Shown here piece by piece: positions 1-54,099 of a stretch of DNA of 54,099 bases. This stretch comes from a virus. Taxonomy: Duplodnaviria; Caudoviricetes. Where the stretch lies: positions 1-54,099 of IMG/VR virus record IMGVR_UViG_3300006737_000043; one strand, 5' to 3'. The notes under the pieces were generated by a model. It was not told the origin of the DNA, searched no databases, and saw only the letters and a list, made by a program, of their open reading frames with translations. Made by a program: the position numbers and the translations under genes. Position 1 is the first letter of the stretch; each line of letters starts with the position of its first letter.

Positions 1-1719
1 GGGGGACCTCACCAACCGGGTGAAGCAGTAGCTAATCCTCTTATTGGTATGGCTAATGCAGGAATCCCTCCTAGTCAATTAGACTTTGATAATGCTGACA
101 CAGTAACAAAAGAAAGGCTAGCAGCACTGTTCCCTAATACATATAAGATTAGTGCGGACACTCCTACATTAGAAGACTTAAGAATAGCTCAAGGATTGGA
201 CCCCACTAGTGGACTTCCGACATTAGAAACTTTACGAGGGGCTCAAGGTCTAGATCCTACTAGCGGACTTCCAACTTTTGAGACTTTGAAACCTGGTCGT
301 ATGAAAGCTATACAATCTAACCCGCCTATAAGTCAAGAACAATTTGACAATTTAGACCCGAGATTAAAGGCAGAGTATGCAGAAGCATTCCCAAATCTTT
401 ATAGGATCAGTGCAGATACTCCTACACTCGAGGAATTACAACAGTATACAAGTGGAAAAGTTGATCCCACAAGTGGGCTCCCTACACTAAGGGGAATCAA
501 TCAACCAGTAACTCAGGAACAGTTTGATATGTTAACTCCAGGGCAAAAACAAACCTATGTAGAGGCATTTCCTAATCGTTATAAAATAAGCGCAGATACT
601 CCAACGTTACAGGATTTACAGAACATGCAGGTAACAACGAAAGCTCATGGAGGCGCTTACCATAATGCACAAGGTCAGCCTGTAGATAAGGACGGTGTAC
701 TTCTACCTCCTGAACTGTTTCAAGGAACTAGAAGAACATTTGAATACCAGCCAGGTACTGATCTAGATTTTGCAAGTATAGGACCAGGCGGCACCCCCGA
801 TGACATACAAGTTATTAGTACAGATAGTATTATTAACAACCCTCAATTAAATGCTGGTCTTTTATCTTCTGCTAACGCGGATGCTGTATCTATGAGTGCT
901 GCTACTCCAATGGGACAAGGCTTAGACTCAGGGACGGTAACTGCTGCAGGAGATCAAGGAGATGACAATGGTGTTCCTGATCCAGTTGATGCTACTAGCG
1001 TTGATGCAGCAAATGCAGCACAAGTTATGGCAGGTCAAAAGGCAAACGTTGTTAAAGTTGAAACTAAAGTAAATGAAAAGACAGGGAAGAAAACAATTGT
1101 TAGAACTTATGATGACGGATCTACACAAGAGTTTAACATTCCAGAGGTAGATACACCTAAAGGACTGACAGCATTACAAGCTGCACCTATTGCTGCTAAT
1201 ATTGTGACATCAGCTATGCTACCAGAGAAGTTTAACTTTGCTAAGTATAGACTGCCTTTAGATGATAGTATTATAGAAAAAAGAGATATATCACCTGAGT
1301 TAAGAGATATAGAAAGAATGGTAGCCACAGGTAGAGGAGCTGTTAGTGGCAGAGCTACTAGTACTGCAGAGCTTCTAGTAGGACTTGCTAACCTAACTTC
1401 ATTAGGTATGGCTGAGACCGGTAAGATTAGAAATGAACAGTATACTGATTATATTGCACAGATACAAAATCAACAGCTTAGAAACCTAGAGATCTCATCT
1501 AGAAATGCAACTATGCAGGCGGAAGTAGATGCTGCAAATGCTAGTCTTGAAAAAGAAAGACTATCACTTATTAATGCAGCAGCAACAGAAGCAAGTAAAC
1601 TGGCTGATTCATTAAGACAAGAGGGACTGTCTAAGTACGAGCTAGAACAGATGTATCTAATGTATCCATATCTAGCAACTACTCAGCCTCAAAAAACTAC
1701 GGAGACCAATAAACCATAA
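1..1719 (+). CDS. Virion cargo/ejection protein with internal repeats (5'-truncated by window edge)
   Basis: Frame is open from base 1 (GGPHQPGEAVANPLIGM...), so the true start is probably upstream. It has 3x FPNxY[KR]ISADTPTL and 3x DPTSGLPT repeats, a helical C-terminus and no Cys, and lies upstream of the vRNAP gene. Confidence 0.7.
   Translation, partial: GGPHQPGEAVANPLIGMANAGIPPSQLDFDNADTVTKERLAALFPNTYKISADTPTLEDLRIAQGLDPTSGLPTLETLRGAQGLDPTSGLPTFETLKPGRMKAIQSNPPISQEQFDNLDPRLKAEYAEAFPNLYRISADTPTLEELQQYTSGKVDPTSGLPTLRGINQPVTQEQFDMLTPGQKQTYVEAFPNRYKISADTPTLQDLQNMQVTTKAHGGAYHNAQGQPVDKDGVLLPPELFQGTRRTFEYQPGTDLDFASIGPGGTPDDIQVISTDSIINNPQLNAGLLSSANADAVSMSAATPMGQGLDSGTVTAAGDQGDDNGVPDPVDATSVDAANAAQVMAGQKANVVKVETKVNEKTGKKTIVRTYDDGSTQEFNIPEVDTPKGLTALQAAPIAANIVTSAMLPEKFNFAKYRLPLDDSIIEKRDISPELRDIERMVATGRGAVSGRATSTAELLVGLANLTSLGMAETGKIRNEQYTDYIAQIQNQQLRNLEISSRNATMQAEVDAANASLEKERLSLINAAATEASKLADSLRQEGLSKYELEQMYLMYPYLATTQPQKTTETNKP
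64..624 (+). repeat. Interleaved protein-level repeats (A: ~39 aa Q..FD...FPNxY[KR]ISADTPTLxxL x3; B: DPTSGLPT x3)
   Basis: Visible in the translation; DNA copies are diverged at synonymous positions. Confidence 0.85.
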
Positions 1720-1729
1720 CAAAGAGCGA

Positions 1730-4700
1730 ATGGCAGATTTAACAACAAATGCGGTTACTCCTTCAGTAATCTCTTATACACCTTTAGACCTTAGTAGAGT
1801 ACAAGCTAGACTAGGATCAAAGGTACAAGAGGTTGAAGGGGCAGCTGCTGCAGGTAGAAATCTTATTTCAGCCTTAGACTTTAAGGATGGATATATGCTT
1901 GCGGGTCAAGCAAAAGATTTACAGAATGAATACTCTGGTAAAATACAGGGCTTAGTAGATGGCTTATATAATACAGGAGATACTAGATCATTTACGGCTG
2001 ACTTATCATTGTTATCTAATCAGATTAATACTGATGAACGTATTCTAGCAGGACAGAAAGACTTTGAACTATCAAAGGTCCATGATCAATATGGCATAGA
2101 TCCTACAAAAAGAGGATTCTATTATAAGTATACATCTGATAATAGTCCTACAGGAAACATTGCTGCAGCTGATTGGAAAAACCAAGACTACACTAGAGAT
2201 GATGTAAATAGCTTTTACCAGATCTTTCCCGAAGAAGATTTGTATAGAGATTACAATGATAAATTTGAGAACTTAAACACTGCAAAGTTTGAAGAGTTTA
2301 TGGGTATGGACCCAAATGGATTTCTTGTCTTTAAAACAACACAAGGTCCATCAGAGTTACCACAAACTATTGCAGATATTGTAGCAGCAGGAGGTACTCA
2401 AGCAGAAGCGGTTGCTGCGTATTTAAAGGAGACCAATGGGCCCCTCTATAGGGAACTTGCTAGTGATTATGATAAAGGAGGAAAAGACTCTGCTATTAAT
2501 TATAGGGATGGTCGAGGCATAGGAAGAGAGCAGTTCATAGGAGAAGTGGTTTTAGAAAATCTCCCGTACCTAGAAGATGTTTCATTTGATTTACAGACTC
2601 CAAGTGGCACAGGTTCAGGAGGAGGAGGAAACACTGTAAAGCCACCTGCAGTTACACCAGTGCAGACTGAAACACTAGCAACAGTTCTAGACCAAGGAGT
2701 AGCATCAGAACTATTAGAAGCAGGAGACTTAAGTATTAAGGACCTTACCTCAGTGCTAGGGTTTGGAGCTGATTCTCAGGGAACGACAGACATGATGACT
2801 ATCTTAGCTGACCCTGAAGCTAATAGACGAGATATCGCAAACGCAGGATATTATACTAGTATACTTGCAGACTGGAATGATAATGGAGATCCTACATACT
2901 CAAATGTATTTACAAATGGAAATGAGCTAAAAGCAGCAGCAGATGAAGCAACGTTAGAGCTATTAAACACTACCTTTGAAGCTACAAGGCGTGATCTTTC
3001 CCCTCAGTCAAATACCAGCTACCAACCTGCTGCAGGATTTGAAGGGGCACAAAAATCATTTATATCAGTTTACGGAGATATTATAGGAGATCAAGATCCT
3101 GTAGAATTTTTCCATAAGATTAGGAATACTAGAAACTTACTAGGCCAGTTTGATGCGAGTGGATTTAATCTAGAGAATAAAGATGAATTAATTTCAGCTT
3201 ATGATGGATACCTGCAGAACCCTTCTCTAGCAAATCAATTAACATTTGGAGTAGGCTTTTTATCGCCAGATGAGTTTGCGGCTGTACTTAATAGACAGGG
3301 AGAAGAGGCGTATACAGTACAGCTGACTGGACTTGATGGACAGTTCGAAGGGTACAGTAATCTTGGAGAGGCTTTAAATAGATATGAAAAAGCATCTAAT
3401 TACTTTATGGGAAACATTCGTCCAGTAGGCGCCCTTACTCCGGAGCTTCAACTGTATAATAAAATAAACAGAAATGCTCCTTTTCTAAATATGGAGGCTC
3501 AAATGTCTGAGCTAAGAGAGACTTCTCCTATTGCTTTTTATGAAGCAGCTAGGATAGATATTATGAATCGATCTCAGCTTTATCATACTGATGTTATATT
3601 ACAGCCTGGATCACTACAAAGAAGTGAGGGTATTATAGAAGAGGGCACAAAGCAATTCTCTGAAAGCTTAGCTCCTTCAATAGTAGACGGTGAGATTGGT
3701 GCTGACTTTGGGGCTAATTGGACAATATCTAAATTTCTAAAAACACCAACAGGAGGTGCAACAGGAATGAAAGACGCAGGTGTAGAAAGTCCAAGAGTTA
3801 GTATTATTAAAGGGGATGCAGTAATAGAGAGCCCTTACGAGGAGATGGATTTAACTGCAAGGAATACAACAGCTGTTCTTAAAAATTTTATTAACTCTTC
3901 ATCAGATAATACCGACGTTAATGAAGGGGCAGGAGACTTTATCTTCCAAGGCTTAATTGTACCTAATGGCCAAACAAGTGAGGTAGGATTAGTATTCTCT
4001 CATAGACAAGCGAATGGAGGAGTTGAAAGCTACATCTTTACACCTAAGAACCAAACAGCTTTAGAGAATAATCCTCTCGTACAGTCTATGGATCTTACTC
4101 AGAAAACACTTGCAGGTAAGCAATACTTACCTCAAGTTATGACCGGAGATGCGTATCTAGGAATGTATGGTGAGGAGATAAATAATATGCTTAGCGAGAA
4201 TGTAGATTTGTACGGCATTACTGCTGAGTACGTTTGGTCAGACACAAAAGCAAGCTTATCTAATACAGAACTTTTTAATCCACTCGAAACGTTTAGAGAT
4301 ACAGATGTTCCTAACCCATACTTTGACGGTAATACTTCAGTAGTAGCTGACATAGCAGGAGGTTCAGAAATATATAGATTTAGACGTAAAGATGGAACAG
4401 GGGATGTTAGATGGTCAGAGTACTTAGAAGGATTTGCAGAAAATCCTGATCTAGCCTCTACTTACCTAGGGGTATCAGATTATGAGGGCTTCTTAGTAAG
4501 TGTGTTGCTTAACAAAGATCAGATTAACGACGCTGGCGGAAACGTAACAGATGAGGCAATCATGGGACTATTACAAAGTACTACTATGCCTAACCTTAAG
4601 GGTATAAGTGAAGCCCTAGGTACAGAGTGGGGACTACTGACAAATATCCCGATTACATTTAATGATACCTCAGAAGCCTTCCACCATTTTGCAGGCCAGT

Positions 4701-4765
4701 CCAGTAGAGGACCTGATCGGGCAGGTAATCCGCGGTCCGGCTATTTTATCTCAACAAACCCGTAG
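1730..4765 (+). CDS. Large virion cargo/ejection protein (1011 aa)
   Basis: Long, acidic, Cys-free ORF in the cargo-gene block upstream of the vRNAP; no catalytic motif recognised. Confidence 0.65.
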   Translation: MADLTTNAVTPSVISYTPLDLSRVQARLGSKVQEVEGAAAAGRNLISALDFKDGYMLAGQAKDLQNEYSGKIQGLVDGLYNTGDTRSFTADLSLLSNQINTDERILAGQKDFELSKVHDQYGIDPTKRGFYYKYTSDNSPTGNIAAADWKNQDYTRDDVNSFYQIFPEEDLYRDYNDKFENLNTAKFEEFMGMDPNGFLVFKTTQGPSELPQTIADIVAAGGTQAEAVAAYLKETNGPLYRELASDYDKGGKDSAINYRDGRGIGREQFIGEVVLENLPYLEDVSFDLQTPSGTGSGGGGNTVKPPAVTPVQTETLATVLDQGVASELLEAGDLSIKDLTSVLGFGADSQGTTDMMTILADPEANRRDIANAGYYTSILADWNDNGDPTYSNVFTNGNELKAAADEATLELLNTTFEATRRDLSPQSNTSYQPAAGFEGAQKSFISVYGDIIGDQDPVEFFHKIRNTRNLLGQFDASGFNLENKDELISAYDGYLQNPSLANQLTFGVGFLSPDEFAAVLNRQGEEAYTVQLTGLDGQFEGYSNLGEALNRYEKASNYFMGNIRPVGALTPELQLYNKINRNAPFLNMEAQMSELRETSPIAFYEAARIDIMNRSQLYHTDVILQPGSLQRSEGIIEEGTKQFSESLAPSIVDGEIGADFGANWTISKFLKTPTGGATGMKDAGVESPRVSIIKGDAVIESPYEEMDLTARNTTAVLKNFINSSSDNTDVNEGAGDFIFQGLIVPNGQTSEVGLVFSHRQANGGVESYIFTPKNQTALENNPLVQSMDLTQKTLAGKQYLPQVMTGDAYLGMYGEEINNMLSENVDLYGITAEYVWSDTKASLSNTELFNPLETFRDTDVPNPYFDGNTSVVADIAGGSEIYRFRRKDGTGDVRWSEYLEGFAENPDLASTYLGVSDYEGFLVSVLLNKDQINDAGGNVTDEAIMGLLQSTTMPNLKGISEALGTEWGLLTNIPITFNDTSEAFHHFAGQSSRGPDRAGNPRSGYFISTNP

Positions 4766-4793
4766 AGGAGTCTGATTCAGCTGGCGATCAGAC
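4756..4793 (+). promoter_or_regulatory. Candidate -1 programmed ribosomal frameshift signal
   Basis: A_AAC_CCG (4756-4762, X_XXY_YYZ pattern) directly precedes the TAG. After a 7-nt spacer comes a perfect stem GTCTGAT(4770-76)/ATCAGAC(4787-93). The -1 frame is open from 4729 into the 4846 ORF. Confidence 0.55.
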
Positions 4794-4845
4794 CAGGACC
4801 TCACAAGACCAGACGGGTAACTTCGAGCCCGTAACTTCATTCGAA

Positions 4846-5352
4846 ATGGCAGACTTTACTTTACCTGCTAGAAACTCAAATACAGTATTTAATCCTGCTG
4901 ACTTTGAAAACGCAGGTAAAGCTTGGGTATCTGCTAATGACCATACATTTGTAAATAATTCTGATTACTCTAATTTATTTTGGAGCACTGGTATTGAAAG
5001 AGCTCAACAGATCTACAATACAAACATAGTTAGCTTACCTGCAACTAATGAAGCAGGATTAAAAATACTAGATAAAGCAAACAGATGGAGTGCAGCTAAT
5101 GGCTTCAATGTAAGAGTAAGTAGTATGGCTAGACCACAAGCTGTTCAAGACTTTATGAGAGAACAGCCTAGAATGATGGGAACAGCTGCTGCTATGTCTA
5201 AGCATAGAGTAGGTGCTATCGATCTTGATTATGTTAGAAATTCGGACGGAAGTATTAATCAAGCTAAAACAAACGAGCTAAAAACATACCTTAAAAATTT
5301 CTATAAGGTTATTGATCATGCTGGCCATATTCATGTTTCTCCTAGAGTTTAA
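4846..5352 (+). CDS. Peptidase M15-like (Hedgehog/DD-peptidase fold) zinc peptidoglycan hydrolase
   Basis: Motifs SMAR, SKHRVGAIDLD and HAGHIHVS resemble the M15 Arg, His...Asp and HxH signature; His-Asp spacing is one residue shorter than usual. Confidence 0.7.
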   Translation: MADFTLPARNSNTVFNPADFENAGKAWVSANDHTFVNNSDYSNLFWSTGIERAQQIYNTNIVSLPATNEAGLKILDKANRWSAANGFNVRVSSMARPQAVQDFMREQPRMMGTAAAMSKHRVGAIDLDYVRNSDGSINQAKTNELKTYLKNFYKVIDHAGHIHVSPRV

Positions 5353-5360
5353 TATCTTTG
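5353..5360 (+). promoter_or_regulatory. Bacteroidota-type -7 promoter element (TATCTTTG) ahead of the vRNAP polyprotein
   Basis: Matches TAnnTTTG in a 12-nt intergenic gap, 4 nt before the ATG. Confidence 0.65.
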
Positions 5361-5364
5361 TAAA

Positions 5365-8300
5365 ATGCCACAACATCCTACATCTTCTCTCCCTACTATA
5401 AATCAGGGAGATCCTTCTGATCTTACTAGACCTCCTAGGGGACAACAAGTTAAACTATTTGAATCAAAGATAACGCCGCCAAGTTTAGAGGGACCCCAGC
5501 TACCTGCCGGTATGGTCCAACTAGATAGAGCTCCTGGTCAAGTATTCAATAGAAACCCATTTAACTCAATTATTAATGCTCCTAAAATTACAGGAACTAC
5601 TGGGTGGCTTTTTGATATAACAAGGGCTCGAGCGGACAACAGGTATACAGCAGATCCTAATAATGCAATAGGAAACGTAGCAATAGGAGGAGTAAATGTA
5701 GCTGACCCAAGAAAGAGAGGACAGAAAAATCAACAGCAGTTCTTCAATGATAATATGAAGATCTGGGAGACAGGAGCAGATAGAGCTAGAAATGCATTAT
5801 TTGGAGGAGCTCTTCAGGGTATAAATAGAATTGGAGAGGATCTAGGAGGAATACTTGGAGGATCTTTCTGGGGAGAAGATTTTGAAAGAACTGCTATGGA
5901 GAGATACTTTGCTAATGCAAGGGGCACCTACGATCAGGCAGTAAAAATCTATGATGAAGATGCAAAGTTTTATCAAGGCCTACAAGCTGTTACTGCATCT
6001 ATAGTTGAGTTTGCACCAGTTGGAGGAGCAGTTAATAAGTTTTTTAAGTACGGAGGTAAAGCTGTAAAATATGTAGGAGCTGGTATTAAAACAGGACAGT
6101 GGACAAAGAGAGGTACGCAAGCTATTCAAGCTGCAAAAGTAGCTGGCCAAAGTACAAGAGTATCTTCACAAATTGCAGCAAACACTACTAAACTAGGAAA
6201 CTTTTTTAGAAAATATCAAAACCCTCTTAGCCAACTAGGTACTGCTGTACCTGCTGGTATTGTACAAAATAGAATTGAGGGAACTGCAATGGCGCTTCAG
6301 ACATATGAAGAAGTCCTTGACAAACTACAACCTGCTATTGCAAATGGTGACTTAACATATGAACAGGCAGCTAAGATAGCAGCACAAGAAGCACAAGGTG
6401 TTAGAGTTAAGAACCAAGCAATGATGGTCCAAGACATCTTTCAACATGCTACTTTGTTTAGAGCACGAGGACTAACAAGAACCGGATATCAGCGTCCTGG
6501 GTTTACTTGGAATCCAAAACAATATTTAAAGAATGCATTCCAAAGTAGAAAGTCACTATGGAATTATGGTACAAATAACTTCATTGTACAGGGAATAGGA
6601 GAGGCACTAGAAGAAGGATTCCAGTCTGGTATGCAACAAGATGCAGTAAGAAATGCACAGTTTGCTGCTAGAGATATTATAAGAAGAGATGGAGGAGATG
6701 TTACAACTATACCGGTTGATAACATAGGACTGGCTACAAAAAAGAATGTAGTAGACAGATACTTAGGATATATGTCTACTGATGATGCTAAGTTTGAGAT
6801 GGCTGTTGGTTTCTTTGCCGGTGCTGGACAAAGAATGGTTCAAAGCTATTCTGAGAAGATGTTTGATAACCGTGCTTATAGAAAACTAACTAACCAGATT
6901 GAAACTTTAAAGAGAGATTTACCTGCAGGAACGGATCAAGAGAAAGCTTATAAGCAACAGAAGATTGCTGAGTTAGAATATAAAAGAGCAGTTACTACAG
7001 AAAAAGGAAGAGCAGAGGCCGCTACAGAATTAATAAATACTCTTAAGTCAGATACTGCAAACTCAATTAAGTTTGCTATGGAAACTGATGATCTGATTGA
7101 GGCAGCAAGAGAGAAAGGATGGGGCCATATTGTTGAAGGTATGGAAAAAAATGCATTCTATAATCTATTTATGAAGCATGCAGCTAATGGTACAGTAGAT
7201 CAGTTAGAGAGACAGCTACAAGCCATTGCAGACGGTACTTCTACCTCAGCTGCTTTCCCAGAAGATGGCTCTCATCAGGAGAAAGCAACAGAGTTTTTAA
7301 ATGAACTAAACGAACTAGAAGCGGACTACTTAGCTCTTCAAGGTATGGAAGGCGCCCATAGGATTATGGGACTACAGTTTGCTGCAAAGACTAATCAACG
7401 AGTTGTAGACGGAGCACTGAAGGCTAGGACAAAAGCAAAACAAGATATCATTGATGATCTTAGAGCTTTATCTGGATCACAGGCTACAACTATCGAAGTA
7501 AACGAGGAGACCGGAGAGGTTAAGGTAACAGATAGTCTAGGAAGAAATGTACCTATATCTAGGAAATTACAAAAAGCAATTGAGTCATCAGATGCTTACA
7601 AGGCTATTTTTGATGAGGGAGGATTCAATGATCAGATTGATGCTATTAAAGATCGTGTAATAGAAGATAGAGCTAAGCTCTCTGATATGATTACACCTGC
7701 TGGTCAAAGTAAACTTAGGAAAGAAAGAATCGAGTTTGAGAAAAAGATTGAACAAGCTCGTAGAAAGGCTAAGCAGAAAGGACGTCGTCAGCGTAGAAAT
7801 GGAAAAACTCGAGGACAAAGAGATGCTTCTAATATAGATAATCAAAGAAGAAAAGCAGAGAACTCTCAATCGGAAGCTAGTGTTACAGGTGATACTGTTG
7901 AAAACGGGGCTACATTAGAAAATGACCCAGATAACTTACAACGTGAGGCAACTCCAGAGGCTACCATTGAGGAGCTAAAAGAGGCAGCACAGGGAACTGA
8001 ATCAGCTCCAGAGACAGATGTAAAGTCTGATGCTGAGATACAAGAAGAAGCTGACAAGGACTTTGACCCTGCGTTGGATAAGCCTGAGTATGGCTATACA
8101 AGAGGCACAACTTCTAATGTAAATAAAGTAGCTTCTCTATTAAGAGAGTGGAATGCATCAGTAAGTAACGGTATAGTTACAATTGATAACGCTGAGTTCA
8201 ACTTTATTGATGGCTATATGGCTCTTGCAGATCCTAGTAGGATACAAGAGGGAGACGTCCTAGAGTTTCAGATAGTAGAAAATGCTGATGAGTATGAGGT

Positions 8301-11300
8301 AACTGATGTAAGTGACCTAGACGAAACCAACCAAGGTAAGAAAAAAACAGTAAAAGAAGCTAGAGCTAATAAGAAAAGTTTAGCAGAACATGAATCTGAT
8401 GTATCTCAAACAGAGGTATCAGAGGATCAGATAGAAAATGATCTACAGCCTATAAAGATTATCCATGTATCAGCAGATGGTACTAGAACTGAAATAGGTT
8501 TTGTCCATAGCCCTCTATACCAACGAGAGGCTAGAACAACTAGATCTGCTGCAGAAATAGCACAGGATAAGCAAAAGCTTAGAGAATTCCGTGATAGGCT
8601 GCTAGCTGGCGAGGTTACACAAACTCGTATTTCTTCTATACAACCTGTAGTTTTAAACTATGTAGACTCTTCGCAAAGACAGACTACTAGAAATACATTC
8701 AGCGGAGTACTAGAGGGCCCTAGCGGTCAGTACCATATAGCTGTAGCTAGTGGAGACGGACAGCTATTTGTAAAAGGTGGAGCTAGTATTAAGTCTGTAA
8801 ACGGTATAGGCCGTAATAGTGTTATCGTAAACCAAGATAAAATTAAGGCAGGTCTAGCTTACGCAGTTGTACCTCTTAAGAAAGACAAGAATGGTAATAC
8901 ACATTACTATGCTGCTCCATTATTAACTAGAAACGTATCAGAGAATAACGTTGAGGTTATGATGACTGCAATTGATGCTTGGATTGCAGGTGAACAAGTC
9001 CCAGGTCTAAAGTCAAACATGACCGAAAGAGAGGTAAGAAATCTTAAGACCGTACTAAAAAGATTTATTAGAGTCCGTAATACAGATAGTCTGCCTCATA
9101 AACCAGGACAGACATACGTATATACAAAGGTAGAGGGAGGACGAGAGTTCTTAGTGTTTGGTAAAGTTCTTAGTGAGCCCTCAGAGGGCAACTCAGGAGT
9201 TTACGAAGTTACAGTTGAGAAGGGTGCCCCTCTAGCTACAGAGAATCAAGAGTTTATCAGACAGGTTTTAAAAGACCAAAAGTTAAATATAGACTTTGAT
9301 AGTGTAGAAAGTAATGAGCACTTCTTCTCAGTAATAACTGAAGGTAAGGTAGAGACTAATAAGAAAGCACTCATAGACCATGTTATGGACAGCACCTTAT
9401 CTACTATCGCTCCTATCAGAACAAATGAAGGTGCACTACCAAATGGTAAAGTTATATTCCACTATAATCCAGATGTTAGATATGGTGAAGGTATACCAGG
9501 ACTTTCGGAAGAAGATGCTCCTCCACTTAGAGCAGACGGTACTGGAGATCCTGAGCTTAAAGGTAGACGTGCTACAGAAGATACTGATGATGATGCTTTA
9601 CGAGCGCTAGCTGAAGCTGCAGGTATTACTGTAGAACAAGCTCAAGCAAATAGAGAAGATGCTGATCTGCTAGCAGAGGATGAAGACGCTGACTTTGATG
9701 ATACATTTGACGAAGATGATACTTTAGGCCTACTACCTGAAGCAGCTACAAATAGATCTGAAGAAACTAGGCAACAGTTTAGGGTACCTGATATTACTCC
9801 TGTTCAACAAGAACAGATTACTGATTTTATCGCATCTGATATTATAAAGAATATAAAAGTTATTCTTGCAACTACTAAGGTAGATAAGTCAGATGAACAA
9901 GCATTCTCAGAAGCAGTAGATGATAGCTATGCTCAAGTAGTAAGAAACTTAGAAGCCCTGGTAGCAAGAACATCAAAACGATTAGCGGCAACAAGAAAAC
10001 TAAAAGCAGGCGATACAGCAGCTATTACTAGGCTTGAGACTAGACTTAAGAAAGCTAATGAAACTTTAGAAGCGGTACGAAAGAGCGAAGATAAGATTAT
10101 TAATCTTTCGTTAACTAAACTAGAACAAAGATCAGGTGTAACTAAAAAGGCAAAACGAACTCAACAAGCGAGTCCAGCAGAACAGCAAACACGTAGCGCT
10201 GTAGATAAGCTATTTAGTTCCATATTCGGTAAAGACAAAACTTCAAAGATAGAAGATGCTGAGTCTGAGTCTGATGAAAATTCAGGTGAGTCAGCTCCAG
10301 GTATAAACAAGAGCTACCACTCTGACAACTTCTACTTTACTCTAGATCCTATAGATACCGCATCATCTCGACTAAGAGACTCTCTATCAACATTAGTTGA
10401 GCTAAATGAAAATGGGAATATATCAAAAACATTCTTTGGCTCTACTAAATATGCTGACCCCAACCAGGTGTTCAAGATTCTATCTACTGCTTTAGAGGGT
10501 ACTAATCCTATCTTCTCAGAGCAGATGGAAGCGTTGATGAGAAAGTATTTAGCAGATAGAGGATTTAGAAATAAAGCTTCTTGGCTACCTGCACTAGTAG
10601 TCACTGCTACAGAACTAGAAAGCTTAGAAGCTAGTCCCATAGGACAAAAGTTCTTAGAGACTATATTCCCTGATATGGATTCTAGAGCAGAGCAGATTAA
10701 AAGTCTAAGAGATCAGAAGATTAGTCCTCAGATTATTAATGAGTTCTCATCTGTTATGTCAAAGCATGCACTCATAGCTCCTATCATATCAATTCAAACA
10801 GGGTCAAATGGACAAGTGTATGTTAATGCATTTAGCCAGAACAGAAACTCACTTGTAAATATTGTAGGAGAAGAGTTTGATCTTGGTATGAGAGACAAAC
10901 TGTACCTATATGATTCTACCACAGGCGACTACGTTATTAATGAAGAGGCCTTTGATGAGGCTATAGCATATCTAACTAGTCTTGCTAATGCTGGAGGAAA
11001 TGTAAACATGGCTGAGTTTGGAGTTATGATGGAGACTAAGCTAGGTATCAAACTATCTGAAGATACTATAGAGTCTCTATTTGAAGACGGCATATACCTA
11101 CAGACATCTGCAATGGCTCGTAGAGTTAAGATGACTGATAATGGTATGTGGGGTAACTTCTCTCCATTTACTATTATGCGTGAGCATTTAGAAGCTATAA
11201 AGAACAAAGGCATAGCATATTCTACAAAAGGCCCTACAAACTTCGGTGCAATTAAAAGACTTGTTAATCTTGAAGCTAATAGATCAGAGGCTAAAAGACA

Positions 11301-14300
11301 TGGTACCACATTCTATGCAGGCGGTAGAAACATTGCTACTATGACATCTAATAAATACTTTAGTAATTTACTAGATGAGTTATTTACATTACAAGAAGAT
11401 CCTGAGAACCCAGAGTATGTAAATAAGATAGTAAATAAGGCCCATGCTTTATTTAATACTGTATTTGAGAGTCCTTCTCAACTACTAACAGCTATACAGC
11501 AAGAAGAGATATCACGAGAGGATTTAGAAATCCAATACCTAAACTTTAACCCTCTAAAGAAAGGTAGTGATAGATCTAATGACTTTAAAACTTTAAACGA
11601 AGCAGAGCATGCTGCCGTAAAGAACGGTCTTATGACTCACTCTACTAATATTAGTTCTAGAAACTTTACTACAAACTCAGGACATGTATTTAAACAGAGA
11701 CAGGCTACAATAGTACCGCTAACATTCTCTGATAAGGATACAGTAATGGCAGTTAAGACACTGGTGCCTATCATGAAGTTTGATGGTGTAGGTAACATAA
11801 CAAAGGAAACAGTATCTCTATTTGTTGACCATGTAGTAATGTCAGAGATAAATAGAATGCGAGCATTCGCCGCTGCTAATATTACAAAGGACTCTGCAGA
11901 TGAAGATGTTACACAGACTGATTTAAACAATCAAGCTTTTGAAGAGGGTGCGGATCTATTCTACATGTTCCCTCAGCTAAATAATGTTAGTGTAGAGTTT
12001 GAAGGAGAAACGTTACCTCTTAGAGAAGCAGCAGCTGTAGCAACTGATGAGCAGCTAGTTGAGCTTATGCCTAGAATTAATGACTCGGTAAGATCTATTC
12101 TTGATGCTATGATCGATGATAAGGTAGAAGCATTTGATTCTGGAGTAGAATTATACAGTGATATTCCTACAGCATATAAGAGTATGATTAGCTCTGAGAG
12201 TAAGATAGCTAATCCAACAGAAGAACAGCTAAAGAGGATGGTAGCCGCAGATATTACCCTTAACCAGGCGCTTGGAACAGCTAATATGATCCAAACTATG
12301 GTAGGAGATCCTGCTCAATATTACAAGGCTCCTAAGCTTGATCAGCTTGTTGATGAAAAAGCATACATAAATGCCGCAGTTCGTACTACCTACGAAAACT
12401 TAGATAAGAGACTTGCTGCATTGATTGCACCAGGTGTAGAACCTTCTAGACAATCAGACAATGAAGAGTACATTCAGCTTATGGTTCCTGATATTGAAAT
12501 GGACTATGACGCAGAATTCTTCGAAGGGTTGCCCGATGATGCTATAAATAACTTTAAAAACATCGAATCTACCGATGCCCAGGAGTTTATTACATGGAGA
12601 GAGTATCTAGATAATGCCATATCATTTGGTGAGATTACTCAGCAGACTGCAGATCAAGTAGCTACTTTAATTAATAAGTATAATAGAGGGTATGTGCTGA
12701 AGCCACAGGATAAAGAATTACTAAGCAAGGTAATGTTCAAGGCACAAAAGCCTGTCGGAGTTGCTGACCATTATACTACTCTAAATGCTACGGGACAGAC
12801 TGTAAGACAAAGAGCTTATATTAAAACATCTGCTGTACCATTACTACCTATGTTTACTAAAGGTACACAGCTAGATAACTTAAGAGTGGCAATGGAGACA
12901 TTCCAAGAAAACATGGGTACCAATGTAAGACTTACATTTAAGTCAGGGGCTAAAGTTGGATATCCTGCTGCTTCTAAGAATGCATCTCTAGTAAACGCAG
13001 ACGGTACAATCAAGACTGTAGAGGAACTTACAGCTGCATTCAAAGGCACTGAAGAAACAGGACGTCCTTACATCCGTGTTAAAAGAAAGTACTGGAGAAT
13101 ACAACAGTCTATACCTACTAAGACTAATGATAAATCAACAAGAGGTACACAGCCAGACGCTCTCATCGGAGGTGCTGCTAGCCAGGTAGATGCCCTTAAA
13201 CCATTAGTACAAAGTTTTAGTGATAACTCTAATAAACTATTTGAGCTTAGAGCTAATGAAATTAGAGAAGAGCTAATGGAGGATCACCCTGATCCAAATA
13301 ATAGTACTAAAGTTGTTAATAGAGAGAGATTAGGAGAGCTCCTACGTCAGGTAGCTTTTGATAGAGGCTTTGACTTCAATGTAGTTGAGGGTCTTACTAT
13401 CGGCGAAGACGGACAGTTTGAGATACCCGCAGAGCTATCACCTGCATCAGAGCAGTTCCAATCTATGCTGATGGCTATTGCTCGTAAAGGTGTAGCTAGA
13501 AAGAAAGTTACAGGCGGGTCTCAGGTCTTGATGTCTGAGTCTATGTTTAGATTCCAAGATGATATTAAGGAGGGTCGTTCTGAAGTTTTATATACAGATA
13601 AGTGGGAAGGCAGTCTGAAGCCAATGAGAATAGAAAATGGAGCTGTACAGCCTGCTCAGATCTTAGTACCTAATAAGTTTAGAACACCTAGTGGTAAGGT
13701 AATTAACTTTAGAAAGTATGTAAACTCTGAAGGTAGAATTGACTTATCTAAACTACCAGAGGGAGCTCTTGAAGGTATGGGATTCCGTATTCCTACTCAA
13801 GGCTATAACTCTATGGCAGTTGTAGAAGTTGTTGGATTCTTACCTGAGTATATGGGAGACATCGTAGTTGCTCCTAGATCATTCGTAGCACAGATGGGCT
13901 CTGACTTTGACGTTGATAAGCTGTATGACTACTTCTTTAAGATGGAAGAAACAGATGGAACGTTATCTAAAGTTACTGGAGAAGATGAACTAGGATTACA
14001 AAATGCAATACTTGAGGATAGAATTAGTATTCTAAAGAACACAGATGTATTCAATATGATCAAGAAGCCTCTTGACTTTGGATTACATACAGGTGTAAGT
14101 AATTACACTAATGAAGCTGACCCAGAGATGGCAGCTGAGATTAATGCCGCAGGTGGAATGGCTAATGCTATTGCAGCTAAGAAGGAGAAAAGAAGTAAGA
14201 CAAAAGGTGGCTTAATATCTGAGTACTACCAGAGAAAGAAATACCTAGAGGCAAGATCCGCAGCAGATGCGGTAGGTGTCAAGGCCACACTTAATGCTTT

Positions 14301-17300
14301 TGTAGGGGTAATATCATCTACAGATAAATCAATTGGATTACAAGAAGGATTTACATTTGGTAAGGAAGCACAAGTTGGAGCAATTGAAGGAGCTACTACA
14401 CTACGTGGTACTCGTCTAAAACAAGAAGTAGTATCTGGTACTCTATCAGCAGCGGTAGATAACCAGAAAGAACAGGTCATCAATAAGTATAATCTTAATA
14501 ACGAAACATTCGGTGTCCATAGTGCTCTAGAGCTCATGGGCTTTGAAGAAGACTTCACACAGTCATTCTTAGAGCAGCCTATTATTGTAGCAGTAGTAAA
14601 TCATGTACAAGAGAATGCATATGCTTCAATGGGTAGAATACTTAATGTTGCAATAGACGGCTTAATAACTGAGCACCTCAAAGACTCTGGGAGAAAGATT
14701 ACTGAGTTAACCAAGGAGGAGTATTTAACTGTAATGCAGGAAGTAGACCGTGTATTCGAAGCTGAGTTTGGAGATCTTACTATGGACGAGGTAGTAGCTA
14801 AACTATACAATAATATAGGTAAGGGGGTAAATAATACCTCTCCTCTACTAAATGCAGCTTTGCTTATGAAGTTTAAACAGGCTAGACAAATAATGTCTGA
14901 GATTAGACCTGTTATGCAGATCATGAGTGGAGATGCTAAAGGTGTTGGTTCTACACTTGCGGCCTTTATTGAAGAAACAGCAGCATCTGAGCAAGTAGTA
15001 GCAGGGCAACAACGAGCAGTACACAAAAGCTCACTACTAGGGCTACTGGGAACATATAGATTAGTAAGCTATCGTGATATTACTGGAGTAAATAAACTAC
15101 AAGAACAAGGATTTATTAGAGGACCTCTTACAAGTGAGGGCTATCTAATGGTTAAGCCTGATAGTGCAAAAGTTGCAGCATCTCTTCATACCTTCTCCCT
15201 TACTAATGACTTAGTTCTATCTGAGTTTAGTGGTCTATTCCAACTAACAAATAAAGTAGCAAGATCATCTTCAATGAGATCTATAGGTGTTGAGAATAAA
15301 AAATCTATTGGTCAGGGGATTAGAAGTTATCTTAACAGTAATCCAGAACTCTTTACTGAGAACGAAGTAACAACAACTTTAGATCAGCTACTATATCCAA
15401 GTGATACATCTGCTAGTTTAGCACAGATAGTAGATATTGCAAAGAATGATCCAAGACTTGCTAATAATAAATTCATACAGAACTTAGAAACAAGAACTGA
15501 TGCCGGACGTCCTCATACGTTAGCATTTAGAAACTCTGCAAGTGATGATATGGTTACTGACGGAGAGGCTGTTGCATTCTTAGACTTACTATTATCAAGC
15601 AGCACAAGGCCTATTAGAAACTCTAACCTAACTCCAAAGGAACTAGGTAGAAAGCTAATTGATTATGCATTCCTTACTGGAGGTACGAAGTCAGCGGTTG
15701 ATTTTGTAAGGTTTGTACCAACTAGTTATCTGATAGATATAGGGTTCTTCCAAAAATTAAAACAAGGATATAATTCTACAAAGACTGAAGAGTCTCACGG
15801 ACTATTAATACAAGAACAGCTCTTACAACATAACCCAGATATGGTTATGCATAGAGTTCGTCTAAGAGCACAGGGAGATGCAAAAGAAATTGTTGTTTTA
15901 AATAGAAAACAATCAGATGCTTCTAATGTTGTATTTGATCCTTCTAAAGAATTAATGGAAAAGGCAGGAATTCAGGTAGGAGATAAGAGTGTATTTGTAG
16001 TTGACCCTTCATATGAGTACATAGCAATTAAGCCGGCAGGAAAACCAAGAAGAGTATTAAAGTTTGATAGGTTCAGTGGTAAGTATGTAATGCTGGATAA
16101 CTTAGGCACAGGAACAATTAGTGAGTATAAATTTGGATCTGTTGGAACATCTAACATTGCTGAAAATACAGCAGCTCACTATCTAAGAACTACGGAAACT
16201 GGAGCTCCTGCTGTACAAGAAGGCGACCCTGGCTTTGCATTAGATGAACTAGATCCAGCAAGGCCTCTCCCAGAAGTAACAGGGCCTACTCTGCAAAGAG
16301 AAGCTACTGCTCCATCTAAAGTAGAAGACTTAAGACGAGCATTTAACAGACCTGAAGCGGCAGACCCTAATGCAGCTCCGTCTGATGATCTTAACGTAGC
16401 AGGATCTCCAGTAGATATGGAAGGAGAAAATGCTGTAGAAAATATACCAGAACCTACAGTAGAAGATCTATCAGAGTTATTTAATGCTGGATCTCCTACA
16501 GTCAAGCCTATTACTGCCACAGAGAGTGAGCAGGAACAGCTACCGTCTTTGGCTAATGTAAATACAAAGCTAAAGGAGAGTGCTATCTATTCTCCAACAG
16601 ATGCTGAAGTTATACAGATGTTACAAGAGATATCTCAAAGTTCTGATATGGCACATAAGTACTTAGCTATGGAGATACTAGACTCAGGCATCTTAAATAA
16701 AAAGAAATTTAAGATAGTATTTAAGCCTGGTAATGTTACTGATTCAACATTTACAAAGAGTAAGAATCAGGTAGTTATCAATGTAGATCCATCAACTAGC
16801 AACTGGAACTTTGAGCAAACATTCCTCCACGAGGTAGGCCATGCTTTAACAAGTCTTGAAATTAAAGCTTATCAAACTAATAAGAATAATTTAAGGAATA
16901 AAGCACTAGTAAAATCTTTGGATAAGCTAGACACTCTTCGTGAGTTATTCTTTAGAAAACTAGAATCTAAGAACCCTGATCTGATAGCAAACTTTTTATT
17001 ACTGACGTCCTCATACGAAAGCACTGACCCTGCTGCAGATAAGGAATTGAGAGATAAAATAGCTGTAATGCAAGCTGAAGGAGATCTAGAAGGCATACAA
17101 AAGCTTCTCTATGGAGCTTACGGAGCTACCAATCTAGATGAGTTTGTTACTATGGTTATGAGTAATCAGAACTTTAGAGACTTACTAGATAATACGGTTG
17201 ACTTTAATCTAACAGACGGTACTATTGATAAGAGCTTCCTGACTCAGATCATGGAGGTACTTAAGGATATGTTCCGCCAGGTCTTTGGACTTGAGCAAAG

Positions 17301-17997
17301 AAAGATATCTGACTATGCTCTAGAACAAGCAATGTTTGTAGCTAAGGAGAAGGCATATAGCCCAGCGCCGGTAGAGAAGTCGATGATAGTGAAAGTAAAT
17401 AATGTTCAATATGAGATAGACTCCTCTTCTAATGTTTATAAGATTGAGCCTACTAGAGTAACTACGGTTACAGACAAACAGCTACTACAGAAAATTGAGC
17501 TGAGGGCAGCACTACAGAAAGAAAACCTGAGCAAGGTCCGAGAAGGCGACAAGACATTCTATGTGTACGAAGGCTTTAACCGAATCAAGGTAGCATCAAT
17601 AAGTCCAAAAGGTATTGTAACTGCCATCACTGGTAAGGAGGCTGACGCAGTAATCGCTAAAGCATTCAAGAACTCTGACAGTATCATTACAGGAGAAAAA
17701 ACTACTTCTCCTACTCAAGAAATACAATATGACAACAACACTTATGTTGTGGATATTGATAGTCGTACAATTACAAATAAAAAGACTGGTAAAGTAATTG
17801 TTGCTACATCTCCAATTGGAACAGCAGTAATGAATCAGGTAGATTTTGATACATTAGAAGAAAGCGATACCAATCGTTTACTACCTTTGCAAGGAACTGT
17901 AAGTGAGTTCTTACGAGAGCTACAACCTGCAGAAAGAAAACTATTTAACAAGCTAGCTAGCGAGGGACAGCTAAAAACAATTTGTAAGACAGTATGA
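5365..17997 (+). CDS. Virion RNA polymerase polyprotein (crAss-like two-barrel RNAP plus C-terminal zincin metalloprotease), 4210 aa
   Basis: RIPTQG and GSDFDVDK (DFDVD at nt 13903, aa 2847) are characteristic of crAss-like vRNAP. HEVGH (nt 16828, aa 3822) with downstream NLDEF is zincin-like. The N-terminus is Gly/Ala-rich and amphipathic. Confidence 0.92.
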   Translation: MPQHPTSSLPTINQGDPSDLTRPPRGQQVKLFESKITPPSLEGPQLPAGMVQLDRAPGQVFNRNPFNSIINAPKITGTTGWLFDITRARADNRYTADPNNAIGNVAIGGVNVADPRKRGQKNQQQFFNDNMKIWETGADRARNALFGGALQGINRIGEDLGGILGGSFWGEDFERTAMERYFANARGTYDQAVKIYDEDAKFYQGLQAVTASIVEFAPVGGAVNKFFKYGGKAVKYVGAGIKTGQWTKRGTQAIQAAKVAGQSTRVSSQIAANTTKLGNFFRKYQNPLSQLGTAVPAGIVQNRIEGTAMALQTYEEVLDKLQPAIANGDLTYEQAAKIAAQEAQGVRVKNQAMMVQDIFQHATLFRARGLTRTGYQRPGFTWNPKQYLKNAFQSRKSLWNYGTNNFIVQGIGEALEEGFQSGMQQDAVRNAQFAARDIIRRDGGDVTTIPVDNIGLATKKNVVDRYLGYMSTDDAKFEMAVGFFAGAGQRMVQSYSEKMFDNRAYRKLTNQIETLKRDLPAGTDQEKAYKQQKIAELEYKRAVTTEKGRAEAATELINTLKSDTANSIKFAMETDDLIEAAREKGWGHIVEGMEKNAFYNLFMKHAANGTVDQLERQLQAIADGTSTSAAFPEDGSHQEKATEFLNELNELEADYLALQGMEGAHRIMGLQFAAKTNQRVVDGALKARTKAKQDIIDDLRALSGSQATTIEVNEETGEVKVTDSLGRNVPISRKLQKAIESSDAYKAIFDEGGFNDQIDAIKDRVIEDRAKLSDMITPAGQSKLRKERIEFEKKIEQARRKAKQKGRRQRRNGKTRGQRDASNIDNQRRKAENSQSEASVTGDTVENGATLENDPDNLQREATPEATIEELKEAAQGTESAPETDVKSDAEIQEEADKDFDPALDKPEYGYTRGTTSNVNKVASLLREWNASVSNGIVTIDNAEFNFIDGYMALADPSRIQEGDVLEFQIVENADEYEVTDVSDLDETNQGKKKTVKEARANKKSLAEHESDVSQTEVSEDQIENDLQPIKIIHVSADGTRTEIGFVHSPLYQREARTTRSAAEIAQDKQKLREFRDRLLAGEVTQTRISSIQPVVLNYVDSSQRQTTRNTFSGVLEGPSGQYHIAVASGDGQLFVKGGASIKSVNGIGRNSVIVNQDKIKAGLAYAVVPLKKDKNGNTHYYAAPLLTRNVSENNVEVMMTAIDAWIAGEQVPGLKSNMTEREVRNLKTVLKRFIRVRNTDSLPHKPGQTYVYTKVEGGREFLVFGKVLSEPSEGNSGVYEVTVEKGAPLATENQEFIRQVLKDQKLNIDFDSVESNEHFFSVITEGKVETNKKALIDHVMDSTLSTIAPIRTNEGALPNGKVIFHYNPDVRYGEGIPGLSEEDAPPLRADGTGDPELKGRRATEDTDDDALRALAEAAGITVEQAQANREDADLLAEDEDADFDDTFDEDDTLGLLPEAATNRSEETRQQFRVPDITPVQQEQITDFIASDIIKNIKVILATTKVDKSDEQAFSEAVDDSYAQVVRNLEALVARTSKRLAATRKLKAGDTAAITRLETRLKKANETLEAVRKSEDKIINLSLTKLEQRSGVTKKAKRTQQASPAEQQTRSAVDKLFSSIFGKDKTSKIEDAESESDENSGESAPGINKSYHSDNFYFTLDPIDTASSRLRDSLSTLVELNENGNISKTFFGSTKYADPNQVFKILSTALEGTNPIFSEQMEALMRKYLADRGFRNKASWLPALVVTATELESLEASPIGQKFLETIFPDMDSRAEQIKSLRDQKISPQIINEFSSVMSKHALIAPIISIQTGSNGQVYVNAFSQNRNSLVNIVGEEFDLGMRDKLYLYDSTTGDYVINEEAFDEAIAYLTSLANAGGNVNMAEFGVMMETKLGIKLSEDTIESLFEDGIYLQTSAMARRVKMTDNGMWGNFSPFTIMREHLEAIKNKGIAYSTKGPTNFGAIKRLVNLEANRSEAKRHGTTFYAGGRNIATMTSNKYFSNLLDELFTLQEDPENPEYVNKIVNKAHALFNTVFESPSQLLTAIQQEEISREDLEIQYLNFNPLKKGSDRSNDFKTLNEAEHAAVKNGLMTHSTNISSRNFTTNSGHVFKQRQATIVPLTFSDKDTVMAVKTLVPIMKFDGVGNITKETVSLFVDHVVMSEINRMRAFAAANITKDSADEDVTQTDLNNQAFEEGADLFYMFPQLNNVSVEFEGETLPLREAAAVATDEQLVELMPRINDSVRSILDAMIDDKVEAFDSGVELYSDIPTAYKSMISSESKIANPTEEQLKRMVAADITLNQALGTANMIQTMVGDPAQYYKAPKLDQLVDEKAYINAAVRTTYENLDKRLAALIAPGVEPSRQSDNEEYIQLMVPDIEMDYDAEFFEGLPDDAINNFKNIESTDAQEFITWREYLDNAISFGEITQQTADQVATLINKYNRGYVLKPQDKELLSKVMFKAQKPVGVADHYTTLNATGQTVRQRAYIKTSAVPLLPMFTKGTQLDNLRVAMETFQENMGTNVRLTFKSGAKVGYPAASKNASLVNADGTIKTVEELTAAFKGTEETGRPYIRVKRKYWRIQQSIPTKTNDKSTRGTQPDALIGGAASQVDALKPLVQSFSDNSNKLFELRANEIREELMEDHPDPNNSTKVVNRERLGELLRQVAFDRGFDFNVVEGLTIGEDGQFEIPAELSPASEQFQSMLMAIARKGVARKKVTGGSQVLMSESMFRFQDDIKEGRSEVLYTDKWEGSLKPMRIENGAVQPAQILVPNKFRTPSGKVINFRKYVNSEGRIDLSKLPEGALEGMGFRIPTQGYNSMAVVEVVGFLPEYMGDIVVAPRSFVAQMGSDFDVDKLYDYFFKMEETDGTLSKVTGEDELGLQNAILEDRISILKNTDVFNMIKKPLDFGLHTGVSNYTNEADPEMAAEINAAGGMANAIAAKKEKRSKTKGGLISEYYQRKKYLEARSAADAVGVKATLNAFVGVISSTDKSIGLQEGFTFGKEAQVGAIEGATTLRGTRLKQEVVSGTLSAAVDNQKEQVINKYNLNNETFGVHSALELMGFEEDFTQSFLEQPIIVAVVNHVQENAYASMGRILNVAIDGLITEHLKDSGRKITELTKEEYLTVMQEVDRVFEAEFGDLTMDEVVAKLYNNIGKGVNNTSPLLNAALLMKFKQARQIMSEIRPVMQIMSGDAKGVGSTLAAFIEETAASEQVVAGQQRAVHKSSLLGLLGTYRLVSYRDITGVNKLQEQGFIRGPLTSEGYLMVKPDSAKVAASLHTFSLTNDLVLSEFSGLFQLTNKVARSSSMRSIGVENKKSIGQGIRSYLNSNPELFTENEVTTTLDQLLYPSDTSASLAQIVDIAKNDPRLANNKFIQNLETRTDAGRPHTLAFRNSASDDMVTDGEAVAFLDLLLSSSTRPIRNSNLTPKELGRKLIDYAFLTGGTKSAVDFVRFVPTSYLIDIGFFQKLKQGYNSTKTEESHGLLIQEQLLQHNPDMVMHRVRLRAQGDAKEIVVLNRKQSDASNVVFDPSKELMEKAGIQVGDKSVFVVDPSYEYIAIKPAGKPRRVLKFDRFSGKYVMLDNLGTGTISEYKFGSVGTSNIAENTAAHYLRTTETGAPAVQEGDPGFALDELDPARPLPEVTGPTLQREATAPSKVEDLRRAFNRPEAADPNAAPSDDLNVAGSPVDMEGENAVENIPEPTVEDLSELFNAGSPTVKPITATESEQEQLPSLANVNTKLKESAIYSPTDAEVIQMLQEISQSSDMAHKYLAMEILDSGILNKKKFKIVFKPGNVTDSTFTKSKNQVVINVDPSTSNWNFEQTFLHEVGHALTSLEIKAYQTNKNNLRNKALVKSLDKLDTLRELFFRKLESKNPDLIANFLLLTSSYESTDPAADKELRDKIAVMQAEGDLEGIQKLLYGAYGATNLDEFVTMVMSNQNFRDLLDNTVDFNLTDGTIDKSFLTQIMEVLKDMFRQVFGLEQRKISDYALEQAMFVAKEKAYSPAPVEKSMIVKVNNVQYEIDSSSNVYKIEPTRVTTVTDKQLLQKIELRAALQKENLSKVREGDKTFYVYEGFNRIKVASISPKGIVTAITGKEADAVIAKAFKNSDSIITGEKTTSPTQEIQYDNNTYVVDIDSRTITNKKTGKVIVATSPIGTAVMNQVDFDTLEESDTNRLLPLQGTVSEFLRELQPAERKLFNKLASEGQLKTICKTV

Positions 17998-20900
17998 AGA
18001 GTTGCGGAATAACTAATATAGCAGATCCTATTTTATCTGACCTTATCGCTAAGTACGGAGCTCGAGAGGGCTTCCAAACTTATTTTAAAGTCAAGGAGCT
18101 AAACCTACCAGAGACTACTATTAGGAATAAGTACTTACCTAACAGTGTAGAGAGAACTACAAATGTAACTCGTAAGATTGACAGAGCAGACAAGCAGCCA
18201 TCTTTGAATGGTACTACAATGTCAATTGAGAACCAGCTGGGTCTTCTACAGATGAAGACAGAAGACGGCAAAGTATCTGCTTACTATAAAACATTTAATA
18301 GTAAAACAGCCGCAGCTAAAAAGACAACAGAGTTACGTAAAGAACTAGGACGTCGGGGTCTAATTAAAAACTACGAAGTAGTACAGCAACAGACACCTGA
18401 TGGATTTGTTGTTAGACTAAGGCCTGCTATTACATCTACAGCAACTGATGACGTAAGTAGGCTGATCCCAGAAGCAAGCGCTCCTCTAGTAAAAGCTCAG
18501 CAAGAAAAATTAAGAGTACTAAATGCTAGACAGAGAGAGCTAAAAAATTTATTACCGCAACTATCTGTAACAGAACAAGCATACGCAGACACTGCTAAAC
18601 AACTATCTGATACCGAGCAACTTATAAAAAAAACGGAACAGGATGTTCGTAGGTTAAAAGAACTTGATACGGCGGATAAACTATTTGAAAGAGCCGCACA
18701 GGATGAAGCATGGCTTGCAGACTTTTTTAGAAAGGGTACATATACTTTTGATGAGCTGCAAGAGGCGATCATTAAGTTTGATAGCTGGGCAGTAAGTGCT
18801 GTATCACCGGGTAAACCACATCCATATCTAGACAATCTAGAACAGCAGAATCAATTCTTAGTAGATAAGATGAACAACATCTCTACAAGAATAGCTAGTA
18901 GATTTGGAAGCATAATGGAGACCCGAATCAGGGAAGCAGTTATTGCATCTACTAGAAAGCACTCTAATACGTCGGAACTCACAGATGCTGAGATTCTAGA
19001 AACATTGCTAGAACAAGATAAAGGGGCCCTAGCTACAGCAAGAGCATATACTCTAAACTTGGGTAAGCAGCAGCCGATCATTATGCAAGCATTGTTTAAC
19101 AATGTAAACAAGGCAAATAACGATGCACACAATGCAGCGTTCAACCGTATCAATAAACTAAAAGAAGCAGCTCAAGGTCTTAGACAAAGAGACATGGGTG
19201 CATTCTATCAAAGAGATAGTCAAGGACGTCTGACAGGTGAGTTACTACAACCTGCAACAGCAGAGTTTATAGATGAACTACGTGAGATTCAGGGTAAGCT
19301 ACAATATGCATTACTAGAACTAGAAGTTGCAGAGCCTGGATCACAGGATGCCAAGAGAGCTCAAGCTATTAAAAATAAAGCGCTAAAAGAAAGATTCGCA
19401 TTCTTCAAGCAGAAGGTAGCGCCGATCAATCTATCTCCATTCGTAGCTGATATTTCTAGTTTCAATGCAGAACAAATAGGACTACCTACTGAGATATTCT
19501 CAGATGAAGATGCAGATCCAGGTGAAATAAGAGCTGAGTTAGAAAAAAGATTTGGTAAAGCAGAGACTAACCGTATGCTACGTAGACAGAAAGCTATGGC
19601 CAATACATTCATCCATGAGAGAGATGCATTAATAGCAGATCTACTTGGATCAAAAGATAAACTCAGTGACCAAGATATAGCACTAGTCAAAGCATGGTCT
19701 GCAGAGAATTCACCATTCTTAGCATACAGAGCTCATACAACTAATCAAAGTGTAGGGCCGTCAATACCTTCATTTAAATACACATTGTCTGTACCAAATG
19801 AGGCATCTTCAGATGAGAACTACAGAGACATGGTAGAGACCTATCCCGCACAAACTGAGTTCTATGATATTATGGTAGACTTGATTGAAGAAGGTAGAGC
19901 TGAAGTTGGAGACATATCAGGATTTATAACGGGTCTAAGCTTACCTGTAATGCAAGCTGGATTCTTTAAAGAGATGGCTAGAGATGGTGTAGGCATGTTA
20001 CTGCCTAAACTAGTTGATACGATGAGGTTTGCTACAAGTATAGCTAATGAAGAAGCATATCAACAGCCTAATCTACATGAAGATGTTGACGGCATAGTTA
20101 ACAGAAAAGAAGTTAACGTTAATGCTGTTACTAGTCACCGTGTAAGTAAAATGGTAAACGAAGAATTAGCTAGACTAAAATCAGAGTTTATTGCCGAGAA
20201 CGGGGAAGAAAAACTAACACGAGAAGTCATTGCGGATCTTAAGAAGACTGCAACAGACAATGTATATACTAAGTCATCTACTAATCTGGTAGGACTAATG
20301 AGTATGTTCGCACTTAATGTGCAGACCATCAAAGCTAAAAGATCGATAGAGCCACAAGTACAGCTTATCAAAAACTTTATAGTAAAAGGAGAAACCAAAG
20401 CAGGGGCACTAAATCAAAGTGCATCAGTAAAAGCAATGGACTACTTCCTTGACAAAGAGTTCTTTGGTATCGACCCAGGAGACAATGTAGGTAAAGGAGG
20501 AGTAAAGGTTAAATCTAGAGAAGAGAAAGAACAGGCCAAAGCTATACAAGAACGTCAGTTAGATGTAGATGAGAAGATCGCAGATCTAGAAGCTAGAGAA
20601 GCTGCGGGAGAAATTCTAAGTCAGCCTGAACTAGATGAGCTAAATAATCTACGTGAAGAAGTAAAAGACTTAGATAAGCAGCTTGATAAGATGGGTAGAT
20701 TCTTTAGAATATCTAAGATCGGAGATGCTATGTTAGGATTGACCCAGTTAATCGGTATTGGATTCTCTCCTGTATCTGCAACAGGTAACGTTGGAATAGG
20801 ATACTTTGCTAATCAGATAGCAGCTGCAGACGGTAGAGACTTTTCTGCAGGTAGCATGGGAAGAGCATACGGCTACATTCTAGGAGGTAACACTGTAAGG

Positions 20901-22244
20901 TTCTTTACATTTGGAAAACTAGACCGTATTGTTTCTAACCAACATAGAGATAAGATTAGAAACTTAATTGATGCTAACCAGATGGTAACATCAATATTTG
21001 ATGAGATACACCATAATACTAGCAAGCTGAATGGCAAGGAAAAAGGTTTTATGAGAGCTTCACACTTAATGGAACGTTCAGAGTTTGTAAACCAAGCGGC
21101 CGTTATGGTAGGCATGATGCTAGATACAGAGATAACTCTAGCTGACGGAACTACAATGAACCTGTATGAGGCTTATGACTCAGAAGGTAATCTACGTGAA
21201 GACATTAAAACTTATCAAACTAAATCTGCAAAAAGCGCAAAACCATGGGACGAGAGTGAGTTCTTCCAGTATGTAAAACATATTGTAGAAGAAACACACG
21301 GTGACTATAACCATAGTGTAATGTTGAAGAAGACGTTCCTGGGTAGATCACTGTCTACATTCCGTACATGGATGTATAGAACATATGCGGCTAGATACTC
21401 ACCTGAGCACTATGACTCTATTGCTGGATACAGTAGAAAAGGTAGATACAGATCGGCAGCACCTCTCCTGCACCTAGTACCTGGTATTAGCAGTATCCCT
21501 ATCTTATCAAAGTTCTTACCTCCAATAGTTGTAGCTGGATCAGGGCTAGACGTAGGACGTCTCATCCCAAAATCAGCTAGAGAAAAATTAGGTTTAAAAG
21601 AATCTAAACAACAACAGGACCTAGTATCTAGTTTAGGCAAAGTACTTAAAAACTCTGTAGGCATCTATGGAGATTTCTTTAAAGCAATCTTAACGCCGCA
21701 TAAGTATAAGACTAAGTTTAGAGAAAGACTAGAAGAAAGGGGTCTATCAGATGTAGACACTGCAAACATATCTGCAGTATTCTCAGAGTACTTTATGAGG
21801 TCGATGCTAGCGCTTACTATGTTACTACTATATAGCTTATATGATGACGATGATGATGAAGCTAAAAAGAAAGCAATCATAGTAGCAATGAACTTAGGCC
21901 GTAGATTTGAAAGAGACCTTGCATTCTATACTGACCCAAGTGAACAAGGACGTACGCTTGATCAGCCTCTACCAGTCATGAGATTAGTAGATGGTTATGA
22001 AGGATTCTCTAGATCGATAGAAAGAGTAATGGACGGTAGTAAAGATCCATACCTGCAGTCAGGATTCTACGAAGGATGGTGGGCTCCAACTAAAATGGCA
22101 TTTAGATATTTACCCGGTCTAACAGCAGTTGACCAGACAAGAAGATATTTAAATATAGACGTAATGTCAGGGAATACTATATCAGATAAAAACGATTTGT
22201 ACAGGGCATTCGAGGATAACCTAGCAATGCCGGATCAAGATTAA
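17994..22244 (+). CDS. Large virion cargo/ejection protein (1416 aa)
   Basis: ATGA overlap with the polyprotein; coiled-coil rich; HGDYN...FRTW segment and a C-terminal hydrophobic helix (MLALTMLLLYSL), typical of large ejected proteins. Confidence 0.75.
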   Translation: MKSCGITNIADPILSDLIAKYGAREGFQTYFKVKELNLPETTIRNKYLPNSVERTTNVTRKIDRADKQPSLNGTTMSIENQLGLLQMKTEDGKVSAYYKTFNSKTAAAKKTTELRKELGRRGLIKNYEVVQQQTPDGFVVRLRPAITSTATDDVSRLIPEASAPLVKAQQEKLRVLNARQRELKNLLPQLSVTEQAYADTAKQLSDTEQLIKKTEQDVRRLKELDTADKLFERAAQDEAWLADFFRKGTYTFDELQEAIIKFDSWAVSAVSPGKPHPYLDNLEQQNQFLVDKMNNISTRIASRFGSIMETRIREAVIASTRKHSNTSELTDAEILETLLEQDKGALATARAYTLNLGKQQPIIMQALFNNVNKANNDAHNAAFNRINKLKEAAQGLRQRDMGAFYQRDSQGRLTGELLQPATAEFIDELREIQGKLQYALLELEVAEPGSQDAKRAQAIKNKALKERFAFFKQKVAPINLSPFVADISSFNAEQIGLPTEIFSDEDADPGEIRAELEKRFGKAETNRMLRRQKAMANTFIHERDALIADLLGSKDKLSDQDIALVKAWSAENSPFLAYRAHTTNQSVGPSIPSFKYTLSVPNEASSDENYRDMVETYPAQTEFYDIMVDLIEEGRAEVGDISGFITGLSLPVMQAGFFKEMARDGVGMLLPKLVDTMRFATSIANEEAYQQPNLHEDVDGIVNRKEVNVNAVTSHRVSKMVNEELARLKSEFIAENGEEKLTREVIADLKKTATDNVYTKSSTNLVGLMSMFALNVQTIKAKRSIEPQVQLIKNFIVKGETKAGALNQSASVKAMDYFLDKEFFGIDPGDNVGKGGVKVKSREEKEQAKAIQERQLDVDEKIADLEAREAAGEILSQPELDELNNLREEVKDLDKQLDKMGRFFRISKIGDAMLGLTQLIGIGFSPVSATGNVGIGYFANQIAAADGRDFSAGSMGRAYGYILGGNTVRFFTFGKLDRIVSNQHRDKIRNLIDANQMVTSIFDEIHHNTSKLNGKEKGFMRASHLMERSEFVNQAAVMVGMMLDTEITLADGTTMNLYEAYDSEGNLREDIKTYQTKSAKSAKPWDESEFFQYVKHIVEETHGDYNHSVMLKKTFLGRSLSTFRTWMYRTYAARYSPEHYDSIAGYSRKGRYRSAAPLLHLVPGISSIPILSKFLPPIVVAGSGLDVGRLIPKSAREKLGLKESKQQQDLVSSLGKVLKNSVGIYGDFFKAILTPHKYKTKFRERLEERGLSDVDTANISAVFSEYFMRSMLALTMLLLYSLYDDDDDEAKKKAIIVAMNLGRRFERDLAFYTDPSEQGRTLDQPLPVMRLVDGYEGFSRSIERVMDGSKDPYLQSGFYEGWWAPTKMAFRYLPGLTAVDQTRRYLNIDVMSGNTISDKNDLYRAFEDNLAMPDQD

Positions 22245-22607
22245 TTATCTTTTACCTCCGTTGTAAACTACAGCGTGGCCTTCTTCTATAAGCTTTTTAT
22301 TAAGATTTACTAGAGTAAGTCCGCCCTGGCTATTGCACAGGTTTAGCTCCCCTAAACATCTCCCAAACTTACCTACACCGTGAGAAGTAAGTTGAATCTC
22401 ATCTGCCTCTAATAGAAGTTCCTTGACTCTAGCTTTAGCTGCTAGGCCTCTTGCCTTTTCTTCTAAGTCCCTTGTTCTAGACTCAGGAGTATTAATACCC
22501 ATAAAGCGTATTCGTTTCTTTACTGATACATCAAACCCTAAATCAATTTTAGCATCAATGGTATCCCCATCAATAACTCTAATTACTTCTATCTTGTAAG
22601 TATACAT
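22245..22607 (-). CDS. Thermonuclease (SNase family)
   Basis: VIDGDTID, IRFMGINTPES, KFGRCLG and LIEEGHA motifs. Confidence 0.9.
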   Translation of the reverse strand: MYTYKIEVIRVIDGDTIDAKIDLGFDVSVKKRIRFMGINTPESRTRDLEEKARGLAAKARVKELLLEADEIQLTSHGVGKFGRCLGELNLCNSQGGLTLVNLNKKLIEEGHAVVYNGGKR

Positions 22608-22765
22608 TATTCTTCGTCTTTCTCTTCTTGTTTCCTTATCATTCTAGGACGAGTAGTATTACCATCAGCAGCATCAGTCATACGTTGATTGATTCCTCCA
22701 GTCTTCATTTTAGTATTCGGTACGGCCTTGCCGTTGAATATATAACCTTTCTTTAAATGTTTCAT
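22607..22765 (-). CDS. Small hypothetical protein (52 aa, MKHLKKGYIFNGKAVPNTKMKTGG...), not in ORF track
   Basis: Fills the gap exactly, with an ATGA overlap upstream and a TAATG overlap downstream. Confidence 0.75.
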   Translation of the reverse strand: MKHLKKGYIFNGKAVPNTKMKTGGINQRMTDAADGNTTRPRMIRKQEEKDEE

Positions 22766-23013
22766 TTAGTCCTATGTTTTTTAAGGATAGCTAAACTATC
22801 TTCTAAGTCTTTGTTAATCTTTTTCTTCGTATGATGCTCTTTGGGACTAAAAGGAGAAGGGTATTTTCTTTCCACTAAGCCTAGTGCAATGTAGCGGAAT
22901 ACAGTTCGTTTATCGCACTCTAATGCTTCAGCTGCCTCCGATACGTGTTCAAATAAATTTAACGCCTGTTGAATCTTTTCGATTCTCATTTCTTCTATAG
23001 TTTGTAGTTTCAT
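22762..23013 (-). CDS. Fis-like helix-turn-helix protein
   Basis: IQQAL...VSEAAEALECDKRTVFRYI resembles an HTH_8-type motif. Confidence 0.7.
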   Translation of the reverse strand: MKLQTIEEMRIEKIQQALNLFEHVSEAAEALECDKRTVFRYIALGLVERKYPSPFSPKEHHTKKKINKDLEDSLAILKKHRTK

Positions 23014-23017
23014 GACG

Positions 23018-23736
23018 CTAGTCTTTATATTGTTTATATCTATTACCTATAGCTTGTAAGGAACCCTGTGTAATTGAAGGACAATCGCTGTCATTGTAGA
23101 ATCTTGCATCTAGTAGTTGACCTGAAAATGGATCATTAAAGCTACCTCTTATACCTACTGTATCCAAATTCCACGCAGTGCCTGTACCCATAGAATTCAC
23201 CGAGGCAATAAGATATCCATCTATATTGTAAAAATTTAAGACGTTAGTGTTTGCAGCTCTTTGTAGTATGAGCACCTCTACGTCGCTGCCAAAAGTATAA
23301 GATACAGAACTATTGTCTGTATTGTTTGTAGATATAGAAAGTTCAGAACTTTTACTTGAATTAGCCTTATAAATTATACCAGTCCCCCCAGATGCAATAC
23401 CAACATACCCTCCAACGTCAGAGCTATAAGCCAATACACGATCAGCACTAGTGTCTAGATCTACAAAAGCAAACACCCAAAACCAATTTTCAGTAAAATT
23501 CATGTGCTCAGCACTGCTTAAGATTAAAGAGTCATAACACCATCAAAGTTTAAAGATGTTGCAAAACCTGCTAGCTTAGCATTATTTCCTAACCCTTTAT
23601 GTTGGGGTTGACCATTGGAATTAGCCTGATCCCATGTTCTACTACCTACACTACCTTTAGATCCTACACCTGTTCTTTTAGTGTCCGTGTTAACAGTCGG
23701 ATCAAATGCTGATAATCTTACTTTTGCTTTTCCCAT
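23018..23736 (-). pseudogene. LamG/ConA-like beta-sandwich protein split by a 1-nt frameshift (ORFs 23524-23736 and 23018-23503)
   Basis: Adding one base after GGT GTT gives a continuous SLNFDGVxDSLILSSAEHMNFTENW..., restoring the FDGxxD motif. The C-terminal half ends in a LamG-like FSGQLLDARFYN. Confidence 0.65.
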
Positions 23737-24269
23737 TATGCTGCGTCTATTGATACGTTATCTATAACTACTACATTCGAATCTAGGAAGCCGGGGATAC
23801 TTATAAATACATCAAAGTCATATATTTCTCCTGTTCCTGCAGCATCTAAGTTTGCATCAGATCCTCCTGAGTCCAAGAATGTGGCTACTGTAAGATTGAC
23901 TGCTTCATAATTATCTGGATCTCCTCCTATCGTTATATCACTAGTTGCTGTAGAAAGAAAATAAAAGACTTGACCGCTACCAGTATACTGAAAAATATTA
24001 AAGGTTTTAGTTCCAATTCTGTGACTATCACTTCCAAGAGTATCCTGATTCTCAACTGTTAAAGTCGCAGTACCATTTACTTTAGCTCCATCAGATTGTG
24101 TAATTCCATCTACTAATGCAGTTTTAGTATCTATGTCAGTAACTTTAATAACTACAGCAACATTTTCATCATCAGTATCTACTATAGAAACTTCTTCCAA
24201 CGCTAGTTGTATAAGGGCTAGAGGAGTCTTAGGCTCACAAGCTAAACTATTTCCTAATGCTAACTTCAT
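23736..24269 (-). CDS. Hypothetical, probable virion/structural protein
   Basis: Acidic and beta-rich; N-terminus MKLALGNSL resembles MLRLGLGG of the nearby LamG protein; translationally coupled on both sides. Confidence 0.6.
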   Translation of the reverse strand: MKLALGNSLACEPKTPLALIQLALEEVSIVDTDDENVAVVIKVTDIDTKTALVDGITQSDGAKVNGTATLTVENQDTLGSDSHRIGTKTFNIFQYTGSGQVFYFLSTATSDITIGGDPDNYEAVNLTVATFLDSGGSDANLDAAGTGEIYDFDVFISIPGFLDSNVVVIDNVSIDAA

Positions 24270-24493
24270 CTTGGATCTTCATTATTAGACCAGTCATCTC
24301 CTTTAAGGATAGTACTTATCTGTTCATATGTATAATCAGTTGTGCCATCTAAAAATGATGGTTTAGCGCCAAGATATTTAATAACAACCTGCGTACCATC
24401 CAAAGAATGCCTAAGCTTATTTGCGTTAGTAAACGGCAGTTGAGAAAAGTCTAACGACCCTACATCTGATTTATTTATTATTGTCCATCCCAT
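24266..24493 (-). CDS. Small phage protein associated with the LamG gene
   Basis: LDFSQL...LRHSLDGTQVVIKY...PSFL; tightly coupled to neighbours. Confidence 0.65.
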   Translation of the reverse strand: MGWTIINKSDVGSLDFSQLPFTNANKLRHSLDGTQVVIKYLGAKPSFLDGTTDYTYEQISTILKGDDWSNNEDPR

Positions 24494-24494
24494 A

Positions 24495-25337
24495 TTAACT
24501 TGGTGTTTCGCTACTTGCTGTTGGATTTCCTTCTAAACTTGCATTTACTCCTACTCCACTATGGTCCGTTTCCAGATCAGATTGCGAAGATCCTTCAAAT
24601 CTATAGTAGCGCTGCAGACCGTCAACCATACTTTGAGTATAATTAGTCCCAGCTACATTAAGATCATTAGGTGCGCCTGAGTTGTATATCTCACTTATAG
24701 CGTTTGCATCTAAAGCCAAGTTCCATATAGCACACTCATCTATCTGCCCAGTCATATGCTGAGCGGCAGAACTAGCTTCCATATCTGCACCAAAAGCAAG
24801 TCCATCGTGTCCACTAGATACTTCAGTGGCTTCATGAAATTCTTTGGTTTTAGTTGCTGCTGTTGTTACTGAAGATCCATCTAAGAATAATTCCTGTGAA
24901 CCATTAGTAGAGTTATCTACTCCTTTCTTTACTACATATACTACGTGCACCCAATTATTTGCATTTCCACTACCAAATTTAGCGTTGTTTAGTAGAAACA
25001 ACTGGCTCCAAGATGCATTACCAGATTTACCAGTACCGGTTACAGCTTGAAGACCGGCATTAACATAAATAAAGTTAACTTGAAAACTACCTGATAATGC
25101 ACCAGAAGTATCGCTATGCCCAAAAAAGCAAAAGCTGGTATTATACGGAGCTCTTACCCACATAGAAAATGAGAAATCGTTACGCTGTAAAGTTTGGAGG
25201 GCAGCATTAGAATAATTAGTATCTACAAAATCACCTGTACCATCAAGGTCAATAGACTGAGCATTAGCATACCCTGCTACTCTAGAGTGTTGGTTTTCAC
25301 TTAACCCTGATGGACCGCCTAATCCCAGTCGTAGCAT
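24495..25337 (-). CDS. LamG/concanavalin A-like lectin domain protein (candidate receptor-binding/decoration)
   Basis: LDGTGDFV, FSFSMWV, NWVHVVYV, LFLDG, GQIDECAIWNLALDANAISEIYN. Confidence 0.85.
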   Translation of the reverse strand: MLRLGLGGPSGLSENQHSRVAGYANAQSIDLDGTGDFVDTNYSNAALQTLQRNDFSFSMWVRAPYNTSFCFFGHSDTSGALSGSFQVNFIYVNAGLQAVTGTGKSGNASWSQLFLLNNAKFGSGNANNWVHVVYVVKKGVDNSTNGSQELFLDGSSVTTAATKTKEFHEATEVSSGHDGLAFGADMEASSAAQHMTGQIDECAIWNLALDANAISEIYNSGAPNDLNVAGTNYTQSMVDGLQRYYRFEGSSQSDLETDHSGVGVNASLEGNPTASSETPS

Positions 25338-25772
25338 TTATTTTTTAGCTTTCTTTTCTATAGTTCTACCAGCAAAGTATGCACCGAATGCTGTAAGCAT
25401 TAGTAGCTCTAACAAAGATACGTAAGAGTCTTTTACATTAAACGCTACATTATCCATGCTATCGATCATCATAGTGATCATAAACATAGCCATAAGACAT
25501 ATAAGTGTTAATGGTCTAATCATCTTAGCTAACTTAACGTCGCTACCCATGTCAGCCTTCCAGCGCTCTGTAACATTCTCTTGAAACTTAATCTCTGCAT
25601 CAACAGCAGCCATGCCAGCTTCTGTATCTACATCAGGATCTTTATCGATAAGGTTTTTTACTACACCTAGTGCTCCATTGTCTGGTAAAAGATCTCCTAC
25701 CACTCCTAATACATTCGGAGCCTTTTCTGCTAACCAAGAACCTAGCTTGGTGTCTTTAATTTTTTTTGCCAT
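25338..25772 (-). CDS. Holin-like membrane protein (3TM/GTA-holin-like)
   Basis: RWKADM...KMIRPL, two hydrophobic helices, AYFAGRTIEK basic tail. The start is moved to ATG 25772 (MAKKIK), just after the promoter. Confidence 0.8.
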   Translation of the reverse strand: MAKKIKDTKLGSWLAEKAPNVLGVVGDLLPDNGALGVVKNLIDKDPDVDTEAGMAAVDAEIKFQENVTERWKADMGSDVKLAKMIRPLTLICLMAMFMITMMIDSMDNVAFNVKDSYVSLLELLMLTAFGAYFAGRTIEKKAKK

Positions 25773-25777
25773 AAAAG

Positions 25778-25785
25778 CAAATTTA
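25778..25785 (-). promoter_or_regulatory. -7 promoter element (TAAATTTG) for the holin/LamG/nuclease cassette
   Basis: TAnnTTTG 5 nt upstream of ATG 25772. Confidence 0.65.
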
Positions 25786-26481
25786 CCACAAAATACGGAA
25801 TTCTGCACCATTTGCAGCTTCTAATATCTCATTAGCTTCATTAAAGTTAGAGCACTCCCAACGTATTCCTTTATAGTTAGCGTACACAGGATGTACAGAT
25901 TCTAATACAGTGCAACCTTTTAACAAAGGTTTATAAGCTTTTGCATGTCCACCCCAAAGCATAAAGATACAGTCGGGTCTCCATTCAGCTATAGTCTTAA
26001 GGACACCTTCTGTAAACTTCTTCCAATACTTACTATGAGATCCAGCCATACCCTTCTCTACGGTAAGAGCTGTATTAAGCATAAGAACTCCTTGTTTAGT
26101 CCAACGAGTAAGACTGTGGTCGAAGATAAGATCTGTGTGATTAATATCTCCATATGCAAATACATCTTCAATCTTACGTAAAGATGGACTAGGTGATAGA
26201 TTATCAAAATCTATTTCATTAGCAAAAGCTAGACCAGTAGCCCTACCATCATGGTATGGGTCTTGGCCTATAATAACTACACGCAAGTCTTTCCAAGGCG
26301 TCTCTCTAAATGCACGAAATACATTAGGTTTAGCAGGATAGACAGTTTTATTTCTATATTCTTCGTTAAGCTTATCAAGAAGCTTATCAGCATAGCTAGA
26401 AGAAAGAAGGTCAGCTAAATTAGCCGACCATCCATCTCCTAGTTGCCTCTTCCAAAAATCATTCATCAAGAAAATTTTCAT
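25783..26481 (-). CDS. ung: Uracil-DNA glycosylase (family 1)
   Basis: VVIIGQDPYH, ATGLAF, PSPSLRKI, QGVLMLNTALTV, FMLWG, HP. Confidence 0.95.
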   Translation of the reverse strand: MKIFLMNDFWKRQLGDGWSANLADLLSSSYADKLLDKLNEEYRNKTVYPAKPNVFRAFRETPWKDLRVVIIGQDPYHDGRATGLAFANEIDFDNLSPSPSLRKIEDVFAYGDINHTDLIFDHSLTRWTKQGVLMLNTALTVEKGMAGSHSKYWKKFTEGVLKTIAEWRPDCIFMLWGGHAKAYKPLLKGCTVLESVHPVYANYKGIRWECSNFNEANEILEAANGAEFRILW

Positions 26482-27061
26482 TAGGGGTTAACTTACCGGG
26501 CATAATCTCACGTTTTATGTCAGCATGAAGTACATCATACTTAGGGTCATAGATAGACCATAGTTCACAATCTTTTAAACTGTGTCCTATAACCTCTTCT
26601 TTCTGACGTCGTAAGTCTTCATCTTTCTTGAACACTTTAGTCAGATAGTCTTTATTACCTAAGTAGTCATAGTACAATACACTTGCCATATCATGAAGGT
26701 TGAATCTAGAATATTCACCTCTAAGAAAAGCCTCGTACGATAGTAAAGAATCATTAGGAATCCTATAGACCTTTACACTGTAGTGAGTATTTGCAATATC
26801 ATAAGAGTCTACAAAACCAGGAGTATTCTCGAGAGCTTTCTCGAAAAGTCTAAATCCTATATCTTGTACATTTGTGTGTACTACAGATATATGATTCTTC
26901 TGGTATTTAGGAACGTCTGCATCATATAGGTATGCGTTCAATAACCTGCTACCCAAACCCTTGTAAGGAATATGGTATTTAAATATACCTTGAGTAAACG
27001 GTACTAATGGTAGTAAGAATATACTAGCATTGTTTCTTCTGGTTATCTTAGCTACGTCCAT
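26459..27061 (-). CDS. Hypothetical protein in replication block
   Basis: Open ORF overlapping both neighbours; start at ATG 27061 preferred over 27103 to minimise overlap. Confidence 0.7.
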   Translation of the reverse strand: MDVAKITRRNNASIFLLPLVPFTQGIFKYHIPYKGLGSRLLNAYLYDADVPKYQKNHISVVHTNVQDIGFRLFEKALENTPGFVDSYDIANTHYSVKVYRIPNDSLLSYEAFLRGEYSRFNLHDMASVLYYDYLGNKDYLTKVFKKDEDLRRQKEEVIGHSLKDCELWSIYDPKYDVLHADIKREIMPGKLTPNENFLDE

Positions 27062-28038
27062 GGCATTGTCCCTTGTTTGTAATACTCCATTGGATAGTTC
27101 CATTGATCAGACTCAATGTGAAAATCCAAACGATTAAAAGCGGAATCAATACCTTCATAAACTCTCCCGTTATACTCAAAGTCTGCTGTAATTCTATTAT
27201 CAACATGACTAGGAGCATCCCAGATAGTAGCCGGTAACTCACCACGAGAATCTAAAACAATAAATCTAGGAGTGAGAATAGTGTAATCAGTAGGAACTAA
27301 ATCACAGTAGTAAGCCCCCAAGCTATAGAAATATACCTGGAAGTCATACCTGTACTTTAGAATAGTTGATTGAAAGAACATTGCTTGTGCACTAGTCTTT
27401 ATATCATAAACTCGCACAGTTTTATTCTTATGATCTATGTGAAGTAGATCTATCTCACCTTTACACTCTCTAGTTCTGAAAGTGAATTTTAAAACTTTTT
27501 TGAATAGAATAGAACAATCATTAGCCTCTGCTCTCTTTGGGTCAAAAAGATAAGCAGTAATTGGATTGGTCAAAGCTTCCGATGATACCCTCATACCAAG
27601 GTCATAGTTAGCTTGATCAATACGAATCTTACCTTCAGCTCGTTTAAGCTCATAGTAATATTCAGCCCCTAAGTCTAATAGTTTAGACACACAGGTCTCG
27701 TCTTTCCAACTCTTACCGTAACCACAAACTCTGCAGGCTTGCACCATAACATCATGATCTATCTCAGATAAATGCTTAGTTATACTTTGCTGAGCCAACA
27801 GCTTTAGCACTTTAAGAACAGACTCACTAGGAGCATCAGCTTTAATTATGTAGTACTTCTCATTAAGATAGTCATCATCTTGGATTAAAGCATCTTCTAC
27901 AAACTGGCCAAACAAAAAGTGAGTACGTTCTCCTGAGTCATCATATGCGCTAAGATATCTTTGCGGATGATGTAGGAGTAATTTTAATCTAGATTGATTG
28001 ATAGCATCAAGTGCTCTATATTCATTACTTGTCATCAC
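27052..28038 (-). CDS. PD-(D/E)XK exonuclease (RecE/ExoVIII-like)
   Basis: EYRALDAINQSRLK N-terminus; KGEIDLL...YDIKT...YRYDFQVYFY. Confidence 0.85.
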   Translation of the reverse strand: MMTSNEYRALDAINQSRLKLLLHHPQRYLSAYDDSGERTHFLFGQFVEDALIQDDDYLNEKYYIIKADAPSESVLKVLKLLAQQSITKHLSEIDHDVMVQACRVCGYGKSWKDETCVSKLLDLGAEYYYELKRAEGKIRIDQANYDLGMRVSSEALTNPITAYLFDPKRAEANDCSILFKKVLKFTFRTRECKGEIDLLHIDHKNKTVRVYDIKTSAQAMFFQSTILKYRYDFQVYFYSLGAYYCDLVPTDYTILTPRFIVLDSRGELPATIWDAPSHVDNRITADFEYNGRVYEGIDSAFNRLDFHIESDQWNYPMEYYKQGTMPWT

Positions 28039-28510
28039 TCTTATAAATTATATCGTATACCAATTTTCTGTTCTCAAAAGTTTTCACATAGTGAACAGAA
28101 TACGCTGTACTATTTAGATACTCAACCGTATCATCAGGCAGTACTCCTGCTTTGACAAGCCCATCATTTAGAGACTTCAACCATATAAATGCTAAGTTAT
28201 CTAAATCCCAGTTAGGCTTATACCTATCATGAGGAGGCTTCCAGGTAATCTTACCTTTTACCATTCTAACAGATCCATAGTTCTTGGGGACATAAATATG
28301 AAGATGCGTACCTATGGGAGTAGGAAATTCTAATCCCATAGGTATGTGTGCATCTACAAATTCGTGAACTTGTTTCACTGTCTTCTCACGCACATAATGA
28401 TTAACGCCAGCATAAATCTTGTTGTAACCAAGCTTCATGTTTTTTGTTTTGCTAATCTTTACGTGGCTAGGAAACTTAGGCAGTACTATCTTATGCCTCT
28501 TGCGTCCCAT
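28025..28510 (-). CDS. RusA-like Holliday junction resolvase
   Basis: WDLDNL...KSLNDGL...GVLPDDT. Confidence 0.75.
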   Translation of the reverse strand: MGRKRHKIVLPKFPSHVKISKTKNMKLGYNKIYAGVNHYVREKTVKQVHEFVDAHIPMGLEFPTPIGTHLHIYVPKNYGSVRMVKGKITWKPPHDRYKPNWDLDNLAFIWLKSLNDGLVKAGVLPDDTVEYLNSTAYSVHYVKTFENRKLVYDIIYKSDDK

Positions 28511-29759
28511 TGATAACCTTAACTCTACCTTCAGTCTGTCCCACTAAGTCTTCAGGATTAATCTCAACAATATTGTTGAATATAGATTGTATTGAAGTTT
28601 CTGTAATTTCGGTAGGAATTAGGTATTCATCATCGCAGGCTTGAGTATTTACATTGCTAAGCATAGTAATAACTTGCTCAGCTGTAATAGTTTGATAGTC
28701 ATGTTCAAAGGTCTTCATTGGTACGCCGATAATTTTACCTTGATCGTCATACTTAGCTACACCTACGGCCATGTATTCTTTAACACGCATTTTACCACGG
28801 TCAGCATAAGGAACAGCACGAACGTTCATAGGATTAACAAGACAGATTAGACCAGAGTCACCAAAGTAATTTTGTTGTAACCAGTTCTCGCCTGCTACAT
28901 GTAGGCCTCTAGAACATTGATTATTAGGATTGTTATCAATCTGACTTTCTGGTAGACTTACAGGCTTACCAAACTCAATATGAGTACGACGAGAGTAGTG
29001 GTCAGTATACACAACCTTCTGCCCGCTGTTCTCAAAGACATCTATTAGTTCAGCAATGTTACCTATAAAAGTACCGCCGTCTTGGCCGCCCTCTGAGTAA
29101 CCAGTAGCTTCGTCATGAACTTCAAACTTACCCTCATAGTTACGAGAGATATTCATGTTATTAAGATCTAGACCCATAGACTTCCACTCTGAAGTAGAAG
29201 CATAGATAAAGTCATGAAGATCAATATCGTCTACCATAGCATCTTTCTTGTCAGCATTACGATAAACAACTAGGTAGCCCTTGTCTGTAAGTTTGATACC
29301 GTGCTTATCACAGAACTCAAACAAACGGTCACGAGTATCAGCATTAGGATTTAGACAAGCTAAGCTCCAAAACTTCATCAAGGCTTCACAGTCTTTCTCG
29401 TTATCCTTACGAGCCATGAATTCTCTAACAACAGTCTCAGGCATAGCGATGTCTATGTTCTTAGCATAAACACGATTATCCTTAACCTCTAGATAAGGAT
29501 GGCCATTAGTACGAATATCATCAGCTAGTGCTACAATATCACGTTCTTCTTCTACTCGTGCTGATTGCTCAATAGCTTGAGAGATCTTAGACTCTGCAGA
29601 GTAGCTAAATATTTTAGCTACATCTACAAGGTCTAAATCTTCTGAAGCTTGTAAGCTTGCAAGAGCAGTCTCGGTTTCTTCACCATTGGTGAATGTTTTC
29701 TGGAAGGTAGTTCCTTCCACAACAGCAATCAAAGTATTGCCAGTTCTAAAGTACTGCAT
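28491..29759 (-). CDS. rIIB: rIIB-like protein
   Basis: FW...LNP...LFEF, LTDKGYLVVYR, CSRGLHVA, VNPMNVRAVP...KMRV; directly follows an rIIA-like gene. Confidence 0.85.
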   Translation of the reverse strand: MQYFRTGNTLIAVVEGTTFQKTFTNGEETETALASLQASEDLDLVDVAKIFSYSAESKISQAIEQSARVEEERDIVALADDIRTNGHPYLEVKDNRVYAKNIDIAMPETVVREFMARKDNEKDCEALMKFWSLACLNPNADTRDRLFEFCDKHGIKLTDKGYLVVYRNADKKDAMVDDIDLHDFIYASTSEWKSMGLDLNNMNISRNYEGKFEVHDEATGYSEGGQDGGTFIGNIAELIDVFENSGQKVVYTDHYSRRTHIEFGKPVSLPESQIDNNPNNQCSRGLHVAGENWLQQNYFGDSGLICLVNPMNVRAVPYADRGKMRVKEYMAVGVAKYDDQGKIIGVPMKTFEHDYQTITAEQVITMLSNVNTQACDDEYLIPTEITETSIQSIFNNIVEINPEDLVGQTEGRVKVINGTQEA

Positions 29760-29771
29760 TAGTATTATAGA

Positions 29772-31979
29772 TTATTTAATTAATAAAAGTTTGTCTCTCA
29801 AACATTTTTCAGCAAGAGGACGATTAGATGCCGCTAAAAAAGCAACAAGATCTCGTTTACTTATATAACCCAACGTCTCATATATTTTATCTACTTTTGT
29901 CTCAGCCTTAACGTGAGACTCCAAAGCAGGTAGTTGCTCTAAGTTAAGAGATTTACCTTGTAAATAAAATATTTTGACTAGGTGATTAATAAATTCTTTA
30001 GGTAGGTTTGCTTTGTAATCAGGCAGATACTTATACATATCTACATAAGGAACCTTTGTAGGTTTAACATAGGCCTCTGCGGAATTATAGCAACTTACTA
30101 AAGTACGATATCTCTCAAAGAAAACCAAAGTTTCTAGTACAAGATTATCATCAATATACCAGTCACTAATGTTAATTACATTCTCACATTCCTCCGACAT
30201 AATTTCCATGATTTCAGCATCACGCTTAGCTACACTTATTACAGTCGTAGACATGCTACGAAAATTATGGAGCAGTCTTAAAGTACACTTTAGTGCCTCC
30301 TCCTCAGAGCGTAAGCCCCATATAACTTTCTCACCTTTTAGATTTTCAATAGTAGATATGTTTAAATCAGATGTTATCGATACCCTATCATCGTAGTAAT
30401 TATTATCAGTTTCTCGATATTCCCTATACCTAATCTCATCAGTTCCTACAAGAGTTCTGTTGATACTAGCTTTAGCCTTCTTCTCAAACTCATCAGGGAC
30501 TTCAATCTCAGAATATGTATGATCAAAGAAGTTCTCAAAGTATTTATCAAGTATGTCTTGATACCAAGCAATCTGCTTACGCCAAGTATGTTTATTCTTT
30601 GCGTTTAACTTTAAGATGACTTTATAGTCTTGAAGTTTAAGATTATCCCTGTTATCTCTAAGCAAAGGGATATCTCCTGCACCTATGTCTTGGTGAATCC
30701 ATCTGTTCTTTCTAGGATTAGAATCATCATCCATGAAAATTCTTTTTCCATCTATTCTATCAAAAGTCCAGTCACCGTACTCAGGTACAGCAAAGCTATG
30801 CTTATACTTCCAATCAGATCCATAACCCTCATACTTTAAGTTCCTACCATTTGCTAATCTCCTGTAAGAAACAACAGCATACTTTAGAAACTCATTCAAA
30901 CCCTCTTTTAAACAAGTAGGATTTAGATCTGGATTAGGTAAATACTTAACCTTACTAACATCAATGGTAACACCTAAGTCTGAAATATCTAGACGGTTTT
31001 TCGGACTAAAAGCAACTTTACACTGTCCCGCTATAGCAGTCGCATATACTTGTAGATCCTCAGTGCTAGCTGCAGGAGTAGCAAGTTTAACTAACTCACG
31101 AGTAGCCTCTTGCATTTTGTTATTAATCTTCTGAACAGCTTCATCAGTATACCTAATGTCTTCACGAGTAAAGATAACAGGTAGATCACCTATATCAAAC
31201 GTAAGTGAAATAGGTAGTCTAGTTTCAGTCTTACCAATAGCTTCCCAGTTAATAGGATATACAACCTTTCCAATTAGGAGCATCATAGACCCGTGCTCAG
31301 CATTAGGCTTCCAAACAAAATTATTACCTTTATAAACTTTAAAGTCCTCATTAAGATGTTTAAGTTTACCGCCGTAACTAACATTGTCAAAGTATTCTAA
31401 CTGTTGTTTGGTCTTGTCTTGAAATCTAGAAGTCTCATCCCAATTATCTTTTAGGTAAACCTTGACCTGAGTACCATTACGTTTGTCAGTTTCAGTCTTG
31501 TTAACTAAAGAAAGCGTAGGGGCATCAGTAGTCTTATGTAACATATAAGTATACTCAGTACCATCAAAACGTGTACGAATGTGTACAAGATCAGTATAAC
31601 CTAAACCAGATTTAGAACCCATACCAAAGGCACCAATCTGATCATTAGTCTCTTCTTTAGTAGAGGTTAGATATTTCATAAAAATATTAGCAGCTCTGTC
31701 CTCTGATATGCCTACACCGAAGTCTTCACATGCCCAGTACCAGCCTGAGTGATCTTCTTCTAGTGTAACATATGCAGGAGTATCAACCTTAGCTTCTATG
31801 TGAGAGTCGAAGCAGTTGCTTACATACTCTCTAATCAAAGAAGCAATAGGATCTCTATACGGGGACTGCAGTAGGTCCCACATCTTATGTAGCTTGTCTT
31901 GAGCAAGCTCTGCCTTAATCGAAGTCATCTGCATGTTTGTATTCACATCTACAGAAGACGACATTTGTTGTAGTTTCAT
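29772..31979 (-). CDS. rIIA: rIIA-like protein with N-terminal GHKL (HSP90-like) ATPase
   Basis: YRDPIASLIREYVSNCFDSH, DFGVGIS, STK...IGAFGMGSKS, NGTQV, TREDIRY. Confidence 0.88.
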   Translation of the reverse strand: MKLQQMSSSVDVNTNMQMTSIKAELAQDKLHKMWDLLQSPYRDPIASLIREYVSNCFDSHIEAKVDTPAYVTLEEDHSGWYWACEDFGVGISEDRAANIFMKYLTSTKEETNDQIGAFGMGSKSGLGYTDLVHIRTRFDGTEYTYMLHKTTDAPTLSLVNKTETDKRNGTQVKVYLKDNWDETSRFQDKTKQQLEYFDNVSYGGKLKHLNEDFKVYKGNNFVWKPNAEHGSMMLLIGKVVYPINWEAIGKTETRLPISLTFDIGDLPVIFTREDIRYTDEAVQKINNKMQEATRELVKLATPAASTEDLQVYATAIAGQCKVAFSPKNRLDISDLGVTIDVSKVKYLPNPDLNPTCLKEGLNEFLKYAVVSYRRLANGRNLKYEGYGSDWKYKHSFAVPEYGDWTFDRIDGKRIFMDDDSNPRKNRWIHQDIGAGDIPLLRDNRDNLKLQDYKVILKLNAKNKHTWRKQIAWYQDILDKYFENFFDHTYSEIEVPDEFEKKAKASINRTLVGTDEIRYREYRETDNNYYDDRVSITSDLNISTIENLKGEKVIWGLRSEEEALKCTLRLLHNFRSMSTTVISVAKRDAEIMEIMSEECENVINISDWYIDDNLVLETLVFFERYRTLVSCYNSAEAYVKPTKVPYVDMYKYLPDYKANLPKEFINHLVKIFYLQGKSLNLEQLPALESHVKAETKVDKIYETLGYISKRDLVAFLAASNRPLAEKCLRDKLLLIK

Positions 31980-32989
31980 ATTAGTAAACTCTGTAATAAT
32001 TTTTTAGCAAGGGGTTTATCGTGTGTCTTAATCAAGTCACTAAAGTCTTTAGATTGATACTCACTAGGAATCTCTATCTGTGTAAGACTAAACTCAGTCG
32101 CGATCTTATTACCTAATTTTCTACCAGGATTATTTGGATTATCAAAGTCATTGTCGTATAGGACATACACTTTACTAAACCTATCTTTTAGTTGTTGAAC
32201 TACATGTTGCTTAGGCTTCATAGCTTCGCCTTGTAAGGCTATAGCTGGTAGGCCTACAACATCTACTATACTCATAGTATCTTTTCTAGATGATGTGATA
32301 ACCAGTTGGTTACCTGTCTCAGGGAGCTGAGACCAACCCTCCCATACGGATTGGTTGTTATTACTTATCCATTTGCGTTCTTTACTAAAAGGCTGATAGA
32401 TCTTAAATGTTAAGATACCGTCTTTAAGTTCACGATAAACGTACGATTGTCGGTCAGCCCTAACAGGGTGACCATTAAAAAACATAAAATCAATAGGAGA
32501 AACAAGATATTTCTCAAGGGTAGATTTTCTGATCCCAAACTGGGTCCAGAATTCTTTATCGGATTTTTGCCACTTTCTAGTTCTTATACCTATTTCAACC
32601 TGCTTTTTCTCAGGTATAGGAACTCTTGTAATAGATGCAGCAATCTTTTTAAAATCTGCTCCATCTCTAATACCAAGGTCTCGGCCTATAATCTGAAGTG
32701 CACCAGAGAAATCAGTGCCTTCTTTTCTAGCTATTAAACTCCAGATGTTGCCTCCCACACCAGTTGCAAAATCTCTCCAATAGAGAAACCCTGCCCTCAT
32801 CGTTACACCGAACGATGGGACAGAGTCTTCTCTGAATGGAGACTGGTTAGCTCTATCTAATTTTAACTTTGGAAAGTATCGTTTAAGAAGATCATACTCA
32901 GAGACTAGCTTGAGTATCTCATCTTTATAAACAATAGGGTCAAAGTCAGAACTATTTAGATCATATTGTTTAGTTCCAGTCATCATCAT
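31976..32989 (-). CDS. DNA primase (crAss-type TOPRIM)
   Basis: SPFRED..PSF, WRDF, KIYQP, ITSSRKD, YDND, KDFSD. Confidence 0.88.
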   Translation of the reverse strand: MMMTGTKQYDLNSSDFDPIVYKDEILKLVSEYDLLKRYFPKLKLDRANQSPFREDSVPSFGVTMRAGFLYWRDFATGVGGNIWSLIARKEGTDFSGALQIIGRDLGIRDGADFKKIAASITRVPIPEKKQVEIGIRTRKWQKSDKEFWTQFGIRKSTLEKYLVSPIDFMFFNGHPVRADRQSYVYRELKDGILTFKIYQPFSKERKWISNNNQSVWEGWSQLPETGNQLVITSSRKDTMSIVDVVGLPAIALQGEAMKPKQHVVQQLKDRFSKVYVLYDNDFDNPNNPGRKLGNKIATEFSLTQIEIPSEYQSKDFSDLIKTHDKPLAKKLLQSLLI

Positions 32990-33551
32990 CAGAAGCTGTA
33001 GTTACAGCTCCAGATGTTTCTTCAGCAGCAGGTCGCTCGAAGTTCTCAATATTACTAGGCTTAAGTCTAGAATCTTCTTTAAGAACATTCATATTCTCTA
33101 CAAAAGGTACAAACGTACGCACAGAAAGATACTGTCTTTCTCTACCAACTGTACCATAGTTAGTCATTACTCTAACTTGAGGAGCCATACCAGATTCTTT
33201 TAGCATCTTCATAACTCCGTCAAGAATTACGCTAGCAGTACCTGCAGGGAACTGGGCATCAGAACCACAGAAACAATTAGCTATATGCTTAAGCTTCTTC
33301 AGGAACTTAATAATGTTCTCTTCTGTATCATCATCCTTTGGGTACCAGAAGGCAACATTGACTTCAGCCCCGCTTGAATCAGCAAAGAAGATCTTGTAAT
33401 CAGGAGCATTAGGATTAGACTTGTCGTCTTGTTTAGTACGCTCAACACGAGCTTTACAGTTTTCGACTACGCCAGCAACTCCATTATTAAAGATTGCTAC
33501 GCTTTTACCGGCATCATAAGATGCATCGTTTAAGTTAAATGTCTTAGACAT
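32970..33551 (-). CDS. Putative single-stranded DNA-binding protein
   Basis: Lies between ATPase and primase genes; acidic-aromatic tail DDDDWN. Confidence 0.6.
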   Translation of the reverse strand: MSKTFNLNDASYDAGKSVAIFNNGVAGVVENCKARVERTKQDDKSNPNAPDYKIFFADSSGAEVNVAFWYPKDDDTEENIIKFLKKLKHIANCFCGSDAQFPAGTASVILDGVMKMLKESGMAPQVRVMTNYGTVGRERQYLSVRTFVPFVENMNVLKEDSRLKPSNIENFERPAAEETSGAVTTASDDDDWN

Positions 33552-33553
33552 GT

Positions 33554-34087
33554 TTAGTAATTAGGATTGTTAAAATCAGATACTTCTTCGGCAGTATCAA
33601 CGCCGTTTGTAATTGGAAGAGAGTCAACGAAGTTGTGAACATCTAGTGTTACTTCTTCTTCGCTAGGTGTCTCTAGTGATAATGTAAATGCTTTCGGGTC
33701 ATCATTGATTGCATTTACTAGTAGGAAATTGCTATTAGCTGTCTCATCTAGATTGTAAGTCTTTACAAAGTGAGACCATAGCTTACTGTCCTTGAATGTA
33801 AGACCAGCATATTCTTTCTTTACTCGAACAGTATGTCCTTGACCTTTCGGTAATTCCATGCCTGTAGCATTGACAATGATTAACATGTCTTTAGTAAAGT
33901 CAAATGCAATCTGACCTTCATCTTCAAGTCCTAGTTTTTCACATGCTAATGGATTAAGAACCATTAGTTTGGCCGTACGTGGTCCAGCATTCTTACATAT
34001 AGTAAGAGCGTCCATATTAGGACATAAGTCCACTGATTTTGCAGATGCTTTACCCCTCTGCGAAGGGATTCCAAAAGAAAACTCCAT
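33554..34087 (-). CDS. Hypothetical protein
   Basis: Intact ORF in the operon with an acidic tail. Confidence 0.7.
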   Translation of the reverse strand: MEFSFGIPSQRGKASAKSVDLCPNMDALTICKNAGPRTAKLMVLNPLACEKLGLEDEGQIAFDFTKDMLIIVNATGMELPKGQGHTVRVKKEYAGLTFKDSKLWSHFVKTYNLDETANSNFLLVNAINDDPKAFTLSLETPSEEEVTLDVHNFVDSLPITNGVDTAEEVSDFNNPNY

Positions 34088-34097
34088 TGTTTAATTT

Positions 34098-34799
34098 TTA
34101 GATGTTATAATAATTACGAATTGCGAGGTCAACATAACCGAGATCATTAGGTATGAACTCATCATCAAAGAGACCAATAGGACTCTTACAAGTATCGGCG
34201 CCGCTGTTGACAGTACGGAAACCAAACTTAATACCTTGCCCAGACATCTTAGATGGCTCAGCATACAATACAATAGAACTAAATGATTCAGGAACAAACT
34301 TCTTTAGTTGTTGACCCTGAACTGCAATACGTTCTTGTGGAAAGCCATTATCATCAAAGATTGATTCCGGATGAGCAAATAGATAGACAATAATATCATC
34401 TCTAAGTTTATCATTAATGATATTTAAGAGATCATATTGGGCGCCCGCAAACTCTGCCCACTTATCGAAGCCAGATCTTTTACGGAATCTATTCGACATA
34501 ACGGTATCAGTCTGAAGACGAGACCAAGTATCTATAACAATATTCTTAACATCGTTATTCTTGTTCGCCGGCTTAAGAATCAAATCTATTACTTCTAGAG
34601 TGTCACTAGTCTTAAAGTAATTACCTTTCTCTTTACTATATATACCTGTAAAACCAGGGGCCGGTAAAGGCTTTTGGTCAGTATTAATAATAATAGTTTC
34701 ATCTGGATTAAGTCCTTGTATACCCGCTTGAGTAATAGGACAAATAGAGGTAGACTTTCCAGAGCCTGATCTACCTACAACATACACTAGTGTTGCCAT
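34098..34799 (-). CDS. P-loop ATPase (AAA_24/Sak4-like)
   Basis: Walker A GRSGSGKST, Walker B IVIDT, AH motif, CKSPIGLF. Confidence 0.85.
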   Translation of the reverse strand: MATLVYVVGRSGSGKSTSICPITQAGIQGLNPDETIIINTDQKPLPAPGFTGIYSKEKGNYFKTSDTLEVIDLILKPANKNNDVKNIVIDTWSRLQTDTVMSNRFRKRSGFDKWAEFAGAQYDLLNIINDKLRDDIIVYLFAHPESIFDDNGFPQERIAVQGQQLKKFVPESFSSIVLYAEPSKMSGQGIKFGFRTVNSGADTCKSPIGLFDDEFIPNDLGYVDLAIRNYYNI

Positions 34800-35888
34800 T
34801 TAAGTATTATTTATATTTGAAAAATATCCCAGAACTTTCTTTAGTAATTCTGGCTTTGCGTTTATCTCGTCCATAGTGGGGAGTTCTTTTAGTTTACCTA
34901 TAGCCCCGATAAAGCCCATAGCAATATCGATATTATCAAGACCATCTCGATTCTTTAGTACAGAGATACCACGATAGAATGACCCGAAAGTATTCATATC
35001 ATAGCCATTGTGGTTTTGTAAACGATGTCGGATAGGATTAAAAAGAGCAATCACAGTATCAGCATCTTGTGCTGGGTTACCGCTGTCTTTAAAATCTGAT
35101 AGCTGTGGATCAGGATGAGAGTTAGACTTACGGTCCATACCCTCAATAGATCTGTTGAACTGGCTAACTACAACAGGAGAGAATCCACATCTATTACGAA
35201 ACTTAATAAGTATTTCTGAAAGATCATCAATAGCTTTCTTCTTATTACCGCCGTGATCTTTATTAGGAGTAATCAAACCAACGTGGTCTATAACTACTAC
35301 TACAATTAGATTGGGGTCATTAGGAGTAAAACTCCAGTAACCATCATCTTTCTTACGAATCTTACCTATCTGATTAGCGAGAGCTAGTAAATCCTTATAG
35401 ATAAATAAAGGACTAACAGAGCCATCTACAAACTCAACATAATCTGTAAGTGTATCAAAATAATCTTGGGCTTCCCCAAGTAATCTACTTTCTTCACTAG
35501 ATAATCTATAGTTACCTCGACCAAAGATTTTGTTTACACTAAGCAAATACTTACCATCAGACTGTTCAAACACTCTTCTAGCCATAAGCTTAGCCATAAG
35601 CGGCATAGTAGCCATCTCTAGGTTGTAGTATTTAACTTTAATCTTCAAGCGATTATCAGGATTTGCAAGTATGTGCTCAATAGGATTGATAACATAAGCA
35701 TCTAGAACAGCAGAGGACTTACCAGTACCAGTACCGCCGCCCCATAGATCATAACGTCCATGTTGAACATTACAGATTACATTGGTTAATCTATTGAACC
35801 CCATAGGCAAACCCTCGTTAAGGCCTTGCTTACCACGTTCAACTTCTTTCCAAAAATTACTTTTGATTATGTGCAGATCCTCGCTCAT
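34800..35888 (-). CDS. DnaB-like replicative helicase
   Basis: GGTGTGKSS, LEM, VIDHVGL, SQFNR, DFKDSG..QDAD, LKNRDG. Confidence 0.92.
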   Translation of the reverse strand: MSEDLHIIKSNFWKEVERGKQGLNEGLPMGFNRLTNVICNVQHGRYDLWGGGTGTGKSSAVLDAYVINPIEHILANPDNRLKIKVKYYNLEMATMPLMAKLMARRVFEQSDGKYLLSVNKIFGRGNYRLSSEESRLLGEAQDYFDTLTDYVEFVDGSVSPLFIYKDLLALANQIGKIRKKDDGYWSFTPNDPNLIVVVVIDHVGLITPNKDHGGNKKKAIDDLSEILIKFRNRCGFSPVVVSQFNRSIEGMDRKSNSHPDPQLSDFKDSGNPAQDADTVIALFNPIRHRLQNHNGYDMNTFGSFYRGISVLKNRDGLDNIDIAMGFIGAIGKLKELPTMDEINAKPELLKKVLGYFSNINNT

Positions 35889-36018
35889 AGCGATTGTTTT
35901 GCATTTCTCTTGATTCTAGTTCCATACGGCGACGTTGTTCAGCAACATGGTCATAAGCCTCAGCTTGGCTCAGTCCCTCGTCCTGCATTAGTCTCCAGAC
36001 TTCTTTCATCCAGCCCAT
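35857..36018 (-). CDS. Small hypothetical protein (53 aa, MGWMKEVWRLMQDEG...), not in ORF track
   Basis: Bridges the gap between the 35960 ORF and the DnaB-like gene on the coding strand. Confidence 0.6.
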   Translation of the reverse strand: MGWMKEVWRLMQDEGLSQAEAYDHVAEQRRRMELESREMQNNRYERGSAHNQK

Positions 36019-36163
36019 TGTTCTCATTTTTAAGGTTATACTTATAAGTTATCGGTTTGTTAAGCTTTTCTAAAGCTTCAGCTATCTGCTCAAGAGCACG
36101 GATAGCCCTAGGTAGGTCAGCTTCTATGAGCTTCCTACCCATACGGGTTTCATGTAATTCCAT
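35960..36163 (-). CDS. Hypothetical protein
   Basis: ELHETRMGRKL...ALEQIAEAL; co-oriented with the operon. Confidence 0.65.
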   Translation of the reverse strand: MELHETRMGRKLIEADLPRAIRALEQIAEALEKLNKPITYKYNLKNENNGLDERSLETNAGRGTEPS

Positions 36164-36166
36164 ATG

Positions 36167-36721
36167 TTAGATTGTTTGGCGTCCTGCCTGATTAAATACT
36201 TCTTTAGTATTAGCAAGTTCAAGGACCTCTTCGCAGAAAGCTGCAAGTCTAGATGTGACTGAATCAGAATCTTTTTTGCTGATTACATAATCAGCTCTTT
36301 GAAGGTAGCGGTAGTTACTAACTCGTTCAGTATTTACATACCTAGTTGCTGCATTAATGATAAGCTCACGATCAGAATACTCAGGGTACTCTGCAATAAA
36401 CTTAGTCATCTTTTCAATGCAAGACTTTCTCGAGCCCATAGCACCTGCCTTCTTGTTCTTAAAGACTGCACGATAATCATCTATCCAGTCAATAATGTCT
36501 TGATTCTTAGGGGTCATTTTATTACTAATAATAATCTCAGATAAGTCATCGCTCCAAGACAGTAAATGTCCAGAGGATACTAAATGATCTTTATCTATCT
36601 TAAGCAAGTTCTTCTCTAGAATTATTTTTAATAATCCTTGATTAGTTTGCAATAGTTGGATAAAGACTTGTTCATCGGGAGTCAATGCTTCAGGATGAAC
36701 ACAGTTCACTATTATTTTCAT
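36167..36721 (-). CDS. Hypothetical, possible replication initiator/helicase loader
   Basis: Position upstream of the DnaB-like gene; helical C-terminal domain (AATRYV...YLQRADY...SRLAAF). Function is inference. Confidence 0.6.
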   Translation of the reverse strand: MKIIVNCVHPEALTPDEQVFIQLLQTNQGLLKIILEKNLLKIDKDHLVSSGHLLSWSDDLSEIIISNKMTPKNQDIIDWIDDYRAVFKNKKAGAMGSRKSCIEKMTKFIAEYPEYSDRELIINAATRYVNTERVSNYRYLQRADYVISKKDSDSVTSRLAAFCEEVLELANTKEVFNQAGRQTI

Positions 36722-37892
36722 GTTTCAATAAATCAATTAAATCGTCTTCAGAAATCTCTGTTACATTCTTAGTACCTTTTTGGCGTTTCTCTAGCCAACG
36801 TTGTTCCTGTGTGTCCTTGCTGTAAAGATTAATGATAAGGGCTTCCTTACCTTCTTTAGCACGAACAGTACGGCCAATACGCTGAACATTAGTAAGCTTG
36901 CTACTATAGCCAGCGGCAACAACAGCAAGCGAAAGATCAACGAAATCAAATCCAGCATCCAACGCTTGCACAGAGGATATAATGCGAGTAGAGGTCTCAG
37001 GATTTTTGAAGTCCTCCAGGATTTCTCGTTGTTTTTTCTTACCAATTTTACTATGAAATGTGACAGCTCTTTCTCCAAGTTGATCAGTAATCTGATCGGC
37101 GAACCCAACTGATTGTGAGAATATTATCCCATATCTGTCGGGACATAAAGATACGATATCTTTAACAATATCCACTTTATTTATGTTGTTAATACAAAGG
37201 TTTTTTCGCTTTCTCATGGTATTATAATACCGACCAGCTAGCGCCTGTTTTGCTTTGTCATCATGTCTTAACCAGGTATTTGCTGTACGTAAAGTATCAG
37301 GTCCATATGCACTAATCTGAGATGCTACATGACGAAACTGATTGTTAGCTTTTGTGTACTCAGACATATCTTTAAGCGTCATCATAACAGGAACATTATA
37401 CACTTTGTACGGACTAATCCATTCGTGCTCTAGACACTGTTCAAATGTAACTATATCAAAGATGGCATACCTGTTAAGAATATCTTCATGACGTCCATCC
37501 TGCCTCTTGATAGTAGCAGACAGACCCAGAAAGTATTCATGTTCTATATCTAGTATAACGTCTCTAGTATCAGTAGGAACAGTATGAACCTCATCACAAA
37601 CTAAAAGATCACACCCAAACTCTGAAGGTCTCATAGCAGCTGTATTATTAACTACAACTGTAGTAATATCCGCAATGCCAAAAGCTTGGAGCTCTTCCTC
37701 CCACTGTTCTTTAAGAACAATAGTAGGTACGGTAACAGTAGCTGTCTCTATTAAACCTTTCTTCTTTAGCCCACGGATGCCCATCATGGCTACCCTAGTC
37801 TTACCGAATCCGGTCACAGCCTGAAGACAGCCCTGGTATCCCTGGACTGCCCATGCATTTAAACTTTGTATTTGTCTTTCATCTCTAGTCAT
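36690..37892 (-). CDS. SF2 DExH helicase
   Basis: TGFGKT, DEVH, LSAT, LDAGFD, QRIGRTVR. Confidence 0.93.
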   Translation of the reverse strand: MTRDERQIQSLNAWAVQGYQGCLQAVTGFGKTRVAMMGIRGLKKKGLIETATVTVPTIVLKEQWEEELQAFGIADITTVVVNNTAAMRPSEFGCDLLVCDEVHTVPTDTRDVILDIEHEYFLGLSATIKRQDGRHEDILNRYAIFDIVTFEQCLEHEWISPYKVYNVPVMMTLKDMSEYTKANNQFRHVASQISAYGPDTLRTANTWLRHDDKAKQALAGRYYNTMRKRKNLCINNINKVDIVKDIVSLCPDRYGIIFSQSVGFADQITDQLGERAVTFHSKIGKKKQREILEDFKNPETSTRIISSVQALDAGFDFVDLSLAVVAAGYSSKLTNVQRIGRTVRAKEGKEALIINLYSKDTQEQRWLEKRQKGTKNVTEISEDDLIDLLKHENNSELCSS

Positions 37893-37894
37893 TG

Positions 37895-38053
37895 TTATGT
37901 TCTTTTTGTACTTGTTACTTCAAGTCCGTGTCGTTTTATATTTCTCCATAAGCACTCTTTGGTAATTCCTAGAGCTTTCGCAGCGTCAGTTACGTAGTCG
38001 TAATAATCTAAAGCTTCTTGCATCTTGTCTCTACGCATTTCTTTAATCGTCAT
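37895..38053 (-). CDS. Fis-like HTH protein (52 aa), not in ORF track; likely paralog of 22762-23013
   Basis: MTIKEMRRDKMQEALDYYDYVTDAAKALGITKECLWRNIKRHGL. Confidence 0.75.
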   Translation of the reverse strand: MTIKEMRRDKMQEALDYYDYVTDAAKALGITKECLWRNIKRHGLEVTSTKRT

Positions 38054-38187
38054 GGTAATTCATTTTTAATTTTCCTCCATATATCAGGGTATTCCTCTAT
38101 CAGTATACGTTTGAGTGTTTGTAGTTCACTCCAAGTTTCTCTAATAACTTTAGCTTGATTTTGTATTGTTCTGTCTTTAGCAGCCAT
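38050..38187 (-). CDS. Small hypothetical protein (45 aa, MAAKDRTIQNQAKV...), not in ORF track
   Basis: TGATG and ATGA coupling on both sides. Confidence 0.65.
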   Translation of the reverse strand: MAAKDRTIQNQAKVIRETWSELQTLKRILIEEYPDIWRKIKNELP

Positions 38188-38633
38188 CACAATAAATTAT
38201 TAAGTATTTTAGCTGTTTGAGCCTCTTCAGGATACACTTGGATATAGTCTTTTACTTTATTGCAAGCATACAAAACAGTAGCATGATCTTTAAACATGGT
38301 AACTCTCTCTCCACTTCTTGTCATCTTTCGATACATAAAGTATTGACCTATACTAGCATATGTAGTTCCTAATGTTTCTCTAATTAAATACATTGCCCAA
38401 TGACGGGCAGTTACAACTTCGTGTTGTTTTCTATGACCTAGTACAGCGTTCATAGATACATTAAAATAATCAGATACTATTTGAAGAATCCTCTAAGCTT
38501 CATCATCGTCAGCATCAGGTACAGATAAAACAAGAGGGAGATTTTCCCTCTTGATTATCTTATCTAATACCTCTCTTCTATCTACTCTAGCCATACCGGC
38601 ATAGAACATAGGGTCTATTATTACTTTTTCCAA
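38187..38633 (-). CDS. DnaA C-terminal (domain IV)-like HTH protein, interrupted by an in-frame TAG at 38493-38495
   Basis: ILQIVSDYFNVS...VVTARHWAMYL...SIGQYF...KDHATVLYACNKV. The frame is open from TTG 38633/ATG 38609 except for one TAG. Confidence 0.75.
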
Positions 38634-40606
38634 TGGTTGGATATTTCTGGATCAGCAATCATAGGTATCCGCCGCATAAATTTATTAGCGCCTTCTTCCA
38701 TAAACTGCTTAACCTTTGGTTTAACATCATCTACGATCTCTTCTGGGCATTCTACAACTATCTCATCATGAACTAGATTAACAATCCTAACTACACCAAA
38801 GTAGTTATTATCCATGATCCATTTAAATAGTTTGATACCAGCATACTTTGTTTGAGATGCAGCTGTACCTTGAATTACATAGTTTAGGCCTTTACGTTCG
38901 ATAATACCTTTCATTTTAAAGTATTCTCTTACAGTAGGCTTGTAATATTCTAAGTACTCTTCAGTCTCAAATGATTTATTCTGCCTGTAATCATCCCAGA
39001 AACCAGGTGTATCTATCTTTTCTTGTAAGGCTAAAAAGTCATCATAGAAATCTATAAAAGACTTACGTTTGCTTACAGGATCAATTAAAACATACCCAGT
39101 TGACAGTGGCTTCTTCTTTGCTATCTCAAAATAATTCTTCAATCCACTAAAAGCTTTGAAGTAATCCTCCTCCGCACGTTTAGCTATATCAATAGGAATG
39201 TTCAGGTTTCTACTAACCGTCTCACCCGTACCGCCATAGGCTAGTGCAAAGTTGAAGCCCTTCATTACCTGTCGCTTATCCTTGTGGAACTTCTTTATAT
39301 CCTCAAGTGTGACAGTAGCTAGTTCTTCATATACTACCTGAGCAGCATACGAATGTAGATCCGCACCTCCAGAAGTGTAAAACTTCACAAGGTTAGGTTC
39401 ATTAGAGATATCAGCAAGTATACGTGACTCTTGAGAAGCATAGTCACATACAATAATCTTGTTACCAGGCTCAGCTGTAAAACAAGATCTATGTCTATCA
39501 TCAGAAGGTATCTGTTGCAGATTAGGACTTTTTGTACGTCGATTGCCGCAAGACATACGACCAGTATCCTTTATCTGTCTAAATGTTGTATGAATTCTAT
39601 TTGTATTCTTATTAACAGAATCTAGAATAGTTTGACCAAAAGAACTCACGAGTTTAGTAGTTTTACTATACTCTATGTAAGTCTTCAGGATCTCAAACTT
39701 ATCTACCTGTTTACTAATAAGTTTCATATCTACACTGTGTTTATTAGCTTTGGTATCCCAGGTGTCAATACCTATAAGTTTAAATAACTCAAGGACTTGT
39801 TTATCTGAGTTCCAATTAATAGAACACTTTGTACCTTCTTCGAACAAGCTAAGCTGATTGTCGATAAACTTAGAACCAGGATAATTATCTATTACCCAAT
39901 TACTTAGTTCTTCAACCTTTATAGCTTGTTTACGTTTATCTTCCTGCATTTTAACAGACCAGGCTGCCGTATCTAAATGAATACCGCAGTGCTCTATATA
40001 AGCTAGAGCTACAACGAACTTATTTTCGAGGGATGCACAAGAGGAAAGATCATTGTTATCAAGAGCAAGTTCCTGTGATTCTTTGAGCTTATGCAGATAT
40101 TGCACGTCAGCTGCAGAATACTGGATCACTCTTGTCGAGTATCTTTCTTTGTGTATTAATCCTCGGATCTCTTTTTGTAGCTGTACTTTACAGTACCTAC
40201 GAAGACATCCATCTAGACCACGATAGCCAGCCGGCTTATCCATACCAGTTGTTAAGACAGATTCCGCTAGGAATGTATCAAAGACTTTAGTACAGTTAAA
40301 CCCTTGTTTAAATAGGAACCGAAGATCAAACTTTGCATTATGCATAATTAAAGTTCGAGACTCCAGTAGTTCTTTTAGAGGAGATATATCTACAGAGGCG
40401 ACGTCTATTACATATTCATTCTCGCCTGTACCGATTTGAAGATAGATAAGAGCACACGTATGTGGATCAAATCCCTCCGTCTCGGTGTCGATTGCTAGTA
40501 TATGATGATAGTGAATATCTTTCATCATATCAATTAGAGACTTATGTTGAATAGTAGGTGGATACTTTTTGAACAGCTCTAACTGGTTAGTAATCAGGTA
40601 TATCAT
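38621..40606 (-). CDS. polA: DNA polymerase family A with 3'-5' exonuclease
   Basis: DTET, HNAKFD, YSAADV, TGRMS, PNLQQIP, DYASQESR, KGFNFALAYG, IQGTAA, VHDE. Confidence 0.96.
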   Translation of the reverse strand: MIYLITNQLELFKKYPPTIQHKSLIDMMKDIHYHHILAIDTETEGFDPHTCALIYLQIGTGENEYVIDVASVDISPLKELLESRTLIMHNAKFDLRFLFKQGFNCTKVFDTFLAESVLTTGMDKPAGYRGLDGCLRRYCKVQLQKEIRGLIHKERYSTRVIQYSAADVQYLHKLKESQELALDNNDLSSCASLENKFVVALAYIEHCGIHLDTAAWSVKMQEDKRKQAIKVEELSNWVIDNYPGSKFIDNQLSLFEEGTKCSINWNSDKQVLELFKLIGIDTWDTKANKHSVDMKLISKQVDKFEILKTYIEYSKTTKLVSSFGQTILDSVNKNTNRIHTTFRQIKDTGRMSCGNRRTKSPNLQQIPSDDRHRSCFTAEPGNKIIVCDYASQESRILADISNEPNLVKFYTSGGADLHSYAAQVVYEELATVTLEDIKKFHKDKRQVMKGFNFALAYGGTGETVSRNLNIPIDIAKRAEEDYFKAFSGLKNYFEIAKKKPLSTGYVLIDPVSKRKSFIDFYDDFLALQEKIDTPGFWDDYRQNKSFETEEYLEYYKPTVREYFKMKGIIERKGLNYVIQGTAASQTKYAGIKLFKWIMDNNYFGVVRIVNLVHDEIVVECPEEIVDDVKPKVKQFMEEGANKFMRRIPMIADPEISNHWKK

Positions 40607-40839
40607 CAGTCTTCAGGAGGAGTATTAAGCTCTTCAGTTAGTTCATCATACAACTCCCTCTCCCATCTATCTCTAATTACAGGGCTAACTATATCAATAA
40701 TAGACTCCCCCTTATGAAAGACATCGGTAATAACAACATACCCGCCATCAGGTGGATCATAATATGTACCCGGAACTTCCTCATAGTACTCTAATTCTAG
40801 TACCAAATCAATATCAAATTCTTCTATCTCTCTATTCAT
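40606..40839 (-). CDS. Small acidic hypothetical protein
   Basis: PGTYYDPPD motif; TGATG-coupled to polA. Confidence 0.7.
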   Translation of the reverse strand: MNREIEEFDIDLVLELEYYEEVPGTYYDPPDGGYVVITDVFHKGESIIDIVSPVIRDRWERELYDELTEELNTPPED

Positions 40840-41051
40840 CTTATTGCAGATTTAAAGAACCAAGCAGTTGATACCCCTTGATTCGTAACCATTTCGTTAT
40901 GTCTAGACATATAATCTATAGCACTCTTTTGGTCACGGGTAACCAGAGCTACAGCAATTTTACGGTCGACTAATGTAACAACAACAACGACATAAACCTC
41001 ATCGGTTGTGTGTACAAATAATCTCTTTAGTTTTTTTAGAATATTTTTCAT
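40836..41051 (-). CDS. Hypothetical protein
   Basis: ATGA-coupled ORF. Confidence 0.6.
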   Translation of the reverse strand: MKNILKKLKRLFVHTTDEVYVVVVVTLVDRKIAVALVTRDQKSAIDYMSRHNEMVTNQGVSTAWFFKSAIR

Positions 41052-41068
41052 AATTGGTAATTTAATTG

Positions 41069-41142
41069 TACTCCTGACAGGACTTGAACCTGTAGCCTAC
41101 AGCTTAGAAGGCTGTTGCTCTATCCAGTTGAGCTACAGGAGC
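41069..41142 (-). tRNA. tRNA-Arg(TCT)
   Basis: Acceptor GCTCCTG/CAGGAGT, D arm GCTC..GAGC, anticodon arm ACAGC-CTTCTAA-GCTGT, T arm ACAGG-TTCAAGT-CCTGT; CCA not encoded. Confidence 0.95.
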
Positions 41143-41148
41143 TTAGAC

Positions 41149-41382
41149 TTATCTTTCTAGGACTTTATCTATAGAATCCTCTAATGCTTGAGATGCACTA
41201 GATATTAACAGACTAGTATCATTGTGGTCAAGAGACACAGATACTATTTTATTTATTTCTTTCTCGACACCGTTAAGGTGATACCTAAGCTTATTCTTAA
41301 ACTTGGCATCACCCTCGGTTTCATCGAGAAGTTCTAACAAAGTAACCGCAGTTACAAATATTTTAACTTCAAGGTTCTTCAT
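41149..41382 (-). CDS. Hypothetical protein
   Basis: TAATG-coupled helical ORF. Confidence 0.65.
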   Translation of the reverse strand: MKNLEVKIFVTAVTLLELLDETEGDAKFKNKLRYHLNGVEKEINKIVSVSLDHNDTSLLISSASQALEDSIDKVLER

Positions 41383-41855
41383 TAGTCACATACAGAGGAT
41401 TCATTTAAACAATCCCAAACATTAGTACTATTGCCCCACGCTCTATTAAATCTAACTAAATCAATCATAAGATAGTTAGAGTCAGGAGCAGGATCAGGAT
41501 CAAAACTACTTTCCATATGCTCTAATCTTAGACTTAACATTGCATTATTCTTTTCCGTAATTGCATTTTCAATATAAGAATCAGTTATACTATCAACTGT
41601 AACCCCATCCACTTTACCTACTATAGTCATTATATCTCTATACTTACTAATCAAGGAACCTACCTTTCTTGTCTGTCCATACTTAGCAGATATCTCCTCT
41701 GCTAATTTCTGTACTTTCTTACAATCAGTAGGTAAGTAAGGCATTCCTTTGTTACCTTTTACGTTACTTATCTTTGTTAGCTTTTGCTTTCTAGCTTCAT
41801 ATAATAAATGAGCTTCTTCTTGAGAGCTCCATATCTTATTTCCCATAAGTTCCAA
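41382..41855 (-). CDS. Hypothetical protein, possible Myb/HTH-like N-terminus
   Basis: WSSQEEAHL...RKVGSLISKY pattern; start may be ATG 41846. Confidence 0.6.
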   Translation of the reverse strand: MELMGNKIWSSQEEAHLLYEARKQKLTKISNVKGNKGMPYLPTDCKKVQKLAEEISAKYGQTRKVGSLISKYRDIMTIVGKVDGVTVDSITDSYIENAITEKNNAMLSLRLEHMESSFDPDPAPDSNYLMIDLVRFNRAWGNSTNVWDCLNESSVCD

Positions 41856-41865
41856 ATTTTAAGTT

Positions 41866-41915
41866 AAAAAAAAAGAGGGGACAACATACCTGTTTAGATT
41901 AATTGTCATCCCCTC
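41866..41915 (-). terminator. Intrinsic terminator with large loop
   Basis: GAGGGGA-TGACAA...TTGT-CCCCTC followed by T9 on the minus strand. Confidence 0.75.
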
Positions 41916-41940
41916 CTCTACTTTGAAAATATCAGTTACA

Positions 41941-42483
41941 TTAACGAGTTAATAAATCATTAACATCGATGCCTGGGCTAGCAACTGATTCCATTGTAGG
42001 CTTTGCAGCCCAAGTATGAGTAGCAACAGCACCCGGTACCAATTCAGTATGACGGTACACAGGATCATTGCTACCTGTATCAGAATTAAATCCAGTTACA
42101 ATCTCTCCTGTGCCAGGATTAATCTTTGGCTGATGAGAGTTGCTATATGGATTAGCAGTAAAGTTCTCTGTTACTTGGATAGAAACATCCTGTCCTTTAA
42201 ACATTTGAGAAGCAAATATTGCTTTATTCTCTCCCATATCAGAGAAATCCATATCCGTACCACCCAACAAAGGTTGAGCTACTTCTTTCGCAAAAGAGAA
42301 GATTGCACTTACAGTCTGTACTGGATTAATTCCTTGAGCTAGAGATACTAAACTATTAGTAGTCTGAGGAGATTCAATTTGCTGGAAGAATTGAACAGCT
42401 ACCTGCTCAGAATTATTCTTATTAGTCCAACACTTACGAACGACAACTTTGCCTGTTGCCAAGGCTTCTGTAAAACTATTCAT
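41941..42483 (-). CDS. Hypothetical protein
   Basis: PKINPGTGE...PVYRHT; A-rich leader and downstream terminator. Confidence 0.75.
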   Translation of the reverse strand: MNSFTEALATGKVVVRKCWTNKNNSEQVAVQFFQQIESPQTTNSLVSLAQGINPVQTVSAIFSFAKEVAQPLLGGTDMDFSDMGENKAIFASQMFKGQDVSIQVTENFTANPYSNSHQPKINPGTGEIVTGFNSDTGSNDPVYRHTELVPGAVATHTWAAKPTMESVASPGIDVNDLLTR

Positions 42484-42505
42484 GATAGTTATAAAAAATT
42501 AAAAA

Positions 42506-43066
42506 TTAACAAATAGAGAAACCGCCTGACATCAGACAGAACTCTGCGAATTCTCGTACGTTCTCAATACTAAAATGATAATTTGTACTGAAAGGCCTAC
42601 GAGTGCCTTTACCGTGACAGCCATTGCAATCTCCCTGAACATACATATCATCACGTTGCCCACTACCTTCACAGATAGGACAAGTTTCATCAGGTTGAAC
42701 ATCTAGCTCCATTTGTCTTGTTAACTCATGAGAAGCAACGCTTCCATCGTTAACTAAATCCATAAGAATTCTACCCATCAGGATAGATTTCTCTTCACTT
42801 ATTTCGTGGCCTGCATTCTGAAAGCCATTCTCCATATCTTCTTCAGTTATAACTGTACAACATGGAGTATGAAAGCACACATATTCCCACAATGGTCTCC
42901 AATACCAGATATTATTTCTAAAATATACACCTGTGTTAGCTTGTTCAAATTCATGTTGAAGCTCTGCATATTCATGAAATCCATCTTCACCGAACTGAAC
43001 TGTATCTGGCTTCGGAGGACCATCAGGATTAACCATAGGATCTAATCCATATAAATCAAAACCCAT
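42506..43066 (-). CDS. Hypothetical protein with a DnaJ-type zinc-finger insert
   Basis: MGFDLYG, YFRNNIWYWRPLW, CPICEGSG...CNGCHGKG, SGGFSIC. Confidence 0.8.
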   Translation of the reverse strand: MGFDLYGLDPMVNPDGPPKPDTVQFGEDGFHEYAELQHEFEQANTGVYFRNNIWYWRPLWEYVCFHTPCCTVITEEDMENGFQNAGHEISEEKSILMGRILMDLVNDGSVASHELTRQMELDVQPDETCPICEGSGQRDDMYVQGDCNGCHGKGTRRPFSTNYHFSIENVREFAEFCLMSGGFSIC

Positions 43067-43294
43067 TTACCACCAAGTATGACATTGAACATTTCCATTA
43101 CGATCTGTCTCACGACTTGACGTTCTCTGCCACTTACCTGGCTTCTTCTTACCACATTTACTTTCTTGTCCCCAACCATGTGAGCCAGAGTTACCATAAG
43201 TAGAACGGCTACTAGTGCAGCCCGTGCAGCTAAATATCATTAGCCAGAACATAAGTACAATTAAGTACGGATTAGTTTTAATAAGATTTTTCAT
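43067..43294 (-). CDS. Small putative lipoprotein
   Basis: Basic N-terminus, hydrophobic core, lipobox-like FSCTGC. Confidence 0.6.
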   Translation of the reverse strand: MKNLIKTNPYLIVLMFWLMIFSCTGCTSSRSTYGNSGSHGWGQESKCGKKKPGKWQRTSSRETDRNGNVQCHTWW

Positions 43295-43307
43295 CAGTAA
43301 AAAGTAT

Positions 43308-43315
43308 TATATTTG
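43308..43315 (+). promoter_or_regulatory. -7 promoter element (TATATTTG)
   Basis: TAnnTTTG-TAAA-ATG, same spacing as at 5353. Confidence 0.65.
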
Positions 43316-43319
43316 TAAA

Positions 43320-43637
43320 ATGGCACGAAATAAATTAGCAGGTAAACGTACAGGAACTTCCAAAACAGCTAAGCACTATGCAAAGAATGCAAAGTCAAGA
43401 GCAAAGAAGAAGAAGTATGATACAGAATACTCATCTAAGAAGTCTGCCAAAAAGAAAAGAGTGCAAAGCAACAAAGCCAACAGAAAATCTGGAACCTATG
43501 GCAAAGGTGACGGCCTAGATGCTTCACACTCTAAAAGAGGAAAGATCCGAATGGAGCCCCAATCAAAGAACAGGGCTCGCAACGGATCAGAAAGGGGCAG
43601 ACCTAAATCTGCCCCACGGAGAAAAACTACTCGATAG
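43320..43637 (+). CDS. Highly basic protein with an HNH-like C-terminal motif (105 aa)
   Basis: K/R-rich; DGLDASH...EPQSKNRAR; start set to ATG 43320 after the promoter. Confidence 0.7.
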   Translation: MARNKLAGKRTGTSKTAKHYAKNAKSRAKKKKYDTEYSSKKSAKKKRVQSNKANRKSGTYGKGDGLDASHSKRGKIRMEPQSKNRARNGSERGRPKSAPRRKTTR

Positions 43638-44286
43638 TTGGTATACGATAGATTTCGTAAACTTCATATGCCCAAGGCTGCTTATCTACAACCTGACCAT
43701 AGCCAATATTGTGTAAGACTTTTGGAGGATGAGTATATTGAACACCATCTTCCATAGCAATAGCAATATGATCAAGATTGCCTGGCATTTTAAACCAGAT
43801 AATATCGCCTTTATAAATAGGCGTAAGTTTGCCTTTATACTTAACGCTCCAGCCCTCTGCAGTAAACAAAGCACCGATATTCCTAACACGACGATGATCA
43901 ATATGACGATCAATCGGAAGTCCCTGAGTCACACGAAGAGCACGCACATGCTCAGCTAAACACATATCTATTTTATGGAAAGCACGGATAACAACGTCAG
44001 AGCACACACCTACATCAGCAGGCACGTCATCACATAAGTTATCTAGTCTACGATATGACCCATCATATATAATAGAAGGATCTATTAGCTCATCAAGATG
44101 CGAAATAAAATCATCTTTCAATGAAGTATGCTCGTCATCTTTAGGCATATCCGCAATTATTTGTTCGACGAGAATGTCGATAAATGCAGATCCATCTAGA
44201 TCTTCCTGAGTCTCTTGAGCATTAGTGCTCAATACAATTATAAATCCACTAAGGATTGTAGTTAAAATTAATTTAAAAGAATTCAT
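43627..44286 (-). CDS. DUF1287 (YijF-like, NlpC/P60-related) exported protein
   Basis: Signal peptide; YDGSY, GVCSDVVIRA, IDHRRVRN, GDIIWF, HIAI, HNIG. Confidence 0.85.
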   Translation of the reverse strand: MNSFKLILTTILSGFIIVLSTNAQETQEDLDGSAFIDILVEQIIADMPKDDEHTSLKDDFISHLDELIDPSIIYDGSYRRLDNLCDDVPADVGVCSDVVIRAFHKIDMCLAEHVRALRVTQGLPIDRHIDHRRVRNIGALFTAEGWSVKYKGKLTPIYKGDIIWFKMPGNLDHIAIAMEDGVQYTHPPKVLHNIGYGQVVDKQPWAYEVYEIYRIPTIE

Positions 44287-44588
44287 GATTTCTCATTTTC
44301 AAGGTGATCACAAGTCCACACCATATAATACTTACGCCCATTAAGCAGATGAGACGCATAGGTCTCATTACGCTTAGGTGAGCTGTTCATGTATCGGTCT
44401 AGTTTAGGCTTGTGTAAAAAGAATTTAAAATTACCACGGTTAGGATAGATATTATCCATAACCTCATTAGTCTTAGGACACTTGTTATTATACTTAACGG
44501 TCCTATACATATCATACAGATACTCTTTGTCATAGCTTGGCAGTTTGCTCCATGCAAATCCTACACATAAGTTCTCTAAAAAATCCAT
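44283..44588 (-). CDS. Hypothetical protein
   Basis: Coupled ORF. Confidence 0.65.
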   Translation of the reverse strand: MDFLENLCVGFAWSKLPSYDKEYLYDMYRTVKYNNKCPKTNEVMDNIYPNRGNFKFFLHKPKLDRYMNSSPKRNETYASHLLNGRKYYMVWTCDHLENEKS

Positions 44589-44779
44589 TAGCCTTTTAAA
44601 GAATTTTTATCTAGCCAACAATCTAGAGCATCTTGCTCAGATTCAAGAGCACGTATCTCTCTTTGTATTTCTTTCATACGATTCTTAGTTTCTGCAACTA
44701 ATGCATCTTCTGCTTGCTTGTGTTCTTTCCAGGCAGTTTCTGTCCAGGACACAACTCGGTTTGGATTAATGTTATCCAT
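44588..44779 (-). CDS. Small coiled-coil hypothetical protein
   Basis: Start moved to ATG 44779 because the GTG at 44809 lies inside a terminator hairpin. Confidence 0.65.
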   Translation of the reverse strand: MDNINPNRVVSWTETAWKEHKQAEDALVAETKNRMKEIQREIRALESEQDALDCWLDKNSLKG

Positions 44780-44796
44780 AATAAAACAATATTTAT

Positions 44797-44824
44797 AAAA
44801 AGGACCCACTTGTAGGTAGGGTCC
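44797..44824 (-). terminator. Intrinsic terminator
   Basis: GGACCC-N11-GGGTCC followed by TTTTT on the minus strand. Confidence 0.7.
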
Positions 44825-44922
44825 AGCTCCTGTAAATTAATTATTAGAGTGCTTATCCATTACGGCTGACACTATCTCAGAATAGTCAGTGGTATTGCTT
44901 GACTCATCTCTCTAATAAAGCA

Positions 44923-45054
44923 TTATATAATACTCATCGCTGCAAGTATGCAGACGGTAATAATAGTTGTTAGATAAACGCACAAGAAATACCACATAAT
45001 CTTATCTACTAAGCTTGGTGGATCTTGGTCGTCGTATTTCTTTATCTTCTTCAT
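44923..45054 (-). CDS. Small single-pass membrane protein (43 aa), not in ORF track
   Basis: MKKIKKYDDQDPPSLVDKIMWYFLCVYLTTIITVCILAAMSII. Confidence 0.55.
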   Translation of the reverse strand: MKKIKKYDDQDPPSLVDKIMWYFLCVYLTTIITVCILAAMSII

Positions 45055-45200
45055 TGGTTCTAAAGGGCTTAACAATGTTGGGACACGCTCTGTCCTGTCG
45101 TTTATATATTGGACGTTTCATTGATAAAAGATTGGTTGGGAGAGCTCAAAGGTGCCCTCCCTAAACCTTGTACAAATTATACTCTTGATGAGTGCATGAG

Positions 45201-45269
45201 TTACGCATTAGGATTAACAACGTACTCAAGAACAGTGACAACACCGTTGATAACAATGAACTTGTTCAT
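45201..45269 (-). CDS. Putative 22-aa peptide (MNKFIVINGVVTVLEYVVNPNA)
   Basis: ATG after an unstructured AT-rich leader; codon style similar to the upstream gene. Confidence 0.4.
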   Translation of the reverse strand: MNKFIVINGVVTVLEYVVNPNA

Positions 45270-45363
45270 AGTAAAGTAAAATAAAAGAATGTATCTACCT
45301 GTTAGTGGTCATAGATAGAAAATACCATATACATATATCATATGAGATGATAGTGAACCAAAC

Positions 45364-45383
45364 AGATAGCCCGAAGGCTACCT
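45364..45383 (-). terminator. C(UUCG)G-capped hairpin, probable terminator/processing site
   Basis: AGGTAGCC-TTCG-GGCTATCT then GTTT, 14 nt after the stop of 45398-45829. Confidence 0.65.
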
Positions 45384-45397
45384 GAGAGGTTAGTACG

Positions 45398-45829
45398 CTA
45401 AACAGCGACCATAGTTGCTCCTGTCTGCTTGTGCATACCAACAAAGGCTTTCGTTAGTAGACCAAGACAGTCGTTCAGAGCTTGTACGCCTCCGTTAGAC
45501 TCTGCTCTGTAGTTAGTGTCGCTACATAAGCTGGCCATACGCTGACTAATAGACTTGCTGACAACGATGTTGCTCTCCCAGTCCTCACAAGAGAACCAGA
45601 TAGTAGCACGTCCGTCAGCTGATAGACGAAGCTTGCCGCCGTCTTCTACAGATGTAAGACCTAACGAAGAGACGAAGTTACCTTTAGCACGAAGCTTGGT
45701 AAGGAACTCGACGATAGGTACCCTGTTAGTAAAGTACTCTGCTGAACTGAGAGACTGTACCTCCCTACCGTTAGCTTTGATGTCGTTGAATAAAGCAGTA
45801 AATGCTTGAGTGTTTGTAGCTGATGCCAT
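45398..45829 (-). CDS. Hypothetical protein, probable first early gene
   Basis: 143-aa ORF immediately downstream of the non-coding GGGGTAG region. Confidence 0.7.
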   Translation of the reverse strand: MASATNTQAFTALFNDIKANGREVQSLSSAEYFTNRVPIVEFLTKLRAKGNFVSSLGLTSVEDGGKLRLSADGRATIWFSCEDWESNIVVSKSISQRMASLCSDTNYRAESNGGVQALNDCLGLLTKAFVGMHKQTGATMVAV

Positions 45830-45982
45830 AACTGAAACTGAATACTACCTGGTTAGTTGGCGAAATTGCCACAAAAGACCACGGGGGTAGTGCCCGTTGG
45901 CCCAAGCAATTGCCGGGGTAGCTATAGGTATTACCAGCGGTCTCTTCCACATGAGTTTTTCAGATCCTGGGTAGGGGGACAT

Positions 45983-46009
45983 AAAAAACCCCCGCACTTT
46001 ATACGGGGG
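45983..46009 (-). terminator. Intrinsic terminator
   Basis: CCCCCG-TATAAAGTG-CGGGGG followed by T6 on the minus strand. Confidence 0.8.
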
Positions 46010-46090
46010 CATTTCTTCTAAAAGAAAGTAACCAAAGAAAAAAGGAGGTAGAAGAAATTATTAATTAGCTACGATTGCTAATCAGTAGCG
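45983..46090 (-). ncRNA. Putative ~105-nt small RNA
   Basis: Bounded by a TTG-N20-TAGCTTTG promoter and an intrinsic terminator; 5' hairpin, pyrimidine-rich middle, no ORF contained within it. Confidence 0.4.
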
Positions 46091-46121
46091 CAAAGCTACG
46101 ACATAATTTTTTAAAAGTCAA
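46091..46121 (-). promoter_or_regulatory. Bacteroidota-type promoter (-33 TTG, 20-nt spacer, -7 TAGCTTTG)
   Basis: Both elements are present at consensus spacing. Confidence 0.6.
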
Positions 46122-46438
46122 GCTCCACAGCTTAAACATTCCTCCTGGTCTAGATCACATCTTTCCATAGACTTAATCTTTTCCTCAGCTTCTGCTAACT
46201 TATCTGTGTCTATAAAGTTGGGTTCATCCCAGTCAGTTGGTTCGACATCTTCTGTTACCGACAGTAGTTCCCATGTTTCAAGGTCTAGTTCTTTGATCTG
46301 TGCTAACAGTTCTTGCCAACGAGCATCAGCTGCTTCGTGACTACCTAGGTCATATGCATTGTTCATATGCAGGTTTGCCCAGATTCTTGCGTTTTCTTTT
46401 AGTAGCGCATCTACTTTTTCTCTTATGTTACTTTCCAT
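46118..46438 (-). CDS. Acidic hypothetical protein with C-terminal CxxxxxxCxxC motif
   Basis: Ends CDLDQEECLSCGA; ATG 46438 preferred over the TTG in the terminator tail. Confidence 0.7.
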   Translation of the reverse strand: MESNIREKVDALLKENARIWANLHMNNAYDLGSHEAADARWQELLAQIKELDLETWELLSVTEDVEPTDWDEPNFIDTDKLAEAEEKIKSMERCDLDQEECLSCGA

Positions 46439-46451
46439 AATACTAATGGAC

Positions 46452-46485
46452 AAAAAAACTACTGGAGGTTGACCCCCCAGTAGTT
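46452..46485 (-). terminator. Intrinsic terminator
   Basis: AACTACTGGGGG-GTCAA-CCTCCAGTAGTT followed by a T-run on the minus strand. Confidence 0.8.
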
Positions 46486-46501
46486 AGATATGCCTCCTTT
46501 T

Positions 46502-46771
46502 TTATTTAAGATTATTAAAATATAGTCGTCTCACTATATCACCCAGGAAGTTTTCGTCTAGAAGCTCATTGATCTTGTCTCTGATCTCCCCACTAGTTGC
46601 ACCATGTAGGTCTTTTTCTTCGAGTTCTTTGGTCCACTCGAGTAATTGTGCGACTACAAGGACAAAGTATGGCCCATGTAAACTACATAGGTATTCATAC
46701 TCTTCATCGGGTAGGGGAAATACAATTAATCCTCTAGTTTCTTCTTCTAATGGATGTCTTAGATTTGACAT
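46502..46771 (-). CDS. Hypothetical protein
   Basis: ATG 46771 lies 3 nt after TATATTTG (46775-46782) and the gene has its own terminator. Confidence 0.65.
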   Translation of the reverse strand: MSNLRHPLEEETRGLIVFPLPDEEYEYLCSLHGPYFVLVVAQLLEWTKELEEKDLHGATSGEIRDKINELLDENFLGDIVRRLYFNNLK

Positions 46772-46826
46772 ATTCAAATATACGAATTACAATTTATAAC
46801 TTATAACTAAATCGGCTAGGAAAAAA

Positions 46827-47585
46827 CTAAACGTTGTTTTTAATTTTGTATTCTAAGAACTTAGAGTACTGTTTAGTTGTAATCCTATAGCATCTTTTGC
46901 AAGACTTACACTGCATTTTTTGTTTCTCCGTGCCTGCAGTAGTAACATGGGTACCGTTGCGGATTAGGTCAACGCTGCCGCAGTTGGGACATGACCATTT
47001 GCTGCCGCCCTTGATTACTCCTGCATGAGACTTTAGTGGTACTACACCTATGATCTTCTCATACACTTGTTGTAGTAGGAGTACGTCCTGCTCGCAGTAG
47101 TCAATCATTTCTTCCATACGGCTAGCATCTCCGAATACAATGTTCTGCCATAGATCGCCGTCTACCTTTATTTTTTCTCCTAGACCAAAATACTGACCGA
47201 TATCATTTAGTCTATTAGAAGGTAAGTTTAAATTAGAGCGGACTGACTTTAGTGTGTCTAGTGTTTGCCATCTAGGTACGTTATGGACTCCGTGGTAAAG
47301 TGCTCTTGTTCTAACCCAAGGTATATCGAAGCGATCTCCGTTATGTCCTACAATTTCGTTAGCTGTGTTCATTATCTTAACGAATTCCTTGATTAGTTTC
47401 TTGTCATCTTTTTTATTGCCCCAGTCCAATGTATGGACTTCTTCCTCTTCTTGCCATTTATACGAGACGCAAATAATTTTTGCATGTTCTATTACATTAT
47501 TGTAACTTAATCGAGTCCTCCAGTGAGGACGCCAGAACCATCCTACACAAGGACTGGTTTCTATATCGAAAAATAGTCGTTTCAT
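46827..47585 (-). CDS. RNase H-fold 3'-5' exonuclease (DEDDy-type) with C-terminal zinc ribbon
   Basis: FDIET, HNGDRFD, YCEQDV; CPNCG...CKSC. Confidence 0.9.
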   Translation of the reverse strand: MKRLFFDIETSPCVGWFWRPHWRTRLSYNNVIEHAKIICVSYKWQEEEEVHTLDWGNKKDDKKLIKEFVKIMNTANEIVGHNGDRFDIPWVRTRALYHGVHNVPRWQTLDTLKSVRSNLNLPSNRLNDIGQYFGLGEKIKVDGDLWQNIVFGDASRMEEMIDYCEQDVLLLQQVYEKIIGVVPLKSHAGVIKGGSKWSCPNCGSVDLIRNGTHVTTAGTEKQKMQCKSCKRCYRITTKQYSKFLEYKIKNNV

Positions 47586-47719
47586 AAATTAATTTTTAGG
47601 TTGTTAGCAGTAGTAAAGCCACAGGAAGATGAGTTGATCAGAATAATATCTGATGACTTATTATCTTTGGTCATACTTTCTGATGAAGTAGGATTATGTT
47701 TAGATTGGATATCTAACAT
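47582..47719 (-). CDS. Putative leaderless 45-aa ORF coupled to the exonuclease, not in ORF track
   Basis: ATG 5 nt after TAACTTTG (47725-47732); its stop overlaps the exonuclease start (ATGA). Confidence 0.45.
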   Translation of the reverse strand: MLDIQSKHNPTSSESMTKDNKSSDIILINSSSCGFTTANNLKINL

Positions 47720-47724
47720 CGACA

Positions 47725-47784
47725 CAAAGTTAGGGATAAATTTTCACACAATTTGTTATGTGAATAAAGATTTTTATATATTTG
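47725..47784. promoter_or_regulatory. Divergent promoter pair: minus TAACTTTG (47725-47732) and plus TTTG-N21-TATATTTG (47752-47784)
   Basis: TAnnTTTG on both strands at the strand switch. Confidence 0.6.
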
Positions 47785-47808
47785 TGCTTGAAAGAACACA
47801 AGAGAGCA

Positions 47809-48393
47809 ATGAAATCTTACCCTTTACAGGTCCCAACTAACAAAGATAGAATCTATGATCAATTTTTGGCGATCATAAATTTTTTGGTATACGAGGTTGA
47901 CGGCTCAGCTACAAAAGCTAGTCCTCTTACAAACAAAGAACTTTCAGTATTAGCTAGTATTATGTACTACAATGACAAGTATCGTAATCTCCCACAGCCG
48001 GAGAGGTCAGAGTATATTATGAGTACTGACATTAGAAGAAAGATTAGAGAGAAACTAGATTTAAAAGCTAATCATCTTAATAATATTATTGCTAGGTTAA
48101 AACAAAAGAACTACTTAGGTAAGCCTGTGTTGAAAGATTCACAGCTATCGCCAGTTCTTGACATATACTTAGATGATGATATGTCTATAGAGTTTAAGTT
48201 AAATTATGCAGAACTACCAAAAGAGCCAGAGCCAGTTGATAGAGATCCTATCCCAGAAGTACAAACTGAGTCCCGAGAGAGTAAGCAGTTTGCTAGCGAT
48301 GATGGGAAAATTTACAGTATCAAAAATGTCGGAGATCAAGAAGGGGGAGGACAATCTGTTCGACCCGGAGACAGCCCTGACGATTCACATTAG
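47809..48393 (+). CDS. Hypothetical, possible winged-helix DNA-binding protein
   Basis: LTNKELSVLA...RRKIREKLDLKANHLNNIIARLKQK; ATG 47809 preferred; the disordered tail overlaps the next gene. Confidence 0.7.
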   Translation: MKSYPLQVPTNKDRIYDQFLAIINFLVYEVDGSATKASPLTNKELSVLASIMYYNDKYRNLPQPERSEYIMSTDIRRKIREKLDLKANHLNNIIARLKQKNYLGKPVLKDSQLSPVLDIYLDDDMSIEFKLNYAELPKEPEPVDRDPIPEVQTESRESKQFASDDGKIYSIKNVGDQEGGGQSVRPGDSPDDSH

Positions 48394-48499
48394 TCTATTT
48401 GGTAAGTTTATTCCTAAGAAAGCTAGGATGCATAAAGTTCGCCAGACCATGGCAACACTAAAGAAAAAGAATGCTATCAAGAAGAACAGAAATATTTGA
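48206..48499 (+). CDS. HU/IHF-like protein
   Basis: LIEILSQKYKLS..V N-terminal helices and IHISLFGKF strand; IHF-like genes near TerL are typical of crAss-like phages. Confidence 0.65.
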   Translation: MQNYQKSQSQLIEILSQKYKLSPERVSSLLAMMGKFTVSKMSEIKKGEDNLFDPETALTIHISLFGKFIPKKARMHKVRQTMATLKKKNAIKKNRNI

Positions 48500-48986
48500 T
48501 ACAGAGCGTAATTACTGGGAGGTGTTTCCTGAAGTGAAGCATCATGCTCAGTTTGGTCTTACATATAAAGGAGATAAGACAAAGAAAAAAACAACGTCTT
48601 CTAAAACTATGTGGGCTTTGCACCTTGTATGTCATCCGAAGTCTCTAATGTACTATGATCCAAATAAGCTAGAGAATGTAAAAGGTTTACTTCCTAAGTC
48701 GTGGGACTGGGAGTCAGACTCAGAGAGTAGTATGTTAGAGACTTACAGGGGGTTAATGCTTACAGAGGCACAGAAGGCTCTAGCGGACTGGGACGAGATG
48801 ATAAAGAAAAGATCTGCTTACCTAAAGAATCAAGAGTATGATTTAGAGAATGGGGGCGATCTTGATAAGCTGCACAGAAATACATATGCTATCTATAAAG
48901 ATTACCAGAAGATCTGTGACGAACTAACTAACGAAGAAAATTCTAATATAAATTCGCTTTCATTATCAGAGAGCGGTGAAATCTAA
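48471..48986 (+). CDS. Hypothetical protein in packaging block (possible small terminase)
   Basis: Helical ORF two genes upstream of TerL; function is inferred from position only. Confidence 0.6.
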   Translation: MLSRRTEIFDTERNYWEVFPEVKHHAQFGLTYKGDKTKKKTTSSKTMWALHLVCHPKSLMYYDPNKLENVKGLLPKSWDWESDSESSMLETYRGLMLTEAQKALADWDEMIKKRSAYLKNQEYDLENGGDLDKLHRNTYAIYKDYQKICDELTNEENSNINSLSLSESGEI

Positions 48987-48991
48987 AACAA

Positions 48992-49342
48992 ATGAGTAAG
49001 AAGAAAACTAGTGCGCCGGCAAGCCACCAAGTAACCCTGCAGAAGATCAACGCGATCGGAAAAGAAATGCAAGACTTTAACCTTAAAGCTACAGAAGCTG
49101 TAAACTACCAGAATGGTATGATACAGGTTTTACAACTAGTAGTAGATAAGATGCTAGAAGAGAATGTAGAAGTTAAAGACTTTGTAGATTTTGACGAAGA
49201 GAAGTTTAGAGAAGAGTATGGATTCTTGTTTAGAAACTATTTTATGCATACTGAAACAGGTAAGATTATTAAAGTAGTATTTCCAGAAGTAGAAGAAGAA
49301 GAACCAGAACTCGAAGATGAACTTTTGGACGACAGTAAATAA
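48992..49342 (+). CDS. Hypothetical acidic protein
   Basis: Intact ORF overlapping the TerL start. Confidence 0.7.
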   Translation: MSKKKTSAPASHQVTLQKINAIGKEMQDFNLKATEAVNYQNGMIQVLQLVVDKMLEENVEVKDFVDFDEEKFREEYGFLFRNYFMHTETGKIIKVVFPEVEEEEPELEDELLDDSK

Positions 49343-51503
49343 TTCGTCTTTTGTTCTGCCTGAGATCCCTAATCTTCATCCTATAGCTGACCGCTATGAG
49401 TATCGAGATTTTTGGAAACTCCAGAAGAGAAGAATAATTGAAGGGCATTGGGAATCTGGTAAATGGATTCCCGGCCCTTTGTATTATTATATAAACTTCC
49501 ATAATATTCTTGTAGAAGATCCTAGGACTCTTGCCCAGAAACCTGGCAAGCCTTGGCTACGTGATATAGACTGGGAGTTGTTTCTTATCTATGAAGAGTG
49601 CCGAGGGTTCTCGGGATTTACAGATGATACTGAAATAACCTGTAATAGATTTCTAGGACCAGACCGAGCGTCTATTGAAGAGATGGGAATGTTGACTCAG
49701 TACATTTCTTTAGGTGTAATACGAGAAGAAGATTTAACAAAGAAGTATATGCCTGCTCGAGCGTACCTAAGAACTATCCATGACAAAAACTTAGGCAAGC
49801 CTTTATACCAAAACTCAGCTAAGAATCTTATATCTATACAGGCCCGTGGAGGTGGTAAGTCATATGCATCCGCAGGTATTGGGGCACATAACTGGCTAAC
49901 AGGAGGTGCTATAGACTATGATGAATATCTACGAGCTAAGAAAAATAAAAGACCGCTTACATCAGATACAGTTATAGGAGCTATTGATTCTAAATGGTCA
50001 GGTCCACTACTAGATAAGATTTTGTTTGGTATGCGTAATCTACCTGGTGAGTTTGAGTACGAGTCTTCTATATTCCCTAGTCCGCTGTATAAAGGATGGT
50101 CAGGGTCAAAGAAAGAAGGATCGTTTCTTAAGAATGTAGACGGCTCATATCTATACCATAGAACTTTTAGAAATAATCCGCTAGCAGGTAATGCAGGTCG
50201 TCCTAACCTAGTAATGCTAGATGAGATTGGTTTCTTTGATATTCTTGTAGAAACTATTGGTGCATTAGAAGGAGCAGAAGCATCGAAGATGTTTAAGCGC
50301 CAGGTGCTATGGATGTTAGGTACAGGTGGTTATACTCAAGGGGGATCTGTATTATTTGCAGAGAATGTATTCCGTAATCCAGACCAATACAACTGCTTAG
50401 CGTTTGATGATACTTTTGAGTCTAGGGGTAAGATAGGATACTTTGTGCCTGTAATTCAGACTCGTAACAAGCATAAGAAAGGGCCTAATCTTATTACAGA
50501 CGAAAGCTCTGCTATGATGGAGGAGGATGTTGCAAGAGATAAGAAGCGTAAAGATCTTACTAGATATCAGGTACATATTATTAATAATCCACTTCTACCT
50601 TCTGAAGCATTCCTTGTAACAGAGGGTACTAGATTTCCTACTGTGTTACTCAAAGATCAACTATCAGAGGTGCTAGGAGGTAAGAAGAAAAGATTCCTAG
50701 ATGCTGCTTACAAGGGGTGGTTAAAGTTTAATGACAAAGAAGAGGTATACTTTGAGACAGTCCAGGATCAATTACCTATACGTACATTTCCTCTAGACAG
50801 GACTGAAAGAAAGCAAGGCTTAGTAGAACTATATGCAAAGCCTAAAAGGAATGAAGAAGACGAAATAGACTCTAGAAGATATATAGCGGGTATTGACGTT
50901 GTAGATAAAGCAAAAGCTACTACAGATTCTTTACCTTCTATTATAGTCTTTGATAGATTAACTAGAACTATTGTGGCAGAATATACGGGACGTACAGATG
51001 ACCCAAAGTTTTTCTACGAAGTTTGTAGACGTTTACTTATGTATTATAAGGCTACAGGTATGTACGAGCAGAACTTTATAGGTTTGTTTAATTATTTTGT
51101 GCAGAACAATTGTACATACTTGTTAGCAGAAACTCCATACCAACTTAGAAACTCTGATACATATAAGGTAGGAAGTAATACATCTAAAGGAATTTATAAC
51201 TCAGGTAGAATTAACGATACAGGACTAGATTATATTAACTCTTGGTTAATGGGGCCTATTTCGCCTAATAACGATAATTTAGTTTTAACTACTGTGTTAT
51301 CGCCAGCATTACTAAAAGAATTGATTAGATGGAATCCAAAAGGTAACTTTGACCGAGTTTCTGCATTAATTATGTTGTTTTGGTACGATGAAACTATGCA
51401 TAAAGCAAAAAAAGACCACACAGAGAAGAGAATGACCTTCTTAGAAAACAAATACTTTACAAAAAGAGGCGTATCTTCCTCAAGAAAAAGATTTTTTGAT
51501 TAA
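49317..51503 (+). CDS. terL: Terminase large subunit
   Basis: LYYYINF, Walker A ARGGGKS, Walker B VMLDEIG, GTGG, nuclease AGID and GNFDRVSA. Confidence 0.93.
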   Translation: MNFWTTVNNSSFVLPEIPNLHPIADRYEYRDFWKLQKRRIIEGHWESGKWIPGPLYYYINFHNILVEDPRTLAQKPGKPWLRDIDWELFLIYEECRGFSGFTDDTEITCNRFLGPDRASIEEMGMLTQYISLGVIREEDLTKKYMPARAYLRTIHDKNLGKPLYQNSAKNLISIQARGGGKSYASAGIGAHNWLTGGAIDYDEYLRAKKNKRPLTSDTVIGAIDSKWSGPLLDKILFGMRNLPGEFEYESSIFPSPLYKGWSGSKKEGSFLKNVDGSYLYHRTFRNNPLAGNAGRPNLVMLDEIGFFDILVETIGALEGAEASKMFKRQVLWMLGTGGYTQGGSVLFAENVFRNPDQYNCLAFDDTFESRGKIGYFVPVIQTRNKHKKGPNLITDESSAMMEEDVARDKKRKDLTRYQVHIINNPLLPSEAFLVTEGTRFPTVLLKDQLSEVLGGKKKRFLDAAYKGWLKFNDKEEVYFETVQDQLPIRTFPLDRTERKQGLVELYAKPKRNEEDEIDSRRYIAGIDVVDKAKATTDSLPSIIVFDRLTRTIVAEYTGRTDDPKFFYEVCRRLLMYYKATGMYEQNFIGLFNYFVQNNCTYLLAETPYQLRNSDTYKVGSNTSKGIYNSGRINDTGLDYINSWLMGPISPNNDNLVLTTVLSPALLKELIRWNPKGNFDRVSALIMLFWYDETMHKAKKDHTEKRMTFLENKYFTKRGVSSSRKRFFD

Positions 51504-51508
51504 TTTTG
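51501..51508 (+). promoter_or_regulatory. -7 promoter element (TAATTTTG) before portal
   Basis: TAnnTTTG overlapping the TerL stop. Confidence 0.5.
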
Positions 51509-51526
51509 CAACTTAAGTAGATTATC

Positions 51527-53968
51527 ATGGCAAAAAACTATACTGGAGGGACAGACGAGAATATTAAGTATACAGGTTATAACTTTCCTAACCAGAAAGT
51601 ATCAGATACAAAGAAAAATGACAAATGGTACAAAAAATGTATTGATTTCTCAGAAGGACTTGTAGGAAGTAACGAATATTATAGAGGAGAGTTTGGAAAC
51701 AAAACAGAGAACTATAACCTTAGAGCGAACATCATAGATGTACGGAACTTTGAAAAGTATATTAATCCAGCTCAATTAGATTTAGATAACTTTCCGGCTA
51801 AGTTCCAACATGTTGGTATAGGTAATGCTAAAATTGATCTACTACTAGGAGACTACATTTCTAGAAAGAGAGAGTTTAAGGTATACATCTCTGGTAAGGA
51901 TGAAGACTCTAATACTAGAAAGGAAGAAGAGTTAAAAGAAAAGCTGTTTGAGAAGACACTAGCTATACTGGCTAAAAAGCCAGACGAGAAGGCTGTGCAA
52001 AAAGAAGTAGAGAAGATTAAGCAGTTTATGACTTATGACTACCAGGATCTTGCAGAGAAGACAGCTAACCTTATCTTAACAAGAGAGTATAAAGAGAATA
52101 ACTTTGAGTTTTTATTCCGTAGAACTTTTGAGGATCTTCTAGTATCAGGAGAACAGGTTATTCAGTGTGATGTCCTAGGAGGCAGACCAGTAATGAGACG
52201 TATAGATCCTCGTAATGTCTTTACTATGGGCGGAGGATCTTCGTTGTATTTACACGAAAGAGATATTATTGTAATTTACCAGTATAGATCTATAGGACAG
52301 ATTATGGATGACTATTGGGATCATCTTACAGATAAAGATGTAAAGAAATTAGAAGAGCGTGACCAGTACCTTTCTGACTACCAGTCAGATTATTTCTTAT
52401 CTAATAGAGGAGACTTAGCTAGTCTAGTATCTAATACCGGAGAAATTACTGGTACAGATAATGGATCAACAGCTGATGATAATATTAAACTTATTTCTCC
52501 TAATGTTATTGAGAAGTATGCTTTTGGAGGGGACTTTAATGAGAAAGGAGAGATTAGAGAAGTAACTGTATACTGGAGGTCACGTCGTAAGATTGGTAGA
52601 CTTACATATATAGACGAGCTTGGCGACGAGCAGATTACATATGTAAATGAATTCTACAAGCCAAAAGAAGAGCTCGGAGAGACTGTTAAATATATGTGGA
52701 TTAACGAGTGGCTTAGAGGCACTAAGATAGGTCAAGACATTTATGTTAAGATGGAACCTGTGGCACACAGCTCAAAGTCAATGACTAATTTATCTTCAGG
52801 TACACCGCCTGTTATTGGCATGAGTTGTAATACAAATGGTTATAAAGTACAATCTTGTATGGATCTACTTAAGCCTTTTGATTATGCTTATGATATAGGA
52901 TTTTGGAAACGAGAGCTTGAGATCGCTACGTTTAAAGGAACAGCTACTGCTGTAAATACTGCTTTGATACCTTCTGGATGGGACCCTGCAGAATGGTTAC
53001 AGTATACGGCAATTGATAAGGTGATGTTCCTTGACCCAACTCAGGAAGTACTAAAGGGACCTGCTCAGGGTAAAGCCGCAGGTTCTTTTAATACATTTAT
53101 TACCCAAGAGGTTTCTATGGGTGCTAATACTACAGGTATCCAGATGTTAACTAACTATCTTGCTAACATCGAGGCTACTATGGGTAAGATTGCAGGAGTA
53201 CAGGGAGCAAGAGAAGGAGAGATTGGTACTCGTGCGGCTGTAAGAAATGTACAAGCAGAGATAAGTCAGTTTGCTAAAGTAACAGAGCGTTGGTTCCAGC
53301 TTGACTCTGAGTTCCGTAGACTTGTACTACATAAATATTTAGAAGCATGTAAGGTTGCCTACAAAGATAATCCTCAGCGTGGATCTTTCCTACTTGATGA
53401 TTTAGGCCAACAGTTTGTACAACAGTATAGCGAGTTTTCAGAAACAGAGTTTGATGTACACGTATCTGATTCTAATAATGATACTCAGCTGTTTAATGAC
53501 TTACGTCAGCTAGCACAGGCTGCTATACAGAATGGTAATGCTCAGATTGCTGACCTAGTATCTATTTATACTTCTGGGTCATCGCAGAATATTGCACGTA
53601 AACTTAAGGACTCATCAGAGCGTATGGCACAGCAGCAGAAAGAAATGCAGCAACAAGCACAGCAGTCAGCTCAGCAAATGAAGCAGATGGAGATGCAAGA
53701 TAGCCAGGCTGAACGAGAGTTTAAGGCTGTAGAGAAACAAAAAGATAGAGAATCTCAAGAGCGTATAGCTGAGATGAGATCACAGGCTATGTCTTTGAGA
53801 GGAGATGCTGATAGAGACGGGGTACCTGATTTACTAGAAGTTGAGAAAGCGAGACAAAAAGGTGTTCTTGATGCAAAGAAATTAGAATTAGAGAACAGAA
53901 AGCAGAATGAAAAGGAAAGAAACAACCGTGTAAAAGAAGAATTAGCAAAAAATAAACAAAGTTCATAA
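51527..53968 (+). CDS. Portal protein (crAss-like)
   Basis: FPNQKV..KK.DKW N-terminus, KIDLLLG, GTKIG, Q-rich coiled coil with DADRDGVPD; follows TerL. Confidence 0.9.
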   Translation: MAKNYTGGTDENIKYTGYNFPNQKVSDTKKNDKWYKKCIDFSEGLVGSNEYYRGEFGNKTENYNLRANIIDVRNFEKYINPAQLDLDNFPAKFQHVGIGNAKIDLLLGDYISRKREFKVYISGKDEDSNTRKEEELKEKLFEKTLAILAKKPDEKAVQKEVEKIKQFMTYDYQDLAEKTANLILTREYKENNFEFLFRRTFEDLLVSGEQVIQCDVLGGRPVMRRIDPRNVFTMGGGSSLYLHERDIIVIYQYRSIGQIMDDYWDHLTDKDVKKLEERDQYLSDYQSDYFLSNRGDLASLVSNTGEITGTDNGSTADDNIKLISPNVIEKYAFGGDFNEKGEIREVTVYWRSRRKIGRLTYIDELGDEQITYVNEFYKPKEELGETVKYMWINEWLRGTKIGQDIYVKMEPVAHSSKSMTNLSSGTPPVIGMSCNTNGYKVQSCMDLLKPFDYAYDIGFWKRELEIATFKGTATAVNTALIPSGWDPAEWLQYTAIDKVMFLDPTQEVLKGPAQGKAAGSFNTFITQEVSMGANTTGIQMLTNYLANIEATMGKIAGVQGAREGEIGTRAAVRNVQAEISQFAKVTERWFQLDSEFRRLVLHKYLEACKVAYKDNPQRGSFLLDDLGQQFVQQYSEFSETEFDVHVSDSNNDTQLFNDLRQLAQAAIQNGNAQIADLVSIYTSGSSQNIARKLKDSSERMAQQQKEMQQQAQQSAQQMKQMEMQDSQAEREFKAVEKQKDRESQERIAEMRSQAMSLRGDADRDGVPDLLEVEKARQKGVLDAKKLELENRKQNEKERNNRVKEELAKNKQSS

Positions 53969-54031
53969 GGAAAAACCATAGACCTTGAGAAAATCTGTGA
54001 AAACCTATTAGAAATTTTGTGATTAGTATAT

Positions 54032-54039
54032 TAATTTTG
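54032..54039 (+). promoter_or_regulatory. -7 promoter element (TAATTTTG)
   Basis: TAnnTTTG in the intergenic gap after portal. Confidence 0.55.
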
Positions 54040-54058
54040 TAAATGAATAAAAAGAGCT

Positions 54059-54099
54059 ATGGCTAAAAATCCATTTGAAGGAGTACAATTGGTAACACC
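54059..54099 (+). CDS. Start of the next head-module gene (truncated; MAKNPFEGVQLVT...)
   Basis: ATG after an A-rich leader, open to the window end. Confidence 0.55.
   Translation, partial: MAKNPFEGVQLVT

Follow-up and report, generated by a model that had tools for sequence, protein, structure and literature searches.

The virion gene block of a crAss-like phage raises the question of why proteins nearly devoid of cysteine should keep a single one at each of two ends that face one another across a gene junction. Crass-like phages, the human gut's most abundant viruses, are also common in marine waters, and they have to get several very large proteins as well as the DNA through a narrow tail. 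According to the authors of the crAss001 structure, ejection order must be set by packing and by how the cargo proteins interact with one another (PMC10172136). Comparison of the window (the whole 54,099-nt stretch of viral DNA analysed here) with related phages suggests that the pieces of the split virion module are held together at their ends, probably through disulfides.

A polymerase module in two genes and its two cysteines

The features of the window (coordinates, strand, description) are as follows.

49..1719, +, 556-aa protein of the virion/cargo gene block, no cysteine (weak PHROG match only; no Pfam match)
1730..4765, +, 1011-aa cargo-block protein, no cysteine (ORF count; PHROGs and Pfam searched)
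4846..5352, +, 168-aa cargo-block protein, no cysteine (ORF count; PHROGs and Pfam searched)
5365..17997, +, 4210-aa "AB" giant protein with a gp47-like part, virion RNA polymerase and C-terminal extension; sole cysteine at residue 4207
5377..7413, +, A-type N-terminal region, aa 5-683 (profile of 24 AB N-termini)
11923..13962, +, two-barrel RNA polymerase core, aa 2187-2866 (PDB 6vr4_A, phi14:2 gp66, E 7.8e-20)
13903-13917, +, DFDVD catalytic motif, aa 2847, within the polymerase core
16828..16842, +, HEVGH (HExxH, zincin-like) at aa 3822 in the C-terminal extension (motif match only; no Pfam match)
17878..17994, +, 39-aa C-terminal tag LLPLQGTVxEFLRELxPAERxxFNxLxxEGxLKTICKxx, conserved in the window clade
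17983..17985, +, Cys4207 (TGT), fourth residue from the C-end of AB
17994..17997, +, ATGA stop/start overlap (shared with loci L001-L003; TAATG in L004)
17994..22244, +, 1416-aa "C" protein of the crAss001 gp49 / phi14:2 gp65 family; sole cysteine at residue 4
18003..18005, +, Cys4 of the C protein (TGC; TGT in L004), in an N-terminal tail predicted to be disordered
49317..53968, +, terminase large subunit and portal (phrog_6681, E 1.5e-75; phrog_6547, E 3.1e-87)

The terminase large subunit and portal indicate the context of a crAss-type tailed phage, and the window belongs to a marine crAss-like phage whose virion RNA-polymerase module is divided between an AB gene (4210 aa) and a C gene (1416 aa, gp49/gp65-like). 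The parts of this module, A (gp47-like), B (polymerase) and C (gp49-like), are encoded as three genes (A, B and C), as two (AB and C, or A and BC) or as one (ABC). The name "vRNAP polyprotein" given to the 4210-aa product by the first-pass annotation was apt, as a phi14:2 gp66-like core with DFDVD is fused in it to a gp47-like N-terminal part. A tblastn search produced matches in 136 crAss-like phage records. The profile of 24 AB N-termini matches the N-terminal parts of crAss001 gp47 (E 1.3e-20), crAss002 gp32 (1e-53), and a 2018-aa Rudgehvirus protein (1.6e-59), and a broad C profile, built from 60 of 106 stand-alone C proteins, matches Fpv1 gp34 (1.5e-63), crAss001 gp49 (5.3e-54), and phi14:2 g065 (1e-44); a narrow profile of close relatives (A1) failed to reach gp49/gp65. 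Pfam returned nothing and PHROGs nearly nothing for the five cargo proteins, and the C-family profile found no match among solved structures. The two proteins of the window are homologs of the Crassvirales module (phi14:2 gp67/gp66/gp65; crAss001 gp47/gp50/gp49), whose members are known virion components, with ejection proposed to occur in a partly unfolded state (PMC10172136; 10.1101/2020.03.07.982082). Virion presence is known for phi14:2 and crAss001 from proteomics (PMC10172136), and the annotation of the phi14:2 record lists g065, g066 and g067 as each detected by virion MS/MS proteomics. Judging from homology and gene position, the module of the window would likewise be carried in the virion and ejected into the host.

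The five plus-strand virion genes (nt 49-22244) encode 2 cysteines in 7361 aa (0.027%), whereas the window's remaining 32 ORFs hold 109 in 8914 aa (1.22%; binomial P about 2e-36). Such depletion is documented for the ejected proteins of N4-like phages (PMC11445570). Base composition fails to explain this depletion because TGT/TGC occur often when these genes are read in either of the alternative frames (in the 4210-aa gene, for example, frames 0/1/2 hold 1/41/255). The ORF counts agree with the first-pass annotation, which had reported no cysteine in the 556-, 1011- and 168-aa products, a single one fourth from the C-end of the 4210-aa product (KTICKTV), a single one fourth from the N-end of the 1416-aa product (MKSCGIT), and an ATGA overlap of the last two genes. 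These sole two cysteines of the cargo block, C4207 and C4, flank the overlap, and simple arithmetic gives a joint chance of ~3e-6 that one cysteine falls among the final 4 residues of a 4210-aa chain and the other among the initial 4 of a 1416-aa chain. Cysteine frequency is 0.132% over the 15 chains compared below and 0.095% in the 106 stand-alone C proteins.

Both residues are conserved in relatives. The motif MK(K)[SI]CGI is kept in 11 of 11 C-protein homologs with an intact N-end (a twelfth is N-truncated) and provides the sole cysteine in 10 of them, and all three AB database homologs (4311-4859 aa) have exactly one cysteine, fourth from the C-end. Four metagenome loci have the same junction as the window, and the codon of the N-side cysteine varies between TGC and TGT among loci. 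Within the window clade, conservation extends beyond the cysteines to the 39-aa tag of AB (19 invariant columns, preceded by ~80 divergent residues) and to about 50 N-terminal residues of C. The first-pass annotation had also pointed to candidate cleavage motifs at aa 4168 of AB (LEESD) and aa 153 of C (ATDD) and had suggested that the junction could act as a removable assembly tag; the sequence upstream of aa 4172 is unconserved even in close relatives, and the proposal is unsupported, with no sign of cleavage here. DNA and protein searches of a phage collection with the junction region gave no match, and IMG/VR scans with the C protein, the C alignment, and P0086 found no relatives. A scan with P0160 recovered only a 27%-identical relative, which is consistent with the cysteine rule described below; this relative leaves P0160's own absence of cysteine unexplained.

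Terminal cysteines at split points of the module

Throughout the crAss-like phages, split points are marked by terminal cysteines as a family-wide rule. Among 15 chains (the window and 14 public records, with a terminus scored if a cysteine lies within 9 residues), 33 of the 34 junction-facing termini carry a cysteine (0.39 expected) compared with 0 of the 30 outer termini (Fisher p = 2e-17). Phages phi14:2 and crAss001, with three separate genes, have a cysteine pair at both junctions (e.g., in phi14:2, g067 ...NTIC / g066 MAC...QECK / g065 MSC). The terminal pairs are conserved across Crassvirales families down to about 25% identity, one of the two comparative checks put forward in the first-pass annotation. 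Across lineages the cysteine is kept while the flanking sequence diverges, and little is shared beyond Lys (Lys or Arg lies within 2 residues of the C-side cysteine in 57 of 66 proteins). The C-side cysteine is found at -1 to -5 in 66 proteins and at -9 in crAss001 gp50, and the N-side cysteine at positions 3-6.

The distribution of terminal cysteines follows gene architecture in 108 polymerase-bearing database proteins classed by profiles (using the broad C profile), which are non-independent samples. All 39 AB proteins have a C-end cysteine and none an N-end one; among BC proteins (n=15), 13 have an N-end cysteine and 0 a C-end one; and B proteins encoded alone (n=26) have one at the N-end in 25 cases and at the C-end in 20. 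The single-chain ABC forms (n=16) have no terminal cysteine at either end, as anticipated in the first-pass annotation for fused genes, and 13 of the 16 are cysteine-free over 4923-6493 aa. Counts for the C-protein family, taken from the best 150 of 583 matches, agree: a cysteine lies in the first 6 residues of 94 of 106 stand-alone C proteins (median cysteine count 1), a cysteine at this N-end position is present in 8/8 BC fusions, and 0/11 ABC fusions have a terminal cysteine, 9/11 of the latter being cysteine-free. The polymerase-core tree contains at least 15 changes of each fusion state, and in independent pairs the cysteine state matched the split state in a mean of 6.8/11 and 7.4/8 cases and never the opposite (sign test, median p = 0.016 for each, resting on 8-11 pairs). 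Each partner has one conserved cysteine, and its presence is tied to the other partner being a separate chain. The comparisons show depletion of cysteine in this module and, for the cysteines that remain, terminal placement, conservation, and strict dependence on the split state.

The rule has exceptions. In the AB protein of cr273_1, the nearest cysteine is 50 residues from the C-end, and 6 of 26 B proteins have none within 9 residues of that end. Four of these six have, 108-217 residues before the C-end, their only other cysteine or the foremost of several, with an extra domain after it; an internal cysteine in this position would be a branch and no strict head-to-tail link. Amongst stand-alone C proteins, 12 of 106 have no cysteine within 6 residues of the N-end, 8 of the 12 being cysteine-free.

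Pairing of the termini and its chemistry

The explanation favored here, and considered fairly likely, is a head-to-tail thiol link, most likely a disulfide, by which pieces translated separately become a single thread again, to be packaged and ejected as such. Structure predictions bear on the setting of the two residues. In the fold model of the last 120 aa of AB, which is of low confidence (mean pLDDT only 52), helices are placed at 89-95 and 98-109 and the last 4 residues have pLDDT <50, as do residues 1-7 in the model of the C protein N-tail; both cysteines are predicted, at low confidence, to lie in flexible, unstructured tails. When C residues 1-150 and the C-terminal 60 residues of AB were modelled as a complex, the prediction scored 0.32 (best of 3 controls, 0.00), a value to be read against a mark reached by 58/80 solved complexes and 2/110 mismatched pairs, with scores of 0.60 or less among 7/80 of the solved complexes and both of the passing mismatches. 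At least 68% of contacts agreed between runs, and partner pLDDT was at least 59; as to an S-S bond between the two cysteines, the prediction gave no contacts. The prediction lends weak support to docking of the AB C-end with the C N-end. The idea in the first-pass annotation that the termini form a junction chaining separately translated proteins is partly supported: by conservation, by absence upon fusion, and weakly by the multimer prediction.

The same pairing could reflect a bridging metal ion, which would equally keep the pieces end to end, held by two thiolates and other ligands or in a two-chain, four-cysteine zinc site like the zinc hook. The comparative evidence shows pairing of the termini and not its chemistry, and a metal bridge would require no oxidising step in the reducing cytoplasm or anoxic gut. 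However, with a single cysteine per side, two-ligand sites being rare, with no conserved His, Asp or second cysteine nearby across lineages, and with His7 in only some members of the window clade, a metal bridge is unlikely. About equally improbable is that the termini dock non-covalently, with cysteine as a favored interface residue, or that the cysteines are bonded to a third virion component, needed only when the module is split, and not to their neighbour. Docking is favored by the conservation, in the window clade, of the tag and N-terminal residues and not of the cysteine alone, and the weak complex signal would suit contact without a bond. Across lineages, however, it is the cysteine that is conserved and not its flanks, and since cysteine is otherwise purged, its retention for plain contact is unlikely. 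For a third partner, the N-side and C-side cysteine counts agree junction by junction and the outer ends have none (0/30), a pattern that mutual pairing fits better.

Peptide ligation through the terminal cysteines (intein-free trans-splicing or a reaction like native chemical ligation), yielding a real polyprotein, is very improbable. Cysteines near a C-end and the next N-end are groups used by such chemistry, and ABC single-chain forms occur in relatives. Nevertheless, the N-side cysteine is at 3-6 and not at 1, intein-sized sequence is lacking, and natural ABC proteins have no cysteine at their fused junctions; the separate MS/MS detection of phi14:2 g065, g066 and g067 is silent on joining. 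That the cysteines are functionless (chance, by-products of junction nucleotide signals, or scars of gene splitting) is scarcely credible, since, although the DNA round the C-side cysteine (AAAACAATTTGTAA) is nearly identical in five window-clade loci, junction termini carry cysteine far above expectation (33/34 versus 0.39), the residue is conserved at about 25% protein identity while the N-side codon varies, and its state tracks the 15 or more changes of architecture.

Several specific identities were rejected. The pattern is no by-product of a DNA signal at the gene junction, because it persists between genes on opposite strands and between genes set apart by a gap: the only cysteine of crAss001 gp47 is third from its C-end, on the opposite strand and 11.6 kb from the gp50 start, and intergenic gaps at the junction measure 29 nt in Fpv1 and 144 nt in Rudgehvirus. 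Split inteins resemble the crAss-like junctions in having separately encoded halves and a cysteine at the junction, but they have intein halves, which the crAss-like junctions do not; only 2-5 residues precede the N-side cysteine and 0-8 follow the C-side one. True inteins inside some relatives (Pfam Hint and homing-endonuclease matches on P0195, P0209, and P0236) are a separate matter from the junction cysteines. A lipoprotein lipobox was rejected because the cysteine lies at 3-6, just after Met, with no hydrophobic leader, and is absent in ABC. CaaX prenylation was rejected because the cysteine is at -4 in the window clade but ranges over -1 to -5, or -9 in crAss001 gp50; additionally, the bacterial hosts are not known to have the prenyltransferase.

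A proposed disulfide thread and its parallels

Under the favored thiol link, the C-end cysteine of AB and the N-end cysteine of C would form one interchain disulfide in the assembled particle, joining the two proteins head to tail in a thread that corresponds to the one-chain ABC polyprotein found in related phages. This thread would be packaged and then ejected with one polarity, its pieces in succession, and the reducing host cytoplasm would cut the link and free the pieces. We infer that the two cysteines bond mutually as a disulfide, and the timing of its formation and breakage and its role in ejection are put forward on the same footing. Since all other cysteines have been purged, pairing of the terminal ones would stay unambiguous; in phages with three separate genes, four terminal cysteines allow mispairing, and specificity would therefore need a docking step. 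More tentatively, the module may be a "pseudo-polyprotein" of >5,000 residues, made of separate gene products with one C-end to N-end disulfide clasp at each break and serving as a tow-line by which every piece pulls its successor through the tail in fixed order before host reductants cut it into active parts, a picture that is quite possible but slightly doubtful. Read as a tow-line, fusion and splitting of the module would be freely interchangeable in evolution because the cysteine pair substitutes for a peptide bond. The clasp would account both for the purging of cysteine and for the frequent fusion and splitting of the module.

Synthesis of the proteins in a reducing cytoplasm and the anoxic habitat of gut crassviruses count against easy disulfide formation, and no thioredoxin-like or oxidase domain or phage thiol oxidoreductase was found in 10 cysteine-rich small ORFs of the window. 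In favor of the link, crassvirus virions do contain inter-subunit disulfides in the tail (PMC10172136).

The nearest parallel in cysteine content is with N4-like phages (Schitoviridae: N4 gp50, DEV gp71-73), in which the giant virion polymerase and its operon partners are also nearly cysteine-free, although the N4-like and crAss-like virion polymerases are presumably of different types. The near absence of cysteine in the N4-like proteins has been attributed to their transit of the oxidising periplasm, and the few cysteines in their ejection proteins were judged to be annotation errors (PMC11445570). The N4-like polymerase is one chain, with no terminal cysteine described (PMC11445570), whereas the window keeps one cysteine per broken end. 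Outside phages, the proposed clasp resembles di-chain AB toxins, with one cysteine per chain, passage through a narrow channel or barrier, and cytosolic reduction that frees the cargo. In these toxins a single interchain disulfide holds the two chains and is reduced after membrane translocation in the cytosol, and in antibody light chains a C-terminal cysteine, at or adjoining the last residue, is the interchain link. In those systems, however, the chains arise by nicking of one precursor or pair side by side, whereas the crAss-like pieces are separate gene products that would be linked C-terminus to N-terminus within the phage particle, mimicking a polyprotein; neither the toxins nor the antibody light chains have a sequence or fold relation to the crAss-like module.

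The cysteine pair at every split point is a new element relative to the described Crassvirales module. Papers on this module treat the fused forms as polyproteins that are "likely cleaved" (PMC10172136; 10.1101/2020.03.07.982082). The available text of the preprint has 0 occurrences of cys, disulfide or disulphide (10.1101/2020.03.07.982082), and that of the structure paper has 0 of "cysteine" and 7 passages with "disulfide", all on gp57 and the tail (PMC10172136). A search of full-text literature, covering papers open without subscription, found no description of terminal cysteines in crassvirus cargo proteins. The rule is of use in annotation, since an N-side cysteine at 3-6 identifies the codon at which a B, BC or C gene truly starts and indicates whether to expect a partner gene; judged in this way, the starts of three public records (crAss002, crAssphage ZA, and cr110_1) appear to be mis-set.

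Cysteines of the cargo genes and their close relatives

Genes for a crAss-type terminase and portal are present in the window, and its minus strand carries a block of replication genes. Residues 2187-2866 of the 4210-aa protein match 6vr4_A, the crystal structure of the phi14:2 gp66 virion RNA polymerase (E 7.8e-20), with DFDVD at aa 2847; cultured phages are all distant, the closest polymerase match being to Flavobacterium psychrophilum phages (26% identity). Over its first ~680 residues, this protein shares homology with the N-terminal part of three others: crAss001 gp47, crAss002 gp32, and a 2018-aa Rudgehvirus protein. The adjoining 1416-aa protein belongs to the same family as crAss001 gp49, phi14:2 gp65, and Fpv1 gp34, a family that also forms the C-terminal part of ~4100-aa proteins in gut crAssphages. 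Here, A denotes the gp47-like part, B the polymerase, and C the gp49/gp65-like protein, with joined letters for fusions and a slash for a gene break (AB/C in the window). Relatives of the three upstream proteins (556, 1011, and 168 aa) were not detected among the compared phages, and these proteins are termed cargo from their position only. The relevant features are as follows.

nt 49-22244, plus strand: five cargo genes, with products of 556, 1011, 168, 4210, and 1416 aa
nt 17983-17985, plus strand: Cys4207 of the 4210-aa AB protein, codon TGT, in ...KTICKTV
nt 17994-17997, plus strand: ATGA overlap of the AB and C genes, read from the sequence
nt 18003-18005, plus strand: Cys4 of the 1416-aa C protein, codon TGC, in MKSCGIT...

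The first-pass annotation had claimed that the cargo block contains only two cysteines, facing each other across a gene junction, and the computed count (0, 0, 0, 1, and 1 in gene order) bears this out as written. The Cys content of the five cargo proteins is 0.027%, compared with 1.22% (109/8914 aa) in the 32 other ORFs of the window (binomial P ~2e-36). TGT and TGC are common in the two remaining frames of the cargo-gene DNA, so base composition is not behind the depletion.

Both cysteines are retained in close relatives. In an alignment of C with 11 database homologs at 45-97% identity, all 11 rows with an intact N-end (query counted) start with MK(K)[SI]CGI, whose Cys is the sole one in 10 of the 11; the remaining row is N-truncated and has no Cys. 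Each of three AB homologs from the database (4311-4859 aa; 50-83% identical over the last 500 residues) has exactly one Cys, fourth from the C-end. Across four metagenome loci the AB/C junction is ATGA or TAATG and the N-side Cys codon TGC or TGT. AB ends in a conserved 39-residue tag (LLPLQGTVxEFLRELxPAERxxFNxLxxEGxLKTICK), preceded by ~80 residues that cannot be aligned among close relatives.

Terminal cysteines in split and fused modules

Every module Cys was listed for 15 publicly available records of crAss-like phages covering five virus families or genera (Fpv1, phi14:2, Rudgehvirus, crAssphage ZA, crAss001, crAss002, IAS virus, cr6_1, cr110_1, cr127_1, cr273_1, cr52_1, cr1_1, cr3_1, and cr109_1), out of 136 matching phage records. 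Fpv1 and Suoliviridae have the AB/C layout of the window, and Intestiviridae and Crevaviridae have A/BC. In phi14:2 (A/B/C; host Cellulophaga baltica), whose three module proteins have 1797, 2180, and 1421 aa (~600 kDa together), the sole Cys of g067 is its last residue, g066 has two (residue 3 and second from the C-end), and g065 has one, at residue 3. In crAss001 (host Bacteroides intestinalis), gp47 has a single Cys third from the C-end, gp50 (2412 aa) has Cys 5, 1334, and 2404, and gp49 has Cys 5 only. Gene position is irrelevant to the pattern: gp47 lies on the strand opposite to gp50 and gp49, 11.6 kb from the gp50 start.

Counting 15 chains (14 of these records plus the window), a Cys lies within 9 residues of 33 of 34 junction-facing termini, i.e., ends facing a separately encoded neighbour (0.39 expected if the same Cys were uniformly placed), versus 0 of 30 outer termini (Fisher p 2e-17). 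The sole miss is the C-end of the AB protein of cr273_1, which is 50 residues away from the nearest Cys. IAS virus was omitted because its B gene is broken by runs of N; its termini obey the rule of a Cys pair at each split point in 4 of 4 cases. Because of the N runs (14970-15010 of the IAS record), the polymerase is annotated as two CDS, gp055 and gp056, which when joined have Cys 5 and a Cys third from the C-end. For crAss002, crAssphage ZA, and cr110_1, BC was read from an internal Met (MSC...), a choice of the authors that touches 3 of the 34 termini. The annotated starts lie 14-32 codons upstream (crAss002 gp33, L011 14317-14420; crAssphage ZA, L009 11875-11945; cr110_1, L014 14086-14135), and several neighbouring genes in the crAssphage ZA record have non-ATG starts (I...). 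Judged by the N-side Cys rule, the internal Met is probably the true BC start in all three.

A profile search with the C family against 1.84 billion representatives gave 583 matches, the best 150 of which were analysed. Among these 150, 94 of 106 stand-alone C proteins (1000-2300 aa, M start) have a Cys within the first 6 residues (position 3 in 43, 4 in 26, 5 in 18, 6 in 5, and 2 in 2), and their median Cys count is 1. The longer proteins in the same set (n=25) comprise 11 ABC, 8 BC, and 6 unplaced. BC proteins have a Cys at position 3-6 in 8 of 8 cases; the six unplaced proteins have zero Cys (2 probable ABC, 4 probable fragments), and 19 rows that were shorter or lacked an M start fell outside this analysis. 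Absence of the terminal Cys where the genes are fused, a check proposed in the first-pass annotation, held for ABC, both here (0/11 among the best 150 of 583, with 9/11 lacking any Cys) and in the polymerase sample (0/16).

This second, independent sample consisted of 107 polymerase-bearing proteins plus the query, of which 12/108 break the rule (two begin with L and one is marked partial by its source).

Terminal Cys in 107 polymerase-bearing proteins (2315-7368 aa) and the query, sorted by A and C profiles
Layout; n; N-end Cys; C-end Cys
AB; 39; 0; 39
ABC (13 without Cys in 4923-6493 aa); 16; 0; 0
B alone; 26; 25; 20
BC; 15; 13; 0
Core far from N-end, no A match, no C; 9; 2; 8
Core far from N-end, no A match, with C; 3; 0; 0

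In four B proteins an extra C-terminal domain follows the sole remaining Cys (or the first, where there are several), which is 108-217 residues from the end. A variant in which the C-side Cys is 50-217 residues from the end, with an extra tail or domain after it, is seen in cr273_1 (L016 4744-22128), P0187, P0192, P0196, and P0206; in P0187, P0192, and P0196 the displaced Cys is the sole one besides the N-side Cys. Read with table 11, late genes in Suoliviridae records L013, L016, L017, and L020 each contain up to 70 in-frame stops (recoded stops). Standard gene calling would fragment such recoded giants and leave pieces without the N-side Cys, which is likely to explain some of the exceptions in the databases.

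A FastTree phylogeny of the polymerase core (107 rows) requires at least 15 changes of each fusion state. Among 11 phylogenetically independent pairs for the A junction, Cys state matched split state in 6.8 pairs on average and did not differ in 4.2; the corresponding values for 8 pairs at the C junction were 7.4 and 0.6. Cys state was never opposite to split state at either junction (median sign-test p 0.016 each).

Nature of the proposed link

One simple reading that fits these facts is that the Cys pair replaces the missing peptide bond at a split point, because Cys is kept only at ends facing a separate neighbour, never at outer ends, and not at all in fully fused proteins, and because this state has changed many times. 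The pattern favours a covalent head-to-tail link, most likely a disulfide. AlphaFold places both cysteines in unstructured tails (model confidence low to moderate), and floppy tails are what would be expected of a simple clasp. Between lineages the flanks are unconserved except for a Lys tendency (the residue after the C-side Cys is K in 65% of the 55 proteins that have one there; Lys/Arg within 2 residues of this Cys in 57/66 proteins). The link would form inside the phage particle, the linked proteins would thread out in N-to-C order, and the host cytoplasm would reduce the link. Pairing specificity in A/B/C phages would need a docking step. A search of ten Cys-rich window ORFs revealed no thiol oxidoreductase domain.

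Complex prediction with the window's own AB and C termini scored 0.32 (best control, 0.00), graded as weak support: the mark was reached by 58/80 solved complexes and 2/110 mismatches, and scores of 0.60 or below held only 7/80 together with both passing mismatches. Prediction runs agreed in at least 68% of contacts with partner pLDDT of at least 59; the output listed no contacts. Instead of a disulfide, a bridging metal ion could join the termini, the termini could simply dock, or the terminal Cys could bind a third partner, all of which are possible, while a ligation reaction joining the pieces is unlikely. Since Cys tracks the split state, roles needed by every form of the module (catalysis, portal attachment, membrane anchor) are excluded; the split-dependent pattern likewise rules out a DNA-level signal as the cause of the terminal Cys. 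The first-pass annotation's cleavage motifs and "removable tag" found no support.

The crAss001 structure paper (PMC10172136) describes inter-subunit disulfides in the crassvirus tail, and its authors argue that the cargo must be partly unfolded on exit and that packing and mutual interactions determine the order in which it leaves. For N4-like phages, Cys suppression in the ejected proteins is documented and ascribed to their route across the periplasm (PMC11445570); such depletion in ejected phage proteins is already known. Also described already, in the phi14:2 preprint (10.1101/2020.03.07.982082), are the crassvirus RNAP module and the variable fusion of its parts; "cys" and "disulfide" have zero occurrences in that text. 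Full-text searches of the main text of openly available papers returned no description of the terminal-Cys rule. The new element would be the proposed use of an interchain disulfide to clasp ejected phage proteins end to end. Such a clasp would be analogous to the arrangement in di-chain toxins and antibody light chains. The pattern is very clean. It extends across the most abundant order of gut phages and is testable on existing isolates.

Additional domains and neighbouring genes

SF1 helicase Pfam domains (AAA_30, AAA_19, UvrD_C_2) directly precede the C-terminal Cys tag in many AB relatives (e.g., P0015, P0016, P0164-P0167, and L003 5636-5995), and in one close relative the region preceding the tag is the end of a UvrD-like helicase domain. 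A helicase within an AB giant would enter the host together with the polymerase. The window AB protein has no helicase Pfam match, yet keeps the same 39-aa tag. Intein-type Pfam matches (Hint, homing endonuclease: PF05203, PF05204, PF14528) occur in giants P0195, P0209, and P0236, and could explain part of the surplus internal Cys of these proteins.

Upstream of the A gene, five Intestiviridae records (L008 665-2938; L011 3622-5295; L009 123-920; L014 2059-2865; L019 4184-5083) encode a smaller protein with an R/A-C-G-G motif near its C-end. The Cys of this motif is 6-12 residues from that end, and a Lys/Arg-rich tail comes after the motif; this Cys is the sole one in 2/5, and the window has no counterpart of this protein. 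On the minus strand of the window (28491-31979), a rIIA-like gene (735 aa) adjoins a rIIB-like gene (422 aa; PHROG matches). A zincin-type HExxH motif (HEVGH, aa 3822, nt 16828-16842) lies within the C-terminal extension of AB, and in published annotation a zincin-like domain is carried by different module members depending on the phage.
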